Below, in pieces: positions 1 to 64,000 of a DNA stretch of 64,000 nucleotides; within the stretch, counting starts at the first letter, position 1; every line of letters starts with the position of its first letter. The notes below the pieces were generated by a model. That model saw only the letters and a list, made by a program, of their open reading frames with translations. It did no database searches and had not been told where the DNA came from. Location of the stretch: assembly GCA_050950165.1 (NCBI GenBank), contig JBMNHC010000001.1, positions 389,738-453,737 of the forward strand, in the 5' to 3' direction. The translations under genes were made by a program, and so were the position numbers. The stretch is from Candidatus Dojkabacteria bacterium (GTDB taxonomy: Bacteria > Patescibacteriota > Dojkabacteria > SC72).

Positions 1-3000
1 AGGAGAGAGAACTGTAATACTTGCTTTCTGATTTGTTATTCCTGATACAGAGAGAGCATATTTCTTATTATTTATACTTGTTGCCTCTGTAACCTTGGCT
101 GTTGTAATAACGCCGTCTTCTTTAATCTTAAATCCATTTGCAGCTAAGGTGTCATCTTTTAGAGGTTCAGAGAATGTTGCATGAAAGATGATAGGTTGTT
201 GATTAGTTGGATTTGACTGTTCAGTTGCTGGTACAATCGAAGTAATGTATGGAGGTGTAATATCAATTATTAATTGACCTGTAATCTCACTACTGTTTTG
301 AGTAGAATCCGTAGCAGTTATTGTTAAATTGTATGTATTTGTTGTAAGGCTATTAATGTCTCCTGCAGATACAGTCCAAGTACCATTTTGGTTGTTTGTT
401 GCATTGATTATCTGTCCAGTTTCTTCAATCTTAACTGTTACAGTAGCATCTTTATCATTAACCGTCCCTGTAAGTTCAGGAGATGGATTATTTGTACTTA
501 AATCCTCGTATCCTACAACAGGGGGAATTGTATCTTTTGTAAGGTTTTTTGTATCATCTCCCTTATTTCCAACATCATCTGTTTGTGATGCATAGACAAT
601 GACTGTTCCATCTGGTTGGGCTGATAGATCTAGTTCAGTACTCCAAGTACTATCAGCTAGACATTCTGTTGAATAAGATTGTTCTGTGACAACTATAGTA
701 ATATTACCATCTCCAGCGGTACATGTACCCCCTAGGGTATAGTGAGCTCTATTTGCTCTGTTTATCGGTGTTGTACTGGTAATTAATACTTTTGGTGCAA
801 TTCTATCAATAATATATCCTTCTTTAGTTTCAGTAATACTATTTCCTGCTTTGTCTGTTGCCTTTATAGTAAGATCACCAGATTCTATGATTGTTATAGT
901 ACAGTGTATGATATTGTGATCTCCAGCATCAGGAGTACATTCTAAATTCTCAGCCATTCCTGTTGAACTTGCAGCTATCTCAATACCACCAGGATGTATT
1001 TCAATATTATCTGTTACAGTAATTGTAGTATTAGTAATATTATCCTTTTTCTTCTTGGTAGGGGCATTGATAGTAATTACAGGGTCAACAGTATCAATTG
1101 TATACATGTGTGTCTCATATCCCGTAGCACCATTAGTTGTATCCTGAGCAGTCACCATTATCATACCACTGTTTTGAATACCTAAGATCTCGCAAGTAAC
1201 GGTAGTGTCATACGGTGCAGTAGTTTTGTTGTTTCTATCTGTACAAGTTCCAAGGGTAACACCATCAGATGCTGAGCCAGAGATAACAATGTTATCAATT
1301 TCATGTCCATCGATAGGGGCGGTAATGGTTACAGTTGTATCATCAATTGCTTGGTTACTAAGGATAGTAGGGGCATTGAATACTACATCTGGAGGGAAAA
1401 CAGTTTGTTTTAATGTAGCATTTCCTACTAGGTCATATGCAATAATTTTAACAGTATGTTGAGGTTCATGAGGGTCAAGGTGAAGAGTTCTTGTTATAAC
1501 TCCAGGTTCTGTATATATTATCTCATCAATAGTCTCAGTTGTTGAAACACCTTCCCCTTCGTTGTCTTTGATATATACTATTTCATATCTTGCTACACCA
1601 ACTGCATCAAAAGCTTCAAAACTAACAACTGGTCTGTGTAAACCATGTGTTGTAGTATCAACATTTGATGTAATGAAAGTAGGGCTAGTAGTATCAATGA
1701 CATATCCATCTTTGAAAGCTGTAGAGCTTAGACCAGAATCATCAGTAGCTTTAAGAACCAATTTACCAGAGGTATTGATAGTAATTGTACAGTTAAGTGT
1801 CAATTTAGTACCAGGAGAATCATTGATAAATGGGAAATTGTCTGATGTGCTAGAACCTGATTCTACTGTACAGGCAATGCCACTAGCTGTAGCTATACTA
1901 GAAGAATCCACCTCTACATTTTGTATTGTGTAGTAATCACTTACAGTAAAAGTAGTATCAGTAATTGGGGCATTTGACATCATAGTCTCCCCAGGAGTAA
2001 TTGTTATTTCAGGAGGAGAATCATCAACATCTAATACGGTTATTATAAAAATCTTCTCGCTGGAAAGGTCGGTAGCATCAGTTGCTCGGACTCTAATAGT
2101 GTATTTATTTTTATTATCTGGATCATTTTCTGGATCACCGTGACCTTGTGGATCTTCATAGTCAGGAGCTTGTGAGAATGATAGTAATCTAGTATCAGAA
2201 TTAAAAGTGAATTTTGAGTTATCTTCACTACCTTCACCAGGCACAAGAGAGTAGGTAATTGGAGGTCTTTCAGAGTCTGACGAAATAGTACCAACTTCTG
2301 TTGTATTTTCTTCGACTTCATAGTTATCTATTCTTAAATTTTGTGGTGGACATCTTTGACCGGCATCTGTAATATTCCAGCCATCCGTAGTCATTAGCTT
2401 ACTTCTTGCATCTCCTGCATAACAGTAGTAAACTCCCACTGCGCTAAAGGTTCGGTTTGGCTTTACAGTTTTTTTACTCCATGCATCTAGCAAATTATCA
2501 TAATTGTAGTATTGCATATTAGAAGCATTTAAGAATTGAGTAAAGTATTCAACTTTACCAACATCCCAATTAGATATGTCTTGATTAAACCCAGAAGCAC
2601 GATCAAACATACGCGCCATATTTGTAACATTTGTCGTATTCCAATTGCTACCAAACGGTTGATTGAAAACAGTAGCGTAATTAAACATACATGCCATACT
2701 TTGAACCTTAGTAGTATTCCAGTTTAGAGGCTTGCTCTCATCACCAGGCTCAGCGCCATTATTAAAAACATTAGCATTTTGAAACATATACGACATGTTT
2801 TCAACATTTGTTGTATCCCAATCACCGATATATTGATTAAAGCTTCTAGCTAGCCTAAACATATTTGACATGTTTTTTACACCTGCTGTATTCCATTTAG
2901 GGCCAAACGGTTGATTAAAATCTCTTGCTACAAACGCGGAATACATATTAGTAACCTCTGGTATTTCCCAATTTAAAGGAATATTACTACCACCCGCAAC

Positions 3001-4707
3001 GTCACCGTTATTAAAAACTATCGCTCCATTAAACAGATGCATCATACTTTTAACTTTTCTAGTATCCCAGTTATTAAGATTTTGATTGAAGGAACTAGCG
3101 CCCATAAACATACCCATCATGCCAGTTACATTGCTAGTATCCCAAGAGCCGATTTTTTGGTTAAATGCTCCAGCTTTATAAAACATATATGTCATGTCAC
3201 CAACATTTTTGGTATCCCAATTCATAGTATTATGACTTTCACCTGGTGCTTCACCATTATTAAAATTAGTGGCTTCATTAAACATATTTGACATGTCCGT
3301 AACATTGCCAGTTTGCCAACTACTAAGATTTTGATTAAACGCACTAGCATATCTAAACATTCTGAACATATTTTTAACTTTTGAAGTGTTCCAACTATTT
3401 AAAGAATTACTACTTCCGCCCGGCTCGTCACCATTATTAAAATTAGTGGCTTCATTAAACATATCTGACATATCCGTAACATTGCCTGTTTGCCAATTAC
3501 TCAGATTTTGATTAAACGCACTAGCCCCTCGAAATATATGTGCCATATTTTCAACATTTGCTGTATTCCAATTACCAATATCTTGATTAAAACTCTTGGC
3601 GTCTCTAAACGCATACCCCATATTTTTAACACTTGCTGTATTCCAATTATCGCCAAACGGTTGATTAAAAGCTTCAGCCCCATAAAACATATATATCATA
3701 TATTGAAGTTTTGCACTGCTCCAATTTATAGTGTTATGGCTTTCACCCGGTGCCTCACCGTTATTAAAAGCAGCAGCATTAAAAAACATACCACTCATAT
3801 ATCCAACATTTCCTGTATTCCAATCACCAATCTTTTGATTAAACGCACTAGCCCCTTGAAACATATATGTCATGTCACCAACATTTTTAGTATCCCAATT
3901 CATAGTGTTATGGCTTTCACCTGGTGCTTCGCCATTATTAAAATTAGTAGCTCCGTTAAACATGTAAGACATATTGGTAACCGCACCAGTATTCCACCCA
4001 CCAATGTATTGATTAAAGCTTCTAGCATCTCGGAACATAGAAGCCATATTTTTAACTTGGCTAGTATTCCACCCACCAATTGGAGAGTTAAAATTAGTAG
4101 CATCCTTAAACATGCTATTCATATTGGTTACATTGCTAGTAACCCAATTATTCATAGATGAATTACCAGTAAAATTTGTGGCACCTTCAAAAGCAGAACT
4201 CATATCAGTCACTGCTGATAAATCAGGAATATCACTAGCAGTTAGTTGCATATTTTTCATGCCTATAAAAGCTGATGCGAAACTTGACCAGGGAATAGTA
4301 CCCCATTGTTTGATTTCTTGAAGTTTAGCTCTTTCATCAGCAGCTAAATCAAGAGCATAGAAGTGGAGTGGGGCTGTTGACCTAACACAAATGTCATAGG
4401 TACCAGCCTCACCATAATCATAACTAACTCTATTACTAGAAACTGGTAGGAAATCGTCATTACAATACCAAGAGACTTCATATTCATCAGTGGCGTTTTT
4501 TAGAAAGTTTAGAGTAACTTTAGTTGACTCAGTAGCTCCCTCTACATTAGTTGTCCAACTAGTAACAAACAGATCAGAAGAGTAGGCATGGGTTGGAAAA
4601 TTCCTGTTTTTAATTAAAAAGATTGTAAAAACGATAACTAACAAAGGAGTAGTTAGTAAAAAGAATATTCTCTTCACATGTGAGTATCGGACAGTTCTCC
4701 CAATCAT
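1..4707 (-). CDS. Giant surface/adhesin-like protein with DUF285 (BspA-like, ~26-residue) repeats and Ig-like/Big domains; partial, C-terminus continues past the window start
   Basis: The minus-strand reading frame is open from the ATG at 4707-4705 to position 1. The N-terminus MIGRTVRYSHVKRIFFLLTTPLLVIVF is signal/TM-like and paralogous to the N-terminus of ORF 6264..9302. About 13 repeats of the pattern xxMFxxAxxFNQxIxxWxTxNVxxMxxMF follow, then Ig-like repeats (PPxxTIxxP). The start codon overlaps the TGA stop of the upstream ORF by 1 nt. This ORF is absent from the supplied track because it has no stop in the window. Confidence 0.8.
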   Translation of the reverse strand, partial: MIGRTVRYSHVKRIFFLLTTPLLVIVFTIFLIKNRNFPTHAYSSDLFVTSWTTNVEGATESTKVTLNFLKNATDEYEVSWYCNDDFLPVSSNRVSYDYGEAGTYDICVRSTAPLHFYALDLAADERAKLQEIKQWGTIPWSSFASAFIGMKNMQLTASDIPDLSAVTDMSSAFEGATNFTGNSSMNNWVTSNVTNMNSMFKDATNFNSPIGGWNTSQVKNMASMFRDARSFNQYIGGWNTGAVTNMSYMFNGATNFNNGEAPGESHNTMNWDTKNVGDMTYMFQGASAFNQKIGDWNTGNVGYMSGMFFNAAAFNNGEAPGESHNTINWSSAKLQYMIYMFYGAEAFNQPFGDNWNTASVKNMGYAFRDAKSFNQDIGNWNTANVENMAHIFRGASAFNQNLSNWQTGNVTDMSDMFNEATNFNNGDEPGGSSNSLNSWNTSKVKNMFRMFRYASAFNQNLSSWQTGNVTDMSNMFNEATNFNNGEAPGESHNTMNWDTKNVGDMTYMFYKAGAFNQKIGSWDTSNVTGMMGMFMGASSFNQNLNNWDTRKVKSMMHLFNGAIVFNNGDVAGGSNIPLNWEIPEVTNMYSAFVARDFNQPFGPKWNTAGVKNMSNMFRLARSFNQYIGDWDTTNVENMSYMFQNANVFNNGAEPGDESKPLNWNTTKVQSMACMFNYATVFNQPFGSNWNTTNVTNMARMFDRASGFNQDISNWDVGKVEYFTQFLNASNMQYYNYDNLLDAWSKKTVKPNRTFSAVGVYYCYAGDARSKLMTTDGWNITDAGQRCPPQNLRIDNYEVEENTTEVGTISSDSERPPITYSLVPGEGSEDNSKFTFNSDTRLLSFSQAPDYEDPQGHGDPENDPDNKNKYTIRVRATDATDLSSEKIFIITVLDVDDSPPEITITPGETMMSNAPITDTTFTVSDYYTIQNVEVDSSSIATASGIACTVESGSSTSDNFPFINDSPGTKLTLNCTITINTSGKLVLKATDDSGLSSTAFKDGYVIDTTSPTFITSNVDTTTHGLHRPVVSFEAFDAVGVARYEIVYIKDNEGEGVSTTETIDEIIYTEPGVITRTLHLDPHEPQHTVKIIAYDLVGNATLKQTVFPPDVVFNAPTILSNQAIDDTTVTITAPIDGHEIDNIVISGSASDGVTLGTCTDRNNKTTAPYDTTVTCEILGIQNSGMIMVTAQDTTNGATGYETHMYTIDTVDPVITINAPTKKKKDNITNTTITVTDNIEIHPGGIEIAASSTGMAENLECTPDAGDHNIIHCTITIIESGDLTIKATDKAGNSITETKEGYIIDRIAPKVLITSTTPINRANRAHYTLGGTCTAGDGNITIVVTEQSYSTECLADSTWSTELDLSAQPDGTVIVYASQTDDVGNKGDDTKNLTKDTIPPVVGYEDLSTNNPSPELTGTVNDKDATVTVKIEETGQIINATNNQNGTWTVSAGDINSLTTNTYNLTITATDSTQNSSEITGQLIIDITPPYITSIVPATEQSNPTNQQPIIFHATFSEPLKDDTLAANGFKIKEDGVITTAKVTEATSINNKKYALSVSGITNQKASITVLSP
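3183..3950. repeat. Near-identical intragenic DNA repeat units (~90-140 bp) inside the DUF285 repeat region of gene 1
   Basis: Segments 3183-3320 and 3861-3950 are nearly identical (catatatgtcatgtcaccaacattttt[g/a]gtatcccaattcatagt[a/g]ttatg[a/g]ctttcacctggtgcttc[a/g]ccattattaaaattagt...). Segments 3251-3350 and 3421-3520 are also nearly identical. Both pairs encode FNNGEAPGESHNTMNWDTKNVGDMTYMF-type units. Confidence 0.7.
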
Positions 4708-6065
4708 CACTCTCTCTTCTTCTCTTTATATATTTTATACCCTAGTAGTATTGCTAGTAGAACAATCAGTGCAATTAACCAGTAAACATAGTTTGGTGTA
4801 GTTACTTGTTCCAACTTTATATTAATCTCCATCTCTTCTTCTCCATCATTAATTAAGTTAATCTCTCTTTCTGATCTATACCCGTTGTATGAAATAACCA
4901 TTGTATGTAAACCAGTATCTAGATTTTCAAAATATACCTCTCCATTTTCATCAGTAATACCTGTTCTAATATCAGAGTGTATTTCAATAGTTGCACCTTT
5001 AATAGGTCTGTGTTGTTTGTCATATACCTTTACTCTTAAGTTCTTAGATTGAGTAGAAGAAGTAGGCTCTTTAACTGTATCTGAAGTATCGTCGGAAGTT
5101 TCTTCTTCCATCTGTTCTATTACAGAGGCGAAATATTTAGTAAATGGATTCCTTGGTTTTCGTATTACTGGTTGTGGGACTGGTGGTGTTATGACGGAGG
5201 GGGGAAGTACAAAGTACATTATACTATTATCCGTAAAGGTACTAGCCTCATTTAAATTACCAGCCATATCTGCAATTCTTCCAGCAGGTAAAATGAGTCT
5301 TACTGTTTCTCCAGATAGCATACCAGTTATAAATACTGTATATGTAGTATTATTAACCTTTACTATTTGAGATACCCTAGCTGTACTACTACCTAAAATA
5401 TCTAGCTCTCCCTTGTAGAAAGAAGTTACATTTACTGGTTCGGAGAAAACAGCTGTAAATTTTATTGGTTCTGTATGTGCAGGATCTGTTTGACCTTTTG
5501 CTTGATTAATTGTCACAGTTGGTGGAGTGGTATCGTATGTAACAGAGTTGTCGGTAAAGGTACATATGAGGTTGTCATTTCCAGCAAGGTCTGTAACTGA
5601 CCCTGCAGGTAGTCTTGCAACTACAGTATCTCCATCTGTTAAGTTATTTACTTCAATTTCATACCTTTTATCACCAATGTTTGTAATACTTTCTACTTGG
5701 GCAGTACTACTTCCTAAGAGTAGTACTTTCCCTTTTGTAAACGTAGCTTCATTAATAGTCTCGGAGAAAATAACTAAGAATTTTATAGAATCTTCATTAG
5801 TAGGATCACTTTGTGTTGGTGATTGATTAACAGAAACAGTTGGAGGAGCTGTGTCTTTCTTTAATGTTGCTTCTGCATTCCCTTCGTTTCCTACAGAATC
5901 TGTTTGTTTTACTGCTACAGGAATATCTCCATCAGGGTAGGTGGAAAGATCTAGAGGTAGGGTCCATCTATTTTCATTACATGTTGCTAAGTATGGTTGT
6001 GTAATCATGATGACAATTGGGTCTTTATCACCAGACGTGCATCCACCTGATAGTGTGTAGCTCAT
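4707..6065 (-). CDS. C-terminal fragment of the second giant DUF285 surface protein: Ig-like repeats, CarboxypepD_reg-like domain and a C-terminal TM anchor. Same frame as ORF 6264..9302.
   Basis: Supplied ORF. Repeated motifs TPPTVxxNQ...TxPIxFxxxFSE are Ig-like. The stretch LRVKVYDKQHRPIKGATIEIHSDIRTG...YNGYRSEREINL is a carboxypeptidase-regulatory-like fold. The hydrophobic tail YVYWLIALIVLLAILLGYKIYKEKKRE is a TM anchor. It is homologous to the corresponding region of gene 1..4707. Confidence 0.75.
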   Translation of the reverse strand: MSYTLSGGCTSGDKDPIVIMITQPYLATCNENRWTLPLDLSTYPDGDIPVAVKQTDSVGNEGNAEATLKKDTAPPTVSVNQSPTQSDPTNEDSIKFLVIFSETINEATFTKGKVLLLGSSTAQVESITNIGDKRYEIEVNNLTDGDTVVARLPAGSVTDLAGNDNLICTFTDNSVTYDTTPPTVTINQAKGQTDPAHTEPIKFTAVFSEPVNVTSFYKGELDILGSSTARVSQIVKVNNTTYTVFITGMLSGETVRLILPAGRIADMAGNLNEASTFTDNSIMYFVLPPSVITPPVPQPVIRKPRNPFTKYFASVIEQMEEETSDDTSDTVKEPTSSTQSKNLRVKVYDKQHRPIKGATIEIHSDIRTGITDENGEVYFENLDTGLHTMVISYNGYRSEREINLINDGEEEMEINIKLEQVTTPNYVYWLIALIVLLAILLGYKIYKEKKRE

Positions 6066-6263
6066 ATGATTGTTTAAGTTAACTTTTGCAGGAGAATCTA
6101 TTGATACTTCAGGTGCAATTTTGTCAACAAGAAAGTCATCTACGAACCCTGTGGCAGTGTTATCAGCTTTATCTTTAGCTTGAATGACTAGTTTACCCGA
6201 GCTTGTAATTGTTAGAGTACAATTTACTATGGACTTATTATTATCATCAGTATCACAGAGTAA

Positions 6264-9200
6264 TTAGTCATTCAATACATCAACAGTTGTATCTGAGTGT
6301 ATTGTGATATCGTCTGCAAAAAGATCAACCCCATCAGTAACTGTAATTGTGACATCAGTGATATCGCTGTTACTTGATTTGGTAGGTGCAGAGATAACTA
6401 TTTTTGGAGCCTCTGTGTCATGGAAATATTTTTGTAAATTCATCCCTTCATATATCTGTTCAGAGGCATCTTTTTCCTTAGCATGAACTTCAAGCATACC
6501 AGTCTCTTGAATACCGTGTATCTGGCATTCTACAGAAGTAATGTAAGGGAAAACTGGAGTCTCATCTATGTTGTCATCTTTATCTTTACAGTTGCGAAGC
6601 TGTGCTCCGGAAGCGGCTGCACCTCGGAGGTCAATATCAGTAATGATGTTGCCTGGAGTGGATGTAGTAATTTTTACAGTTGTATTATTGATAGGGTTTC
6701 TACTAATTATGGTAGGAGCAGTTATTTCAATTGTTGGTGGGAAATAGATTCTTCTGGATGTGTAGTTATCGGTATTGTCATACGCCTTAATTTCTATTGA
6801 ACGAGGAACCTGATGAGGATCTAAGTCGATCTCATCGTAGGAAAGTGTTCCTGGACGATCTTCAATTGAAATGATTGTGGCTTCCTCTGATACACCCTCT
6901 CCGTCATTATCTTTAAAGAAAATGATTTCATATCTCTGTATTCCTGTAGGGTCTTCAGCTTTAAAGGAAACACTTGGATTATCTATACTGTATGGTGTAG
7001 CAGTATTAACATTGGCTACAGTAAAGGTTGGACCAAATGTATCAATGATATATCCAGGCTCTTCAGCAGTAGTAGTGTAACCTGCTTCATCAGTAGCATA
7101 AAGGACTAAGCTACCAGAGGTGGTAATGGTGACCTTACATCTTATAGTTAAATGGTTTGTAGGGTCAGGTTCATCACATCTATATGGGAAATCTGGTGAT
7201 GATGTGTTTCTTACTCCCCAACACTGGATGCTATTAGGCTGAATGGCAGCAACACTTGATGTATGTAATCCTACTGATTTAATTGAGAATCTATCACTTA
7301 CTTCAAACTCTGTATCCGTTATATTCCCCTTGTTTTTCTTAATCCCTGGGTAAATTGTAATAACTGGTCCTACATCATCAATATCGTTGACGGTAATAAC
7401 GAAGACTGCTTCCGAGTACTGTTTAACTACATCAGTGACTCGTACTCTAATGGTATATTTGTTTCCATCTTCTGGATCAGCTGAACCTTGTGGGTCTTCA
7501 AAGTCAGGTGGTTGTGAGAATGCTAATAGTCCAGTAGATGAGTTAAGAGCAAATTTAAGATTGTCTTCACTTCCTTGCCCAGGAACAAGGGTGTAGATTA
7601 GAGATGAAGTCTCTTCGTCTTCTGCAGTGATAGTGCCTACCTCTGTTGTATTTTCATCAATCTCTGTGTAGTCCAAATCTATATTAAATGGAGGACAGTT
7701 TTGACCAGCATCATTGATAGTCCAAGTGTAAGTAGTACTTAACTTGTTCCTAGCTGTTCCTGCATTACAGTAGTAAACACCATCTGCACCGAATGTTAGA
7801 CCCAATTTGACATTTTGTTCACTCCAACTGTTCAATAGCCTGTCATAGTTATCTGATACTAGTCCAGAGTCGCTGAGAAAGAGATCAAAATTTGTAACAC
7901 CTCTAACATTCCAAGTTGATATGTCTTGATTGAATGCCTTTGCGTTGTTGAACAAAGAGCTCATATTACTAACCTTTGAGGTATCCCAATTTCCAATAGG
8001 TTGGTTAAATGAGGTTGCACCTTTAAACATATCTGACATAGAGGTAACTCCTGATGTCACCCAATTGTTAAGAGGTTGATTAAAAGCTACAGCTCCTTCA
8101 AATAGTTTGCTCATAGTATATACCTGAGATGTATTCCAACTGTTAAGTGGTTTGTTGAATGAAGAGGCACCTCTAAACATACTTGCCATATCTCTTAGTC
8201 TGTTAGTCTCCCAAGTACTAATATCTTGGTTAAACGAAGTAGCTAAAGAAAACATAGCTGTCATGTAAATAACCTTTGATACATCCCAATCACCAATTGG
8301 TTGATTGAAATTAGTAGCCCCAGCAAACATACCTGACATATTCGTTACATTTCCTGTTTTCCATTTCTTAATATCTTGGTTAAAAGCTGTTGCACTATAG
8401 AACATGTATCTCATGTTGTTGACATTTGAAGTATTCCATTCCCCTATGGGTTGATTAAAAGCATTGGTACTACCAAACATATATGACATATCTTCAACAT
8501 TTTTAGTATCCCAATTCTCAATATTTTGATTAAATGCTCTAGCTACATAGAACATACAATTCATATTTGTAACATTTCCAGTATTCCAACCCCCAATATT
8601 TCGATTAAATGATTGAGCGTTCCTAAACATTCTTGACATATCAGTTACATTGTCAGTATCCCAGCCACTAATGTCTGCATTGAATTTACCACTATTCTCA
8701 AACATACTTTTCATATTAGTCACATTGATGGTATCCCAAGAGTTCATAGAATTGTTTCCAGTAAAGTTTTGGAGACCACCGAAAGCACCAGACATATCTG
8801 TTACTCTTGACAGATCAGGTGCATCAGAAGCAGTTAACTGCATATTACCCATACCCCAGAAAGATGATGCAAAACTTGACCATGGAATGGTACCCCACTG
8901 TTTAATCTCTAATAGTTTTGCTCTTTCATTTGCAGATAAGCCTGTAGATTGGAAAGATATTGGATAGATAGTCTGTATACAAATTCTATAAGTACCGGGT
9001 GTTTGAAAGTCATGAACGACTTTGTCATAATAAATCACTTCATCAATAGAGCCATTACATTCCCAGTCAACTTCATAGCTACCTGTTGCTCCTGTTAACT
9101 GGAAGTTTAAGGTAACTGTTGAATCAGTTGGATCAGTTATATTAGTTTGCCATTCGGTTACGAATAGATTAGGGGCATAGGCATAGGTTTTAAAAGGATG

Positions 9201-9302
9201 TTTTTTAACAAGGAAGGTAGTAAACCCAGCAACTAGAAGAAGGGTAGTCAAGATTAAGAGAAATCTTTTTGTATATGAATGTTGGACAGTTTTTGTAATC
9301 AT
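6264..9302 (-). CDS. N-terminal 1012-aa portion of the second giant DUF285 surface protein, ending at an in-frame TAA; probably an interrupted gene or pseudogene
   Basis: Supplied ORF. It has an N-terminal signal/TM and about 14 DUF285-type repeats (FNQDISxWxTxNVTNMxxMF), then Ig-like domains. The 198 nt between its TAA (6264-6266) and the next ATG (6065) are stop-free in the same frame and encode sequence homologous to gene 1. Confidence 0.8.
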   Translation of the reverse strand: MITKTVQHSYTKRFLLILTTLLLVAGFTTFLVKKHPFKTYAYAPNLFVTEWQTNITDPTDSTVTLNFQLTGATGSYEVDWECNGSIDEVIYYDKVVHDFQTPGTYRICIQTIYPISFQSTGLSANERAKLLEIKQWGTIPWSSFASSFWGMGNMQLTASDAPDLSRVTDMSGAFGGLQNFTGNNSMNSWDTINVTNMKSMFENSGKFNADISGWDTDNVTDMSRMFRNAQSFNRNIGGWNTGNVTNMNCMFYVARAFNQNIENWDTKNVEDMSYMFGSTNAFNQPIGEWNTSNVNNMRYMFYSATAFNQDIKKWKTGNVTNMSGMFAGATNFNQPIGDWDVSKVIYMTAMFSLATSFNQDISTWETNRLRDMASMFRGASSFNKPLNSWNTSQVYTMSKLFEGAVAFNQPLNNWVTSGVTSMSDMFKGATSFNQPIGNWDTSKVSNMSSLFNNAKAFNQDISTWNVRGVTNFDLFLSDSGLVSDNYDRLLNSWSEQNVKLGLTFGADGVYYCNAGTARNKLSTTYTWTINDAGQNCPPFNIDLDYTEIDENTTEVGTITAEDEETSSLIYTLVPGQGSEDNLKFALNSSTGLLAFSQPPDFEDPQGSADPEDGNKYTIRVRVTDVVKQYSEAVFVITVNDIDDVGPVITIYPGIKKNKGNITDTEFEVSDRFSIKSVGLHTSSVAAIQPNSIQCWGVRNTSSPDFPYRCDEPDPTNHLTIRCKVTITTSGSLVLYATDEAGYTTTAEEPGYIIDTFGPTFTVANVNTATPYSIDNPSVSFKAEDPTGIQRYEIIFFKDNDGEGVSEEATIISIEDRPGTLSYDEIDLDPHQVPRSIEIKAYDNTDNYTSRRIYFPPTIEITAPTIISRNPINNTTVKITTSTPGNIITDIDLRGAAASGAQLRNCKDKDDNIDETPVFPYITSVECQIHGIQETGMLEVHAKEKDASEQIYEGMNLQKYFHDTEAPKIVISAPTKSSNSDITDVTITVTDGVDLFADDITIHSDTTVDVLND

Positions 9303-9554
9303 AATCTCAAAATGTTAGGTAATAGTATACTGATTTTATCTATCAATCTTCTACCTTCTTTATTGCATTAGAGTTTATATATTAAGCATTCTCTATACTT
9401 AATACCATAGTATATCTTTCGTTATTATTCAAGCCCAAATTTTAAGTTTTGGGTATACAACAAGAGAGTTGTCTAGTATGATTAAAGGTAATAGCAATGG
9501 AGAGGCGAGAATGTAGTAGTTTTCATCTCTATATCTAACTTTTTTATACCCCCT

Positions 9555-10829
9555 ATGAAAAAAGAAAAATCTCAAGAGTACATATTTCCAAAAAATTTCT
9601 ACTGGGGAGCTGCTACTGCTAGTCATCAAGTAGAGGGAAATAATTATAATGATTGGAGTGAATGGGAGAAATCAGAGAAAAGAATTAATGATTTAAAGAA
9701 GAGTGGATTACTTGATAAATATGGACAAGATAACTTCATATCAGGTAGAGGAGCAGACCATTACAACAAGTATAAGGAGGATTTTAAACTAGCAAAAGAA
9801 TTAGGTCATAATGCTACAAGATTTTCCATTGAATGGTCTAGGATAGAGCCAGAAGAAGGAAAGTTTGATCAAAAGGCAATTAATCACTACAAAGATGTTA
9901 TAAAGAGATTAAAAGAATTAGATATTGAACCATTTGTAACTCTTTGGCATTGGCCGATACCGATCTGGTTGAGGGATAAGGGGGGATTAAAATCATCTGA
10001 GATGCCAAAATACTTTGTTAGATATGCTAAGAAGGTAGTAGAGGCATTGGGAGATGATGTTAAGTTTTGGATTACACTTAATGAGCCATTGGTAAATACT
10101 TCAATCTCTTATATACAAGGGATATGGCCACCACAAAGAAAGAATCCTTTTGTTTTTCTTAAAGTTAATCTTAATTTACTAAAGAGTCATAAACTTACAT
10201 ATACTGCTATAAAGGAGATTAATCCAAAAGCTCAAGTAGGTATAGCGAAACATAATGCATATTTTAGTATCAAGGGTAATTATTTAATTAATAAGGGTAT
10301 TAAATCTCTTGTAGATGCTTTGTGGAATCATTTATGGTTACGGTGTATTAGAGATCATCAAGACTTTATTGGTCTAAATCACTATTTCCATCATAGGATT
10401 CTTTATGGCTTAGGTAAGAATGAGAGGAAAATTATTAACCATATGGGTTGGGAGATATATCCAACATCTCTCTATCACTGTCTTAAAGATTTAAAGAGGT
10501 ATAACAAGCCAATATATGTTACAGAGAATGGTTTAGCAGATGCTAAGGATGAGAAGAGAACATGGTTTATCTATGAAATGCTTAAAGGGGTTCATAAGGC
10601 AATAGAAGAGGGTGTTGATGTAAAAGGATATTTACATTGGTCTCTGATGGATAATTTTGAATGGGCTGATGGATATTGGCCAAGATTTGGTTTAATAGAG
10701 ATAGATTATGATACTCTTGAGAGGAGACCTAGAAAATCTGCATACTTTTACAGAGATATCTGTAAGAGTAATGGAATAACCTCATCAGTAGTAGAAAAGT
10801 ATAAAGAAGAGATAGAGAGATTTTCCTAA
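9555..10829 (+). CDS. Glycoside hydrolase family 1 beta-glucosidase/beta-galactosidase
   Basis: The N-terminal GH1 signature FPKNFYWGAATASHQVEG is present. The catalytic acid/base motif is ITLNEP and the nucleophile motif is YVTENG. The length of 424 aa is typical of GH1. Confidence 0.85.
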   Translation: MKKEKSQEYIFPKNFYWGAATASHQVEGNNYNDWSEWEKSEKRINDLKKSGLLDKYGQDNFISGRGADHYNKYKEDFKLAKELGHNATRFSIEWSRIEPEEGKFDQKAINHYKDVIKRLKELDIEPFVTLWHWPIPIWLRDKGGLKSSEMPKYFVRYAKKVVEALGDDVKFWITLNEPLVNTSISYIQGIWPPQRKNPFVFLKVNLNLLKSHKLTYTAIKEINPKAQVGIAKHNAYFSIKGNYLINKGIKSLVDALWNHLWLRCIRDHQDFIGLNHYFHHRILYGLGKNERKIINHMGWEIYPTSLYHCLKDLKRYNKPIYVTENGLADAKDEKRTWFIYEMLKGVHKAIEEGVDVKGYLHWSLMDNFEWADGYWPRFGLIEIDYDTLERRPRKSAYFYRDICKSNGITSSVVEKYKEEIERFS

Positions 10830-10922
10830 TACAATAAGGTAGAGGGGATAAATTTGCTTAGTGTAGCAATAAGACTTAAGTGTTGAGTACTTATCTCTAT
10901 ATCTTTGGGTTATGATTATATA

Positions 10923-12074
10923 TTACTCAAGCTTTTTATTACTACTCAATTCTAAAAATTCTTTGTAGTTATCAATATTAACAAGCTTGTATGTAGCATT
11001 AGGGTATTCTAACCAACTCTTAGGAGCCTTCCTATCTTTATCCCACTTAAATTCATATCCATCTAAATTATCTGCATACTTCTCTATATAGTCCACCTCT
11101 GCTCTGTCATATGTTCTCCAAAAGAATCTAGATACATATCTTCTAGTATATTCATTTAATTTCATCCTTTCTATAATTAGGAAGTTTTCCCACAATGCTC
11201 CTCTGTCATTTCTTTTACTTAATGGATTGAAATTGTTAATTAATGCATTTCTAATACCTAAGTCATAGAAATATATCTTGTTTTGTTTAGAAAGTACTTT
11301 TCTTTCATTAGTGTAGTATGGAGGTAATCGGAAGATAACATAGTTTTTTTCTAAAAGATCTATATATCTCTCTATTGTCTTGTAATCTAAACCTACAAGG
11401 TTACTAAGCTCTGTTAATGAAACTTCTGAACCTATCTGTAATGCTAATGCTGAGAGTAATTTATCTAAATATGAAGAATCTTTTACCTTCTCTAATGCTA
11501 ATATGTCTTTGTATAGGTAGCTTCTACTTATTTCTCTTAACAATCTCTCTTTCTCAGAAACACTACTTGTATATACTGCTGGGTACATACCGTATACCAA
11601 GAGTAGTTCTAATTCTTTATCTATAGCTAACGGGTGTTTTTCAGAGTATATTTCTCCAACAGAAAGAGGGTAGAGTTCATAAACATATTTCCTACCTGTT
11701 AATGGTTCTGATGTATTAGAAAGAAGATTAAGACTAGATGAACCAGTTGCAATGATCTGTTTTTCTTCTCCATAGTTATCTACAAGTAGTTTAAGTACAT
11801 TCCCTATCTCTTTAACCTTTTGAGCTTCATCTATAAATATGATTTTTTTGTCTGCTATGAAGTTGTTTAAGTATTCAAAATCTCTCTTATCTAAATTTTC
11901 TTTATCTTTTGGGTTATCGGCATTTAGAAACAAGACATTGTCATAGTCTTTTAATATATGGGTTGCTAGTGTTGTTTTACCAATTTGTCTAGGTCCAGAG
12001 ATGATAATAACCTTTCCTTTGAAGAAATCTCTCTTTATATTCTCTTCTATTGTTCTTTTTAGTCTGTATTTCAT
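10923..12074 (-). CDS. AAA+ superfamily ATPase with C-terminal DUF4143-like domain
   Basis: The Walker A motif is ISGPRQIGKTTL, with a Walker B-like IIFIDEAQ. The C-terminal region has the conserved architecture of the uncharacterised AAA_14/DUF4143 ATPases common in archaea and CPR. Confidence 0.7.
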   Translation of the reverse strand: MKYRLKRTIEENIKRDFFKGKVIIISGPRQIGKTTLATHILKDYDNVLFLNADNPKDKENLDKRDFEYLNNFIADKKIIFIDEAQKVKEIGNVLKLLVDNYGEEKQIIATGSSSLNLLSNTSEPLTGRKYVYELYPLSVGEIYSEKHPLAIDKELELLLVYGMYPAVYTSSVSEKERLLREISRSYLYKDILALEKVKDSSYLDKLLSALALQIGSEVSLTELSNLVGLDYKTIERYIDLLEKNYVIFRLPPYYTNERKVLSKQNKIYFYDLGIRNALINNFNPLSKRNDRGALWENFLIIERMKLNEYTRRYVSRFFWRTYDRAEVDYIEKYADNLDGYEFKWDKDRKAPKSWLEYPNATYKLVNIDNYKEFLELSSNKKLE

Positions 12075-12085
12075 TCCTGTTATTA

Positions 12086-12199
12086 GGCTTAATTTAAGGA
12101 ATTGGCTCCTTATTGTAGGCCCAATTTAAGGAATTGTCAAGTATTTTATGCCTAATTTAAGGAATCAACTACAAACATTATGCCTAATTTACGGAATTG
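12086..12199. repeat. Four direct iteron-like repeats (~19 bp, consensus GCYYAATTTAAGGAATTG) spaced ~32 bp apart, in the promoter region of the DUF4143 ATPase gene
   Basis: The copies are ggcttaatttaaggaattg (12086), ggcccaatttaaggaattg (12118), tgcctaatttaaggaatca (12149) and tgcctaatttacggaattg (12181). The period of about three helical turns matches phased protein-binding sites. Confidence 0.6.
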
Positions 12200-12248
12200 T
12201 TAGTGTGTAGAAAAGGATAGGTATATTTCTAAAGTTAAAAACAACTCT

Positions 12249-13022
12249 TTAACCAATATTCTTGAAGCTGACATCTAAATATTTAACTATATAATCAAAA
12301 AAAGAAGCCAAATTCTCCCTCTCTTTTCTAGGCACAAAAGGAGCTAAATCTTTTACAAAGTTCTTCTTGGAGAACAACTTTATCCTTTCTTCTAAAGTAT
12401 TTGAATCTATTTTCTTAATATCATAGTACTTAAGCTTCTTGGTAACCAAGTCATCATTAAACTTTGCTCCAAGCTCTAGTAATATCCATAAATCATATAG
12501 ATCTCTATGCTTTACCCTTGTCATTACAGCCCTTATCTTCTCTGCAAATATCTCATCTATACTTAAGGTATTTACAAAACTTTGGAAGATAACAGGATAC
12601 TCGGTTTTTAGAATACTTTGCTTTGGTTCTAAAACTTGTTCTCTAGTAGAGAAATCTAGTTTGATATATACCTTGCTCTTTAGAAAAGGAACCTCTGCTG
12701 TCAAAAGATATGTATATCCTATTATCGATTTCCTCTCCTTTATCTTAAAAGTATATATGTTTTCTAAATATTGAAAGAATGAGAGTATCTTCTCTTCGAA
12801 TTCTTCCTCTGGCATATTTACAGTGAAATCTAAATCCTCTGAAAATCTATGTCCTCCCCATATTAATCTGATTGCAGTGCCTCCCTTAAAAAAGATATTT
12901 TTAGAGAAATTTTGTTCATACAATTCTTTTAGAAAGAGTATCTGTACAAACTCTCTTACTACGACAGAGTTAGATATTTGAAATTTTTTTGATAGTTGTT
13001 TTACTTGTTGTTCTATTATCAT
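12249..13022 (-). CDS. AbiEii/AbiGii-family nucleotidyltransferase (type IV toxin-antitoxin / abortive infection toxin)
   Basis: The N-terminal motif FFKGGTAIRLIWGGHRFSEDLDF matches the nucleotidyltransferase motif of AbiEii/DUF1814 proteins. Size is 257 aa. The gene overlaps the upstream AbiEi-like gene by 4 nt (ATGA). Confidence 0.75.
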   Translation of the reverse strand: MIIEQQVKQLSKKFQISNSVVVREFVQILFLKELYEQNFSKNIFFKGGTAIRLIWGGHRFSEDLDFTVNMPEEEFEEKILSFFQYLENIYTFKIKERKSIIGYTYLLTAEVPFLKSKVYIKLDFSTREQVLEPKQSILKTEYPVIFQSFVNTLSIDEIFAEKIRAVMTRVKHRDLYDLWILLELGAKFNDDLVTKKLKYYDIKKIDSNTLEERIKLFSKKNFVKDLAPFVPRKERENLASFFDYIVKYLDVSFKNIG

Positions 13023-13609
13023 AGATATTGAGATATTAAAAGTTTAATTGATTTCCTAAGCCTCTTTGGTAGGAGGTATATATATTTTTCTACTTCCCTT
13101 TTTTTAATATTTGTATAGTCCATTTCATTTAGATACTCTGCATTTTTTTTCTTTAGGGCTATCATGTAGAGTTGATCAAAGAGAGCTTTTTCTGGATATG
13201 CCATGAGACAGTTACCTAGTTTGTAATATCCAGTATATATTTGCTTACTTATCTTCGTATATGTGTATGTTTTGCCCAATATTTCTTTACTTTTGCTTTT
13301 CTTTGTCGTAGCTGAAATAATTTCAAATGGAAACTGACTTAAAATTCCATGATAGTTAAGAGCAGTTTCAAAGGAGATGTATGATGGAGAGTAGAGGAAT
13401 TGAGATATTTCAAAGTCTGTGATATTTGAATCTGTTAGTATGTACTTACCTTTTTCTAAAGGAGTTATTACTTTTGTATCAATTAGTTTCTTTATTCTGT
13501 TTTCTAATGTTCTTTGAGTATTGATTCCTAAGATTTGTGATATATCTTTAGTAGTAAAGAGCTTTTTATCACTTTTAAGAAACAAATTTACAATGTTTAT
13601 CAGTTCCAT
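13019..13609 (-). CDS. AbiEi-family antitoxin/transcriptional regulator (winged HTH N-terminus)
   Basis: A 196-aa protein with an N-terminal HTH-like segment (TTKDISQILGINTQRTLENRIKKL) sits immediately upstream of, and is translationally coupled to, the AbiEii-like gene. Its own promoter carries a palindromic operator. Confidence 0.65.
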   Translation of the reverse strand: MELINIVNLFLKSDKKLFTTKDISQILGINTQRTLENRIKKLIDTKVITPLEKGKYILTDSNITDFEISQFLYSPSYISFETALNYHGILSQFPFEIISATTKKSKSKEILGKTYTYTKISKQIYTGYYKLGNCLMAYPEKALFDQLYMIALKKKNAEYLNEMDYTNIKKREVEKYIYLLPKRLRKSIKLLISQYL

Positions 13610-13657
13610 ATACCACCTATTTTAGGTGGTTTGTGGAAATATGTCAATGGGGGGGGG
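13610..13657 (-). promoter_or_regulatory. AbiEi promoter: -35 TTGACA, 17-nt spacer, -10 TAAAAT. A palindrome ACCACCT-aaaat-AGGTGGT overlaps the -10 and RBS, and a C9 (G9 on +) homopolymer lies just upstream of the -35.
   Basis: Minus-strand reading gives cccccccccATTGACAtatttccacaaaccaccTAAAATaggtggtaATG. The G9 run on the + strand is at 13649-13657. Confidence 0.6.
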
Positions 13658-13800
13658 AGGAGATTAATTTTGCGAAAAAATGAAGGCTGTACATATTGTT
13701 GCTCCTTTCTCCATTCCGTGATATACTCGCTCTGTTAGCAATTAATATTAGTCGTATGTCTATCCAGCTAACAGGAAGACATCACCAAAGGATTAACCCT

Positions 13801-15021
13801 ATGGCACAGACAAAAAAGCAAACAGAGAGTTCTGCTATGTACTCTCAAATAGATGAATTTCTTTCAGATAGCAAACATCAGATAAAGCAACTTGCAAGAG
13901 GAGATATTGTAGAAGGAGAAGTTGTAGATATTAACAATGGAATAATCATTGTAGATGTTGGGTATAAGTCTGAAGGAATAGTTGCAGGAAAAGAGCTTAA
14001 AAGTGATACATTAGATTGGACAACTCTAAAACAGGGAGACAAGATCTTAGTGTATGTTGTTAAACCTGAAGATGATAAAGGACAGTTAGTACTCTCAATT
14101 AGAAGAACACAGCAAGCAAGTGCATGGTTAGCATTAGAGAATGCTAAAAAGAACAATGATATCGTAGAAGCTGTAGTAGTAGAATCTAATAACGGGGGAT
14201 TAATTGTTGAGATAGGGAAAGGAATTAGAGGCTTTATCCCAACTTCTCAGCTAGATGCAACAAGGGTATATGCAGACGGTGTTAGACAGGTAGGTAAAGA
14301 TATCTCCTCTAGGGTACAGAAAAGACTTAACTCTTTAATAGGGGAGAGTATTAAAACTAGAATCATTGAATTAGATAGAGAGAAAAACAGAATAATTCTT
14401 TCAGAGAAAATGGTGACACAGGCAAGAGATTTAGAGAAGAGGGCACAGACCTTAAAGAAGGTAAAGGAAGGAGATGTACTTGAAGGAACAGTTAGTGGTA
14501 TTACCCCATTTGGTATCTTTGTTAATGCACAAGGTTTAGAAGGACTAGTGCACCTTTCTGAGCTTTCATGGGATAAAGTGGAAGATATTGGAGCAATATA
14601 TTCTGTAGGAGATAAAGTTGAGGTAATGGTAATAGGGTTGACAGATGGTGGAAAGAGAGTTGCATACAGTGTAAAAAGGTTACAGCAAGATCCATGGTCT
14701 ATGGCAATTTCTAAGTTTAAAGTCGGAGATATTGTAGATGGAGAGGTACAGAAGGTTGTTCCATACGGAGCATTTGTTAGAATTGGAGAGGGTCTAAATG
14801 GTCTAATTCATATCTCAGAGCTTTCAGACAAACTAGTTAAGAATCCTGAAGATATTGTAAAGACAGGTCAGAAGGTAAAGGTAAAAATTCTTTCAATATC
14901 TTCTACTGAAAGACACTTAGGATTAAGTCTTAAGGCAGCACAGACACCAGCACAGAAACAGCTAAGTGAGGAGCAACTCTCAGAGGCAATAGATGCTGCG
15001 ATAGATGCAGAGATAAAGTAA
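13801..15021 (+). CDS. rpsA: 30S ribosomal protein S1 (four S1 domains)
   Basis: S1-domain motifs recur (GDIVEGEVV..., GxV..I..fGaFV). The supplied ORF starts at 13696, but an extended -10 (TGaTATACT, 13719-13727) places the transcription start after 13696. The ATG at 13801 (MAQTKKQ) has AAAGGA upstream. Confidence 0.8.
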   Translation: MAQTKKQTESSAMYSQIDEFLSDSKHQIKQLARGDIVEGEVVDINNGIIIVDVGYKSEGIVAGKELKSDTLDWTTLKQGDKILVYVVKPEDDKGQLVLSIRRTQQASAWLALENAKKNNDIVEAVVVESNNGGLIVEIGKGIRGFIPTSQLDATRVYADGVRQVGKDISSRVQKRLNSLIGESIKTRIIELDREKNRIILSEKMVTQARDLEKRAQTLKKVKEGDVLEGTVSGITPFGIFVNAQGLEGLVHLSELSWDKVEDIGAIYSVGDKVEVMVIGLTDGGKRVAYSVKRLQQDPWSMAISKFKVGDIVDGEVQKVVPYGAFVRIGEGLNGLIHISELSDKLVKNPEDIVKTGQKVKVKILSISSTERHLGLSLKAAQTPAQKQLSEEQLSEAIDAAIDAEIK

Positions 15022-15033
15022 GAGATATTCTAA

Positions 15034-15059
15034 AGAGGGGTATTACTACCTCTCTTTTT
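15034..15059 (+). terminator. Rho-independent terminator after rpsA
   Basis: Hairpin agaggggta-ttac-tacctctct, followed by TTTTT. Confidence 0.6.
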
Positions 15060-15067
15060 GGTATAAT
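15059..15067 (+). promoter_or_regulatory. Extended -10 promoter TGGTATAAT for clpC, 5 nt upstream of the ATG (near-leaderless)
   Basis: The sequence tggtataatagggtATG is directly visible. Confidence 0.45.
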
Positions 15068-15072
15068 AGGGT

Positions 15073-17544
15073 ATGAAGAAAGCAATAAGTAATCACATAT
15101 TTTCTAGGTTAAGCCGTAATGCAAAAATATCCATTAGAAATGGAGCTACCATATCTGAGTATTTAAAGAGTAGTTCTGTTCAGCCAGAACATATATTGGT
15201 AGGAATACTTTTGAATGAAAATGCACTAGCTACTAAGATTGTTCTTTCAATGGGGCTTAATATTGAGGAGATATTAAGTACGATACTTAAGGGCTCTACA
15301 TTGGATATAGTGGCAGATAGTAGTTTGCCTAAAGAGGTTAAGTTTTCCAAAGATTCGCAGATAGTACTTAGAAAGGCCTTCGATTGGTCACAGAGATACT
15401 CCCATGTATATGTAGGAACAGAGCATTTAATGTTAGCACTTTTGGAATCTACGGACCTGTTTATAAAGGATTTGGCTAAGCACGGTTTTGAGATAAAGAG
15501 ATTTCAGAAACATCTAGCTGAATATGCTACATATCCATTAGGGATACTTGCTAAGCCAGAGATAACAGGACAGCAGGTTCAGAGAGGAAGTCTCTTGGGA
15601 GTAATAGGTAGAGACTTAGTAGCATTAGCAAAGGAGGGTAAACTTGATCCACTTGTAGGTAGAGAAGATGAATTAAACAATATGGTAAAGATACTTAGTC
15701 GTAGAAAGAAGAGTAATCCGATAATTGTGGGAGATGCAGGAGTAGGAAAGACTGTATTAGTAGAGGGTCTTGCTCAGATGATAGCGGATGGTACCGTACC
15801 TCCATCTTTAAGAGATATGAGAATAGTGTCACTAGATGTAGCTAGTATAATGGCAGGTAGTAAAATGAGAGGTGATGTAGAAGAGAAGGTTTTGGATATT
15901 GTAAATGAGGTAATAGAGTCTACAAATATAATTCTTTTCATAGACGAAATACATACAATTCTAACTTCTTCTCTTCCTGGGGGAAACTCTGAGATAGCGT
16001 CAATATTAAAGCCTGCTTTGCTAAGAGACAATTTTAGATGTATTGGAGCTACAACAACAGAAGAATATTCTGCATACTTTGAGAGTGATAATGCTTTGGC
16101 TAGAAGATTTCAAACAATATTTTTAGAGGAGCCTACAATAGAGGAAACGATTCAGATATTAAAGAATCTAAGACCCATTCTGGAAGCACATCATAGGATT
16201 AGAATAAGTGATGAGGCATTAGAGTTAGGGGTATCACTTTCTGATAGATATATTAGTGATAGATATCTACCAGATAAAGCGATAGATCTTTTAGATGAGG
16301 CTAGTGCTACTAAGAAGTTAAGTATAGATGGTAAATATGAGGAACTTTCATCTTTGGCTTCTAAGCTAAGAGGTATTCAAGGGGCTAAAGAAGAGTACAT
16401 CATTAAGGGTGATATGGAGTTAGCTGCCAAACTTAAAAAGGAAGAGATATCTCTTAAAAAGAAGATATCTACTTTAGAAAAGAAGAGAGCAGAGGCAAGA
16501 AAGAGAAAGAGTAGTGTGGTGAATATAGATGATATTAGAAAAGTGGTATCAGATTGGACAGGTATTCCTCTTAATACATTAGGCTCAAAAGAGAAGAGTA
16601 CTCTTCTTAAGTTAGATGAGAAGATTAATGAGTCTGTCATTGGGCAGAAAGAGGCAGTAGCAGGAGTTGTATCAGCAATTAAAAGAGCAAGAGTAGGAAT
16701 ATCTGATGAGAGTAGGCCTTGGGCATCATTTCTCTTTTTAGGACCTACAGGTGTTGGTAAGAGTGAGTTAGCAAAGGTTTTAGCAAAAGAACTTTTTGGT
16801 AATGAGGATAAATTAGTGCAGATAGATATGTCTGAGTTAATGGAGATGCACAGTGTTTCTAAATTGATAGGGTCTCCTCCTGGGTATATAGGGTATCAGC
16901 AAGGTGGTTGGTTGACAGAACAGGTTAGAAGAAATCCACATAGTGTGATACTTTTTGATGAGATAGAGAAGGCTCATCCAGATGTACTAAATATATTACT
17001 TCAGATTTTAGAGTATGGGCATCTAACAGATGGTAGGGGTAGGAAAGTAAATTTTAAGAATACAATAGTAATATTAACATCAAATATTGGGGCAGAAGCG
17101 ATAGGTAGAGATAGAGTGTTAGGGTTTTCTAGAACAAGAAACAAGGAGGAGAAGAAGAGTGCTGAACAAGCGTACTCTACAATGAAATCTGAGCTTCTTA
17201 AAGAGCTTAGAAAGACATTAAGGCCTGAGCTTCTAAATAGGTTAGATGATACTGTAATTTTTAGAGCATTAAGTACTAAAGATGCAAGAAAGATAGTAGA
17301 GATTTTGGTAGATGAGTTAAATGAAAGGATTGGTAATCAGGGATACAAGGTTTTGCTTTCTAAACCTCTTCTTTCATACATAGTTAAAGAAGGGTTTAGT
17401 CAAGAATATGGTGCTCGTCCACTAAGAAGGGTATTACAAGACAGGGTAGAGAGTAAGTTAGCCGACCATATCTTAAGAAAAGGTGATGAGGGAGGGGTAA
17501 TAAAGATGGATTTTAAGAAGAATCGTATAGTTATTAATTCTTAA
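15073..17544 (+). CDS. clpC: ATP-dependent Clp protease ATP-binding subunit ClpC (two AAA+ modules, Clp-N domain, LGF ClpP-docking loop)
   Basis: Clp-N repeats are present. Walker A motifs are GDAGVGKT (D1) and GPTGVGKS (D2). The middle domain is short and the LGF loop (RVLGFS) is present. Total length is 823 aa. Confidence 0.85.
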   Translation: MKKAISNHIFSRLSRNAKISIRNGATISEYLKSSSVQPEHILVGILLNENALATKIVLSMGLNIEEILSTILKGSTLDIVADSSLPKEVKFSKDSQIVLRKAFDWSQRYSHVYVGTEHLMLALLESTDLFIKDLAKHGFEIKRFQKHLAEYATYPLGILAKPEITGQQVQRGSLLGVIGRDLVALAKEGKLDPLVGREDELNNMVKILSRRKKSNPIIVGDAGVGKTVLVEGLAQMIADGTVPPSLRDMRIVSLDVASIMAGSKMRGDVEEKVLDIVNEVIESTNIILFIDEIHTILTSSLPGGNSEIASILKPALLRDNFRCIGATTTEEYSAYFESDNALARRFQTIFLEEPTIEETIQILKNLRPILEAHHRIRISDEALELGVSLSDRYISDRYLPDKAIDLLDEASATKKLSIDGKYEELSSLASKLRGIQGAKEEYIIKGDMELAAKLKKEEISLKKKISTLEKKRAEARKRKSSVVNIDDIRKVVSDWTGIPLNTLGSKEKSTLLKLDEKINESVIGQKEAVAGVVSAIKRARVGISDESRPWASFLFLGPTGVGKSELAKVLAKELFGNEDKLVQIDMSELMEMHSVSKLIGSPPGYIGYQQGGWLTEQVRRNPHSVILFDEIEKAHPDVLNILLQILEYGHLTDGRGRKVNFKNTIVILTSNIGAEAIGRDRVLGFSRTRNKEEKKSAEQAYSTMKSELLKELRKTLRPELLNRLDDTVIFRALSTKDARKIVEILVDELNERIGNQGYKVLLSKPLLSYIVKEGFSQEYGARPLRRVLQDRVESKLADHILRKGDEGGVIKMDFKKNRIVINS

Positions 17545-17560
17545 TTTAATATTTTTACTA

Positions 17561-18907
17561 ATGAGCTATATTTGTTCAGTATGTGCAACAGAATATCTTA
17601 AATGGTCAGGTAAATGTAATACATGTGGGCAGTGGGGTACCTTAGAAAAGATTGAAGAGAGTACTCAAGTAGTAGGTACATCTGTAAGTAAAACTAAAAA
17701 AGCAGACTATAAGGCTATTACCAAATATAGAGAGAAGGCCCCTAGTAAAAGAGGCGCGTCTAATCGTATTAGTTCAGGCTATTTAGAATTTGATAGAGTC
17801 TTGGGCGGTGGCTTTGTAGAGGGTAGTGTAGTTTTACTTAGTGGTGAGCCTGGAGTGGGCAAATCTACACTCTTGTTGCAGATAGCATTAAATCTTTCTT
17901 CTGATAAAAAGATTCTCTATGTATGTGGTGAAGAGTCTCCAACTCAACTTCTTTCTAGATTAGATAGGCTCTCTGGTAAGGGTGGTAAAGTAGAAAATAT
18001 CTTTGTTACTAGCGATGTGGTAGTAGAGAGCATATTTGCTCTTGTTGAGAAAGAGAGATTTGATCTTTTAATTGTGGACTCAATACAAAGTATGAGCTCG
18101 GAAACATCTAGAGGATATCCTGGGAGTATTAGCCAGGTTAGGGCATCAGGAGCAATATTGACTAGATTAGCAAAGTCAACGGGAATACCAACAATACTTG
18201 TAGGGCAGATAAATAAGGGGGGAGATATTGCAGGTCCTAAGATATTAGAACATATTGTAGACTGTGTACTCTACATTGAAGGTGGAGAGTTTAATCAGTA
18301 CAGGTTGTTAAGGGGTATGAAGAATAGGTTCGGCTCTACTAATGAGATAGGGGTTTTTGAGATGAGCTCTAGTGGATTGATGGAGGTAGGGAATCCTTCT
18401 TTGCTTTTCTTAGATAGCAAGTCCAATGTATCAGGTAGTGCAATAGGGGCTGTAATACAAGGTTCTAGAGTTGTATTTGTAGAGGTACAAGCACTAGTTG
18501 TAGAAAGGTCTGGAGAAGCAGGTCCGTTAAGAAGAGTCGCAAATGGTATTAAGAAGCCTCGTTTAGATATGCTTACTGCTGTTCTTTCTAGAAGAGGAGG
18601 GGTATTTTTAGGTGATAAGGATGTTTTTGTAAATGTAGTAGGAGGTATTAATATTTCTGATCCTGCAATAGATTTAGCAATATGTGCGGCTATTAAATCA
18701 GCAGTAAAAGATAATGTTTTAGATAGAGATTCTATATATTTCGGAGAGGTTGGTCTTACAGGAGAGATTCGTGGTACATGGGGATTGCAATCGGTTCTTT
18801 CAGAAGCATCAAGGGTAGGGTACAAGAGGATATATATAGGAGATACTCCTTTAAAAAGTGTACCAAAGATAAATGTGTCTGTAGTAAAGGGTATTAAGAA
18901 GTTATAA
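17561..18907 (+). CDS. radA: DNA repair protein RadA/Sms
   Basis: There is an N-terminal C4 zinc finger (CSVCATEY...CNTCGQWG), a RecA-like Walker A (GEPGVGKST), a KNRFG motif and a Lon-like C-terminal domain. The clpC-radA order matches Firmicutes-type synteny. Confidence 0.9.
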   Translation: MSYICSVCATEYLKWSGKCNTCGQWGTLEKIEESTQVVGTSVSKTKKADYKAITKYREKAPSKRGASNRISSGYLEFDRVLGGGFVEGSVVLLSGEPGVGKSTLLLQIALNLSSDKKILYVCGEESPTQLLSRLDRLSGKGGKVENIFVTSDVVVESIFALVEKERFDLLIVDSIQSMSSETSRGYPGSISQVRASGAILTRLAKSTGIPTILVGQINKGGDIAGPKILEHIVDCVLYIEGGEFNQYRLLRGMKNRFGSTNEIGVFEMSSSGLMEVGNPSLLFLDSKSNVSGSAIGAVIQGSRVVFVEVQALVVERSGEAGPLRRVANGIKKPRLDMLTAVLSRRGGVFLGDKDVFVNVVGGINISDPAIDLAICAAIKSAVKDNVLDRDSIYFGEVGLTGEIRGTWGLQSVLSEASRVGYKRIYIGDTPLKSVPKINVSVVKGIKKL

Positions 18908-19063
18908 TTTTTTTTGACAAATACCATCCACAAAACGCGTAAAGTTTTAAATATTTTTTACCAATCGTAACCTGTATTTTCCCAAAAGGAGAAAGATTGT
19001 TGTAAGAATGGGAGAATGTCTTGGTTGTCGAAAAGAGCTCTCACGTGGATATCTTTTATAGGC

Positions 19064-19093
19064 TTGACATACGATTGTCATAGGGGTTATAAT
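19064..19093 (+). promoter_or_regulatory. Strong sigma70-type promoter (TTGACA - 18 nt - TATAAT)
   Basis: TTGACA at 19064-19069 and TATAAT at 19088-19093. Confidence 0.6.
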
Positions 19094-19099
19094 ATCTCG

Positions 19100-19358
19100 T
19101 TCTTTAATATCTTATGTGGATATCTTACCTTTCTCCCTTTGTCTGGGGTGCCACGAACACATCTGGACAAAAGGAAAAGGGTAGGATACTCTTAGTTTCT
19201 CTCTCCCTGGGTTTGGTCTTAAAATAGTTCTGAACCTAAGGAAAGGGAGATTGAGGGAAGCATAAGTATGCTCTTCGATATTAGCCTTCTTTTGATTAAA
19301 AAGAAGGATAACACCGGGGTCGGTTGGGGCAGTACCGATCCCTCTTTTTTTTCTTTTT
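19100..19358 (+). ncRNA. Candidate small transcript (sRNA or mRNA for a 37-aa peptide) between radA and rho, bracketed by the consensus promoter and a strong intrinsic terminator
   Basis: No ORF of 50 aa or more lies on the + strand. The only candidate is a 37-aa ORF at 19118-19231 (MWISYLSPFVWGATNTSGQKEKGRILLVSLSLGLVLK) with no SD. The supplied minus-strand ORF 19112..19366 runs antisense through the terminator. Confidence 0.3.
19316..19358 (+). terminator. Rho-independent terminator (9-bp GC-rich stem plus U-run)
   Basis: GGGGTCGGT-tggggcagt-ACCGATCCC, followed by tcttttttttcttttt. Confidence 0.7.
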
Positions 19359-19367
19359 AATCTCATA

Positions 19368-19396
19368 TTGACTTCTTAAAATTCTTTGAATATACT
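19368..19396 (+). promoter_or_regulatory. rho promoter (TTGACT - 17 nt - TATACT)
   Basis: TTGACT at 19368-19373 and TATACT at 19391-19396, downstream of the terminator and upstream of the rho start. Confidence 0.5.
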
Positions 19397-19487
19397 GAAT
19401 AGTCAAATGGGTTAAATGCCCATCTATGTAATTTCCCAATTTATTCATATGGTAAACAAAACAAAGACTATAAAAGAGTACGAGAGT

Positions 19488-20714
19488 ATGACTCTTACTC
19501 AGCTTCGTAGTGAAGCAAAAGGATTAGGAATGGAAGACTTTATGGAGCTTCCTAAGAGAGAATTAATTATTGAAATATTGAAAAAGTCTACAGCAGATGA
19601 AGGCTTTGTATTTGTGGAAGGAATCTTAGAGATTCAAAAGGATGGATCTCACGGAGTATTAAGAACAGATGGATTGTTAGCAGGAGATAACGATGTATAT
19701 GTATCTGGTTCTCAGATTAAGAAATTTAGCCTAAGAAACGGTGATGAAGTTGCTGGACCTGCTAGATTACCAAAAGACAAGGAGAAGTACCTAAGCCTAC
19801 TTCGTGTAGACACTGTATATGGTAGACCAGCTGCAGAGGCAGCAAACAGACCTCAGTTCATGAAACTCACCCCAATATTTCCAAACAGACAGATCAAATT
19901 AGAGACTACTTCAGATGTTCTTTCGACAAGAATGATTGATTTACTTTCTCCAATTGGGTTCGGTCAAAGATCTATGATTGTATCTCCTCCTAAAGCAGGA
20001 AAGACATTCCTTCTTAAAGATATTGCTGCTGGAATTGCAACAAACCATCCTAAAGCAAAATTAATGGTTGTACTTGTTGGTGAAAGACCCGAAGAGGTTA
20101 CGGATATGAAGAGATTTGTAAAAGGAGAGGTATATGCTTCTAACTTTGACGAATTACCAGAGCATAACTGTAAAGTTGCAGAGATGGCACTACAGAAAGC
20201 TATGTGTATGGTAGAGTGGGGTGAAGATGTAATAATTTTGATGGATAGTATTACTAGACTTGCTCGTGCATACAATATTACTATGCCTACATCTGGTAAG
20301 ACTCTCTCTGGAGGTTTCGACCCTGTTGCTCTCTATCCTCCTAAGAAGTTCTTTGGTGCAGCTAGAAACTTTGAAGAGGGTGGTAGTTTAACAATAATTG
20401 CAACTGCACTTGTAGAAACAGGTAGTAGAATGGATGACTTGGTATACGAAGAGTTTAAAGGTACAGGAAATATGGAGTTACACTTAGATAGAAGTTTAGC
20501 AAACAAGAGAATATATCCCTCTATTGATGTAAATAAGTCTGGTACAAGAAATGAAGAATTACTGTTAGGTAAAGAAATACTTAACCAATCTTGGAGAATC
20601 AGGAGAATGTTAGAGATTTTAGATCAGAATGAGAATCCTACAGAAGTACTCGTCAGTCAGCTTAGAAAGAGCAAATCTAACGAAGAGTTTCTTGCAAACT
20701 TGCACGAAGCTTAA
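19488..20714 (+). CDS. rho: Transcription termination factor Rho
   Basis: The N-terminus [17 protein letters not shown] aligns with the Rho N-terminal domain. A cold-shock-like RNA-binding domain, Walker A (PPKAGKT) and RecA-like core follow. The start is uncertain: in-frame ATGs also lie at 19416 and 19449. Confidence 0.85.
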
Positions 20715-20738
20715 TTCTGGTATAATGGTAGAGTAGAT

Positions 20739-22091
20739 ATGACTGAAGATAAAGGTCGTGGACAAATCATCTCTGGATTGAGTTTTAAGGATCTTACAAA
20801 AGATTTAGATTTTTCAAAGCTAGAAGATCAAGAATTTATCTTTGTAGACGGAGAGATTAAGAGAGAGGCAAATTTAACTTGGGTTAAAAGAGTCTCTGAG
20901 TATCTTGTTAACCGTTTTAATACAAAGAGAGACCCTCTTGCTTTTACAATTGATCTTTTTGAATATCTAGCTTCAAGATTTAGGGTTCTTTGGGTAATAC
21001 TCTCTGTAATCTTTGATCTTTTGTATTCTAGATTTGATAAGGTAAAGGACGGAATTGTAAGAAGAATGTTCTGGGGAAGAGGATCATTTCTTAAGTATGT
21101 TGTTCAGATTGCTACAGTAGTATTAGCCTTTATACTAAGTATCTCATATATCTATAGGGCTCCCACTATTACAAGTGCAAGTGATGAGGAGCTAGATTAC
21201 ATCTCTGTTGCAGAAACGGATGTAATTGCTATCAATGCAACTGTTAATACCTTGGTTCCTAAGGATAGGCAGAAGAGGGGTATAGATAAATATATTGTGA
21301 TGAATGGTGACACATTAAGTAGTATTGCAGCAGCGTATGAGATATCTGTTGAAACTATCAAATGGGCAAATAATCTATCTTCTAGTTTAGTAAGACCGGG
21401 ACAGGAATTAGATATTCCTCTAACAGATGGAGTATTAATTAAAGTTGCAAAGGGAGAGACTCTTGCTTCTGTAGCTAAAAAGTATAACGGTAATGAGCAG
21501 GCCATTGCAGACTTTAACTGGTTAGACTATCCATTTACACTAACACAAGGACAAGAACTTTTCATTCCAGATGGTAGTATGCCATATGTAGCACCGAAGC
21601 CTACATATGCAGGTACACCTAGAACATATACATCTGGTTCTTACTCAGGTTCAAAGTATAGTGGGCCTGTAGATCCAAATGTTGGGAAGTTCTTAAGGTG
21701 GCCAGTTGCAAGTAAAACTGCAAAGATTTCTCAATACTACAAGGGTAGTAGGCATCAAGGTATAGATATTGCAGATCGTAACTTGCCAAACTTAGTTGCT
21801 GCTGCATCTGGGACAGTAATTTTTGCAGGTTGTGCTGGATATTGTCCTCCACTTGGGTCTGTATGGGGAGGTAGTGGGTATGCATGGTCAGTACATATTA
21901 ATCACGGTAATGGATATTCAACATGGTATGCACATATGATGAATATATATGTTAGAACTGGACAGAGTGTATCTGCAGGGCAAGCAATTGGGAAAATGGG
22001 TTCTACTGGTAGATCTACTGGTCCTCATGTACACTTTGAGTTAAGAAGGGGTTCAAGTGCTATTAATCCTCTACCATATGCTGCTTGGTAA
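20739..22091 (+). CDS. LysM-domain M23-family peptidoglycan metalloendopeptidase (membrane-anchored)
   Basis: There are two LysM repeats (YIVMNGDTLSSIAAAY..., IKVAKGETLASVAKKY...) and M23 motifs HQGIDIA and HVHFE. An extended -10 (tggtataat, 20718-20726) lies 12 nt upstream of the ATG. Confidence 0.8.
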   Translation: MTEDKGRGQIISGLSFKDLTKDLDFSKLEDQEFIFVDGEIKREANLTWVKRVSEYLVNRFNTKRDPLAFTIDLFEYLASRFRVLWVILSVIFDLLYSRFDKVKDGIVRRMFWGRGSFLKYVVQIATVVLAFILSISYIYRAPTITSASDEELDYISVAETDVIAINATVNTLVPKDRQKRGIDKYIVMNGDTLSSIAAAYEISVETIKWANNLSSSLVRPGQELDIPLTDGVLIKVAKGETLASVAKKYNGNEQAIADFNWLDYPFTLTQGQELFIPDGSMPYVAPKPTYAGTPRTYTSGSYSGSKYSGPVDPNVGKFLRWPVASKTAKISQYYKGSRHQGIDIADRNLPNLVAAASGTVIFAGCAGYCPPLGSVWGGSGYAWSVHINHGNGYSTWYAHMMNIYVRTGQSVSAGQAIGKMGSTGRSTGPHVHFELRRGSSAINPLPYAAW

Positions 22092-22114
22092 TTGTGGTAT
22101 AATCTTTGTGGTTA

Positions 22115-22187
22115 GGGCTCATAGTTTAGTTGGGAGAATATCGCATTCGCATTGCGAAGGTCGCCGGTTCAAATCCGGCTGAGTCCA
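22115..22187 (+). tRNA. tRNA-Ala (anticodon CGC)
   Basis: Manual cloverleaf: acceptor GGGCUCA/UGAGUCC carries the G3:U70 Ala identity pair. The anticodon loop is UUCGCAU, and the T-arm is GCCGG-UUCAAAU-CCGGC. No CCA is encoded. An extended -10 (tggtataat, 22095-22103) lies just upstream. Confidence 0.8.
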
Positions 22188-22212
22188 TCCCGCTAGCTTA
22201 TAGAGTAGGTCG

Positions 22213-22286
22213 GGGCCTGTAGCTCAGTTGGCTAGAGCACATCGCTGGCAGTGATGGGGTCAGGGGTTCAAATCCCCTCAGGTCCA
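22213..22286 (+). tRNA. tRNA-Ala (anticodon GGC)
   Basis: Acceptor GGGCCUG/CAGGUCC has G3:U70. The anticodon loop is CUGGCAG. The D-arm is GCUCAGUUGGCUAGAGC and the T-loop is UUCAAAU. The 3' trailer ATCCCGCTA is shared with the preceding tRNA. Confidence 0.8.
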
Positions 22287-22436
22287 TCCCGCTACCTGTA
22301 GTGTTATTGGGGAAGGGAGGGTTTTGTATCAAATTCTACTACATTCTTGTATATTAGATTCCGTTTTTCACGCTAATGTAAAACGGCTTTGTATTAAGGT
22401 TTTGCAAAATATCTCTTTTAGAGATAAAATACTTGA

Positions 22437-24875
22437 ATGGTACACAAGTATAATTACAAAGAGTTTGAGAGTAAGTGGCAGGAGAAATGGTTTAAAGAGA
22501 TGAAATATTCTCCTAAAGATTTACTTTTAGACAAGCCTAAATATTACCTTTTAACTGAATTCCCATATCCATCTGGTCCTGGTATGCATATTGGGCATGC
22601 TAGAAACTACTCTATGATGGATGCTGTAGCTAGATTAAGAAGAATGAAAGGCTTTAATGTGATGTATCCAATAGGGTGGGATGCTTTCGGACTTCCTACT
22701 GAAAACTACGCTATTAAAGTAAAAAAACCTCCTCAAGATATTACAAAAGAAAATATTAACCACTTCAGAAGACAGCTAAAGAGTTTAGGTATCTCCTTTG
22801 ATTGGAATAGGGAGGTGGATACTACAGATCCTGCATATTACAAATGGACGCAATGGATATTTCTAAAACTTTTTGAGAAAGGACTGGCTGTAAAGTCCGA
22901 AATGCCGATAAACTGGTGTCCGAAATGTAAGGTAGGGTGTGCAAATGAGGAAGTAATTGACTCAAAGCATGAAAGATGTGACACTTTGGTCGAAAAGAGA
23001 AATATTAATCAGTGGGTTCTAAAGATTACAGAATATGCAGATAGACTAGATGATGATTTAGATCTTGTAAACTACCCTGAGAGTGTTAAAGCTCTTCAGA
23101 GGAACTGGATAGATAGGAAGACTTGGTATGATATTGAGTATAAGGTTGAAAATAGTGATGAAATAGTCAAGGTTTCTACAACAAGACCCGATACTCAGTT
23201 TGGTTCAACCTTTGTTGTAATTGCTTTTGATCATGAGATTGTAAACAAGCTAAAGAGTATAATGCCTGAGGAGAACAGAGATGCAGTAGAAAGCTATGTA
23301 AAAGAAAATATACATAAGAGTGATGTAGAAAGAATAGCCGAAGAAAGAGAGAAGAGTGGCGTATTCACAGGCCTTTACTGCCTAAATAGCATTACAGACC
23401 AGAGACTGCCAATATATCTATCAAGCTTTGTATTAACAACAGTTGGTACAGGTATGGTAGTAGGAGTCCCAGCTCATGATAAAAGAGACTTCGAATTTGC
23501 ACTAAAGTTTGGAATTCCAATAAAGAGGGTAATAGAGGGACCGGAAGGAGATAGATCAGAGATTACTTCGGTAGATCTGGTATATGAAGATGAAGGCAAG
23601 GTATTTAATTCAGATTTCTTGGATGGTTTAAGTAGTGCAGATGCAAGAGTTAAGATGGGAGAATATATTGTAGAGAAAGGAATAGGAGCTGTTTTAACAA
23701 GGTATCATCTTAGAGATTGGATATTTTCTAGACAACACTACTGGGGAGAGCCAATCCCAATTGTACATTGTAAAAAATGTGGTATGGTACCTGTAGACGA
23801 GAAAGACCTGCCTATTAAACTACCAGAAGTAAAAGAGTATGAACCTACAGATACAGGTGAGTCTCCATTAGCAAACATCAAGGAGTGGGTAGAAACGAAA
23901 TGTCCGAAATGTGGAGGTGAAGGAAAGAGAGAAACCGACACTATGCCTAACTGGGCAGGCTCTAGTTGGTACTATCTTAGATATTGCGACCCTCACAATG
24001 ACAAAGAGTTTGTAAGTAGAGAAAAAAGTGATTACTGGATGCCAGTAGATCACTACGAAGGTGGACAAGAGCATATTACTCTCCATCTGCTCTACTCAAG
24101 GTTCTGGCACAAGGTGCTCTTTGATTTAGGATATGTTAGAGATGTAGAGCCATATCTTGCTCGTTCCATTCATGGAGTTGTACTAGGTGAAGGAGGAAGT
24201 AAAATGTCTAAGTCTTTAGGTAATGTAATTAGTCCAGATGGTTTAGTAGAGAAATATGGTGCAGATGTAACAAGAGCATACCTAATGTTTATGGGTCCAT
24301 ATGAGGGTAATGTAGAGTGGAGTACCCGTACAATTGAAGGGGTACGAAGATTTGTTGTTAAGTACTACTCTTTCCTTTTAGATATATGGGAGAGAAAGGT
24401 TGAAAGTAGTGATGAGAAAGTAAAAGTAGCAGTTAACAGATTGGTAGAGAAAATAGAGAAAGATATACTAGGCTTTGGGTTCAATACAGCAGTTGCTGCT
24501 CTTATGAAATTCTACAATGAGTTTAAGAAAGAGAGTTTCGATAAAGAAGATATAACTAAACTACTTATAGTAAGTGCTCCAATATTACCCCATATGGCAG
24601 AAGAGATATGGAGCAAAACTATAGGGTCTGATTCTTCTGTACACGATCAGCAGTGGCCAGAAATAAGTATGGAGGACTTAAAAGACGAAACTATTGAAAT
24701 TCCTGTTCAGATAAATGGAAAAGTTAGGGGTAAAATCTTAGTTTCAAAATCAGATACTCAAGAAGATGTAGAAAAGAGAGTCTACCAACAAGATACTCTA
24801 AGTTCTCTGTTATCAAAGGGGCAGATAAAGAAGTTTCTTTACATTCCTAACAGGATTGTAAGTATAGCGATGTAG
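22437..24875 (+). CDS. leuS: Leucyl-tRNA synthetase
   Basis: HIGH motif (PYPSGPGMHIGHARNY), KMSKS motif (SKMSKSLGNV) and LeuS-like editing and anticodon-binding regions, in 812 aa. Confidence 0.9.
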   Translation: MVHKYNYKEFESKWQEKWFKEMKYSPKDLLLDKPKYYLLTEFPYPSGPGMHIGHARNYSMMDAVARLRRMKGFNVMYPIGWDAFGLPTENYAIKVKKPPQDITKENINHFRRQLKSLGISFDWNREVDTTDPAYYKWTQWIFLKLFEKGLAVKSEMPINWCPKCKVGCANEEVIDSKHERCDTLVEKRNINQWVLKITEYADRLDDDLDLVNYPESVKALQRNWIDRKTWYDIEYKVENSDEIVKVSTTRPDTQFGSTFVVIAFDHEIVNKLKSIMPEENRDAVESYVKENIHKSDVERIAEEREKSGVFTGLYCLNSITDQRLPIYLSSFVLTTVGTGMVVGVPAHDKRDFEFALKFGIPIKRVIEGPEGDRSEITSVDLVYEDEGKVFNSDFLDGLSSADARVKMGEYIVEKGIGAVLTRYHLRDWIFSRQHYWGEPIPIVHCKKCGMVPVDEKDLPIKLPEVKEYEPTDTGESPLANIKEWVETKCPKCGGEGKRETDTMPNWAGSSWYYLRYCDPHNDKEFVSREKSDYWMPVDHYEGGQEHITLHLLYSRFWHKVLFDLGYVRDVEPYLARSIHGVVLGEGGSKMSKSLGNVISPDGLVEKYGADVTRAYLMFMGPYEGNVEWSTRTIEGVRRFVVKYYSFLLDIWERKVESSDEKVKVAVNRLVEKIEKDILGFGFNTAVAALMKFYNEFKKESFDKEDITKLLIVSAPILPHMAEEIWSKTIGSDSSVHDQQWPEISMEDLKDETIEIPVQINGKVRGKILVSKSDTQEDVEKRVYQQDTLSSLLSKGQIKKFLYIPNRIVSIAM

Positions 24876-24988
24876 TAATTTGTCGAGGATTTCTCTTTGA
24901 CAACTGTTCACATTTCTACTATTATTATCCCAAAACAGCAACCGTTAGAAAATACTGTTGTGTTGGGACAAAAACAACTAGTTAAAAC

Positions 24989-27900
24989 ATGTTAAAAACT
25001 TACTGCTCGAAAGTAGCAAAATTTGTATTCATTTTGTTGGTACTACCCTTCTTTTTTGCTACTTATAAAGTATATGCACAAACCTCTACAACTGTTAATT
25101 TCCAAGGAAAAATTGTTAGAAATGATACAGGTCATGAAGGATTAAACGTTACAACTGGAAACCCTGCCTGTGTCTTAGCTGGTCAAGACACATGTGATTT
25201 CCAAGTTAAATATTACTCAGCACAGAGTGCGGGAACACTCTATCTAACTGAAACATTTCTAAACAAGGAGATAGGAGATTACGGTGGAGTGTTTAATCTC
25301 TCTTTAGGCTCTGGAACAATGACTCCAGGCATTTACTCTACATTAGACCAAGTCATTAACAACTCTAATTCGGTATACATAGAGATCCTTTTCTCTCCTG
25401 CAGGTAATGAAACATATACAGAAACATTCTCAAGAATGCCACTTCAAGCAGCACCATATGCCATTAGATCTAAATATGCAGGGGTAGCACAAGGAGCATT
25501 TAAGTTTGAAAATGCAGCAAACGCTACTGGATATACAGGAAGTGATGGTATGGTTTACTACGATACTACAGATGGTGTATTGAAACTCTACTCAGGCGGA
25601 ACATGGGTCCCTCTTGCAACAGGCTCAAGTGGAAGTAATATCTGGCAAGGGGCAAGTATCTCATCATTTAGTCACTACCCATCTCAATTCTTAGAGACAA
25701 CAGGTATAGCTACATTAGCTAACTTCGGTGTAGATACAACAGAAAACAGAGCATGGGTACACGGTGCATCATCAAGAACAGGATTTTCAGTTTACTCTAA
25801 CTACAACGGTAGTACAGACTGGCCACTTGTGACATTTAAAGCAGATGCAAGTGGTTTTACTAGCTCAATATTACAATTAATCCAAGATGGAACTGGAAGT
25901 ATCTTAGAAGGATATCAAGGAAGTAACAAAGTATTCGATGTAGACAACAGAGGAGATATGCACCTTTCATCAGACGGTACACTCTATCTAGAACCTTTTA
26001 CATCTCTACCTAGCTCATCAGATCTCTATCCTGCCTCAGGAGAAGGTTGTCTTTACTCTGTGGGTGGAAACATATATTGGGATGGTGCATGTAATGGTAG
26101 TTCTCCAAAGATGCTTAATGCAACTGCTACATCTCTTTGGACAGATGCTGGAACATTTACCTACCTTACCTCTACTTCAGACAACTTAGTTCTTGGTGGT
26201 AGTACAGTAGCTACTGCAAGATTCTTCTTCGATATGACAGCAGCGAGTGGTAGATATTTTAAAGTGGATAATTATAATAACTCGGAGACTCTGTTTACAA
26301 TAGATAGTAGCGGAAATATTGGTATTGGAACTGCAAGTCCTACACACAAATTAGATATTGCAGGTACAAACTCTTCAATAGCTAATGCAACAGGAGATAT
26401 TACGATTACTCCTGCACAGAATTTAATAATTAGTAGTGGAAAAGTTGGGATAGGGACATCTACACCAAGTTCACTTCTTTCGATAGGTTCTTCAAGTCAA
26501 TTCCAGGTAGATGGTAGTGGAGATATTGTAAAGATAAAGGGATTAACTTACTCATGGCCTTCAGCACACACAACAAACGGAGTATTGGTAAATAATGGGA
26601 GTGGTACTCTCTCATGGTCAACAGTATCAGGACTGGGAGGAGTTACTGGTACAGGTAGTAGTGGACAGATAACGTTTTGGAATGGGACTTCAAGTATTAC
26701 AGGAGATAACGGTTTCTGGTGGGATAATACAAACAAGAGACTAGGTATTGGAACGAGTACTCCTCAAGCATCAATAGATATTGCAGGAGCAACATCAGAG
26801 ATATCTAATACGTATGGAAACATTTCAATACTACCATATCAATCACTAGTAGTTACAGGAGGTAGTACAGCTCCTACAGCTATGTGGGTATACAAGACAG
26901 GTAGTGCAACATCAGGAGATATTTTTGGACTTAGAATAGAGACAAACCAGACTGTAGCAGGAGCTCTAACAGTATTTGGAAACAGGATTGTAAATAGGGC
27001 CACTCATACTAGTGGTACATTGGCAGGATTACAAGCTAATAGTACACAGATACAGCTAGAGGGTAATGGTGGTACTACAAACTATGTAGAGGGTCTAACT
27101 TCTAATATAACTGTATCTACAGGAGCAATAGCTTCTAATGTACACCTATTAAGAATATTTTCACCAACTAACTCAGGAACAATTAATCACCTAAAGGGTA
27201 TTCTCATTAACAACATGAATGCAGGTTCTTCTTCTAACTACTCCATATATTCAGAGGGAGGTACTATGTATCATGCGGGTAATGTGGGGATAGGGACTAG
27301 TAGTCCTAGTGGACTTTTGGATGTATCTAATTCTTTTTATACAGGGACAGGAATAATTCTTGTCAGACCTCAGGATAGTAGTAATGAAGGTGGAGAAATA
27401 CGACTACTTGGAGCTGGTTCAAATGCCTCAGTTTTTATAGATAATTATGCAGGTATATTGAGAATTCTCCCATCAAGTGGAACTGTGGCAGTGGAAGTTG
27501 GTGGAACTGTTAATGCTCATAGTGTATTTTGGGGAGGAAGTGGGAGTAGAACAGAAGCAAGAGATGATATAGGGTTAAGAGGTGATGCAGGTGCACGAAG
27601 TGGCTTTTATGAAGCACATAATCCTTCTCCTGCAGCAAACTGGTATCCTGGAGCAACTGGCTGGCAACATTTCATTGATGTAAGACATAGTAATATTACT
27701 AATAACTATGCATTACAGATAGCAGGTTCTTTCTTTAATCAAGAATTATACTTCAGAAAAACAGCAAATAGTCCTACAACAGGATGGAACAAGTTTGTAT
27801 ATGCGGATAGTAATGGTAATGTTAGTATTGCCAATGCTGCCTCTGGTGCGACTCTTACTGTTGGTAGAGCAGCTGGACAGCCAAATATTAAATCATCTAC

Positions 27901-30355
27901 AGACTGGTTTATGATAGATTCAACATCTAATCCTGTATCTATTAATCACTATGTAGCTCAAAATGTTCTGTTAGCATATGGGGGAGGAAGGGTGGGTATT
28001 GGTATGAATGGTCCTAGTCAGAAGTTAGATGTAGCAGGAAGTATTCGTTCTACTGGTCATTTATTTTTAAATAGGGGAGACCCTACGATTTTCTTACAGG
28101 ACACAGACCATAGAAGTGCTATGGTTTATGCTAATAATAATACTTTTTATATCCTCCGAGGTAGTGGTGTAAATTCTACCACTTGGACTATGTACAATGG
28201 GCAGTGGCCACTTGAAATTAATCTAGAGAATAATGATGCTCTTTTTGGAGGTAAGATTACATCTATAGGTGATGTAGATGTATATAAATATATAACAATT
28301 AATAAACAAGCGAGTAATGCTTGGTTTTCTTTTAGACAATACTTTTCTTCAGGTACATATATAGAGGTTGATACTCCTGGAGGATATCGTGGTATCTCTA
28401 CTTTTGCTTCAAGTCAAAAGTATAAGAAAAATATAGAGGATTTAGAAATTGATAGTAATCTTATATATAGCTTACGACCTGTTAGTTTTAATTGGAAAAC
28501 AGATACAGATGATACACCAAAGACATTTGGTTTAATCGCTGAAGAAGTAGAACAACATATACCAGAGTTAGTTAGGTATAGAGAGAATGGAGAGATTCTT
28601 TCAGTTATATATGAGTTAATAAGCGTATTGAATATGAAAGAGTTGCAGAAACATGAGAGATATATAAAGGAGATTCAAGGGACTTTGGCATTTATTGGTA
28701 CTCCAGTTGGAAATACAAATATATTAGAACGTATAGAAAATCTAGAAAAAATATATAGTGGTAAAGAAGAAAATTATCAAGTAGAAGGTGTTGTAGTTAG
28801 AGGTTCTCTTGTTAGTATTAATACTACTACGCCATGGTCTGTTATTGCTGCTTACGAAGGAAAGGATTCTATTGTTGGTGTAGTTAGTACTAATCCAAGT
28901 GCAGTAATGGATGCAGATGGTGGGTTCCAGATAGGATATGCTACAAAACCAATTTATCAGGACGAGAAAGCTCCCATTGCTCTAGTAGGAACAGCTCCAA
29001 CTTTAGTTACCTCTTTAAATGGTCAGATTGAAATAGGAGACAGTATTGGTGTCTCTAGTTTAGCTGGATTTGGTGCGAAGATGACTCTAGCTGGGTATAC
29101 AGTAGGAAAAGCTTTAGAAAGATTAGATAGTAACAACTGTTCTTCAGTAAGTAATATCAATGCTATTAATTGGCCTGAAGATGACAGTAGGAATTCTCTA
29201 AAACCTTGTTATCTACTCCCTGACGGTACTGTTGTGGGTAAAATCATGGTTGCTATTCAACCATCTTGGTTCGATCCTAAAACCTTCGTGTCTATAGGCG
29301 AAGTCTCTTCCCCAGGCTGGTATAGAATATCTCAAAGTAATGAAAATAGTAGTGCTAATGTAAAAATATCTAACAGTACAGTAGGATCATTACAAAATAT
29401 TAATATGCTAATAGATAAGAATAACATTAATACACTCTCTAACTTTACATCAGGAAACTCTAACATTACTAAATCTAGACTAACAACTGTAGGAAATACT
29501 ACATATTTAGAAATATATATTGAAAATGTAAACAACAATATATTAACTGTTAAAGTAGAAGGCCAAGGATGGAGTGGAACAAACATATCTAAAGTAGAAG
29601 AAACATTTACAGTAAAAGAATACGCATTAGAAGGTGTGCTCCTAGGAGTAAGTGATACATTCTCTGTATCTAAAGAAGGAAGCCTACTAACCTCAATGGT
29701 AAATTCGGACATTGGTAATAGCGGAAGCAGATGGAACGATATATATACTAAGGGAACAATCAGACTAGGAAGTGGAAATAGCGAAGGAGGAATTAGATAC
29801 AATATTGAAAAACAGAGATTAGAATTCTCTAATGATGGAATCAATTGGATAGCTATGGGAGACCTAACATCTAACCTAGTAATATCTCCGGAGTATAGTG
29901 GAGCAATATTGTATGCTGACGGAAGTGATAATAGTGGTAGAATGACATCAGACGCATTAGAAGAGAATGGATCATTTACAAACTACTACGAGTGGAAATC
30001 AGATAGAGACACCCTACAAGACTATGACATATTAGTACGAATTGTATTACCAGATGACTTTGTTAGCTGGAATGAAAACGCAATATCTCTTAACTTCATG
30101 ACAGAAAACTCTGCATCAGTATCTAATAACAAAGTAGAAATGACACTAATAGATAGTAGTGGAACAGATGTAGAAGTAAAAGATGGAATAAGTAAATTAC
30201 CAGGAGTATGGGAGAGAATGACAATAAAGAGTGTAGACATTGATAAATGTCAAAGTGCAGGACAACTCTGTACCCTCAAACTCTCACTGTTTTCTAAAGA
30301 TAGCTACTACTCAAGAGTAGGAGATATTACTCTAAACTATAACAGAGGACTGTAG
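24989..30355 (+). CDS. Giant (1788 aa) secreted tail-fibre-like surface protein with an internal peptidase S74 (intramolecular chaperone) domain
   Basis: A signal peptide is followed by repeated V/IGIGTxxPxxxLDV/IAG motifs typical of phage tail-fibre-like proteins. At about nt 28411-28700 the stretch SSQKYKKNIEDLEIDSNLIYSLRPVSFNWKTD...FGLIAEEVEQHIPELV...ISVLNMKELQKHE matches the S74 chaperone-of-endosialidase consensus, with a Ser...Lys dyad at i/i+5. About 550 aa follow this domain. Confidence 0.7.
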   Translation: MLKTYCSKVAKFVFILLVLPFFFATYKVYAQTSTTVNFQGKIVRNDTGHEGLNVTTGNPACVLAGQDTCDFQVKYYSAQSAGTLYLTETFLNKEIGDYGGVFNLSLGSGTMTPGIYSTLDQVINNSNSVYIEILFSPAGNETYTETFSRMPLQAAPYAIRSKYAGVAQGAFKFENAANATGYTGSDGMVYYDTTDGVLKLYSGGTWVPLATGSSGSNIWQGASISSFSHYPSQFLETTGIATLANFGVDTTENRAWVHGASSRTGFSVYSNYNGSTDWPLVTFKADASGFTSSILQLIQDGTGSILEGYQGSNKVFDVDNRGDMHLSSDGTLYLEPFTSLPSSSDLYPASGEGCLYSVGGNIYWDGACNGSSPKMLNATATSLWTDAGTFTYLTSTSDNLVLGGSTVATARFFFDMTAASGRYFKVDNYNNSETLFTIDSSGNIGIGTASPTHKLDIAGTNSSIANATGDITITPAQNLIISSGKVGIGTSTPSSLLSIGSSSQFQVDGSGDIVKIKGLTYSWPSAHTTNGVLVNNGSGTLSWSTVSGLGGVTGTGSSGQITFWNGTSSITGDNGFWWDNTNKRLGIGTSTPQASIDIAGATSEISNTYGNISILPYQSLVVTGGSTAPTAMWVYKTGSATSGDIFGLRIETNQTVAGALTVFGNRIVNRATHTSGTLAGLQANSTQIQLEGNGGTTNYVEGLTSNITVSTGAIASNVHLLRIFSPTNSGTINHLKGILINNMNAGSSSNYSIYSEGGTMYHAGNVGIGTSSPSGLLDVSNSFYTGTGIILVRPQDSSNEGGEIRLLGAGSNASVFIDNYAGILRILPSSGTVAVEVGGTVNAHSVFWGGSGSRTEARDDIGLRGDAGARSGFYEAHNPSPAANWYPGATGWQHFIDVRHSNITNNYALQIAGSFFNQELYFRKTANSPTTGWNKFVYADSNGNVSIANAASGATLTVGRAAGQPNIKSSTDWFMIDSTSNPVSINHYVAQNVLLAYGGGRVGIGMNGPSQKLDVAGSIRSTGHLFLNRGDPTIFLQDTDHRSAMVYANNNTFYILRGSGVNSTTWTMYNGQWPLEINLENNDALFGGKITSIGDVDVYKYITINKQASNAWFSFRQYFSSGTYIEVDTPGGYRGISTFASSQKYKKNIEDLEIDSNLIYSLRPVSFNWKTDTDDTPKTFGLIAEEVEQHIPELVRYRENGEILSVIYELISVLNMKELQKHERYIKEIQGTLAFIGTPVGNTNILERIENLEKIYSGKEENYQVEGVVVRGSLVSINTTTPWSVIAAYEGKDSIVGVVSTNPSAVMDADGGFQIGYATKPIYQDEKAPIALVGTAPTLVTSLNGQIEIGDSIGVSSLAGFGAKMTLAGYTVGKALERLDSNNCSSVSNINAINWPEDDSRNSLKPCYLLPDGTVVGKIMVAIQPSWFDPKTFVSIGEVSSPGWYRISQSNENSSANVKISNSTVGSLQNINMLIDKNNINTLSNFTSGNSNITKSRLTTVGNTTYLEIYIENVNNNILTVKVEGQGWSGTNISKVEETFTVKEYALEGVLLGVSDTFSVSKEGSLLTSMVNSDIGNSGSRWNDIYTKGTIRLGSGNSEGGIRYNIEKQRLEFSNDGINWIAMGDLTSNLVISPEYSGAILYADGSDNSGRMTSDALEENGSFTNYYEWKSDRDTLQDYDILVRIVLPDDFVSWNENAISLNFMTENSASVSNNKVEMTLIDSSGTDVEVKDGISKLPGVWERMTIKSVDIDKCQSAGQLCTLKLSLFSKDSYYSRVGDITLNYNRGL

Positions 30356-30358
30356 TAA

Positions 30359-33148
30359 ATGAAAAAGAAAAAATTTAAGAAAGTACTCATATGTAGCGGG
30401 TACCTTTTTTTAGGTATTTTCTTTTTTGTACTAATCTTTATCTTAATAAACAAAACCCTCAGAAAAGAAAACGAAGATATCATAGGAGTAGCTGATAGTA
30501 ATACATATTTTAGAAATATTAACCCTAAATTTAGTATAGACTTTGTAGATGGAGAATATATTAGATTTGAAAGTGTAGGCTCATATAAAAACCCTTTTGA
30601 AGAGAAAAAAATATCTCTCTTTCAAAAAATAAAACAATATCTCCAATTTAAGAACAAAAGAGAAGGAATTGAGATAAAACTAGAATCAATATCATATGAC
30701 AAAGAAATAGAAGATATTACAGGAAAAGAATTCTTAGAATCAGAATTAAACAGAAGTATAGAACTAATAGATGGTAAAAAAATAATATCTAAAAACATAT
30801 ACAGAGGAATAGATATAGAGTATGAAGTAGTAAAAGGAAAAGGACTTAAAGAAGAAATAGTCCTAAGAGATATCCCAGAGTACAAAACAGTTTGTGAAAA
30901 GAAAGAATGTATATTACCTGCTAACAGATATATCTTTAAAATTACACTAGATGAAGGATTACAACTAAAAAGAAGTATTACTAATCTAAAAGAATACCCA
31001 GCAGGAACATATTATGTAGTAGATAAGAAAGGAAATTACTTCGTACACCTCTTACCAGAATTTGCAGTAGATGCGTTAGGAAATAAAACGAGTAACTTAG
31101 ATATTGTCATCGAACCTTTAGAGAAAAACAATGAATACCTCTATAAATTAACACTAGATGCACAATGGCTACTTAGTAATGAAAGGGCCTTCCCTGTAAG
31201 AATAGACCCCAGTATTGTGCATGACAGCCTGTTAGCTCTAGATTTAGGAACATATGACAGAGTAGCATCGGACCAAACATCAACAGTAAGATTAGATAGT
31301 GCACTTAGCGGAGAATATACCTCTTCAATTTTGGATCTTGGAAGTAATGCATCTCTTGATGATATTAGATGGAGTACTTTTGCTCAAGCAACAGGAGATA
31401 GATATATTCCCTTTTCTCAATTAAGAATCATCTTAGAAGAGAATCTCTCTAATATGGTTGTTGGAAAAGACAAACAAACAAAAACATTTAATATCCCATT
31501 AGAACAAAGCTCTTTCTTTACAATAGAGAGTTGGATATATCAAAGATATGTTGGTGAGTACAACTTAGAAAACATCTTTAGATCTTCTTTGGGTAATATA
31601 GTAGTTAGTGATGGTGTGTACGGTTTCCAAAATACAAATGGAAACATCTTTAAATTTAATATCCCTGTTAAATATAACGCTTGGGTACATCTTGCTGTAA
31701 TATTTGACTTAGAAGATAATCAACTCTCTCTATACATAGATGGTAAGGAAGAAAAAATATCTGTAGACTTTGCAAACAAAACAACCCTAACTCAAGTAAT
31801 CTTAGGAGGTACTAACAGTATCTATGGACATATTGATCTACTAAGAGCATACAGTAGACTACTAACAAGCTACGAAATAATATCTAACTCTCAATATACT
31901 GACCTTTTCCTTACATACAGAGAGAGTGAAAACGGAAAAGAGTGGAGAGATTGGAAGTACAGTTTAATACCAATACTCTCACCAGAGCTAAGAGAGAAAG
32001 AAATATATATCAAGACCGATAACAGTGTGATTAATGATGATACCGTCTTAACTTTTCTCTCTCAATCGGACAAAGCAGAGGAAGTATATATAAGTGGAAG
32101 CCCTATAGAGGCGGGAGTAGAAGATACTAATACTACTCTTTTAGACAAAACAAACAACACCTACACTATGGAAAATATCAAATATCTCGATCTATGGTTT
32201 AGCCCACAACAAAATGAGAACCTCTGCTTACTTAATATATCAAATTCCATTTTAGAAACTAATACAGACGGCAAAATACTACTTAAAACACCAAACAAAA
32301 CCCTCTTCTCCGAAGACTCATATATATTAGGTAAACAAAATCATATAGCAATAAAAGTAGAAAATACTAGATTAATATTCTTTCTCAATGGAAACAGAAC
32401 CAGTATAGAGATACCAAACTACCAATTACCCCCTGAAGGAAGTTATAGCATCTCTCAAAACTGTAGTAGTGGCTTAGGAGAAGCTACTGTAGAAAAAGTT
32501 AGAATATCCTCTGAAGAAAATATAGATGTGTATGAAGTAGCTAATATTGAAAACAGAAAATATATAACTACACCTACATTTAAAGCAACACTATCCAATC
32601 CTCTCTTTGCTGAAAACAAGAATATGTACCTCAAAGAAGAAACTAACTCATCCAACTATGTCCAAAACTTAAATGCAGAAGATATACTTGTGATAGAAGA
32701 AGGAGAGTATAAATTAGAAGGAAAAGTTGTACAAATAGATAAAGCAACAGGATTAGTAGAAGTAGAACAGTGGAGTGGGCAGTTCCCATCAACAGGCTTT
32801 ACTAATCAAGCGAGGATATATAAATGGCAAAGAGAATATATACCAGTAAAAAGATATATAGATAGTGATAGTAGTATCTTTTTGAATAGTAGAGATAATT
32901 TAGTTCTAAAAGACATACAGCTAATATCTTTTCCTAAAGAAGATAACTCTTTACTACCTATGAATAATCTTGAGACAGCATATCTACAATACAAATTTGT
33001 ATTCTTTTCAAAACTCCTAGGCTTAACACCGTATCTTTCTAGTGTTAATATTAACTATACAAACAGTAGGCCTGCGATGGAGCAGATAATGAGACATGGT
33101 AAATGGTTTAGTGATAAAGGAGAAGAGCCCTTCTGGTGGGCTAAATAA
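30359..33148 (+). CDS. Large membrane-anchored protein with a LamG/concanavalin-A-like lectin domain; hypothetical
   Basis: N-terminal TM (VLICSGYLFLGIFFFVLIFIL). A LamG-like segment lies around aa 380-500 (WVHLAVIFDLEDNQLSLYIDGKEE...DLLRAYSRLLTSYEI). The gene starts 3 nt after the stop of the giant upstream gene. Confidence 0.5.
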   Translation: MKKKKFKKVLICSGYLFLGIFFFVLIFILINKTLRKENEDIIGVADSNTYFRNINPKFSIDFVDGEYIRFESVGSYKNPFEEKKISLFQKIKQYLQFKNKREGIEIKLESISYDKEIEDITGKEFLESELNRSIELIDGKKIISKNIYRGIDIEYEVVKGKGLKEEIVLRDIPEYKTVCEKKECILPANRYIFKITLDEGLQLKRSITNLKEYPAGTYYVVDKKGNYFVHLLPEFAVDALGNKTSNLDIVIEPLEKNNEYLYKLTLDAQWLLSNERAFPVRIDPSIVHDSLLALDLGTYDRVASDQTSTVRLDSALSGEYTSSILDLGSNASLDDIRWSTFAQATGDRYIPFSQLRIILEENLSNMVVGKDKQTKTFNIPLEQSSFFTIESWIYQRYVGEYNLENIFRSSLGNIVVSDGVYGFQNTNGNIFKFNIPVKYNAWVHLAVIFDLEDNQLSLYIDGKEEKISVDFANKTTLTQVILGGTNSIYGHIDLLRAYSRLLTSYEIISNSQYTDLFLTYRESENGKEWRDWKYSLIPILSPELREKEIYIKTDNSVINDDTVLTFLSQSDKAEEVYISGSPIEAGVEDTNTTLLDKTNNTYTMENIKYLDLWFSPQQNENLCLLNISNSILETNTDGKILLKTPNKTLFSEDSYILGKQNHIAIKVENTRLIFFLNGNRTSIEIPNYQLPPEGSYSISQNCSSGLGEATVEKVRISSEENIDVYEVANIENRKYITTPTFKATLSNPLFAENKNMYLKEETNSSNYVQNLNAEDILVIEEGEYKLEGKVVQIDKATGLVEVEQWSGQFPSTGFTNQARIYKWQREYIPVKRYIDSDSSIFLNSRDNLVLKDIQLISFPKEDNSLLPMNNLETAYLQYKFVFFSKLLGLTPYLSSVNINYTNSRPAMEQIMRHGKWFSDKGEEPFWWAK

Positions 33149-33167
33149 CTTTTTAAAAATTTAAAAT

Positions 33168-33791
33168 ATGGGACTAAAAGAAGCCTTAGGAGATAACAAA
33201 AAATTTCTCTTCTTAGCTTTTGCTTTACTCATTGTTAGTGTAATAATGATGCTCTCTTTAAACTCTAATAAATATTCTCCCATAAGACCATTAGGAGAAA
33301 GCAAAAAAACATATACTGAACCAGAACAAGTTATGCAAGAAGGTGTGGATTACAGCATTACAATAAAGACATCAGTAGGAGATATCTATGTAGACCTCTA
33401 TGAAAGTAAAGCTCCTAAGAATGTAAATAGCCTTCTCTTTTTAATAGGTGAACGATACTACGAAGACCTTACGTTCCATAAAGTAATTAAAGACTTTGTA
33501 ATACAAGCAGGAGATACTGAAGGAGATGGAAGTGGAGATCCAGGATATACCGTTACTATGGAGAATACAAAAGAGCCTTTCTCAGACTATACACTTGGAA
33601 TGGCAAATGCATCTCAATTTTTCATAGTTCTTCCTAACTCCAACAAAGACGATTTTAATGGTAAGTTTAGTCCCATAGGGAGGGTAACATCAGGCTTCGC
33701 AGTAGTCAATGCAATATCAAAAGTAGAAGTATCCAAAAACTATAAGCCCAAAAACGACATTACCATTAACTCCATACAAATTACAGAATAA
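33168..33791 (+). CDS. Membrane-anchored cyclophilin-type peptidyl-prolyl cis-trans isomerase
   Basis: N-terminal TM. Cyclophilin motifs FHKVIKDFVIQAGD and GMANA...QFFIV are present. Confidence 0.8.
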   Translation: MGLKEALGDNKKFLFLAFALLIVSVIMMLSLNSNKYSPIRPLGESKKTYTEPEQVMQEGVDYSITIKTSVGDIYVDLYESKAPKNVNSLLFLIGERYYEDLTFHKVIKDFVIQAGDTEGDGSGDPGYTVTMENTKEPFSDYTLGMANASQFFIVLPNSNKDDFNGKFSPIGRVTSGFAVVNAISKVEVSKNYKPKNDITINSIQITE

Positions 33792-33851
33792 CTCTCTACA
33801 GGCTGTTGATATTCAGAATTTTTTCATATCTACCATCTACAATACTAGTAG

Positions 33852-34547
33852 ATGGAGTCTTCAGTAAGAACAAAAAATATCTTAACTCTCTTTGCATTCT
33901 TTACAATGGGCTTTACTGTGGGAGTGGGGCTGGTCAGTGTAGAGAAGGAGAATCTCTTAGTTCTGCTACATCAGTTTAGGGGGGAAAGAACCTTAGGCGT
34001 GGCTGTTGAGCAGGAAACGGAGGACGTTGAAGAAGAGAAAGAAGAAGTAGTGGAGCCAGAAGTAGATCTCTGTGCAGTAAGAGTAGATATTGCAGGGGCA
34101 GTGCAAAATCCGGGGGTTTACTGTTTGGAAAAGGATAGTGCTGTAGTGGATGCGGTACAGAAAGCTGGAGGGTTTACTAGGCAGGTAGCGAAAAAGTACG
34201 TAGGAATGAGAGTAAATCTAGCTTCTCTGCTAGTAGACAATGGAAAGGTGTACATACCGCTTGAGCAAGACTCCATCTGTCAACTACTAGAGTTTAAGCT
34301 TCCCAAAGAAGTAGAAGAGATAGTGCAGACGAAAAAAACTGAACAGCAAACAACAGATACCCCTAAGGAGTGTGTCAATATAAATAGTGGAAGTAAAAGC
34401 GAGCTAGAAACTCTACCTGGCGTAGGACCATCTACAGCACAGAAAATAATAGATAATAGGCCTTACAAAGCATTAGAAGATCTATTAAATGTTAGTGGAA
34501 TAGGGGAAGTGACATATGCAAAACTTAAAGAAAAGATATGTTTATAA
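33852..34547 (+). CDS. comEA: Competence protein ComEA (TM, SLBB and helix-hairpin-helix DNA-binding domain)
   Basis: N-terminal TM. SLBB-like segment VRVDIAGAVQNPGVYCL. Tandem HhH at the C-terminus (ELETLPGVGPSTAQKIIDNRPY...LLNVSGIGEVTYAKLKEKI). Confidence 0.8.
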   Translation: MESSVRTKNILTLFAFFTMGFTVGVGLVSVEKENLLVLLHQFRGERTLGVAVEQETEDVEEEKEEVVEPEVDLCAVRVDIAGAVQNPGVYCLEKDSAVVDAVQKAGGFTRQVAKKYVGMRVNLASLLVDNGKVYIPLEQDSICQLLEFKLPKEVEEIVQTKKTEQQTTDTPKECVNINSGSKSELETLPGVGPSTAQKIIDNRPYKALEDLLNVSGIGEVTYAKLKEKICL

Positions 34548-36067
34548 ATACAATAAAATATATATCTTGCAGAATATTAACACTAATACTGTTTTTCAAA
34601 GATGCTAAGATAGTTCCAATCTGTTTTACAATTCTGTTTTTACATATTTCAATCCAAACAAAGATAGAAAACGAAATATTTTCAAATTTCAATTTTAATT
34701 ACCAACTACTTTCCTCCAAAATCCCCATTCTCCTGTTTATCATCCCAATATTCCTTGTTTCACAGAAGGAAACCTCCATTGTTCACAATCTAGCAACATC
34801 TGCTCTTTTAGGTATAGCCATACTCTTTCTTGTTCTTTCTTCAATCTCTCTTACATATTCCCAATTTCTTTCCAAAAGAGAAAAATTCCAAGGTTTCATA
34901 GATAAAAATATCATCTTAGAAGGTAAAATACTCTCTACTGAGGATACAGATAAATATATACTGGGTAGTAGAGGAGATGAAGTAGGAAAGATACTCCTAA
35001 AATTTAATCAATTTACGACACTACATCCAGGAGTAGAGTGTAAAATACATGGTAAAGCTGTGGAACCTAAGAGTTTTGAAGATTTTGACTACAAAAAATA
35101 TCTTTACAGAAAAGGAATCTATGGAATATTAGAAGTTACTAAATATGAATGTAGTGAAAACACTTTTAATCTCTTAATCCTTAGATCAAAACTAGAAAGA
35201 ATAGTATTTAAGAACCTCTCCGAACCAGAATCCTCTCTGTTAATTGGAATCCTTGTTGGAAGTAAACAAGTATTTACAAAAGATTTTAACCTAGCATTAC
35301 AAAATTCAGGACTCTCTCATATAATCTCGGCCTCTGGATACAATGTTGCATTAGTAGCATCTATTGTAGATAGATCTTTTGGTAAAAATGGAAATAAGTT
35401 GGTAGCTTTAGTTAAAATATTCTTAATTTGGACCTTTGCAATCTTTGCAGGACTCTCATCATCACTTGTTAGAGCCTCTACAATGGCTACCATACATCTC
35501 TTTGTTCAACTTTTGGGCAGAGATATCTCTAGAGGCATCTCCATACTTCTTTGTGCTACAGTTTTAGTACTTCTTAACCCCTTCATACTCTATGATATCG
35601 GCTTCCTACTCTCATCTAGTGCTACTGTAGGACTAATATTCTTTCCTAAATGCTTCAATATTAAATCTGTATGGATTAAAGACTCTTTTCTACCTGTAAT
35701 TACATGTACAATATTTACTTTACCAGTCATCATATATTTCTTTAGTAAAATCTCCTTAGTTTCAATATTAACTAACCTCATCGCAATACCGATAGTTCAA
35801 TACACAGTAGGATTTGGAGTAGTAGTAATATTTTTAAATAGCATAAGCAATATATTTAGTTTTCTTTTCTTCATACCATATGTTCAACTTAACCTCTTTA
35901 GATATCTAGTAGAGATATCCTCTCTAATCCCATCTGTGGTGATAGAGTTTGACCCTAAGACTCTCTGCTTGATTATGTTTCTGAGCATATTTATCTTTAC
36001 TTTGTTAAAATATCCCATATCTAATGAAAATTACTACCTTAAAAAAGCTAAATCTCTCACTTCTTAA
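34538..36067 (+). CDS. comEC: ComEC/Rec2 DNA-uptake channel: N-terminal DUF4131 plus polytopic competence domain; lacks the C-terminal metallo-beta-lactamase domain
   Basis: Multiple TM helices and the conserved competence-domain segment LALQNSGLSHIISASGYNVALVASIV. The stop lies in an overlap with the next ORF. Confidence 0.75.
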   Translation: MFINTIKYISCRILTLILFFKDAKIVPICFTILFLHISIQTKIENEIFSNFNFNYQLLSSKIPILLFIIPIFLVSQKETSIVHNLATSALLGIAILFLVLSSISLTYSQFLSKREKFQGFIDKNIILEGKILSTEDTDKYILGSRGDEVGKILLKFNQFTTLHPGVECKIHGKAVEPKSFEDFDYKKYLYRKGIYGILEVTKYECSENTFNLLILRSKLERIVFKNLSEPESSLLIGILVGSKQVFTKDFNLALQNSGLSHIISASGYNVALVASIVDRSFGKNGNKLVALVKIFLIWTFAIFAGLSSSLVRASTMATIHLFVQLLGRDISRGISILLCATVLVLLNPFILYDIGFLLSSSATVGLIFFPKCFNIKSVWIKDSFLPVITCTIFTLPVIIYFFSKISLVSILTNLIAIPIVQYTVGFGVVVIFLNSISNIFSFLFFIPYVQLNLFRYLVEISSLIPSVVIEFDPKTLCLIMFLSIFIFTLLKYPISNENYYLKKAKSLTS

Positions 36068-36869
36068 CATATTACAATTTTCCCTTTGGGTAGTAATATT
36101 CTTGATATATCTCCTTAGTGTAAAACCTTCTGATACAGTAGTATTCTTTAATATTGGGCAAGGAGATGCAATTCTAATACAGGAAGGAGATATACAGTTA
36201 TTAGTAGATGGAGGTAATGGTAGAGAGATACTGTATGAACTACCTAAATATATGCCATTCTATGACAGACATATCGAATATATATTGCTAACTCATCCTC
36301 ACGATGATCATCTAGTAGGCCTATTAAATGTCGTACAGAGATATTCTGTAGGAGAGATTCTCTACTATCCAGTCTGCTACAACAACCCAAACTATAAGAC
36401 CCTGATATCTGGCAATACAAAAGAAAGAACAATTTCAGCTGGCGACGCTATAAGCCTAAATACATTAAAAATAAATATATTGTGGCCTAGAGCAGGGGAG
36501 TTAACAGAACAGAACTGCTTTAAGTCTTTTGATGGTAATATAAATAACGATTCTGTAGTACTAGAATTTGAGTTTTTAAACAAAAACTTCCTACTTATGG
36601 CAGATGCAGAGAAAAAAGTAGAAGACATTCTAGTTACAGAAAATATTCTAACCAAAAAATATGATATCCTTAAAGCAGGACATCACTGCTCTAAAACCTC
36701 CTCTAGTGAAACCTTCCTAAAAGCCATCTCTCCCAAGTATGCCATATGTTCAAGTGGAGAAGGGAATAAGTTTGGACACCCAAGTAGTGAAACTCTGCAA
36801 AATTTCTCCAACCTTTCTGTTCAATATCTGATAACATATGAAGAAGGAAACATACAGATTAAGCAGTAG
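36024..36869 (+). CDS. Metallo-beta-lactamase-fold protein corresponding to the ComEC C-terminal domain, on a separate ORF in the +1 frame
   Basis: Motifs GQGDAILIQ...LLVDGG, THPHDDHLVGL (HxHxDH) and KAGHHCS. It overlaps the comEC ORF by 44 nt, and an A6 run at 36041-36046 lies inside the overlap. Confidence 0.75.
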   Translation: MKITTLKKLNLSLLNILQFSLWVVIFLIYLLSVKPSDTVVFFNIGQGDAILIQEGDIQLLVDGGNGREILYELPKYMPFYDRHIEYILLTHPHDDHLVGLLNVVQRYSVGEILYYPVCYNNPNYKTLISGNTKERTISAGDAISLNTLKINILWPRAGELTEQNCFKSFDGNINNDSVVLEFEFLNKNFLLMADAEKKVEDILVTENILTKKYDILKAGHHCSKTSSSETFLKAISPKYAICSSGEGNKFGHPSSETLQNFSNLSVQYLITYEEGNIQIKQ

Positions 36870-36890
36870 ATATGGTAAAATTAGCTCTGA

Positions 36891-36964
36891 GTACTCGTAG
36901 CTCAATTGGATAGAGCATTGGTTTGCGGAACCAAAGGTTGACAGTTCGATTCTGTCCGAGTACG
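36891..36964 (+). tRNA. tRNA-Arg (anticodon GCG)
   Basis: Manual cloverleaf: acceptor GUACUCG/CGAGUAC, anticodon stem UUGGU/ACCAA, loop UUGCGGA with G37, T-arm GACAG-UUCGAUU-CUGUC, discriminator G. Confidence 0.7.
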
Positions 36965-36980
36965 TACTTAACAAAATGTG

Positions 36981-37054
<74 letters not shown>

Positions 37055-37078
37055 TTTGTAGTATACTTTGTAGATATA

Positions 37079-38865
37079 TGATTCAAATTAAAGAAGAAAT
37101 ATCAAAAAATCTTTTAGAAATACTAAAAGAACTAGGATCATCTCAAGACCAAGTAGTTGTAGAACTACCAGAGAATCTTCAATTTGGAGACCTTACCTCC
37201 AATATTGCTATGCAAATATCTAAAGAATTAAGAATCTCTCCACTCGAATTAGCAAAGGAAATATCTCAGAGATACCCTAAAGATGAATATGTAGAGAAAG
37301 TAGAAGTTGCAGGACCAGGCTTTCTAAACTTCTACCTTTCGGATAGATATCTAGTGGAGGATATAGAAGAGATCTGTTCTAAAGAGAAAAACCCTTTTCA
37401 GATAGATTTAAATATTGGACAGAGATATATGGTCGAATATACAGACCCTAACCCCTTTAAAATCTTCCATATAGGGCACCTCTATACCAATACAATAGGG
37501 GAAGCCTTTGCTCGACTCCTAGAGGCTCTAGGAGCCTCTGTATCCAGATCCAACTATCAAGGAGACGTAGGTTTACACGTTGCTAAAACAATGTACGGTT
37601 TAGAATTACTTTTTAATCAAGAAGAGATATCTTTTGAGGAACTAAGTAAAAGAAGTTTAATAGAAAAAGTAGAGTATTTAGGAGAAGCATATATATTAGG
37701 ATTCAATCACTACGATGACAAAAAAAGTGAAGAAGCAATCTCAAGAGTAAGAGATATTAACTACTACATATTCTCTCTTTACATTCCTACTTTAGAAAAG
37801 AAACCCTTCTTTGACGAATTCGATAATCTAGGAATGAAAGAATGGTATCTTAAAGGAAAAGATTGGTGTTTAGAATATTTCGAAAGAATTTACAGAAGAC
37901 TAGGTACCAAGTTCAACAACTATTATCTAGAAAGTGATATGAGTAATAAAGGGTTAAATCTTGTACTTGAGAATACCAAACCTAATGGCAAAGGCATATT
38001 CGAACAAGACCAAGGCTCTGTTATCTACAGAGCAGATGAATCTAAGGGATTACACACAAGAGTCTTTGTTAACAGTGATGGGCTTCCTACATATGAAGCA
38101 AAAGAGTTAGCCTTAGCTTTTCAAAAGTTTAATGATGAAGAACTCGATGAATCTATTACAATCACTGGAAACGAGCAAAGTGGTTACTTCAAAGTGGTTT
38201 TCGATGCCATCGAGCAATTACAACCTCAATTTGCTAAGAAGTCTAAACACTTCTCTCACGGTATGGTAAAGTTGCCTAATTCTCAAAAAATGTCTAGTAG
38301 AAAAGGAGAGATAATTGGTGGAGAATGGTTACTAAATGAAACAAGAGACGCTGTAAAAAAGTTAATGGAAGAGAGTAGCTCTGTAGTAGAAGGAGATATT
38401 GATGAAATTAGTGATAAGATTGCAGTAGCTGCAGTTAAATATTCCTTCTTAAAAGTATCTGTAGGTAAAGACCTAGTATTTGACTTGAATAAATCTATTA
38501 GCTTCGATGGCGATACAGGACCATACCTTCTCTATGTATATGCTAGGTGCAAATCTCTACTAGAAGGGCAAAGCTTTGACTGCTCAGGAAGTGATCTTAA
38601 TTTCAAAAACCCTCATATTAAAGACTTAGCCAGAGCTATTAGCAAGTACCGAGAGGTATTGCTAAGCTCTGCTCTTAATTACTCTCCAAATATACTATGC
38701 TCATATCTCTTCAATTTGGGGCAAGCATTTAACTCTCTTTATCAAAATGTAAGAATCTTAGACTCTCAAGAGAAAGAATCTCTCCTCTTACTTGTTAATG
38801 CTACTGCAGAGGTAATGAAGCATGGACTCTGCACACTAGGAATAGATGTTGTAGAGAGAATGTAG
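37079..38865 (+). CDS. argS: Arginyl-tRNA synthetase
   Basis: The N-terminal Arg_tRNA_synt_N region, HIGH-like PNPFKIFHIGHLYT, and class I catalytic and DALR-type anticodon-binding domains are present. The supplied ORF start (37027) lies inside the tRNA, so the first ATG after the tRNA (37079) is used. Confidence 0.85.
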
Positions 38866-38886
38866 TTAATTTCTCACTCTTAATCT

Positions 38887-39066
38887 ATGTTTTTTAAAAG
38901 ATATTGGATATTTTTCCTAGCAATATTTTACATATTTCTACCTACAGACCTAATACCAGATGCAATACCTTTTTTGGGTGGAGTAGATGACTCTTTACTA
39001 CTCATATTAGGATTAATTAAAAGGTATATAGAGTATAGGAAGGAGCAGAAAGAAGCCGGGGTGTAG
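38887..39066 (+). CDS. Small DUF1232/YkvA-like membrane protein (59 aa)
   Basis: MFFKRYWIFFLAIFYIFLPTDLIPDAIPFLGGVDDSLLLILGLIKRYIEYRKEQKEAGV contains the DUF1232 core DLIPDxIPxxGxxDD. It is not in the supplied track (under 60 aa). Its last 10 nt overlap the tRNA-Pro. Confidence 0.45.
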   Translation: MFFKRYWIFFLAIFYIFLPTDLIPDAIPFLGGVDDSLLLILGLIKRYIEYRKEQKEAGV

Positions 39067-39130
39067 TTCAGATGGCTAGAACGCTACGTTCGGGACGTAG
39101 AGGTCGCCTGTTCAAGTCAGGTCACCCCGA
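39057..39130 (+). tRNA. tRNA-Pro (anticodon CGG)
   Basis: Acceptor CGGGGUG/CACCCCG, D-arm GUUC-AGAUGGCUA-GAAC, anticodon stem CUACG/CGUAG, loop UUCGGGA with G37, T-arm GCCUG-UUCAAGU-CAGGU, discriminator A. Confidence 0.75.
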
Positions 39131-39359
39131 TATGTATAAGGGTCATATTTTTACCAAAACAAGTACAAAACTAGACATAGTATTCCGTATTTACGAACTC
39201 TCGCTTAAAAATACACAGAGCTGTGAAAGAATATTAAAGTAATTGTGTTATAGTGGTAATCCTAATCAGTGTGGAACATACTTAAAACTAAAGTTTAAAG
39301 TTGCAATCCTTCTGTATACAATATATACTTCTCCACCCTCTAATTTATTCTAAAATAGT

Positions 39360-39848
39360 ATGGAAGATTTAAACCAAAAGTTTAATTTTATAATAGTAGG
39401 AAATTCTACTGGTAAGAATAAATTTATCCAAGAACTATTCAATGAAGCCAATATACAGCCTACTATGATAGTAAAAGGAGAACATTGGCTTAGAACAATC
39501 TCTAGCGTACTAAAAACATACAAAGAGAGGAAACTACCTGTAATATTTCTTGACGAGAAATTTGGAGGAGACCAATTAGATACAGGCTCTTCAATATATG
39601 CAACCTTAATAGGACGAACAGATGATAAAGGAGGGATTCTTTTCCCCATATCCCCATTTAGAGAATTACAGTTGGAGAAATGGGCTGAGGAGGATGAGAA
39701 ATATAAAAGAGAAGAACAAGGTAAATGGTATATTGCAAAAGAACTAGATCCCTTCTTGGGCAATCTTACTATAGAGAACATTAAAGAGGTATGTAATACT
39801 TATCTAGAAGGAGAAAATGAGTATAGATTGGAGATAGAAAAAGAGTAA
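39360..39848 (+). CDS. Hypothetical protein (162 aa)
   Basis: The supplied + ORF has a protein-like composition. The overlapping minus ORF 39350..39781 is Ser/Leu-rich and looks like antisense. Confidence 0.45.
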   Translation: MEDLNQKFNFIIVGNSTGKNKFIQELFNEANIQPTMIVKGEHWLRTISSVLKTYKERKLPVIFLDEKFGGDQLDTGSSIYATLIGRTDDKGGILFPISPFRELQLEKWAEEDEKYKREEQGKWYIAKELDPFLGNLTIENIKEVCNTYLEGENEYRLEIEKE

Positions 39849-39922
39849 TCCCTCTATTGCGAAGCTACCCCCTTTGATATATCATAAAAAAATAAACGAA
39901 TAAGTTTAGTAACTACTGCCCA

Positions 39923-41293
39923 ATGGCTGTTCAGTTTAACTTTCTTGCTCCAAAGGGTTGGAAACCTAAGAATCCAGATAAAGACTACCTTATCACCTAC
40001 CTAGATATTGAATTAGCAGATGGAATAGGTGATGACAAGTTTAAAGATGCGGTTGCAAGTTGTGCAGCAGAGAGCTCTACTGGTACTTGGACAGAGGTTT
40101 TTGCTGGTAAAAATTCTGGTATTAAGATTGCAGAGAAACTGAAAGCAATTGCGTATGATTTAGATCCTAAAACTAAGACCTTTAAGATAGCCTACAAGAA
40201 AGAACTCTTTGAAGAAGGTAATATGGCAGGAATACTTGCTGGAGTAGCGGGTAATATCGATAGCATGAAGATGCTAAAAGCTTTTAGATTGATAGATATT
40301 AGGTTCCCTGAGAGTATAGTTAAGAGCTTTCCTGGTCCACAATTTGGGATATCAGGAGTTAGAGAGTTTCTAGATATTAAGAGTGGTCCCTTACTTTGTA
40401 CTGTACCTAAGCCTAAGGTAGGTAGAACTGCTAAAGAACAAGCAGAATTAGCTAAAATCCTCTTTACTGCAGGTGGTGGAGGATATCACGGTATTAAGGA
40501 CGATGAAAATCTAACAGATCTGTATTTTAATAGATTTAAGGAGAGATGTAAGAGAGTACATGCTGTAAGAAGAGATATTGAGAAGAAAAGTGGTAAGAAA
40601 AAATTCTACCTCTGTAACGTTACACATTCAGACCTTGATATTATGATGGATAGGGCAGAGATGATAGCAAATGAAGGTGGAAGGTGGATGATGTTGGATG
40701 TTGTTACAACAGGATTTAGTGCAGTACAAACGATGAGAAAATATAGTCCAGGGCTCGCTATTCATGCACATAGAGCTATGCACGGACTTCTAGACAGAGA
40801 GTCCGGTCCTGGTGTGTATGATAAAGGTGAGATATTAGATTTCTCTATGTCTATGGTCGTTATCGCAAAAATCATGAGACTACTAGGTGTAGACTCTCTA
40901 CATGGTGGAGCACCTAAGACAAAGATGGAGAACTACGGAGAGCCCAAATTAGTGCAAGAAACCTTACAATTGGATATTACACCAGAAGGTCCATTAACTT
41001 TAGGTCAGAATTGGTATGGTATGAAAGGTGTTTGGCATACAGCATCAGGAGGCTTACATGCAGGGACCGTAGGAGATTCAATTGTTCAACTTGGTGAGGA
41101 TATTATAATCCAGTCAGGAGGAGGTGTTTTAGGTCATCCATGGGGTATAGAGGCTGGTGTAGAAGCAATTGTACAAGCTACGAATATTGCAATGGAGAGA
41201 GGCGATATTAAGAAATGGATTCTTGATCATCCAGATTCAGCATTAGCTAAAGCTGCTGGACATTGGGGATTTGATCCTAGAATTGTCTATTAA
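39923..41293 (+). CDS. rbcL: RuBisCO large-subunit homologue, form II/III or III-like, with all catalytic residues conserved
   Basis: Motifs KPKVG (K175/K177 equivalents), GGGYHGIKDDEN (carbamylated-Lys KDDE), IHAHRAMHG, SGGLHAG and GGGVLGHPWG are all present, in 456 aa. Confidence 0.85.
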   Translation: MAVQFNFLAPKGWKPKNPDKDYLITYLDIELADGIGDDKFKDAVASCAAESSTGTWTEVFAGKNSGIKIAEKLKAIAYDLDPKTKTFKIAYKKELFEEGNMAGILAGVAGNIDSMKMLKAFRLIDIRFPESIVKSFPGPQFGISGVREFLDIKSGPLLCTVPKPKVGRTAKEQAELAKILFTAGGGGYHGIKDDENLTDLYFNRFKERCKRVHAVRRDIEKKSGKKKFYLCNVTHSDLDIMMDRAEMIANEGGRWMMLDVVTTGFSAVQTMRKYSPGLAIHAHRAMHGLLDRESGPGVYDKGEILDFSMSMVVIAKIMRLLGVDSLHGGAPKTKMENYGEPKLVQETLQLDITPEGPLTLGQNWYGMKGVWHTASGGLHAGTVGDSIVQLGEDIIIQSGGGVLGHPWGIEAGVEAIVQATNIAMERGDIKKWILDHPDSALAKAAGHWGFDPRIVY

Positions 41294-41321
41294 CCCAATA
41301 TTGATGTAAAATACTTGTACT

Positions 41322-42788
41322 ATGTCAAACAGAGGAATAACACCAAGAAATGAAAACTACTCTAAATGGTACTTAGATATTGTAGAAGCAGCGCAGCTAG
41401 CAGAGAACTCATCTGTTAGAGGTTGTATGGTAATTAAACCGTATGGGTTTGCAATATGGGAAAACATACAAAAAGAGCTAGATAGAAGAATTAAAGAAAG
41501 TGGAGTAAGTAATGCATATTTTCCTCTTTTCATACCTCTTTCATTTCTTTCTAAAGAAGCAGATCATGTAAAAGGCTTTGCAAAAGAGTGTGCAGTTGTC
41601 ACACATTACAGATTAAAAGAGTCAGATGATGGTAGTGGTGTTGTTGCAGATCCAGATGCTAAGTTAGAGGAGGAGCTAGTTGTTAGACCTACTTCTGAAA
41701 CCATAATGTACGACACATTTTCTAGATGGATATCCTCATGGCGAGATCTACCTCTTAAAATTAACCAGTGGGCAAATATTGTTAGATGGGAGAAAAGAAC
41801 TAGAGTATTTTTAAGAACATCAGAATTTTTGTGGCAAGAAGGTCATACAGTACACGCTACAGAGCAAGAAGCAAAAGCAGAAGTACTAAGAGCATTAAAT
41901 ATGTATGTAGACTTTGCTAAAGAAGTACTAGCATTAGATGTATATTCAGGCAAAAAGTCAGAATCTGAGAAATTTGCAGGTGCAGTAGATACATATGGAG
42001 TAGAAGCTCTAATGCAAGACGGTAAAGCACTCCAGTTTGGGACATCTCATGACCTTGGACAGAATTTTGCAAAGGTATTTAATATCTCTTTTACAGACAG
42101 TGATGGCGAAAGAAAACTTCCATGGCAGACAAGTTGGGGAGTCAGTACAAGAATGATGGGAGGAATAGTGATGACTCATAGTGATGATTCTGGATTAGTT
42201 CTTCCTCCTAGAATTGCCCCTATAAAAGTAGTAATAATTCCAATATACAAGGATGAAAATAAGGAAGAGATTTTAAAATACTCAAGAGAGATTTACGAGA
42301 GACTTTTGGCAACAAACAAGGATGTAAAATTAGACGATAGAGATTTTCTCTCTCCTGGATCTAAGTACAACGAGTGGGAGAAGAAGGGGATACCTCTTAG
42401 AGTAGAGGTTGGAGCTAGGGAGTTAGAGTCTAATGAGGTCTGTGTAGTCAGAAGAGATAATGGTGAGCGAAGTAATTTCTTGACAGAGAGAGTAGGTGAG
42501 GAAATAGCGATATTACTAGATAAAATGCAAGAAGATCTTCTTAAAAACTCTTCTGAAATGCTTAAGAACAAAACATCTCAACCTTCTTCTTACGATGAAT
42601 TTAAAGAGATTCTAAGTAACGAAAAGGGCTTCATTAAAGCCTTTTGGTGTGGTAGCAAGGAGTGCGAAGAGAGTATTAAATATGAGACTAAAGCTACTAC
42701 CAGATGCCTAGCAGAACAATCAGAAGGTAGATGTATATATTGTAATCAACCAGCCAAACAGAAATGGCTATTTGCAATATCATATTAG
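41322..42788 (+). CDS. proS: Prolyl-tRNA synthetase, archaeal/eukaryotic-type (class II) with C-terminal zinc-binding extension ending in Tyr
   Basis: Class II motifs are present. The C-terminus has CxxC...CxxC (CGSKECEE...CIYCNQ) and ends ...WLFAISY, matching the terminal Tyr characteristic of archaeal-type ProRS. Confidence 0.8.
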   Translation: MSNRGITPRNENYSKWYLDIVEAAQLAENSSVRGCMVIKPYGFAIWENIQKELDRRIKESGVSNAYFPLFIPLSFLSKEADHVKGFAKECAVVTHYRLKESDDGSGVVADPDAKLEEELVVRPTSETIMYDTFSRWISSWRDLPLKINQWANIVRWEKRTRVFLRTSEFLWQEGHTVHATEQEAKAEVLRALNMYVDFAKEVLALDVYSGKKSESEKFAGAVDTYGVEALMQDGKALQFGTSHDLGQNFAKVFNISFTDSDGERKLPWQTSWGVSTRMMGGIVMTHSDDSGLVLPPRIAPIKVVIIPIYKDENKEEILKYSREIYERLLATNKDVKLDDRDFLSPGSKYNEWEKKGIPLRVEVGARELESNEVCVVRRDNGERSNFLTERVGEEIAILLDKMQEDLLKNSSEMLKNKTSQPSSYDEFKEILSNEKGFIKAFWCGSKECEESIKYETKATTRCLAEQSEGRCIYCNQPAKQKWLFAISY

Positions 42789-43044
42789 TGAAACCATTGG
42801 CAATTTCGTAATTCCAAAATTCCTCGCTTTGTTTTCACTTGTTGAACTCTACAAAACAAAATATTGAACACCATCTCTGAAATACCCTATTAACAAAGTT
42901 TATAAAAACGTCATCAAAATGTATACTCTCATATTTCAGTCCTCTTGGGAAAGCTAGGTAGCAATTTAAACACAGAAGTTTCACTGTTGTAAGTTGTTAA
43001 TGATACAGGGTATAATAGAGAATAAAATATTAAAGACTATCGCT

Positions 43045-43470
43045 ATGGAGATAGAGAGAAGAGAGTCTTTAGATGAGAGGGAGAAAGAGTGCTTGGTGTA
43101 TAGTTACGAGATTGTAAGAGCTGCTATTCAGAATGGTTGGAGAATTAAAATATTTCAAAGAGATGTTAACTTAAAATATCTGTATTCAATACTCTTGGAT
43201 ATAGAGATTGATCCTGATGCATTTTTCTCCTTCAAAGAGTTTTCTTCTAGAGAGAATGTTTTTAGTGCATATGATTGGGCTAGGGAAGTTCAGAAAACAG
43301 CCTCCGAAAAGTATGGGCTAGAGTGTAGGAATCTTACCGAAGCACTTAGTACTTTAGATATTGCGTATAAGGAAGATAATGAACCTTGGGAAGTATTTTC
43401 TAATAAAGAATTAGTAGATGTGGAGATAGAGTGTAGTAATATGATAAAAAAGATATATTCTTTAGAGTAA
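43045..43470 (+). CDS. Hypothetical protein (141 aa from the proposed start)
   Basis: The supplied ORF begins at a TTG (42994). An extended -10 GGGTATAAT (43008-43016) lies inside that extension, so the ATG at 43045 (MEIERRESLDE...) is the more likely start. Confidence 0.4.
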   Translation: MEIERRESLDEREKECLVYSYEIVRAAIQNGWRIKIFQRDVNLKYLYSILLDIEIDPDAFFSFKEFSSRENVFSAYDWAREVQKTASEKYGLECRNLTEALSTLDIAYKEDNEPWEVFSNKELVDVEIECSNMIKKIYSLE

Positions 43471-46323
43471 TTTTTTCTTTAACCACTGACCAGTCCAACT
43501 ATTCTTGTTCTCGATGATATCCTCTACAGTACCCTGAGCAACTATCTCACCACCCCTGTCTCCTCCTTCTGGACCAAGATCAATAATCCAATCTGCGTAT
43601 CTAACGATATCTAAGTTGTGCTCAATGATAACAACTGTATTACCCTTAGAAACTAGTTTCTTAACTAAAGTTAACAACTTATCTATATCATAGAAGTGAA
43701 GTCCTGTAGTAGGTTCATCTAGAATGTATAGCGTATGTCCTCTAGTTTGTTTAGAAAGCTCCTTAGCTAACTTAATCCTCTGCGATTCTCCACCAGAGAG
43801 TGTAAGAGCAGATTGTCCAAGACAGATATATCCAAGCCCGACCTCTTGTAAAACTTTTAACTTGTTTCTTAAAATTGGAATATCCTTGAAGAATAGTAGG
43901 GCATTATCTACAGTCATTTCCAATATATCTGCAATATTTTTCCCTTTATAATCAATACTTAATGCATCACTATTATATCTTTTACCCTTACATTCATCAC
44001 AAAGGATATACATATCAGGTAAAAATTGCATTTCTACCTTAATCTGTCCATCTCCCTTACACTTCTCGCACCTTCCCCCCTTAATATTAAAGCTAAATCT
44101 ACCCGGTTTATACCCTCTTGCTCTAGCCTCCTGAGTTTGCGAAAAGATAGTCCTGATATATGTAAATAGCCCTGTATATGTAGCTGGATTAGACCTTGGA
44201 GTCTTTCCAATGGGTCTCTGATCAATTCCTATCACTTTATTAATATTATCTTGCCCTTCAATACCATCATACTCTCCCTCTATCTGTTTACCATGCATTT
44301 TAATGTTCATCAGAGCAGGATAGAGGGTATCGTTAATCAATGAGGATTTACCACTACCTGAAACACCAGTGATACAGGTTAGTGTATTGAGCGGAATACC
44401 AACATCTATATTTTTTAAGTTGTGAGTTCTTACTCCATTAATCTTAAGGATCTTTTTCTCAGGAGATATTAAAAATTTCTCCTCTTTTATATTCAGTCCT
44501 ACCCTAAGAGTTTTCTGCAAGTATTTGGCAGTCAGAGAGCCGCTTTGCTTAACCTTATTTATATCTCCCTCTACTACAACTTCTCCACCCTGATCTCCTG
44601 CTTTCGGCCCTATATCTACTATCCAATCTGCTCTGTTCATTGTCTCCTCATCATGCTCTACAACTATAACTGTATTACCACTATCTCTTAAAGATTCAAT
44701 GGATATCAGAAGCTTATCTATATCTCTAGGGTGGAGCCCGATTGAAGGCTCATCTAGGACATAGAGAACTCCTGAAAGCCCTGTCCCTATCTGCGAAGCT
44801 AAACGAATTCTTTGAGATTCACCACCTGAGAGAGTATTTGCTCTACGAGAGAGTGTAATATATGTTAATCCAACATTAGAGAGAAACTCTAATCTATTGT
44901 CTATCTCTTTTAATATCGGCTTAGCAATCTCTTTATCATTACCTTTTAAATTTAAGTTCTTTAAATATGTTTTTAATGTCTCTATATTCAAATTAGTCAT
45001 CTGAATAATGTTGTAATCTCCTACTGTTACACCAAGAGAGTAAGCCTTTAGCCTATTACCATGACACATATCACAAGTTCTTTCTGTCATGAACTTCTCA
45101 ATCTCAGCACGTCTAAATTCCGAATCTGTTTCTTTGTAAAGCCTTTTAAGCTCATCTACAACCCCTTCATATTGAGTATCATATATTCTCTCTCTACCAA
45201 ACCTATTTGTATATCTAATTCTGTACGACTCTTTTGCTCCCTTTGTAAAGAAAATGAGGTTGAAAATCTCCTCAGGATATTTTCCAATTGGAGTTTTAAA
45301 ATCAAAGTAATGTTCTTTAGCTACTGCATCTAGTACCCTTTTTGTCCAAGAATCCTTTGTAGTTTTATTCCCCCAAGGAAATATTCCTCCCTCATCGATT
45401 GTTAAATTAGGATTATATATCTTAGATATATCTATCTCGTTAAGAATTCCTAGTCCAGAGCACTTAGGGCATGCACCTTCAGGAGCATTAAATGAAAAGG
45501 AGGCAGGAGATATCTTAGGAAAGGAGAGCTCACATTTAAAACAGGTATTTTTCTCTGAAAAGAAGTACTCTTTATCCTCTATCTTTACTTTAATTTCTCC
45601 ATCACTAAGAGAAGCAGAAAGCTCTACAGAGTCAGTAAGTCTTTTTAAGAACGAACTTCTATCCTCCTTTAGCATTCGGCTTGTTAATCTGTCAACCAGT
45701 AGATCTATATGATGCTTAACATTAGAATTGATATTTAAATCTTCTACATCATCTAGGTGGTAGAGATTCCCATCAATTATTACTCTAGAAAAACCCTTAA
45801 GTTGTAATCTAGAGAGTAAACCCTTGTATTCTCCCTTTCTACCCTTAACAAGAGGCGCTAATATTTGAAATTTGTACTCCCCTTTGGATACTCTTTTTAC
45901 AATCTGTTTGACTATTTCCTGAATACTTTGTGAAGAAATTAGTGTTCCACAGTTTGGACAGTGTGCTTTCCCTATATGCCCAAACAACAATCTGAGGTAT
46001 CCGTAAATCTCTGTAATGGTACCTACCGTGGAACGAGGGTTCGTACTAGTAGTTTTTTGATCAATTGATATCGAAGGAGAGAGACCTGTGATTGAATCTA
46101 CATCTGGTTTATGCATTAAACCAAGAAACTGTCTTGCATATGAGGAGAGTGACTCAACATATCTTCTTTGCCCTTCAGCGTAGAGAGTATCGAAAGCTAG
46201 TGAAGATTTTCCACTACCTGAAACTCCCGTAAATACAATTAATTTGTTTTTTGGAAGATTAAGAGAGACATTTTTCAAGTTATGCTCTCTTGCTCCCTTA
46301 ATTTTTATATATTCTTGTTCCAT
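43462..46323 (-). CDS. uvrA: Excinuclease ABC subunit A
   Basis: Two ABC ATPase modules (GVSGSGKSSL twice, LSGGE signature motifs twice) and zinc fingers (CPNCG, CPKCSGLG, CEKCKGDG), in 953 aa. Confidence 0.9.
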   Translation of the reverse strand: MEQEYIKIKGAREHNLKNVSLNLPKNKLIVFTGVSGSGKSSLAFDTLYAEGQRRYVESLSSYARQFLGLMHKPDVDSITGLSPSISIDQKTTSTNPRSTVGTITEIYGYLRLLFGHIGKAHCPNCGTLISSQSIQEIVKQIVKRVSKGEYKFQILAPLVKGRKGEYKGLLSRLQLKGFSRVIIDGNLYHLDDVEDLNINSNVKHHIDLLVDRLTSRMLKEDRSSFLKRLTDSVELSASLSDGEIKVKIEDKEYFFSEKNTCFKCELSFPKISPASFSFNAPEGACPKCSGLGILNEIDISKIYNPNLTIDEGGIFPWGNKTTKDSWTKRVLDAVAKEHYFDFKTPIGKYPEEIFNLIFFTKGAKESYRIRYTNRFGRERIYDTQYEGVVDELKRLYKETDSEFRRAEIEKFMTERTCDMCHGNRLKAYSLGVTVGDYNIIQMTNLNIETLKTYLKNLNLKGNDKEIAKPILKEIDNRLEFLSNVGLTYITLSRRANTLSGGESQRIRLASQIGTGLSGVLYVLDEPSIGLHPRDIDKLLISIESLRDSGNTVIVVEHDEETMNRADWIVDIGPKAGDQGGEVVVEGDINKVKQSGSLTAKYLQKTLRVGLNIKEEKFLISPEKKILKINGVRTHNLKNIDVGIPLNTLTCITGVSGSGKSSLINDTLYPALMNIKMHGKQIEGEYDGIEGQDNINKVIGIDQRPIGKTPRSNPATYTGLFTYIRTIFSQTQEARARGYKPGRFSFNIKGGRCEKCKGDGQIKVEMQFLPDMYILCDECKGKRYNSDALSIDYKGKNIADILEMTVDNALLFFKDIPILRNKLKVLQEVGLGYICLGQSALTLSGGESQRIKLAKELSKQTRGHTLYILDEPTTGLHFYDIDKLLTLVKKLVSKGNTVVIIEHNLDIVRYADWIIDLGPEGGDRGGEIVAQGTVEDIIENKNSWTGQWLKKKLL

Positions 46324-46417
46324 GCAACCCTTATTATACCACTATATCTCCAAATTAAAGAATTCATACCATTATTTAACGATTAAGCCTTGGATGGTAT
46401 AATGGGGGCGGAAAAAT

Positions 46418-46491
46418 GCACCCGTAGCTCAATTGGATAGAGCAACGCACTCCTAACGCGTAGGTTACTGGTTCGATTCCGGTCGGGTGCG
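46418..46491 (+). tRNA. tRNA-Arg (anticodon CCU)
   Basis: Acceptor GCACCCG/CGGGUGC, anticodon loop CUCCUAA (U33, A37), T-arm ACUGG-UUCGAUU-CCGGU, discriminator G. An extended -10 tggtataat (46395-46403) lies upstream. There is an A31:C39 mismatch in the anticodon stem. Confidence 0.65.
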
Positions 46492-46507
46492 TATTAGGGT
46501 ATAATGT

Positions 46508-48127
46508 ATGGAAGATATGGCAAAGAAAGTAAAAGTAGAAGAATTAAAAGCCCCAGACAGAGTAGATGGTTATCCCGTACAAACCCCTATTTGGCTAAGG
46601 AGATTTTTAGAGATAGTTCCTGGCTTACTAGCTTGGTTTTTTATTCTCTCCCCCCTCATATTTACATTGATGGGATGGGAGAAAGTTCTTGTCTTTTATA
46701 TCTCTTTCCTAATCATTTACTGGGTATACAGAGGTATTAAGTTTGTTATAGGGATTGGTATTGGAGTGCATAGGATGCACGAGGCACAAGCTACCGACTT
46801 TATAAGTAAGATAAAAGAGGTAAATGAAGAGGAATTCAACAAGATTAACTACATATATCTCTGTCCTGTATATAAGGAGGGGATGGATGTACTAGATCCT
46901 TCATTTAAGGCATGGAGTAAAAGTGATGTAGGAGCAAACAAGATTCATGTTGTAGTTGCAATGGAAGAGAGAACAGCAGAGGATATACAGATTCCTAACT
47001 TTGAAATATTAAAAAAGAGATATGGTAAAAAATTTGCAAGTATGCAGTACTATATCCACCCTAAAGATATCGCAGGAGAAGCAACAGGAGTCAAAGGAGC
47101 AAATATTAACTGGGCAACAAGAAAGTATGTAGAGAAGTTGGAGTCTGAAGGAAAAGATATCTCTAAGTATCTTCTAATTACCTGTGATTGTGACTTACGA
47201 CCAGATCCTAAATATCTATCAGCAATTACTTATAAATACCTAACTGTAGAAAATCCTCAGAAGAAATATTTTACAAGTGCAGTATATACTTTAAACAACA
47301 ATATATGGAGAGTACCAACCTTAATACGAGTACAGTCCTTTATGCTAACTCTTGTAATGCTACATTTATGGACAACTGGTAAGTATGACTATTTACCATT
47401 TTTTAAACATACATTTAGTTTAAAAGAGACATTTTCTTCGTATGTAGTAAATTTGAAAACTTTGAAAGATATTCATTACTGGGATCCACAGTTGGGTATA
47501 GATGATTCTACATTCTTTTGGAATGCCCTTGTTAGATACAAAGGAGAGTTTCTTGGTGAAGAGGTATATATTCCAACCCATAGTGATGCTGTAGAGAATG
47601 AGACTTTGGTGAAATCGTACAAGTCATTCTACAAACAGCAACATAGATGGGGTTGGGGAGTAATTGTTTTTCCTACGACAGTTGCAGCATTACTGTATGA
47701 TAAAGAGATACCATTTTTTAAAAAAGTGTATGTTATTTTCGGTATGTATAGAACATATATCTTTTTTGCAACAGTAGTATATCTGATGACATTCGGTTTA
47801 AGTTTGTTAGGCCTTTTTAGTAAAGATTATCTATTTAGTTCTGCATCTTACAACCTTCCTAATGCAATGAGTTTCCTATTAACAATACTTCTCTTCTGTA
47901 ACATTTTTATTATCTATTACAGAAGGCAGATTATACCTGTACCTAAAGGTTGGAAGTGGTACAGACACCTATTTGATTTTGTAGAGGTAGCTCTAATCGC
48001 TGTACAGATGCTCTCCTTTGGATTTATTCCGTATATACAAGCATATACAGAGATGATGTTTGGTAAAGGCTTTAAGAAGAACTTCTATGCTACAGACAAA
48101 GTTAGAATGGAGAAGAAGAAGTCTTAG
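46508..48127 (+). CDS. Family 2 processive membrane glycosyltransferase (cellulose/chitin-synthase-like, QxxRW motif)
   Basis: N- and C-terminal TM clusters. DxD-like ITCDCDL and the Q(Q)HRW motif (KQQHRWGWG). A GGGTATAAT -10 (46497-46505) sits 2 nt upstream of the ATG; an alternative ATG is at 46517. Confidence 0.55.
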   Translation: MEDMAKKVKVEELKAPDRVDGYPVQTPIWLRRFLEIVPGLLAWFFILSPLIFTLMGWEKVLVFYISFLIIYWVYRGIKFVIGIGIGVHRMHEAQATDFISKIKEVNEEEFNKINYIYLCPVYKEGMDVLDPSFKAWSKSDVGANKIHVVVAMEERTAEDIQIPNFEILKKRYGKKFASMQYYIHPKDIAGEATGVKGANINWATRKYVEKLESEGKDISKYLLITCDCDLRPDPKYLSAITYKYLTVENPQKKYFTSAVYTLNNNIWRVPTLIRVQSFMLTLVMLHLWTTGKYDYLPFFKHTFSLKETFSSYVVNLKTLKDIHYWDPQLGIDDSTFFWNALVRYKGEFLGEEVYIPTHSDAVENETLVKSYKSFYKQQHRWGWGVIVFPTTVAALLYDKEIPFFKKVYVIFGMYRTYIFFATVVYLMTFGLSLLGLFSKDYLFSSASYNLPNAMSFLLTILLFCNIFIIYYRRQIIPVPKGWKWYRHLFDFVEVALIAVQMLSFGFIPYIQAYTEMMFGKGFKKNFYATDKVRMEKKKS

Positions 48128-49680
48128 TGTATTACATGTTTATCTATACTTATTGGCTCTAGTAAGTCAGTACTACCTACTGATACTGTATATATATATT
48201 CTCTAGAGGGACTTACTCCAAAATATCTGTACTTCTCTATCTCATCTAATACCTTAGTTTTGTTTTCACCCTCTTGATCAGAGATATACAGAGAGTTCTC
48301 TTCTGTATAGTAGATGTAAAGAGAATTAGATAACCAATTTATACTATCCGTGTTATTTACATTCTCTATCTTCTTAGATCCTATCTCTACATTAGGATCG
48401 TTGTCTGGATTTAGGAAAGTAAACACACCATATCCTATGTCATTCTTGTATATTAACTTAGTATTATCTGATGAAAACTTAACCAATTTAGATGAGTAGG
48501 GCGATATTAAATGATACCTTTTTGTCTTTATGTTATACCAGTATGAAGCTGTATCTGTTAGAATGAATACGCCTTGTCCCTCTTGACTAACTGTAATATC
48601 TACTATCGCTCCAACACTCCTTGTACTAGCAGTAGAGTTTGCAAACTCCATATATTTATTTGGAGAATCTTCCTCAATATACTTAGTTATATATTCCTTG
48701 TTCTTTTGAAAAAAGAGATCTTGTATTAATACCTTAGGATTCGATCCATCCATCTCCTCCTGTATTAAAACATATGCATAGACTCTCTCTGTTTCATTCT
48801 CCTTTGCAGTTTGTATAAGGTAGAAGTATCCCTGTTTGTCAGTACTCCATACATATTTCTTCCCTTTTTCTTTCTTAAGTAAGAGACTTCTACTTAATCT
48901 CTCTACATTAAAAGATATTAAGTCTAAATTTGATTCAAATATTAAATGCTTGCTATCCTTAGACCAAGATATTTCATATCCAGAGAAAGGAGAGATATCA
49001 ATGACCTTAGCCTGCTCAGCAGACACTATCCTAGTAGTATCTAAAATATATGTAGTAGCACTAGTCTCATTTTTAAGTAGTACATATTGACCGTTAGGAG
49101 AAGGTAGCAAAGAGAAAGTATTCTCTTCTGGCAAACTAGTGGTAAATATTACCTTAGGATTTGTACTTAGATCCCAGAATGTAGTATCTGTGTTGTATAT
49201 CCAAAGTTCATATGTAAAGAGAGTATCCTCTTCGTTGTGGGTAGAAGTTAGTATCAATATCCTGTTCTCTTCCTCATTTATCCAGCTATTTACATATCTT
49301 TTCCCCTCAAGTGAAGCAATATTAGAACTAACAATATTCTCTTTAATTAACCATGGATATACAGTAGTAGATTTCTCCTCCTTTATACTTACACTCTTTC
49401 TCCATTCAAAATATCTATCTTTTTTTACAGAGATATTGTATACTCCTACATTCAAACTAGCACTCTTTGGAGTTCTCCCCTTACTCTTGTCCTCTATGGT
49501 AAGGTTTGCTAGAAAAGGGTCAGATTCTACAGTAAGTACTCCCGTTTTTAATACCTGTTGATTAAGAGGATCTATTCTCCAACCATTAGCATAAAGATAT
49601 ATTAATACGGCTCCTGTATATACAATCAGAGTGCTTAGTATGGAAAGAATTTTTATCTTCTTTGAACTGTCCTTGTTCAT
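48124..49680 (-). CDS. Membrane-anchored PEGA-domain protein with beta-propeller-like C-terminal region
   Basis: N-terminal TM. PEGA-like segment GVLTVESDPFLANLTIEDKSKGRTP...GVYNISVKKDRYFEW. The remainder is a repetitive beta-rich region. Confidence 0.45.
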   Translation of the reverse strand: MNKDSSKKIKILSILSTLIVYTGAVLIYLYANGWRIDPLNQQVLKTGVLTVESDPFLANLTIEDKSKGRTPKSASLNVGVYNISVKKDRYFEWRKSVSIKEEKSTTVYPWLIKENIVSSNIASLEGKRYVNSWINEEENRILILTSTHNEEDTLFTYELWIYNTDTTFWDLSTNPKVIFTTSLPEENTFSLLPSPNGQYVLLKNETSATTYILDTTRIVSAEQAKVIDISPFSGYEISWSKDSKHLIFESNLDLISFNVERLSRSLLLKKEKGKKYVWSTDKQGYFYLIQTAKENETERVYAYVLIQEEMDGSNPKVLIQDLFFQKNKEYITKYIEEDSPNKYMEFANSTASTRSVGAIVDITVSQEGQGVFILTDTASYWYNIKTKRYHLISPYSSKLVKFSSDNTKLIYKNDIGYGVFTFLNPDNDPNVEIGSKKIENVNNTDSINWLSNSLYIYYTEENSLYISDQEGENKTKVLDEIEKYRYFGVSPSREYIYTVSVGSTDLLEPISIDKHVIH

Positions 49681-49752
49681 AGCGATTAAAGTATATCATA
49701 TATTCAAGTAAAGTAATTTACTCAAAACTTTTTGTAATGATATAATCAAGAC

Positions 49753-50769
49753 ATGTTAGGAAAGAAATTAGGTATCGATTTAGGTACTGCAAACTCAATA
49801 ATATTTGTTCAAGGTGAAGGTATTGCTTTTGTAGAACCTACTGTTGTTGCCATTGATACTAGTAATTACAAGGTAATAGCGGTAGGCTCCGATGCTAAGA
49901 GAATGATAGGTAAAACTCCAGATAGTATCATTGCAAGAAGACCGATGAGAAATGGTGTAATTGCAGATTCAAGAGTGACTGAGGCACTACTTAAATATTT
50001 TTTGAATAAAGCTTTAGGTAGAGCTAAGTTCTTTAAACCTGATGTGGTAATGAGTGTGCCTGCAGGTATTACAACTGTAGAGCAAAGAGCAGTAATTAAA
50101 GCGGCATCTAATGCAGGAGCAAGGCAAGTGACAATGCTTCCAGAACCTCTTCTGGCTTCTTTAGGTGCAGGATTGCCAATTGAAACATCTTCTGGAAATA
50201 TGATTGTTAACTTAGGGGGAGGTACTGCTGAGATAGCGGTTCTTTCTCTAGATGGTATTGTTGAATATGATTCACTTAGGATAGCGGGTGATGCTATCAA
50301 CGAGGCAATTATCAACTATATGCGTAAGAAAAAGGGAGTATTAATTGGAGAGCAAACAGCAGAGAACATTAAAATTAGAATTGGGTCTGCAATAGAGGTA
50401 AGTAATCCAAGGAGTATGGAGGTAAGGGGTAGGGATGTAGGTGCTGGATTACCTAAGGCAATTAATATTGATTCTAACGATATTGCATATGCAGTAAAGA
50501 GGCCTCTGTTGAGTATAATAAATAGTATAAAAGGGGTATTGGAGAAAACTCCTCCAGAACTTTCTGCTGATATAATGGATAGGGGAATGGTAATGAGTGG
50601 AGGGACTTCTAAGCTTAGGAATTTAGACAAGCTATTTACAAGAGCGATAGGGGTGCCTGCTCATGTTGCAGATGAGCCTATGTATTGCGTTGTGAAGGGA
50701 ACAGGTATAGCATTAGAGTTGATGGCTACAGGAGAGAGGGTGTTTACGTTTAATAAGGGTTTAAATTAA
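49753..50769 (+). CDS. mreB: Rod-shape-determining actin homologue MreB
   Basis: LGIDLGTANS, the phosphate-2 motif and GGGTAEIAV are present, in 338 aa. Confidence 0.9.
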   Translation: MLGKKLGIDLGTANSIIFVQGEGIAFVEPTVVAIDTSNYKVIAVGSDAKRMIGKTPDSIIARRPMRNGVIADSRVTEALLKYFLNKALGRAKFFKPDVVMSVPAGITTVEQRAVIKAASNAGARQVTMLPEPLLASLGAGLPIETSSGNMIVNLGGGTAEIAVLSLDGIVEYDSLRIAGDAINEAIINYMRKKKGVLIGEQTAENIKIRIGSAIEVSNPRSMEVRGRDVGAGLPKAINIDSNDIAYAVKRPLLSIINSIKGVLEKTPPELSADIMDRGMVMSGGTSKLRNLDKLFTRAIGVPAHVADEPMYCVVKGTGIALELMATGERVFTFNKGLN

Positions 50770-50781
50770 AAAAGAGTTTTA

Positions 50782-51948
50782 ATGGTTAATATTTTTTCTA
50801 GACCAAAAAAAACGTCAATGAGATTAGAGGAGGTTACTAAGCAGCTCTCACAGCTTAAGATTCCTCTTAGTTATGTATTTACACCGATTAATCTAAAGGT
50901 AGAGAAAGAGAAGTTTTTACAATCAGATACATATGAACCACAGTTTCAATACAGGGTTGTTAAGAATCATAATGAAGAGATATTAAAAAATCTTTCATCA
51001 CTAAAAGAGATTTCTGATGTAGATCCTAGAATTTCAGATTTTTACATTGAGTTAATTGAATCTAAGAGAGATTCTAGTGATTTAATGCATGCAGTGGGTA
51101 ATAATGATTTGGTATCAGAACTTTCGTACAAGAAATATGGTAAGCCATCTGCACCACTTTTTAGGAATGCTTCTAGGGTTTTGAGAGGTAAGGTAGATTC
51201 TTACAAGCTTGTAGATAGGAAGAGAGTTAAAGGAGAGGATTTATTAAAGTATGATGAGATTAAGGATGCATTTCTTGTTGTATTTAAATCTTTTGGATTA
51301 GATGATTGGAGTGTTGCTAAGTCAGGTAATATAGCGAAGGGTGGTGCTAAGGTAGGTATTAAGAGAAGGGAGGTGTTTTTAGATCCAGATATAGAGAGGA
51401 CAAAATTTAAGCTTAAGAAGACATTGGTTCATGAGGTTGGTACTCATGTATTGAGGGCTGTTAATGGTATGAATAGTGGTTTTGAGGCGCTTTCTAAGCC
51501 TACACTTCCTAGCTATTTAGATGTAGAGGAGGGTTTAGCTGCTTGGAATGAGTCTGAGATGGGTCTTTTAACTCTTCGTTCACTAAAGGAGAAGGCCGCT
51601 CTGTTATGGGCTGTGTATATAGGGGAGAGTCTTACTTTTAGAGAGTTGTATAATAGTTTACTGGGTATATTTCCAAAGTATACTGCTTTCTCTATTACAT
51701 ATAGAGTTAAGCGTGGACTAGGGGATACAAGTTATCATGGTATATTTGCAAAGGATGTTGTTTACTTCAGAGGTTTTAGAAGAGTAAAGAGAAGGTTAGA
51801 GAGAGATAAGTCTTTGTATGAGAAATTGTATGCAGGGAAGATTAATTTTAAACAGTGTGAGTGGGTAGATACTGGACTTATTCCTAAGGCAAAGATTGTT
51901 CCTAACAAAGATATGTGGGTTCGTATATTTAGAGACGCAGGTCTATAA
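50782..51948 (+). CDS. DUF1704/MATCAP-like putative zinc metallopeptidase
   Basis: HExxH motif TLVHEVGTHVLRA and a QEGLA-like motif VEEGLAAWNE, with a size (388 aa) typical of DUF1704 proteins. Confidence 0.5.
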   Translation: MVNIFSRPKKTSMRLEEVTKQLSQLKIPLSYVFTPINLKVEKEKFLQSDTYEPQFQYRVVKNHNEEILKNLSSLKEISDVDPRISDFYIELIESKRDSSDLMHAVGNNDLVSELSYKKYGKPSAPLFRNASRVLRGKVDSYKLVDRKRVKGEDLLKYDEIKDAFLVVFKSFGLDDWSVAKSGNIAKGGAKVGIKRREVFLDPDIERTKFKLKKTLVHEVGTHVLRAVNGMNSGFEALSKPTLPSYLDVEEGLAAWNESEMGLLTLRSLKEKAALLWAVYIGESLTFRELYNSLLGIFPKYTAFSITYRVKRGLGDTSYHGIFAKDVVYFRGFRRVKRRLERDKSLYEKLYAGKINFKQCEWVDTGLIPKAKIVPNKDMWVRIFRDAGL

Positions 51949-51981
51949 TAGGCTTATAGTTTTGAAGTTTCCCCCTTATTT

Positions 51982-51990
51982 TGGTATAAT
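51982..51990 (+). promoter_or_regulatory. Extended -10 promoter TGGTATAAT for gene 52031, followed by a consensus SD AAGGAGGT
   Basis: ttttggtataatt, about 40 nt upstream of AAGGAGGTttcaaATG. Confidence 0.45.
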
Positions 51991-52030
51991 TATATATATT
52001 GCACATTAACTATTATTAAGGAGGTTTCAA

Positions 52031-52342
52031 ATGCCAGAAGGATTCAAAACGGAAGATGTGTTGTCTGTTTATGTAGACAAATTACTTCCAGGTTCTTCAT
52101 ATGAAGGAATTATGCAACTCTTGGAGTTTATGTATGGGGGAGTATTCTCTCAAAAAGATATGAGTTACATAATTCATAAGTGTGGTGTTTCGTTAGCAAA
52201 ACAACACCCTTGGGTAAAGGAAATTAAAGTTCCTGAAAACTATTCAGACACACCCGCCCATCTTTGGATGGAGGATATTGTTAAGAAATATGGCGAGACT
52301 CATTCAGTCGAGCCTTTGAAAAAAGGAGAGATTATAAGTTAA
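52031..52342 (+). CDS. Hypothetical small protein (103 aa)
   Basis: Supplied ORF with a perfect SD (AAGGAGG) 6 nt upstream. Confidence 0.55.
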   Translation: MPEGFKTEDVLSVYVDKLLPGSSYEGIMQLLEFMYGGVFSQKDMSYIIHKCGVSLAKQHPWVKEIKVPENYSDTPAHLWMEDIVKKYGETHSVEPLKKGEIIS

Positions 52343-52349
52343 TAGTGCA

Positions 52350-52409
52350 AGAAGCCTAAGGCATATTTATTGTGTAATACAATTGTTAAAAGTATGTCTT
52401 AGGCCTTCT
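52350..52409. terminator. Long imperfect hairpin between convergent genes (putative bidirectional terminator)
   Basis: agaagcctaaggcata ... tatgtcttaggccttct forms a ~16-bp stem with a 1-nt bulge. Confidence 0.4.
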
Positions 52410-53364
52410 TATTCTTTTTAAAAGCAGTTATTATCTCTTTTGCAATATTATGAGCATTACCACCTGTTTTTTGCTCATACGCTTTAAATCCTGGATGTAA
52501 GCTAATCTCCTGTAGTAATGGCTTCTCATTTAAGTGCATAATATCTACTGCTAAGAAATCTGAATCTAACTTCTGTGCAACTTTGGTTGCTAATTCCAAT
52601 TCCTCCTTAGTAGGATTGTTGTATAGAGAGTATTTCCCTTTGCTTACAGTAATGAAACCTTCCTGTGCTTCTCTTACCCACCCTGTGATAAATTTACTAC
52701 CTTTTAAGAAGAGTCTCATATCCCTTGGTATATCTGCAAATTGCTGTATAAAAAACCTAGAGTGATTTAAATCTTTTAATACCTCTTGTCTTAGATCATC
52801 CTCGTTAGAAAGTTTAAATACATTCTTCTTTATCACCTCTTTACCATTAACACTCTCTAATCTATTAACCCCTGCATACTCTTTCATTATTAAAGGATAT
52901 GTCTCTAAAACATCTCTATGTGCTAGATAGTTTCCATCTGATCTAAAGTATGTATTGAAGTAGGGGATATCATTTAAAAAACAGAATATTGCTAAAGCTA
53001 TCTTGTTGTAGTAGGGAAGTTTTTTAATTGCACGACTATTCTGTACTAGTATATTACTATCCGGATTCTTTAAATTGTGATGATCTATGTAATCGATGAT
53101 GTATCTTTTATAGTGATACTCCATTTCATTATCTAAAGTATGACCTCTGAATATTATATGTGTATATTTCCTAATATCTTCTCTCTTGACCTTAATATTC
53201 ATCTCTCCATCTATGAATTCAAACTCTAACTCATCGTAGTATGCAAGAGAGTTAGGTATATTCTCTTTTGCTAACTCTTCTACTAATCTTAATGAAGCAC
53301 TTGGTATTCCATCCTTATTTCCTGTTTCTACTCTCTGTCTTTTATCTAGTATTAAGTAGTGCAT
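52399..53364 (-). CDS. RimK-like ATP-grasp ligase
   Basis: ATP-grasp C-terminal motifs are present (VDIMHLNEKPLLQEISLHPGF). Confidence 0.6.
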   Translation of the reverse strand: MHYLILDKRQRVETGNKDGIPSASLRLVEELAKENIPNSLAYYDELEFEFIDGEMNIKVKREDIRKYTHIIFRGHTLDNEMEYHYKRYIIDYIDHHNLKNPDSNILVQNSRAIKKLPYYNKIALAIFCFLNDIPYFNTYFRSDGNYLAHRDVLETYPLIMKEYAGVNRLESVNGKEVIKKNVFKLSNEDDLRQEVLKDLNHSRFFIQQFADIPRDMRLFLKGSKFITGWVREAQEGFITVSKGKYSLYNNPTKEELELATKVAQKLDSDFLAVDIMHLNEKPLLQEISLHPGFKAYEQKTGGNAHNIAKEIITAFKKNKKA

Positions 53365-53366
53365 AT

Positions 53367-55061
53367 TTATATTATTTTAATTTTATTTATTAACCTCATT
53401 CGTTTATACCCTTTCAATATCTGCATAAATTCTCTGTTTTTAGAGTTCTCTTTAGTAATGTAGAGAGTATGAATATGATCAAAACCTAAACCATGTTCAG
53501 AAACTTCTGACCAATCTCTGTAATGTAAAATGATTACATCTAGTGAGGCGTTACACTTAATTGCATCTAAAAGATTCTCTCTATCTACACCTTCATTAAT
53601 TAATAGTCTGTTAATGTAATATTTATCTCCAATTATCTCTCCTACAGACTCATGTTCTTGAATAACTCTTTTCTTTCTTAAAATTGTAGATATATCATCT
53701 CTGCTCTGTCCAATTAGTACATATTTTTTACAACTGTTTTGTTCTAGTAGAGCATCAATGAATTTCTCTGCTACATATTCTCTCTGCTTACCTTGAGTAG
53801 GGAAGAGATTAAGATATGCCTCTGGCATCATATTTATCTCTAATATTGCTCCATTTTCTTTAGTAAGAGGTTTAGAGATATCTTTACAAAGTATATCTAT
53901 ACCTAGTGCGAATATATGTAGGGATTGTGCAATACTTTCAACTATTAACCTAATCTCTTCTCCAACACTATCTGTAAAATCTTCTGTAGTTCCTCCTTGG
54001 CTCATACTAGCAATATTTCTTACAAATATCTGTTCATCTTTTTTAGGTATACTTTCTAGTGTAAGGTTCTTACTCTCTAGTAGGTTTATAAGGGGCTCAT
54101 CTATAACTATCGGTTTTAATATATGGGATGGATTAGTTATATCTCTTCTTGGATCTCTATTTGTTTCTTCTATTAATTCTTTGATAGTTTGTTTGCCATC
54201 TCCTACAATAAATGCAGGTACTCTCTTTGTAGCTATCTCTAACTTACCGTTGATTACAAGAAGTCTGTAATCTTCTCCTTGGACTTGTTCTTGCATCATT
54301 ATTTTAGCTTGCCATGAAGCTCTTACCTTACTATCTATTACCTTTTTTGCTATTGAGAATGCTCTCTTTGCTTCCTCTACAGTATTTATATTCACAGTCA
54401 CGCCCTTCCCACCAGTAAGACCAGTGGGTTTTATAACTACTGGCTTAGAGTAATCCTTGAAATTTTTATCTATATCCTTTTCACTCTCTAATATCTCCCA
54501 TTTTAGAGATGGTAGACCTAATCTCTCTATGAAAAGATTACTAGACCACTTGTCTTTCTGTATCTTATGAGCAAAATATGAATCTTTACTAGATACAATG
54601 GAAGCAGTAATATGGGAACCTTTCCCACATCCTAATGTATAGTATCTATTAAATACTCCTACATATCCTTTCTCTATTCCTTCTATTACTTCTTTACCGT
54701 GTATTGTAGGAGTTATTTCTAAATTTCTTCTCTGTGCAGCTTCAAGTATAGATATTGAAGACATGGATTTAACTCTTCTAGCAATTATTGTGTCATTGAT
54801 AAAGTCGAAAGCTTCTTTGTAGGTAATCTCTCTGTTATTAAGTTTCTGAATATATTCCTCTGCTTCTTTCCATATACTTAGAAGTTTAGATTTGATAGTG
54901 AGTTGAGCAGGAGAGAGAAGGTACTCTGTAATGAAGATGGGGTGGTATGATGCGATATGGTCTAGTAGTTTGGTAATATCTGAGAGATTATCTCCATCTA
55001 AAGGTATCTTGATAGTAGTAAATTGAGATTCTAGATTGATTCCGTGTAGTATTTTAGCCAT
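53367..55061 (-). CDS. Cyanophycin-synthetase-like ATP-grasp ligase: CphA-like N-domain plus G-domain, no Mur-ligase domain
   Basis: PVVIKPTGLTGGKGV, YRLLVINGKLEIATKRVPAFIVGDGKQTIKELIE and NRDPRRD resemble the CphA ATP-grasp module. A ~200-aa N-domain precedes it and an unknown ~150-aa tail follows. Confidence 0.55.
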   Translation of the reverse strand: MAKILHGINLESQFTTIKIPLDGDNLSDITKLLDHIASYHPIFITEYLLSPAQLTIKSKLLSIWKEAEEYIQKLNNREITYKEAFDFINDTIIARRVKSMSSISILEAAQRRNLEITPTIHGKEVIEGIEKGYVGVFNRYYTLGCGKGSHITASIVSSKDSYFAHKIQKDKWSSNLFIERLGLPSLKWEILESEKDIDKNFKDYSKPVVIKPTGLTGGKGVTVNINTVEEAKRAFSIAKKVIDSKVRASWQAKIMMQEQVQGEDYRLLVINGKLEIATKRVPAFIVGDGKQTIKELIEETNRDPRRDITNPSHILKPIVIDEPLINLLESKNLTLESIPKKDEQIFVRNIASMSQGGTTEDFTDSVGEEIRLIVESIAQSLHIFALGIDILCKDISKPLTKENGAILEINMMPEAYLNLFPTQGKQREYVAEKFIDALLEQNSCKKYVLIGQSRDDISTILRKKRVIQEHESVGEIIGDKYYINRLLINEGVDRENLLDAIKCNASLDVIILHYRDWSEVSEHGLGFDHIHTLYITKENSKNREFMQILKGYKRMRLINKIKII

Positions 55062-55077
55062 GTCTTTGTAGAAAAAA

Positions 55078-56055
55078 TTATATAGTTTTAATAATATATT
55101 CTAGTATAGGGATAGCTACTTTAACAGATTCTCCTTGATCTACTTTGTAGTGTAGTCTTAATCCTGGATTGTAGTTGATTTCATTTACTCCGCATTTACT
55201 AGGCTTAGTTATATCTTTAGCTATGATATCTACTCCTCCAAATTTAGCCCCTATAGCTTTTACTGCAGCAATGGCGATATCTTTATAGTAAGGGTGCACT
55301 AGAGTAGAGCACTCTTGTGTAGTACCTCCTGTAGTTAGATTACAGTTATACCTAAGTATTACCTCTTGATTATTATTAGGTATGGAGGATAGCTTTAGTC
55401 CTAACTCTGTTAGTCTAAGTTTAACTTCATTATCTATACTGATAGGTAGAAGCAAATTGGCCTTTCTCTCTCTATTTCTCTGTTCTATTAATTTCTTAAT
55501 ACTATCTTTTCCATTTCCCACTACAGAAGGAGCTTTCCTTTTTACTATACCTACAACTCTATCTCCTACAACTAGGAATCTATAGTTTTCGCCCTTTAGA
55601 AACTCTTCACCTAGTACCTTGTCTTGATCTTTTGTTTTAGATTTTCTATATGCCTCCTTATATGCCCTTACTACCTCTCTTCTGTTGTGAGGAAGTATAC
55701 TAACACCACTTCCACCTAACTGTTGAGATGGTTTAATTACTATATGCCTATACTTATTAAAAAAATCCAAAGCATCCTGCTTACTTCTTAGTACTACCTG
55801 TTTAGGAATAGGTATATTGGTAGAAGAGAGTACAGCATTAGTTAAATGTTTTCTTTTAGCAATTGTAGTACTAGTTGTATTGGTAAGTGGAGTTGCTGTA
55901 TTAATGATGAACCAATGTTTACCTTTATACTCAAATCTAGCCATTAGTGCATACTTTACTATCTCATATTTAATACCCAATATATCTGCAGCCTCAATGT
56001 AGTAAGCAAGATGTACATTACCTGCAATTTTTAGATATTCACTATATCTCTTCAT
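55078..56055 (-). CDS. Cyanophycin-synthetase-like ATP-grasp ligase (paralogue of 53367..55061)
   Basis: HIVIKPSQQLGGSGV and YRFLVVGDRVVGIVKRKAPSVVGNGKDSIKKLIE match the same CphA-like ATP-grasp pattern. Confidence 0.55.
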   Translation of the reverse strand: MKRYSEYLKIAGNVHLAYYIEAADILGIKYEIVKYALMARFEYKGKHWFIINTATPLTNTTSTTIAKRKHLTNAVLSSTNIPIPKQVVLRSKQDALDFFNKYRHIVIKPSQQLGGSGVSILPHNRREVVRAYKEAYRKSKTKDQDKVLGEEFLKGENYRFLVVGDRVVGIVKRKAPSVVGNGKDSIKKLIEQRNRERKANLLLPISIDNEVKLRLTELGLKLSSIPNNNQEVILRYNCNLTTGGTTQECSTLVHPYYKDIAIAAVKAIGAKFGGVDIIAKDITKPSKCGVNEINYNPGLRLHYKVDQGESVKVAIPILEYIIKTI

Positions 56056-56073
56056 ATATTGTTAAGTAAAATA

Positions 56074-57549
56074 TTAGAAAGTACCACTTGTATCTATTAG
56101 GTATCCTGAAAGATCAGACCTGCCAATTATTACAGGTTGAGGTATATCTTGTATATCTATAGAGATGAACTCGGTTATTCGTATTGTATCTGACATCTTT
56201 ATTACTATCTCAAATACAGGTCTAACCTTTATCTCTCCGTTCTCTACTATCTTTGCTAACCTCTTAATATCTTCATTCTTAGTAATCTCTTTCTCATGTT
56301 TATCTATATATTCCTGAGCATCTTTAAAGCTCTCAAACTTAGATGGAATATTAAATTTATTAAACTCCTTTGTTGCATTTAGATATCCAATACGGTTTGC
56401 AAGAGCAGAAGAGATTCTAGAAGTAAGAGTTCCTGTATCCATAAAAGCATTTACTATCTCTCTCTTTACATCCTTTCTCTTCTTTATCTTCTCTACATCT
56501 ACCCCTTTGTTGTATATTGAGATTTTTTCAGTAATATTTAAAACCTTTCTACCACTAATAGCTTCGATACTCTCTTCGATTTCACCTCCAAAAAGATTCT
56601 TTGATACCCTGATACCGTGTTTAATACTCTTAATCTTTAAATCTTGTACCTTTTCTAATCTCCATCTAAGTCCAGCTTGGTTAGCAACTTGAATACCCAG
56701 TCCTGGTCTAGCATTTATTTCGAATACAACAGGTCCTTTCTCTGCATCTATTGCAATATCCACCCCTATATATCCTAATTTACTAAATTTTTGACACTTA
56801 AGTGCAATCTCTAACATCTCATTCCAGTATGGTATCTGAATACCTTTTAGAGATTTGTTCTCTTGTAAATCTATTGTAGAGTCTATTAGTTTGTAAGTAT
56901 CTGTTCTAAATGCAGAAGCTGGCATATGCATAGAGTAGGTAGTAATTCCAGACTCCATATCTATACCTGTACATATTGCTCCAGAGTGTAAGTTTGCAGT
57001 ACCGTTAGACTTTTTAGTAGGAAGTCTTAGCATAGCCATAACAGGGACCTGATTAAAACAGATGATTCTAATATCTGGTACACCCTTGTATGAATACTGC
57101 TTAAGTAGGGGATCTGTTTTAATTCTCTCCTCTATTATCGCAATATCATTTTTATTACTCATGGAGAATCTTCCATCTAAGATATTCTCTATATGTAATA
57201 TGATGTCTTTTTTAGTCATAGTAGAACCATTTGGTCGTATCCAAGCCTCTTCTCCTTTTTTCTTACCAAAGAATATTACAATACCATTACCACCTGTTCC
57301 CTTGTTCGGTTTAATTACAAAACTTTTAGGTAAACTATCCCAGTCTAAGGATTTTAACTGTCGTTTAGTTCTAATTAACTTGTATACCTCTGGTGTTTGA
57401 ATTAGTTCTTTTTTAAGAACTCTCTTTGTTATTATCTTGTTGTCAGCTACAGCCTTAGCAGAAGGAGAGTTGTATCTCCTAATATATTCCTGGTTTCTTC
57501 TATTCAATCCAAGTATATGTTTATACTTCCTATTAATTAGAGATATCAT
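56074..57549 (-). CDS. Alpha-L-glutamate-ligase-like (sugar-transfer-associated) ATP-grasp fused to a C-terminal retropepsin-like DUF785 domain
   Basis: FVIKPNKGTGGNGI and VVFEINARPGL are ATP-grasp_ST-like. The C-terminal AFMDTGTLTSRIS carries a D-T-G-T retropepsin-type motif. Confidence 0.55.
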   Translation of the reverse strand: MISLINRKYKHILGLNRRNQEYIRRYNSPSAKAVADNKIITKRVLKKELIQTPEVYKLIRTKRQLKSLDWDSLPKSFVIKPNKGTGGNGIVIFFGKKKGEEAWIRPNGSTMTKKDIILHIENILDGRFSMSNKNDIAIIEERIKTDPLLKQYSYKGVPDIRIICFNQVPVMAMLRLPTKKSNGTANLHSGAICTGIDMESGITTYSMHMPASAFRTDTYKLIDSTIDLQENKSLKGIQIPYWNEMLEIALKCQKFSKLGYIGVDIAIDAEKGPVVFEINARPGLGIQVANQAGLRWRLEKVQDLKIKSIKHGIRVSKNLFGGEIEESIEAISGRKVLNITEKISIYNKGVDVEKIKKRKDVKREIVNAFMDTGTLTSRISSALANRIGYLNATKEFNKFNIPSKFESFKDAQEYIDKHEKEITKNEDIKRLAKIVENGEIKVRPVFEIVIKMSDTIRITEFISIDIQDIPQPVIIGRSDLSGYLIDTSGTF

Positions 57550-58198
57550 CTTTGTTTGAGATAGAAAATCTAAAGTAATCTTTTAATCTTAAACCTGTAA
57601 ACTGACCCAAAAGAATATTAAATATTGTTAAGAGAGGCAATATCCAAAGATTGTTTAAGAGATATCCCGACACTATCTCTCTAGTTATTACAAACCAACC
57701 TACAGTAGCAACTAGTATAGTTCCAAAAAGTGTAAGTAGAGATCCCTTAAATGATTTCTTTAGGTATTGTTTGATAAAGAAATCAGAAAGTGCAGCTATG
57801 GAGATAAATGCTAGAGGAGGTATATTTACCATATTGTCTAAACCTAGATTAAATCTATCAACTACAATAAAGAGAAGAAGTAGTACCATTGCTAGAATGG
57901 TATAGTTTGTTGCTATACGAGTAATGTAGTGCATTCTAATTTTACTTAATATTGAAAAAGAAAATATTGAAGTAAGAATTACTACCGAAGTTATAACTAA
58001 TCCATACTTTAATCCTGTATATGAGTAGGCTATAGCTAAGATAATTGGTGCATATATTCCGTATGTTTTAGAATCAAATATATATCTAGCTATACCAACT
58101 ATAGTGGCTAACACACATACCGCTATTAAAAGCTCTAGTACTTTTTCAGATACTCCGTTTTGTAATAACCACTCAGTTAATCTTGATGTTTCAAACAT
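57533..58198 (-). CDS. Polytopic (7TM-type) membrane protein partner of the ATP-grasp_ST ligase
   Basis: About six or seven hydrophobic helices. The stop overlaps the downstream ATP-grasp gene by 17 nt. The supplied ORF starts at a TTG (58213); the ATG at 58198 (MFETSRL) is the more likely start. Confidence 0.5.
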   Translation of the reverse strand: MFETSRLTEWLLQNGVSEKVLELLIAVCVLATIVGIARYIFDSKTYGIYAPIILAIAYSYTGLKYGLVITSVVILTSIFSFSILSKIRMHYITRIATNYTILAMVLLLLFIVVDRFNLGLDNMVNIPPLAFISIAALSDFFIKQYLKKSFKGSLLTLFGTILVATVGWFVITREIVSGYLLNNLWILPLLTIFNILLGQFTGLRLKDYFRFSISNKDDISN

Positions 58199-58348
58199 AT
58201 CTTTGGAATTCAAAAATTAGAACAGTTTCTAATATAATTATACTTTGTATCTATATATATTGTCGAATGTATAGAGTAATATATATTAATTATTAAAAAT
58301 TATATAAAAATGCAACTAAGAGTTTACACAAAACAACTGTAAGTTGGT

Positions 58349-58358
58349 GGTTGCAACC
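58349..58358. promoter_or_regulatory. Perfect 10-bp palindrome GGTTGCAACC in the divergent intergenic region (candidate operator)
   Basis: Directly visible, 48 nt upstream of the XRE-HTH gene. A second 6-4-6 palindrome TTAGAAcagtTTCTAA at 58217-58232 abuts a TATAAT. Confidence 0.4.
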
Positions 58359-58405
58359 TAAGTATTTGATTAATATTTAGCAATTAAATTTAATATATAT
58401 TTAAA

Positions 58406-59764
58406 ATGAGCTTTAGAAAAAACCTAGAGTATTTAAGGAAGAAAGCAAAACTCTCGCAAGAAGATTTAGCTTTCAAACTTGGTGTCTCAAGACAAGCTGT
58501 ATCTAAGTGGGAATCAGGTGCTGCATATCCTGAAACAGAAAAAATCATTACAATCTGTTCCCTCTTTGATTGTAACTTAGATGAGCTAATTAAAGAAGAT
58601 ATCTCTGAGTTAAGAAATGAAGAGACAAAGAGATATACATTTAATGATCTAGTTCATGCTATAGAAGATCTTGTTAAGAGAACATCTGAGATGTTTAGTA
58701 ATATGAGTATTAAGTCTGCTTTTAGATTTCTTTTTGAGTTAGGTATTTTAATCATCCTAATTTTAATGTTAAGAATTCCTTTTGAATATATTACGAATTT
58801 AGGAAATGGAATATTCTTTGCGATAGGGGGGACAGTAGGCAAGATATCTTTAGCCTTATGGAGATTTGTTATCGAGGTAGTGTATTTAATAAGTGCTGTA
58901 GTATCATTTGTATATATATACAAGATTAGATTTTTGGATAAGGTAGACTCTATTATCCCAGTAGAGAAAGATAAGAAAGAAGAGATTAAAAAGGAGGTTA
59001 AGGTAGTAAAGTATGATTTCGGAATTCTCTCTTTGTTAGGTAAGATGATACTTTTTTCTATTAAAGTATTCCTTCTTTTCTTTTCTGCTTTAATAGTTTT
59101 TTTGATGTTTATCTCTATTGTTTGTTTAGTAGTTGTAATATCTTGGATGTTTAGTAAGGTCTTTATCTTTAGTGCAATATTATTTTGTCTTACAGCTCTA
59201 CTATTAGCTGTACTTTTACTTTACGTTATTTACAACTTTATACTAAATAGAAGGAGTAAGTGGGAGAAGGTCTTTATATTTCTCTTAGTATCTATACTAG
59301 GGTTTGGTGTTAGTGTTGGAGTAGGGTTTTTGGAGATGAAAGAGTATACATTTACTACTAAGCAACAGGGATTTCTTGTCGAGGATAGAAAGGTGGAGAG
59401 TTTTAATATGCAAGATGATTTAATTTCGGCAGTAAACTATATATGGGGAGGTGATATACAATATGTAGAGGATGAGAAACTATCAGACAGTGTTGAAGTT
59501 ACAGCTATTTACTATGGAGATTTTGTAAAAAGAGAAGATGTTCGTATCGAGAAAGTAAATGGTAATCAAATTATCGCAACAGTAGATAGAATGGAAATTC
59601 CTCTATCTCCAGTATACAGAGTATTTTTAAGGGGTCTTAGGGATAAGGTTGTATATGTGGATTATCATAATCTTTTTGATATTCAGAGGATAGAGATACG
59701 ATCAAGTAAGGGGAATATAAAGAAGTTGGAGAAGAATTTTATAGATTTTAGGAACAATCTGTAA
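58406..59764 (+). CDS. Membrane-anchored XRE-family (Cro/C1-type) HTH transcriptional regulator with polytopic TM region and extracytoplasmic C-terminal domain
   Basis: The N-terminal HTH_3 segment is LSQEDLAFKLGVSRQAVSKWESG. At least four TM helices follow, then a ~150-aa C-terminal domain. Confidence 0.65.
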   Translation: MSFRKNLEYLRKKAKLSQEDLAFKLGVSRQAVSKWESGAAYPETEKIITICSLFDCNLDELIKEDISELRNEETKRYTFNDLVHAIEDLVKRTSEMFSNMSIKSAFRFLFELGILIILILMLRIPFEYITNLGNGIFFAIGGTVGKISLALWRFVIEVVYLISAVVSFVYIYKIRFLDKVDSIIPVEKDKKEEIKKEVKVVKYDFGILSLLGKMILFSIKVFLLFFSALIVFLMFISIVCLVVVISWMFSKVFIFSAILFCLTALLLAVLLLYVIYNFILNRRSKWEKVFIFLLVSILGFGVSVGVGFLEMKEYTFTTKQQGFLVEDRKVESFNMQDDLISAVNYIWGGDIQYVEDEKLSDSVEVTAIYYGDFVKREDVRIEKVNGNQIIATVDRMEIPLSPVYRVFLRGLRDKVVYVDYHNLFDIQRIEIRSSKGNIKKLEKNFIDFRNNL

Positions 59765-59782
59765 GTCATATTTAAAACAGAA

Positions 59783-59803
59783 AGACCACCTTTAAGGTGG
59801 TCT
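59783..59803. terminator. Bidirectional rho-independent terminator between the XRE gene (+) and rplL (-)
   Basis: AGACCACC-tttaa-GGTGGTCT, with T-rich runs on both sides. Confidence 0.65.
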
Positions 59804-59828
59804 TGTTCTAATAGCTTTAGTAAATATT

Positions 59829-60236
59829 TTACTCTAGCTCTACTGTTGCACCAGCTTCTTCAAATTTTGCTTTGAATTCTTCTGCTTCCTCTTTCTTTAC
59901 AGCTTCTTTAACTGTTTGAGGTGCACTATCTACAAGATCTTTAGCCTCTTTAAGACCTAACTCTGTAATCTCTCTTACAACTTTGATTACACCGATCTTG
60001 TTTGCTCCTGCATCCTTAAGAACAATGTTGAAGGAAGTTTTCTCTTCCTCTGCAGGTGCTGCCTCTGCTGGAGCTGCTGCTGCTACTGCAACAGGTGCTG
60101 CTGCACTTACTCCAAACTTATCCTCCATTACTTTAACAAGGTCTGCTAGTTCTAAAACGGTCATCTTCTCAACCATTTCTACAACTTTCTGAGCATTTGC
60201 TGTTAATGTAGGAAGTGTTTTTGCTTCGTCTGCCAT
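59829..60236 (-). CDS. rplL: 50S ribosomal protein L7/L12
   Basis: An Ala-rich hinge ([21 protein letters not shown]) and a conserved C-terminal domain. Confidence 0.9.
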
Positions 60237-60274
60237 TTTTGTAAGTTAAATAATTTAAATTAAAATATATCTAT

Positions 60275-60796
60275 TTAAGATTTACTCTCTGCGATACCTT
60301 TAAGTAGTACTGTTAGACTTCTAACATTGCCAGTAAGGGCATTTACAAAACCGGTAAGTGGAGCGTTCATAGTACCAACAAGTTTAGATAGTAATATCTC
60401 TTTAGAAGGGATTTCTGCTAATTGCATTACTCTTTCTGCACTTAGAAACTCTCCTTCATATACACCACTTCTGGGTTCTAAAAGTTCCGTTTCTTTCTGT
60501 ATTTCTTTAACTAATTTTGCAGGTGTAGTAGGGTCTTGGTCAAAGGTAATGATAGCGGTAGGGCCATCAAAGTCTTGTACTTGTACTGGTTGATTAGTAT
60601 CTTGTAAAGCTACTTTAAATATACTATTTTTTACTACAGTAAAGTTAGCATCTACATTCTTTAGTTCTATTTTTAGTCCTGTGACTGTAGATGTATCTAT
60701 TTTATCTGAGTTGACTAATAGATATCCTGCTTTATTCTTGATTAGGTCTTTATACTTTTTAAGTAGTTCTTCTTTTTGCAAACGACTTTTAGACAT
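60275..60796 (-). CDS. rplJ: 50S ribosomal protein L10
   Basis: An L10 fold starts at MSKSRLQKEELLKKYKDL. The supplied ORF (to 60919) carries a 41-aa N-terminal extension unlike L10, so the ATG at 60796 is used. Confidence 0.8.
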   Translation of the reverse strand: MSKSRLQKEELLKKYKDLIKNKAGYLLVNSDKIDTSTVTGLKIELKNVDANFTVVKNSIFKVALQDTNQPVQVQDFDGPTAIITFDQDPTTPAKLVKEIQKETELLEPRSGVYEGEFLSAERVMQLAEIPSKEILLSKLVGTMNAPLTGFVNALTGNVRSLTVLLKGIAESKS

Positions 60797-61010
60797 CGTA
60801 TGTATAGATTTAATTAATATTGTTGAATTATCATTTTCCTCACATGGATTTATCTTTGTACCATGTTTCTTAGGATAATTACTGAGGCTATTATATATGA
60901 ATGTTATGTGATTGGTCAAGGATTTATTAGAAGGGAACTATTTATATACTCTATTAAGAGATATATTTGAACTATATATAGCTCCCTTCTTAATCTAATC
61001 TACCGAGGTT

Positions 61011-61340
61011 TTACCACTCTTCATCTTCATATGAACAATCGGGTCTCTTTCCTCCCTTCTCTTTGTCACATCGTATTTTTATAAGGTAATATTTTCCTTT
61101 TTTTTGTAATGTAATAAAGGTTAGTCCCATTTTAGTCAGGAAAACGACTTTTCCATTTGGCTTCTGAAGGGTGCCATCGATCTCGTACTTTCTTCTTCCA
61201 TAGAGAAGGAGATTACCGGCAATTTTGATCTCCTTGCTTTTGTTTGTTTTTGTTTTCTTTAGTTCTAATAGTTCTGTTAGTTCTGTTAGTTCTGTTTCTT
61301 CGCAATCAACACAATATTGTTTATATGAACATTGGCACAT
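61011..61340 (-). CDS. Small Cys-rich hypothetical protein (109 aa) with an internal TEL tandem repeat
   Basis: The start is chosen at the internal ATG (MCQCSYKQYCVDCEE...) preceded by AAGGAGA. The ATG of the supplied ORF lies inside a TATAAT -10 box (61405-61410, minus strand). CxC/CxxC pairs are present. Confidence 0.45.
   Translation of the reverse strand: MCQCSYKQYCVDCEETELTELTELLELKKTKTNKSKEIKIAGNLLLYGRRKYEIDGTLQKPNGKVVFLTKMGLTFITLQKKGKYYLIKIRCDKEKGGKRPDCSYEDEEW
61261..61296. repeat. Four tandem units of a 9-bp repeat (agttctgtt; first unit agttctaat) in frame within CDS 61011..61340, encoding TELTELTEL
   Basis: Directly visible: agttctaat agttctgtt agttctgtt agttctgtt. Confidence 0.7.
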
Positions 61341-61440
61341 ACAATCTCCTTTTTTATTTTTAATGAACAATGTACAGGTCTCGGTAAACCTGTTAATGAG
61401 CCACATTATATATCTATAGGATTAAAAATATCAAGTTAAG

Positions 61441-61481
61441 AGAGAACAGCATATGATGTAGTAGATACAATCTACTGTTCT
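61441..61481 (-). terminator. Putative intrinsic terminator after small ORF 61529..61723
   Basis: Long imperfect hairpin (GAGAACAG...AGTAGAT-aca-ATCTACT...CTGTTCTC) followed on the minus strand by a U-rich tract. Confidence 0.4.
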
Positions 61482-61528
61482 CTCTTGTTTTACAAACTTA
61501 CTGGTTGATAGGCAATAATGAGATGATG

Positions 61529-61723
61529 TTAGACTCTTCTCTTCTTTCGAAGTGCTACTCGCGTTAGTATCTCTTTTCTCAAAGATGGGACTTCGGATGG
61601 TATCTCCTTTTCTATCTTTTTTTTAAATCTTTTTTGATATTTTTCACTGTCCTGTATTGCAGGACAGTCTGCTCCTTTACAAGTTCTTAAATAGCATACA
61701 CAGCATGGGTATGGTATTTCCAC
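61529..61723 (-). CDS. Small Cys-rich basic protein (64 aa), GTG start with a strong SD
   Basis: GAAGGAGGTtctgGTG precedes the start. The protein is MEIPYPCCVCYLRTCKGADCP...ALRKKRRV. It is inserted between rplA and rplJ. Confidence 0.4.
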   Translation of the reverse strand: MEIPYPCCVCYLRTCKGADCPAIQDSEKYQKRFKKKIEKEIPSEVPSLRKEILTRVALRKKRRV

Positions 61724-61814
61724 CAGAACCTCCTTCTTTTTTAAAGATCCAGTAAGTTTGTAGGCCTGTATTGTACTCTAAAATGTTTTTTGGGTAAAGA
61801 ATAAGTTAATAAAA

Positions 61815-61836
61815 AGACCTCCTTGTGGGGAGGTCT
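61815..61836 (-). terminator. Rho-independent terminator after rplA
   Basis: AGACCTCC-ttgtgg-GGAGGTCT, followed on the minus strand by UUUUAUUAACUUAUU. Confidence 0.6.
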
Positions 61837-61858
61837 GAATATTCAAAGATTAAAATTA

Positions 61859-62548
61859 TTACTCTGGTTTACTGTATGCTACTTTAAAGCTAGGACCCAT
61901 TGTTGGAGCAATATGCATTCTATCAAAAGCTTGGTTATATGTTTTACCTAATACATCTTCTACAGCAGATACTGCCGCATGTACATTCTCTACTAATTGA
62001 TTATCTTCCATATCTAGTTTACCTACTGGAATATGTATAACTCCTGATGCATCACAGGTAAATGTTTGTTTTCCTTTTTTATACTCTTGTACTGCCTTTG
62101 TAATATCCTCAGTAACAGTTCCATTTTTAGGATTTGGCATTAAACCCTTAGGACCTAATTCTTTTCCTAATATTGCAATCTTTGGCATTACAGAAGGAGT
62201 TGCAATTACAACATCAAATTCAATTTTATTTGCTTTAATATCCTTAACTAGAGAATCCAATCCTACGAAATCTGCTCCTGCATCCTTAGCCTCCTTCTCT
62301 TTATCTGGAGTAGTAAGTACTACAATCTTTATATCCTTAGTAGTGCTAGAGTGGGGTAGTGAGAGTGCACCTTTGATAGATTTAGGATCTCTATCCTTTG
62401 GTACCTTAATATCAAAGTGTACTTCTAATGTACCGATGAATTTACTGTATGATGCTTTCTTAGCAGCTTTAACAGCATCCTCTACAGTGTAAGAGATACT
62501 CCTATCTAAATCTTTAGCTACTTTTATGTATTTTCTTCCTCTTTTCAT
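61859..62548 (-). CDS. rplA: 50S ribosomal protein L1
   Basis: A conserved L1 fold in 229 aa. Confidence 0.9.
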   Translation of the reverse strand: MKRGRKYIKVAKDLDRSISYTVEDAVKAAKKASYSKFIGTLEVHFDIKVPKDRDPKSIKGALSLPHSSTTKDIKIVVLTTPDKEKEAKDAGADFVGLDSLVKDIKANKIEFDVVIATPSVMPKIAILGKELGPKGLMPNPKNGTVTEDITKAVQEYKKGKQTFTCDASGVIHIPVGKLDMEDNQLVENVHAAVSAVEDVLGKTYNQAFDRMHIAPTMGPSFKVAYSKPE

Positions 62549-62567
62549 TCTTTAATATGGTTATACA

Positions 62568-62993
62568 TTATATCTCAGTTTCTACACCCATCTGTCTTGC
62601 AGTTCCTACTACTATCTTTGCTGCTTGATCTGGATCTGATGTATTTAAATCTGGCATTTTAATCTCTACAATTCTTTGAATCTGTTCTTTAGAGAGCTTC
62701 CCAACCTTCTCTAAGTTAGGTCTTGCTGAACCTTTATTAATCTTCATCTCTCTTCTGATTAATTCTGATGTAGGAGGAGTCTTAGTTATGAATTCAAAGG
62801 ATCTATCTTCATATATCGTTATTATTACAGGTGTTAAAATACCATTTCCCTCTCTAGTTTGCTCGTTAAATTGTGTACAAAAATCTTGAGTAGAGATTCC
62901 GTATGGAGCTAGAGCAGGTCCAATTGGAGGTGCAGGAGTTGCTTGTCCTGCTGGTATTGTAATCTTAATTATCTTTTTTATTTCTTTTGCCAT
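62568..62993 (-). CDS. rplK: 50S ribosomal protein L11
   Basis: The conserved L11 N-terminal region (PAGQATPAPPIGPALA) in 141 aa. Confidence 0.9.
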   Translation of the reverse strand: MAKEIKKIIKITIPAGQATPAPPIGPALAPYGISTQDFCTQFNEQTREGNGILTPVIITIYEDRSFEFITKTPPTSELIRREMKINKGSARPNLEKVGKLSKEQIQRIVEIKMPDLNTSDPDQAAKIVVGTARQMGVETEI

Positions 62994-63012
62994 ATCTAGT
63001 TATTCAAATATA

Positions 63013-63564
63013 TTAAAGTTTATTAACTTGAGAGAAATCTAGTTCTACTGGAGCCTCTCTACCTAAGAAAGAGATGAGGACTTTTATCTTTCCCTTAGTA
63101 TTATCTATATGTTCTACACTACCAATGAAACCAGCAAATGCTCCATCAACGATTTTAACAGCCTCACCAACACTAAATGAGCTCTGATATGAAGGTTGTT
63201 CTACCTCCATGAACTTCATGATGGCTTTTACCTCTGCTTCTGGTAATGGTCTTGGATATCTATCTGTTTTAACAAATCCTCTTACACCTTCCGTATTCTT
63301 TACAATATCCCATGTATGTTCATTTAACTCCATCTTAATTAATACATACCCAGGAAAAAGTTTATCCTCTTTTACATCTTGTTTACCTTTCTTAACAAAG
63401 ATTTTCTTCTGAACAGGAATCAAAAGCTCTTCAATCTTGTCTTGTAATCCAGTTGCCTCTATTCTCTGTTGTAATTCTTTTTTTATACTATTCTCATATC
63501 CAGTTCTGATATTTAAAACATACCATTTTGCCTTTGGATTTGATTTTTTTACTTCCTTAGCCAT
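63013..63564 (-). CDS. nusG: Transcription termination/antitermination factor NusG
   Basis: An NGN domain and a KOW motif (GEAVKIVDGAFAGFIGSV). Confidence 0.9.
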   Translation of the reverse strand: MAKEVKKSNPKAKWYVLNIRTGYENSIKKELQQRIEATGLQDKIEELLIPVQKKIFVKKGKQDVKEDKLFPGYVLIKMELNEHTWDIVKNTEGVRGFVKTDRYPRPLPEAEVKAIMKFMEVEQPSYQSSFSVGEAVKIVDGAFAGFIGSVEHIDNTKGKIKVLISFLGREAPVELDFSQVNKL

Positions 63565-63571
63565 TCCTAAG

Positions 63572-63781
63572 TTAAAAATTTAATATTAAATTACTTACTA
63601 CTTCTTTATCACCTCCTAACCATAGGTCTCTTAGCCAGAAAAATACCATATCTATACCTAGAATTAGTAAAGCGATTATACCACAAAGAACAACAGTATA
63701 TATGGTTAATCGTGCCAATTGAGATATGGTTGGCCACTCTGTTTGTTTAAGTTCAGTTATTATATTTCTAATAATTTTCAT
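63572..63781 (-). CDS. secE: Preprotein translocase subunit SecE
   Basis: A single TM helix with the conserved WPT motif (TEWPTISQL), in the canonical position upstream of nusG. Confidence 0.8.
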   Translation of the reverse strand: MKIIRNIITELKQTEWPTISQLARLTIYTVVLCGIIALLILGIDMVFFWLRDLWLGGDKEVVSNLILNF

Positions 63782-63796
63782 AATTGTATATATCTA

Positions 63797-63869
63797 CAGG
63801 CCCACTCCGACTCGAACGGAGAACTATGGTTTTGGAGACCACTGTTTTACCAATTGAAACTATGGGCCC
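63797..63869 (-). tRNA. tRNA-Trp (anticodon CCA)
   Basis: The reverse complement reads GGGCCCAUAGUUUCAAUUGGUAAAACAGUGGUCUCCAAAACCAUAGUUCUCCGUUCGAGUCGGAGUGGGCCUG. The anticodon loop is CUCCAAA and the discriminator is G73. Its position upstream of secE is canonical. The supplied + ORF 63719..63982 is spurious. Confidence 0.8.
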
Positions 63870-63885
63870 TTATTTATAAAACAGC

Positions 63886-64000
63886 TTATTTAACTTTAGT
63901 CTCCTTATGTAATGTATGTTTTTTGCATAGAGGACAGTATCTGTTTCTCTCTATCTTTTCTTTAACATTTTTAGTTTTGTAAAAAGTACCATTTATACTC
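63886..64000 (-). CDS. rpmG: 50S ribosomal protein L33 (C-terminal part; gene continues past the window end)
   Basis: The reverse-complement translation is ...[30 protein letters not shown], matching the L33 C-terminus (YCPxCxKHTxHKETK). Confidence 0.6.

Follow-up and report, generated by a model that had tools for sequence, protein, structure and literature searches.

The window analysed here, 64,000 nt of a Candidatus Dojkabacteria contig, carries a module of four ATP-grasp ligases, two predicted cytoplasmic peptidases, and one 7TM protein. It is a larger version, so far undescribed, of the Rlo/RimK-type peptide-tailing systems, which are themselves poorly understood. We interpret it, with a probability of roughly 0.55, as the Dojkabacteria version of an ATP-grasp "write and trim" system that is coupled to the membrane, occurs across the CPR, and is kin to RloABC and RimK-RimB. 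The probable task of the module is to assemble and trim a short non-ribosomal peptide at the membrane. Its six genes occupy ~7 kb of the 724.5-kb contig, i.e., this small-genome bacterium spends about 1% of its DNA on a conserved module.

Gene Layout

The initial annotation had proposed five tightly packed minus-strand genes (G1-G5) for four ATP-grasp enzymes and a 7TM protein, and both the ORF layout and the HMM matches bear this out: the gaps are 2, 16, and 18 nt, and G5 overlaps G4 by 17 nt (Table 1). Pfam and family models assign all four enzymes to the proposed types of ATP-grasp ligases. The five-gene extent was, however, incomplete, as a convergent MATCAP-like gene had been missed. The promoter-like site upstream of G5, a candidate by its consensus match, is the top-scoring one in a 10.9-kb scan.

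Table 1. Features of the module and its surroundings (positions within the window).
Feature	Position	Strand	Length	Assignment
MATCAP-like gene	50782..51948	+		MATCAP/DUF1704 (QEGLA-family) gluzincin metallocarboxypeptidase (predicted); convergent with G1-G5
G1	52399-53364	-	321 aa	Divergent RimK/LysX/MptN-family ATP-grasp
G2	53367-55061	-	564 aa	CphA2-like ligase
G3	55078-56055	-	325 aa	Stand-alone CphA G-domain-like ATP-grasp ligase
G4	56074-57549	-	491 aa	Fusion of ATPgrasp_ST ligase and DTG retropepsin domain
G4, C-terminal domain	56077..56547	-		Retropepsin-like (DUF785/RimB/RloA family) aspartic peptidase
G4, N-terminal domain	56644..57501	-		ATPgrasp_ST/RloC-like (alpha-L-glutamate-ligase-like) ATP-grasp ligase
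G5	57533-58213	-	226 aa from TTG	7TM membrane partner, 7TM_transglut family
Promoter-like site, 5' of G5	58237..58266	-		TCGACA-18-TATAAT, 11/12 consensus matches
HTH gene	58406..59764	+		XRE-type HTH protein, HTH_3 with TM segments; divergent from G5

Ligases, Peptidases, and Membrane Partner

The ligase domain of G4 matches PF14397 (ATPgrasp_ST) with 237.7 bits (1.9e-70, Pfam search) and TIGR02291 with 288.4 bits, below the cut-off of 314.2. Residues K80, D264, E277, and N279 are invariant across 43 homologs, and the folds nearest to the AF2 model (pLDDT 88.8) are those of CphA1, ArgX/LysX, RimK-RpsF, and Ddl. The fused retropepsin-like domain, also recognised initially, carries DTGT at aa 371-374 (D in 33/34, T in 34/34, G in 31/34 orthologs); its profile matches the RloA crystal structures 9G58 and 9G59 at 2.6e-10, as well as 2PMA and Ddi1, and sister-clade orthologs of the domain reach Pfam PF05618. 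This ligase-fused peptidase is predicted to be cytoplasmic. In the clade of the window it misses two of the four basic residues by which RloA binds poly-Glu, and hence a poly-Glu product is uncertain.

Identification of G5 as a 7TM protein likewise holds (PF14402 7TM_transglut, 60.9 bits, Pfam search). Six to seven hydrophobic segments are predicted, an extracellular domain is absent, and the RloB model NF052267 (33 bits; cut-off 900) matches only with its C-terminal 7TM part. The start codon is probably ATG at 58198, yielding 221 aa. By sequence, G5 is translationally coupled to the RloC-like ligase, and fusions of 7TM protein and ST ligase occur in other organisms. In some CPR bacteria the 7TM protein bears an extracellular PKD domain.

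Active-site residues were mapped from HMMER pairwise alignments rather than from structures, and by this mapping the catalytic residues of G2, G3, and G4 appear intact. Cyanophycin synthetase models hit G2 at 2e-71 and G3 at 3e-63, with scores (241 and 211 bits) far under the family cut-off of 850; the nearest families after CphA are the GshAB C-terminal ligase (4e-52) and N-acetylglutaminylglutamine synthetase (4e-39). They are indeed paralogous, as initially noted (31% identity, 5e-31), but the accompanying claim that both lack the Mur-ligase domain does not fully hold for G2, which keeps a P-loop-less Mur-like M-domain stub. G3 matches NF010623 (3.4e-63), TeCphA1 (7WAC, 3e-33), and GshAB. 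Across 33 orthologs, neither the equivalents of CphA R309, R323, N394, G456, and R458 nor the Mg ligands vary; E215 is substituted by T and H267 by G. By this mapping G3 is a CphA-G-like ligase with a complete Asp-type pocket.

G2 consists of an N-terminal region (aa 1-140) in which neither a relation to other families was recognised nor N-domain similarity to CphA detected, a G domain (aa ~141-445), and the stub (aa 446-564), whose alignment covers residues 1 to ~90 of the CphA M domain and which has GQSRDDI in place of the P-loop GTNGKTT. Its profile matches CphA1 7LG5 at 9e-62 (residues 191-577) and CphA2 8FXH at 3e-59. R309, R323, and the Mg ligands never vary, while N394 is replaced by S, G456 by E, and R458 by Y in 29/29 orthologs; the residue contacting the Arg side chain (E215 in CphA1, D212 in CphA2), T in G3, is mostly K in G2. 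G2 can be described as a CphA2-like ligase with a remodelled nucleophile pocket.

G1 is a divergent RimK-like enzyme: it matches Pfam RimK with 38.4 bits (cut-off 21), MptN over its full length at 2e-8, and RimK structures at 4e-6, and E-x-N is replaced by E-I-S in 27/28 orthologs. Its catalysis is hence perhaps altered, and the E-x-S metal site may render it inactive. Every module ligase scores at most 68 bits against TIGR00768, whose cut-off for the RimK family is 143.

The product of the convergent gene matches PF08014 (98.6 bits) and human MATCAP 7Z5G (8e-12), with HEVGTH aligned to HEIGTH and HExxH invariant. The gene lies 12 nt downstream of mreB and is syntenic in 23/23 complete Dojkabacteria loci; among the top 150 protein clusters, ~45 join MATCAP and the ST ligase in one protein, and a triple fusion of ST ligase, retropepsin, and MATCAP (P0129) also exists. 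By invariant synteny and gene fusion, this putative carboxypeptidase is the sixth member of the module. The position on the ST ligase that is taken by the retropepsin in the window is taken by MATCAP in locus L043, which argues that both act on the ligase product.

Conservation in Dojkabacteria and Other CPR Bacteria

The proposed five-gene order is present in all 35 Dojkabacteria species representatives, within the arrangement rplL > 7TM > ST-retropepsin > Cph > Cph564 > RimK < MATCAP < MreB. It persists in divergent clades in which G4 identity is only ~50%, and is far beyond chance. The cluster directly follows rplJ-rplL, with the MreB gene adjoining the module on the other side.

For comparison, we used 80 metagenomic loci of a second type, which like the named CPR loci have yebC-ruvC as a flank and are situated between ruvC and a class A PBP; rplL or MreB was nearby in 0/80. 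Among them, the 7TM gene is directly upstream of the ST ligase in 63/65 cases. Extra RimK-like or CphA-like ATP-grasp genes were counted in the 25 ST-retropepsin loci whose flanks were long enough: 16 have one or more, 14 at least two, and nine at least three; locus L045 has four. Fusion partners of the ST ligase include the 7TM protein, the retropepsin, MATCAP, both peptidases, and a second ATP-grasp. A class A PBP is encoded within 8 kb in 18/25 metagenomic ST-retropepsin loci and in 6/6 non-Dojkabacteria loci from the protein look-up (L039-L042, L044, L045). The combination had been noted as not known to be described; it is an undescribed variant but, with at least two extra ligases in 14/25 loci, not a one-off, and represents in Dojkabacteria a cluster family widespread in CPR.

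The divergent HTH gene had been annotated as a membrane-anchored XRE regulator. Its product matches HTH_3 (3.6e-15) and has ~4-5 predicted TM segments. The gene varies between genomes and does not belong to the conserved module: it occupies the 7TM-adjacent position in only 3/36 genomes (that of the window, L016, and L033), and rplL directly precedes the 7TM gene in genomes that lack it. At the opposite end of the locus lies a small phage-family gene (phrog_15963), also variable. The two palindromes reported in the shared intergenic region (81% AT) are at chance level, as 35% of Markov shuffles reach the longest inverted-repeat stem, and are not a conserved part of the module either.

Proposed Function

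In the proposed mechanism, the ligases would activate a terminal carboxylate as acyl-phosphate and add amino acids singly; the chain that grows in this way on the cytoplasmic side of the membrane would be a short and probably acidic heteropeptide or poly-amino acid. The CphA G domain is known to extend a C-terminal carboxylate, and the extra CphA-like ligases of Dojkabacteria would widen the composition of the chain past poly-Glu. The two peptidases, one an endopeptidase and the other a carboxypeptidase, would limit or reverse its growth, as RimB does relative to RimK, and as MATCAP and the CCP deglutamylases do relative to the tubulin ligases TTL/TTLL; poly-Glu is cleaved by RloA and RimB, and MATCAP/TMCP enzymes cut off C-terminal Tyr and Glu and shorten poly-Glu chains. 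The 7TM partner would dock the ligase, and either hand the product to the cell envelope or couple synthesis to envelope status. Since both peptidases are predicted to be cytoplasmic, differing in this from the secreted RloA, an exported product is not required.

The earlier idea of multi-step, non-ribosomal synthesis on an envelope substrate fits the recurrent, modular way in which one to four extra ATP-grasp genes join this core in other CPR bacteria. Its envelope part is suggested by the membrane partner, by the MreB neighbour in Dojkabacteria, and by the class A PBP in other CPR loci, and the PKD domain on the 7TM protein of some CPR bacteria is a further hint. Proximity to PBP and MreB could reflect inherited gene order instead of function.

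The absence of predicted signal peptides and TM segments from all four ligases and both peptidases would suit the tailing of a cytoplasmic protein, in which a specific target (a ribosomal protein, as with RimK and S6, or MreB) would receive a C-terminal amino-acid tail from the ligases, the retropepsin and MATCAP would erase it, and the 7TM protein would sense or regulate and not export. The ST-domain neighbours RimK-RpsF and LysX/ArgX modify protein C-termini, eukaryotic MATCAP trims cytoskeletal tails, and the cluster lies between rplJ-rplL and mreB. This adjacency is, however, restricted to Dojkabacteria, no conserved acidic acceptor motif was found at the C-termini of MreB, L7/L12, or the 7TM protein, and the near-obligate 7TM pairing together with the 7TM-ligase fusions is hard to reconcile with a purely soluble target; we therefore regard this explanation as unlikely. 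Less likely still is synthesis of a small peptide (a glutathione-like thiol, NAGGN-like osmolyte, or other compatible solute), with the 7TM protein as channel or exporter and the peptidases turning the peptide over. The similarity of G2 and G3 to GshAB and N-acetylglutaminylglutamine synthetase points that way, as do the link of the Rlo system to hypo-osmotic tolerance and the response of Photobacterium to low salinity, which strongly induces rimK, a QEGLA/MATCAP homolog, and a GshB-like gene next to the latter. But cleavage by RloA needs at least eight Glu, and retropepsins bind extended peptides, so that di- and tripeptides would be poor substrates; the cluster has no GshA-like or GNAT partner, and ligase numbers of one to five across CPR loci fit variable chain composition better than a single metabolite.

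That G2 and G3 lay down a nitrogen reserve of cyanophycin or something closely similar is very improbable, even though CphA1 and CphA2 are their best named matches, G2 resembles CphA2 down to the truncated M domain, and G3 keeps all Asp-binding residues. Apart from the low model scores, an active Mur-like domain for Arg addition is absent, the Arg-contact residue is changed in both ligases and the pocket in G2, no cyanophycinase was seen in the neighbourhood, and the fixed link to 7TM, ST, retropepsin, and MATCAP genes is foreign to a cyanophycin context. A mobile defence or toxin module under the adjacent XRE repressor, to which the HTH gene and the phage-family gene might point, is hardly credible: PADLOC matched 0/6 module proteins, all Dojkabacteria have the locus as a fixed, housekeeping one, and it is these two flanking genes that vary while the module does not.

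Comparison with Known Systems

In PgsBCA, an ATP-dependent amide ligase with polytopic membrane partners makes and exports an anionic poly-amino acid. The resemblance of ligase and membrane partner is by analogy only, as PgsB is a Mur-ligase-type enzyme and not an ATP-grasp, its membrane partners have no homology to the 7TM protein, and export by the Dojkabacteria system is putative. CphA1 and CphA2 share with G2 and G3 the G-domain fold, the catalytic Arg, and the Mg ligands; the truncated inactive M domain links G2 to CphA2, and the Asp-binding triad is kept in G3. On the other hand, G2 and G3 lack the Arg-adding M domain, the conserved Arg-side-chain contact, and detectable N-domain similarity, the nucleophile pocket of G2 is remodelled, and both are stand-alone proteins sharing an operon with unrelated ligases and peptidases.

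The tubulin tail cycle (TTL/TTLL versus MATCAP/TMCP and CCP) also combines an ATP-grasp ligase with a MATCAP-family HExxH carboxypeptidase, which takes off C-terminal Tyr/Phe and Glu, and many CPR proteins even fuse the two. The bacterial ligase is, however, of the RloC/RimK and not the TTL type and is membrane-protein-coupled; a tubulin-like target is not evident, and the neighbour MreB is an actin homolog. RimK adds a poly-alpha-L-glutamate tail to ribosomal protein S6 and RimB trims it. As in that pair, an ATP-grasp ligase and a retropepsin-like peptidase occur together in the cytoplasm. RimK and LysX come closest to G1 and the ST domain by structure and sequence, and in Dojkabacteria the cluster adjoins ribosomal protein genes. 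The differences are the low TIGR00768 scores, the obligate 7TM partner, and the several ligases; a link to S6 could not be established for the Dojkabacteria module.

RloABC is reportedly the 7TM-inactive-transglutaminase, ATP-grasp, and DUF785 peptidase system predicted by Iyer et al. in 2009. The initial annotation had rightly placed the 7TM and ATP-grasp pair in such a predicted peptide-modification system, and the 7TM/ATPgrasp_ST/retropepsin trio is now under genetic study as RloABC in Pseudomonas aeruginosa and P. fluorescens, where defects of the rloA1-3 triple mutant are suppressed by loss of rloB or rloC (Lormand et al., 2025, bioRxiv 10.1101/2025.03.18.643919). Three families recur in both systems: PF14402 for the 7TM protein, PF14397/TIGR02291-type for the ATP-grasp, and DUF785 for the retropepsin with its DTG. 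In both, 7TM and ligase genes are immediate neighbours, and the peptidase opposes the pair of ligase and membrane protein. Unlike in RloABC, a transglutaminase-like periplasmic domain is missing from the Dojkabacteria 7TM protein, the retropepsin is ligase-fused and not secreted, with two of the four poly-Glu-binding residues missing in the window's clade, and the host is a CPR bacterium, whereas RloB is reported to be 96% proteobacterial. To this common core the Dojkabacteria module adds three ATP-grasp ligases and a MATCAP-type carboxypeptidase.

Organization of the Ligase Module

A 7-kb, six-gene module occupies a fixed position in every complete locus recovered from Dojkabacteria (WS6; Patescibacteria/CPR); the genome of the window is about 0.72 Mb. 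Five minus-strand ORFs (G1–G5, see Table) follow each other with gaps of 2, 16, and 18 nt, the last pair overlapping by 17 nt, and the GC content of the region (32–34%) is the same as in the remainder of the window. The initial annotation had described four ATP-grasp ligases and a 7TM protein, and family searches with each ORF agree with this, as ATPgrasp_ST (hereafter ST), CphA-type, RimK, and 7TM_transglut families were all matched. The sixth gene, which was overlooked at that stage, encodes a putative metallocarboxypeptidase of the MATCAP family and converges on G1 in all complete Dojkabacteria loci; gene fusions, considered below, provide independent evidence of its membership in the module.

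The 7TM protein G5 is 221–226 aa long. Its match is confined to the 7TM part of RloB, the membrane protein of the Pseudomonas peptide-tailing operon RloABC (NF052267 positions 315–504 of 508, 33 bits against a cut-off of 900), so that the inactive periplasmic transglutaminase domain is absent. The hydropathy scan revealed 6–7 membrane segments and no soluble domain in G5, and no hydrophobic segment in any of the soluble module proteins.

Table. Features of the module and its surroundings (window positions)
Feature	Positions	Strand	Description
Large putative surface protein	6264-9302	-	1012 aa, four DUF285 (Mycoplasma-type) repeats, 3.8e-128
Two very large adjacent ORFs	24989-33148	+	1788 aa with Peptidase_S74; 929 aa with Laminin_G_3
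mreB-MATCAP pair	49753-51948	+	12 nt gap, same strand
MATCAP/DUF1704 gluzincin	50782-51948	+	PF08014, 98.6 bits vs cut-off 27
103-aa ORF	52031-52342	+	Between MATCAP gene and G1; AAGGAGG RBS, TG-extended promoter-like site
Five-ORF operon	52399-58213	-	G1–G5
G1	52399-53364	-	RimK/LysX/MptN relative, weak but significant
G2	53367-55061	-	Cyanophycin synthetase models, 2e-71; G domain and M stub
G3	55078-56055	-	Cyanophycin synthetase models, 3e-63; G domain only
G4	56074-57549	-	ATPgrasp_ST ligase and ~160-aa C-terminal domain
G5	57533-58213	-	7TM_transglut, PF14402, 60.9 bits vs cut-off 25; overlaps ligase gene by 17 nt
Promoter-like site	58266-58237		Good match, upstream of G5
HTH_3/TM protein	58406-59764	+	XRE-type HTH and ~390-aa region, 4–5 TM segments; C-terminal domain without family match
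Terminator-like hairpin	59804-59782		Strong, belongs to rplL
rplJ-rplL	59782-60236	-	No rpoB/rpoC after; hairpin, then ligase cluster or (this genome) HTH gene

Ligases and the Retropepsin Domain

The ligase part of G4 scores 237.7 bits with PF14397 (cut-off 31.4; 1.9e-70) and 288.4 bits with TIGR02291, just below the equivalog cut-off of 314.2, and hence is a family member rather than a strict equivalog. In the confident AF2 model of G4 built from 43 homologs (pLDDT 88.8), the solved folds nearest to this part are CphA1, ArgX/LysX, RimK in complex with RpsF, and Ddl. The DTGT motif pointed out in the initial annotation was located at aa 371–374, and it is conserved in orthologs (D in 33/34, T in 34/34, G in 31/34). 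A profile constructed from the C-terminal domain and its CPR homologs (consensus AKIDTGA...RP...DRxxLxYPxIIGRxDL) matches the RloA structures 9G58 (2.6e-10) and 9G59 (1e-8), as well as 2PMA and the Ddi1 retropepsins, and G4 orthologs from sister Dojkabacteria clades attain Pfam PF05618. The Phe at the C-terminus of G4 is a residue of the retropepsin fold motif and does not end the protein in every case. No secretion signal was found for the retropepsin, which forms the C-terminal part of a cytoplasmic ligase without hydrophobic segments in the hydropathy scan. In RloA, poly-Glu is coordinated by the basic residues K46, R92, R114, and R137 (bioRxiv 10.1101/2025.03.18.643919). Three of these were mapped: the equivalent of R114 is the invariant R443 of G4, the K46 position holds F or Y, and the R137 equivalent is missing in the clade of the window and present in most other CPR homologs.

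The relationship of G1 to RimK is supported by Pfam RimK (38.4 bits, cut-off 21) and by RimK structures (4e-6); the score with TIGR00768, 41 bits, is below the family threshold of 143.4. D274 and E286 do not vary among G1 orthologs, and in 27 of 28 of them the E-x-N metal motif has Ser instead of Asn (E-I-S). The deviation is conserved, and the activity of G1 may be altered or absent.

G2 and G3, both annotated by NCBI as "hypothetical protein," are paralogs (31% identity, 5e-31). They score 240.9 and 210.9 bits, respectively, with TIGR02068 (cut-off 850), with further matches to the GshAB C-terminal ligase and N-acetylglutaminylglutamine synthetase. Their pockets were mapped onto TeCphA1 residues (PMC9427784) using HMMER alignments and ortholog columns. 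In the TeCphA1 G domain, R309, R323, N394, G456, and R458 participate in catalysis or Asp binding, and E215 contacts the primer Arg side chain (PMC9427784). G3 retains equivalents of all five former residues and the Mg ligands in 33 of 33 orthologs, with an invariant Thr at the E215 position. In G2, R309, R323, and the Mg ligands are kept, the replacements N394->S, G456->E, and R458->Y (S352, E414, and Y416 of G2) are invariant, and the E215 position is mostly Lys.

The initial annotation considered both proteins to lack the Mur-ligase domain. This holds for G3; in G2 the loss is only functional, as an M stub is kept and its P-loop is gone. Indeed, the G2 ortholog profile aligns to residues 191–577 of CphA1 and 189–577 of CphA2, i.e., the G domain and the first ~90 residues of the M domain, with GQSRDDI in place of the P-loop GTNGKTT. 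CphA2 consists of an N domain, a G domain, and a truncated inactive M domain (PMC10273328), and G2 appears to resemble it, as its G domain is followed by an M stub that lacks the P-loop. Residues 1–140 of G2 had no match in profile and family searches and no similarity to the CphA N domain; an AF2 model from the single sequence was unusable (pLDDT 35.9). [quoted passage not shown]

MATCAP and Gene Fusions

The MATCAP gene aligns with human MATCAP (7Z5G, 8e-12), HEVGTH with HEIGTH, and the HExxH motif is invariant in orthologs. Its score with TIGR02421 (QEGLA), 120.6 bits against a cut-off of 338.65, shows that it is not an equivalog of the proteobacterial QEGLA protein.

Among the best 150 representatives of 50%-identity clusters matched by G4, there were about 45 ST+MATCAP fusions, about 34 ST+retropepsin fusions, and 7 7TM+ST fusions. 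One representative (P0129) combines ST, retropepsin, and MATCAP, another (P0164) carries ST+retropepsin with a second ATP-grasp domain, and in many ST-MATCAP fusions a retropepsin segment is retained between the two domains. The fusions have named homologs in Gracilibacteria, Moranbacteria, Andersenbacteria, Microgenomates, and unclassified Patescibacteria. Another Dojkabacteria lineage (L043) has rplL > 7TM > ST-MATCAP > two CphA-like ligases < MreB at the same locus; comparison with the ST-retropepsin of the window indicates that MATCAP and retropepsin are interchangeable at the fusion position. In P0127, ATPgrasp_ST and retropepsin are fused to a YdjC-like domain (carbohydrate deacetylase family), which hints at a sugar-linked substrate in some lineages.

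Thus, bacterial MATCAP-family carboxypeptidases are routinely paired with, and fused to, ATP-grasp ligases. Eukaryotic MATCAP/TMCP enzymes cleave Tyr and Glu from C-termini and make poly-Glu chains shorter (PMC10499314), and the bacterial pairing and fusion make the origin of ligase/carboxypeptidase tail-editing cycles testable. In Photobacterium damselae, the low-salinity-induced genes include a QEGLA/MATCAP-family gene (27-fold), a GshB-like gene with the locus tag next to it, and rimK (52-fold) (PMC10308900); this induction fits an osmotic role for proteobacterial ligase/MATCAP pairs.

Conservation in Dojkabacteria

The five-gene order, conservation of which was a proposed check of the operon, is kept in 35 GTDB species representatives of Dojkabacteria (G4 identity 62–86%; 23 loci complete, the others cut by contig ends), all of which display rplJ-rplL > 7TM > ST-retropepsin > Cph325 > Cph564 > RimK-like < MATCAP < MreB, with no departure. 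The order also persists in two divergent clades, in which G4 is ~50% identical, once with a glycosyltransferase between MATCAP and MreB. The mreB-MATCAP pairing is seen in nearly all Dojkabacteria loci. In many relatives, a second MreB paralog (~44% identical) lies 7–8 kb upstream of the cluster.

The divergent membrane-bound HTH regulator described in the initial annotation, which has the architecture of a membrane-tethered repressor, does not belong to the module. Only 3 of 36 genomes, that of the window and two others (L016, 50% identity; L033, 43%), have this gene inserted between rplL and the 7TM gene; in genomes without it, rplL immediately precedes the 7TM gene on the same strand. A role as the system regulator was thus rejected for lack of conservation. 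The two palindromes that the initial annotation noted in the shared intergenic region were considered as operators and rejected as chance: with an AT content of 81%, this region has inverted repeats that do not exceed those of shuffled sequence. The 103-aa ORF matches the phage protein family phrog_15963 of unassigned role (4e-10). None of the 35 related loci from Dojkabacteria has a counterpart of it, and an exact copy was likewise absent from the gene-position collection, so that it looks like a local, recent insertion.

Elsewhere in the window, the 1788- and 929-aa ORFs are probably surface or host-interaction proteins. The Peptidase_S74 domain is an intramolecular chaperone of the kind that phage tail-spike or endosialidase-like proteins carry.

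Related Loci in Other CPR Lineages

Several contexts were observed in other CPR genomes: PKD-7TM > ST-MATCAP; ST-MATCAP > RimK; and 7TM > ST-retropepsin > RimK-like > glycosyltransferase > PBP1A. The complete CPR genome OZ246411.1 (843,892 bp; L045:11352-15760) contains PKD-7TM > ST-MATCAP > RimK-like > three CphA/Ddl-like ligases, i.e., four extra ATP-grasp genes in a row, which gives five ligase domains in one operon.

A metagenome scan yielded 80 further loci (L046–L125), annotated by ORF calling and phmmer; a small set of queries supplied their labels, and some ORFs could be split where an alternative genetic code is in use. In 63 of the 65 loci whose upstream flank is long enough, the 7TM gene immediately precedes the ligase. 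Of the ST-retropepsin loci, 25 have 4 kb or more of sequence downstream; among these, extra contiguous RimK- or CphA-like ATP-grasp genes number at least one in 16, at least two in 14, and at least three in 9, and a class A PBP is found within 8 kb in 18. Most ST-MATCAP loci carry no extra ligases (0 of 18), with L040, L043, L045, L053, and L065 as exceptions. No rplL or MreB was found near any of the 80 loci. They are of other types, in which the order is typically yebC-ruvC > cluster > PBP1A(-ruvA) and the cluster interrupts the usual ruv neighbourhood. In L039, L042, L044, L045, and many of L046–L125, the 7TM_transglut protein carries N-terminal PKD domains instead of the inactive transglutaminase, and the neighbouring class A PBP of such loci often has PKD/Big_7 domains too.

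Proposed Function

ATP-grasp ligases activate a carboxylate as an acyl-phosphate and then join it to an amine. The carboxylates extended by RimK and by the G domains of CphA are C-terminal ones, and RimB and RloA cut poly-Glu. In Pseudomonas, the defects of the rloA1-3 triple protease mutant are suppressed when rloB or rloC is lost (bioRxiv 10.1101/2025.03.18.643919), hence the protease removes a product that is made by the ligase together with the membrane protein. With family membership, active-site conservation, operon structure, synteny, and fusions directly observed, the anatomy and distribution of the module are solid; as to its function, we infer that a membrane-docked ligase set would build a short peptide or poly-amino-acid chain, which the retropepsin (endo) and MATCAP (carboxy) peptidases would limit and the extra ligases would diversify.

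In the clade of the window, the absence of K46 and R137 equivalents from the retropepsin, with R114 kept, and the remodelled pocket of G2 suggest a product other than plain poly-Glu. True cyanophycin synthesis, to which the models matched by G2 and G3 would point, was rejected as unlikely on the basis of architecture (no active M domain) and pocket residues; CphA-type G domains seem to be in use outside cyanophycin synthesis. A defence system was also considered and dropped, as the module proteins had no PADLOC match. The chain could be a tail on a cytoplasmic protein, or the product could be a small metabolite; no conserved acidic C-terminal acceptor turned up when the 7TM protein, MreB, L7/L12, and the ligases were searched. 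An envelope-directed product is tentatively favoured over these because the 7TM partner is near-obligate, relatives have extracellular PKD or transglutaminase domains, and the neighbourhoods include MreB and PBP1A, although the cytoplasmic location of both CPR peptidases weakens the argument for export.

In a bolder reading, to which we assign a probability of roughly one in five, CPR bacteria would use a modular set of separate ATP-grasp ligases docked on the 7TM protein to build a genome-specific, envelope-destined non-ribosomal peptide, the length of which the fused retropepsin and MATCAP would edit. The chain would then be a peptide-based wall polymer, or a modification of peptidoglycan or of the PBP machinery. 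If true, the ligase-MATCAP fusions would be a prokaryotic counterpart, and possibly the source, of the eukaryotic tubulin-tail writer/eraser logic. Retention of the module in minimal genomes, together with related modules in several other CPR lineages, indicates that the product is likely important for CPR biology, which depends on the envelope and on host cells. Being small and soluble, the enzymes lend themselves to in vitro reconstitution.

Comparison with RloABC

The initial annotation considered the arrangement undescribed. Our literature searches (CPR version; bacterial MATCAP with ATP-grasp; QEGLA, PF14397, TIGR02291) retrieved as relevant only the Rlo paper and the Photobacterium transcriptome, and in the literature searched we found no description of the CPR version, of ligase-MATCAP fusions, or of CphA-like add-ons. 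The core trio, on the other hand, is of a known kind, that of RloABC, and was reportedly predicted earlier by comparative genomics, by Iyer et al. in 2009. In Pseudomonas, the Rlo system influences osmotic tolerance, cell shape, biofilm formation, and beta-lactam sensitivity (bioRxiv 10.1101/2025.03.18.643919). The Dojkabacteria module provides a natural experiment for this system. The likeness consists of an RloC-type ligase, an adjacent 7TM_transglut protein, and a DUF785 retropepsin with DTG. In contrast, the module has neither the transglutaminase domain nor the secreted protease, both defining features of RloABC, and it adds three ligases and a MATCAP peptidase.
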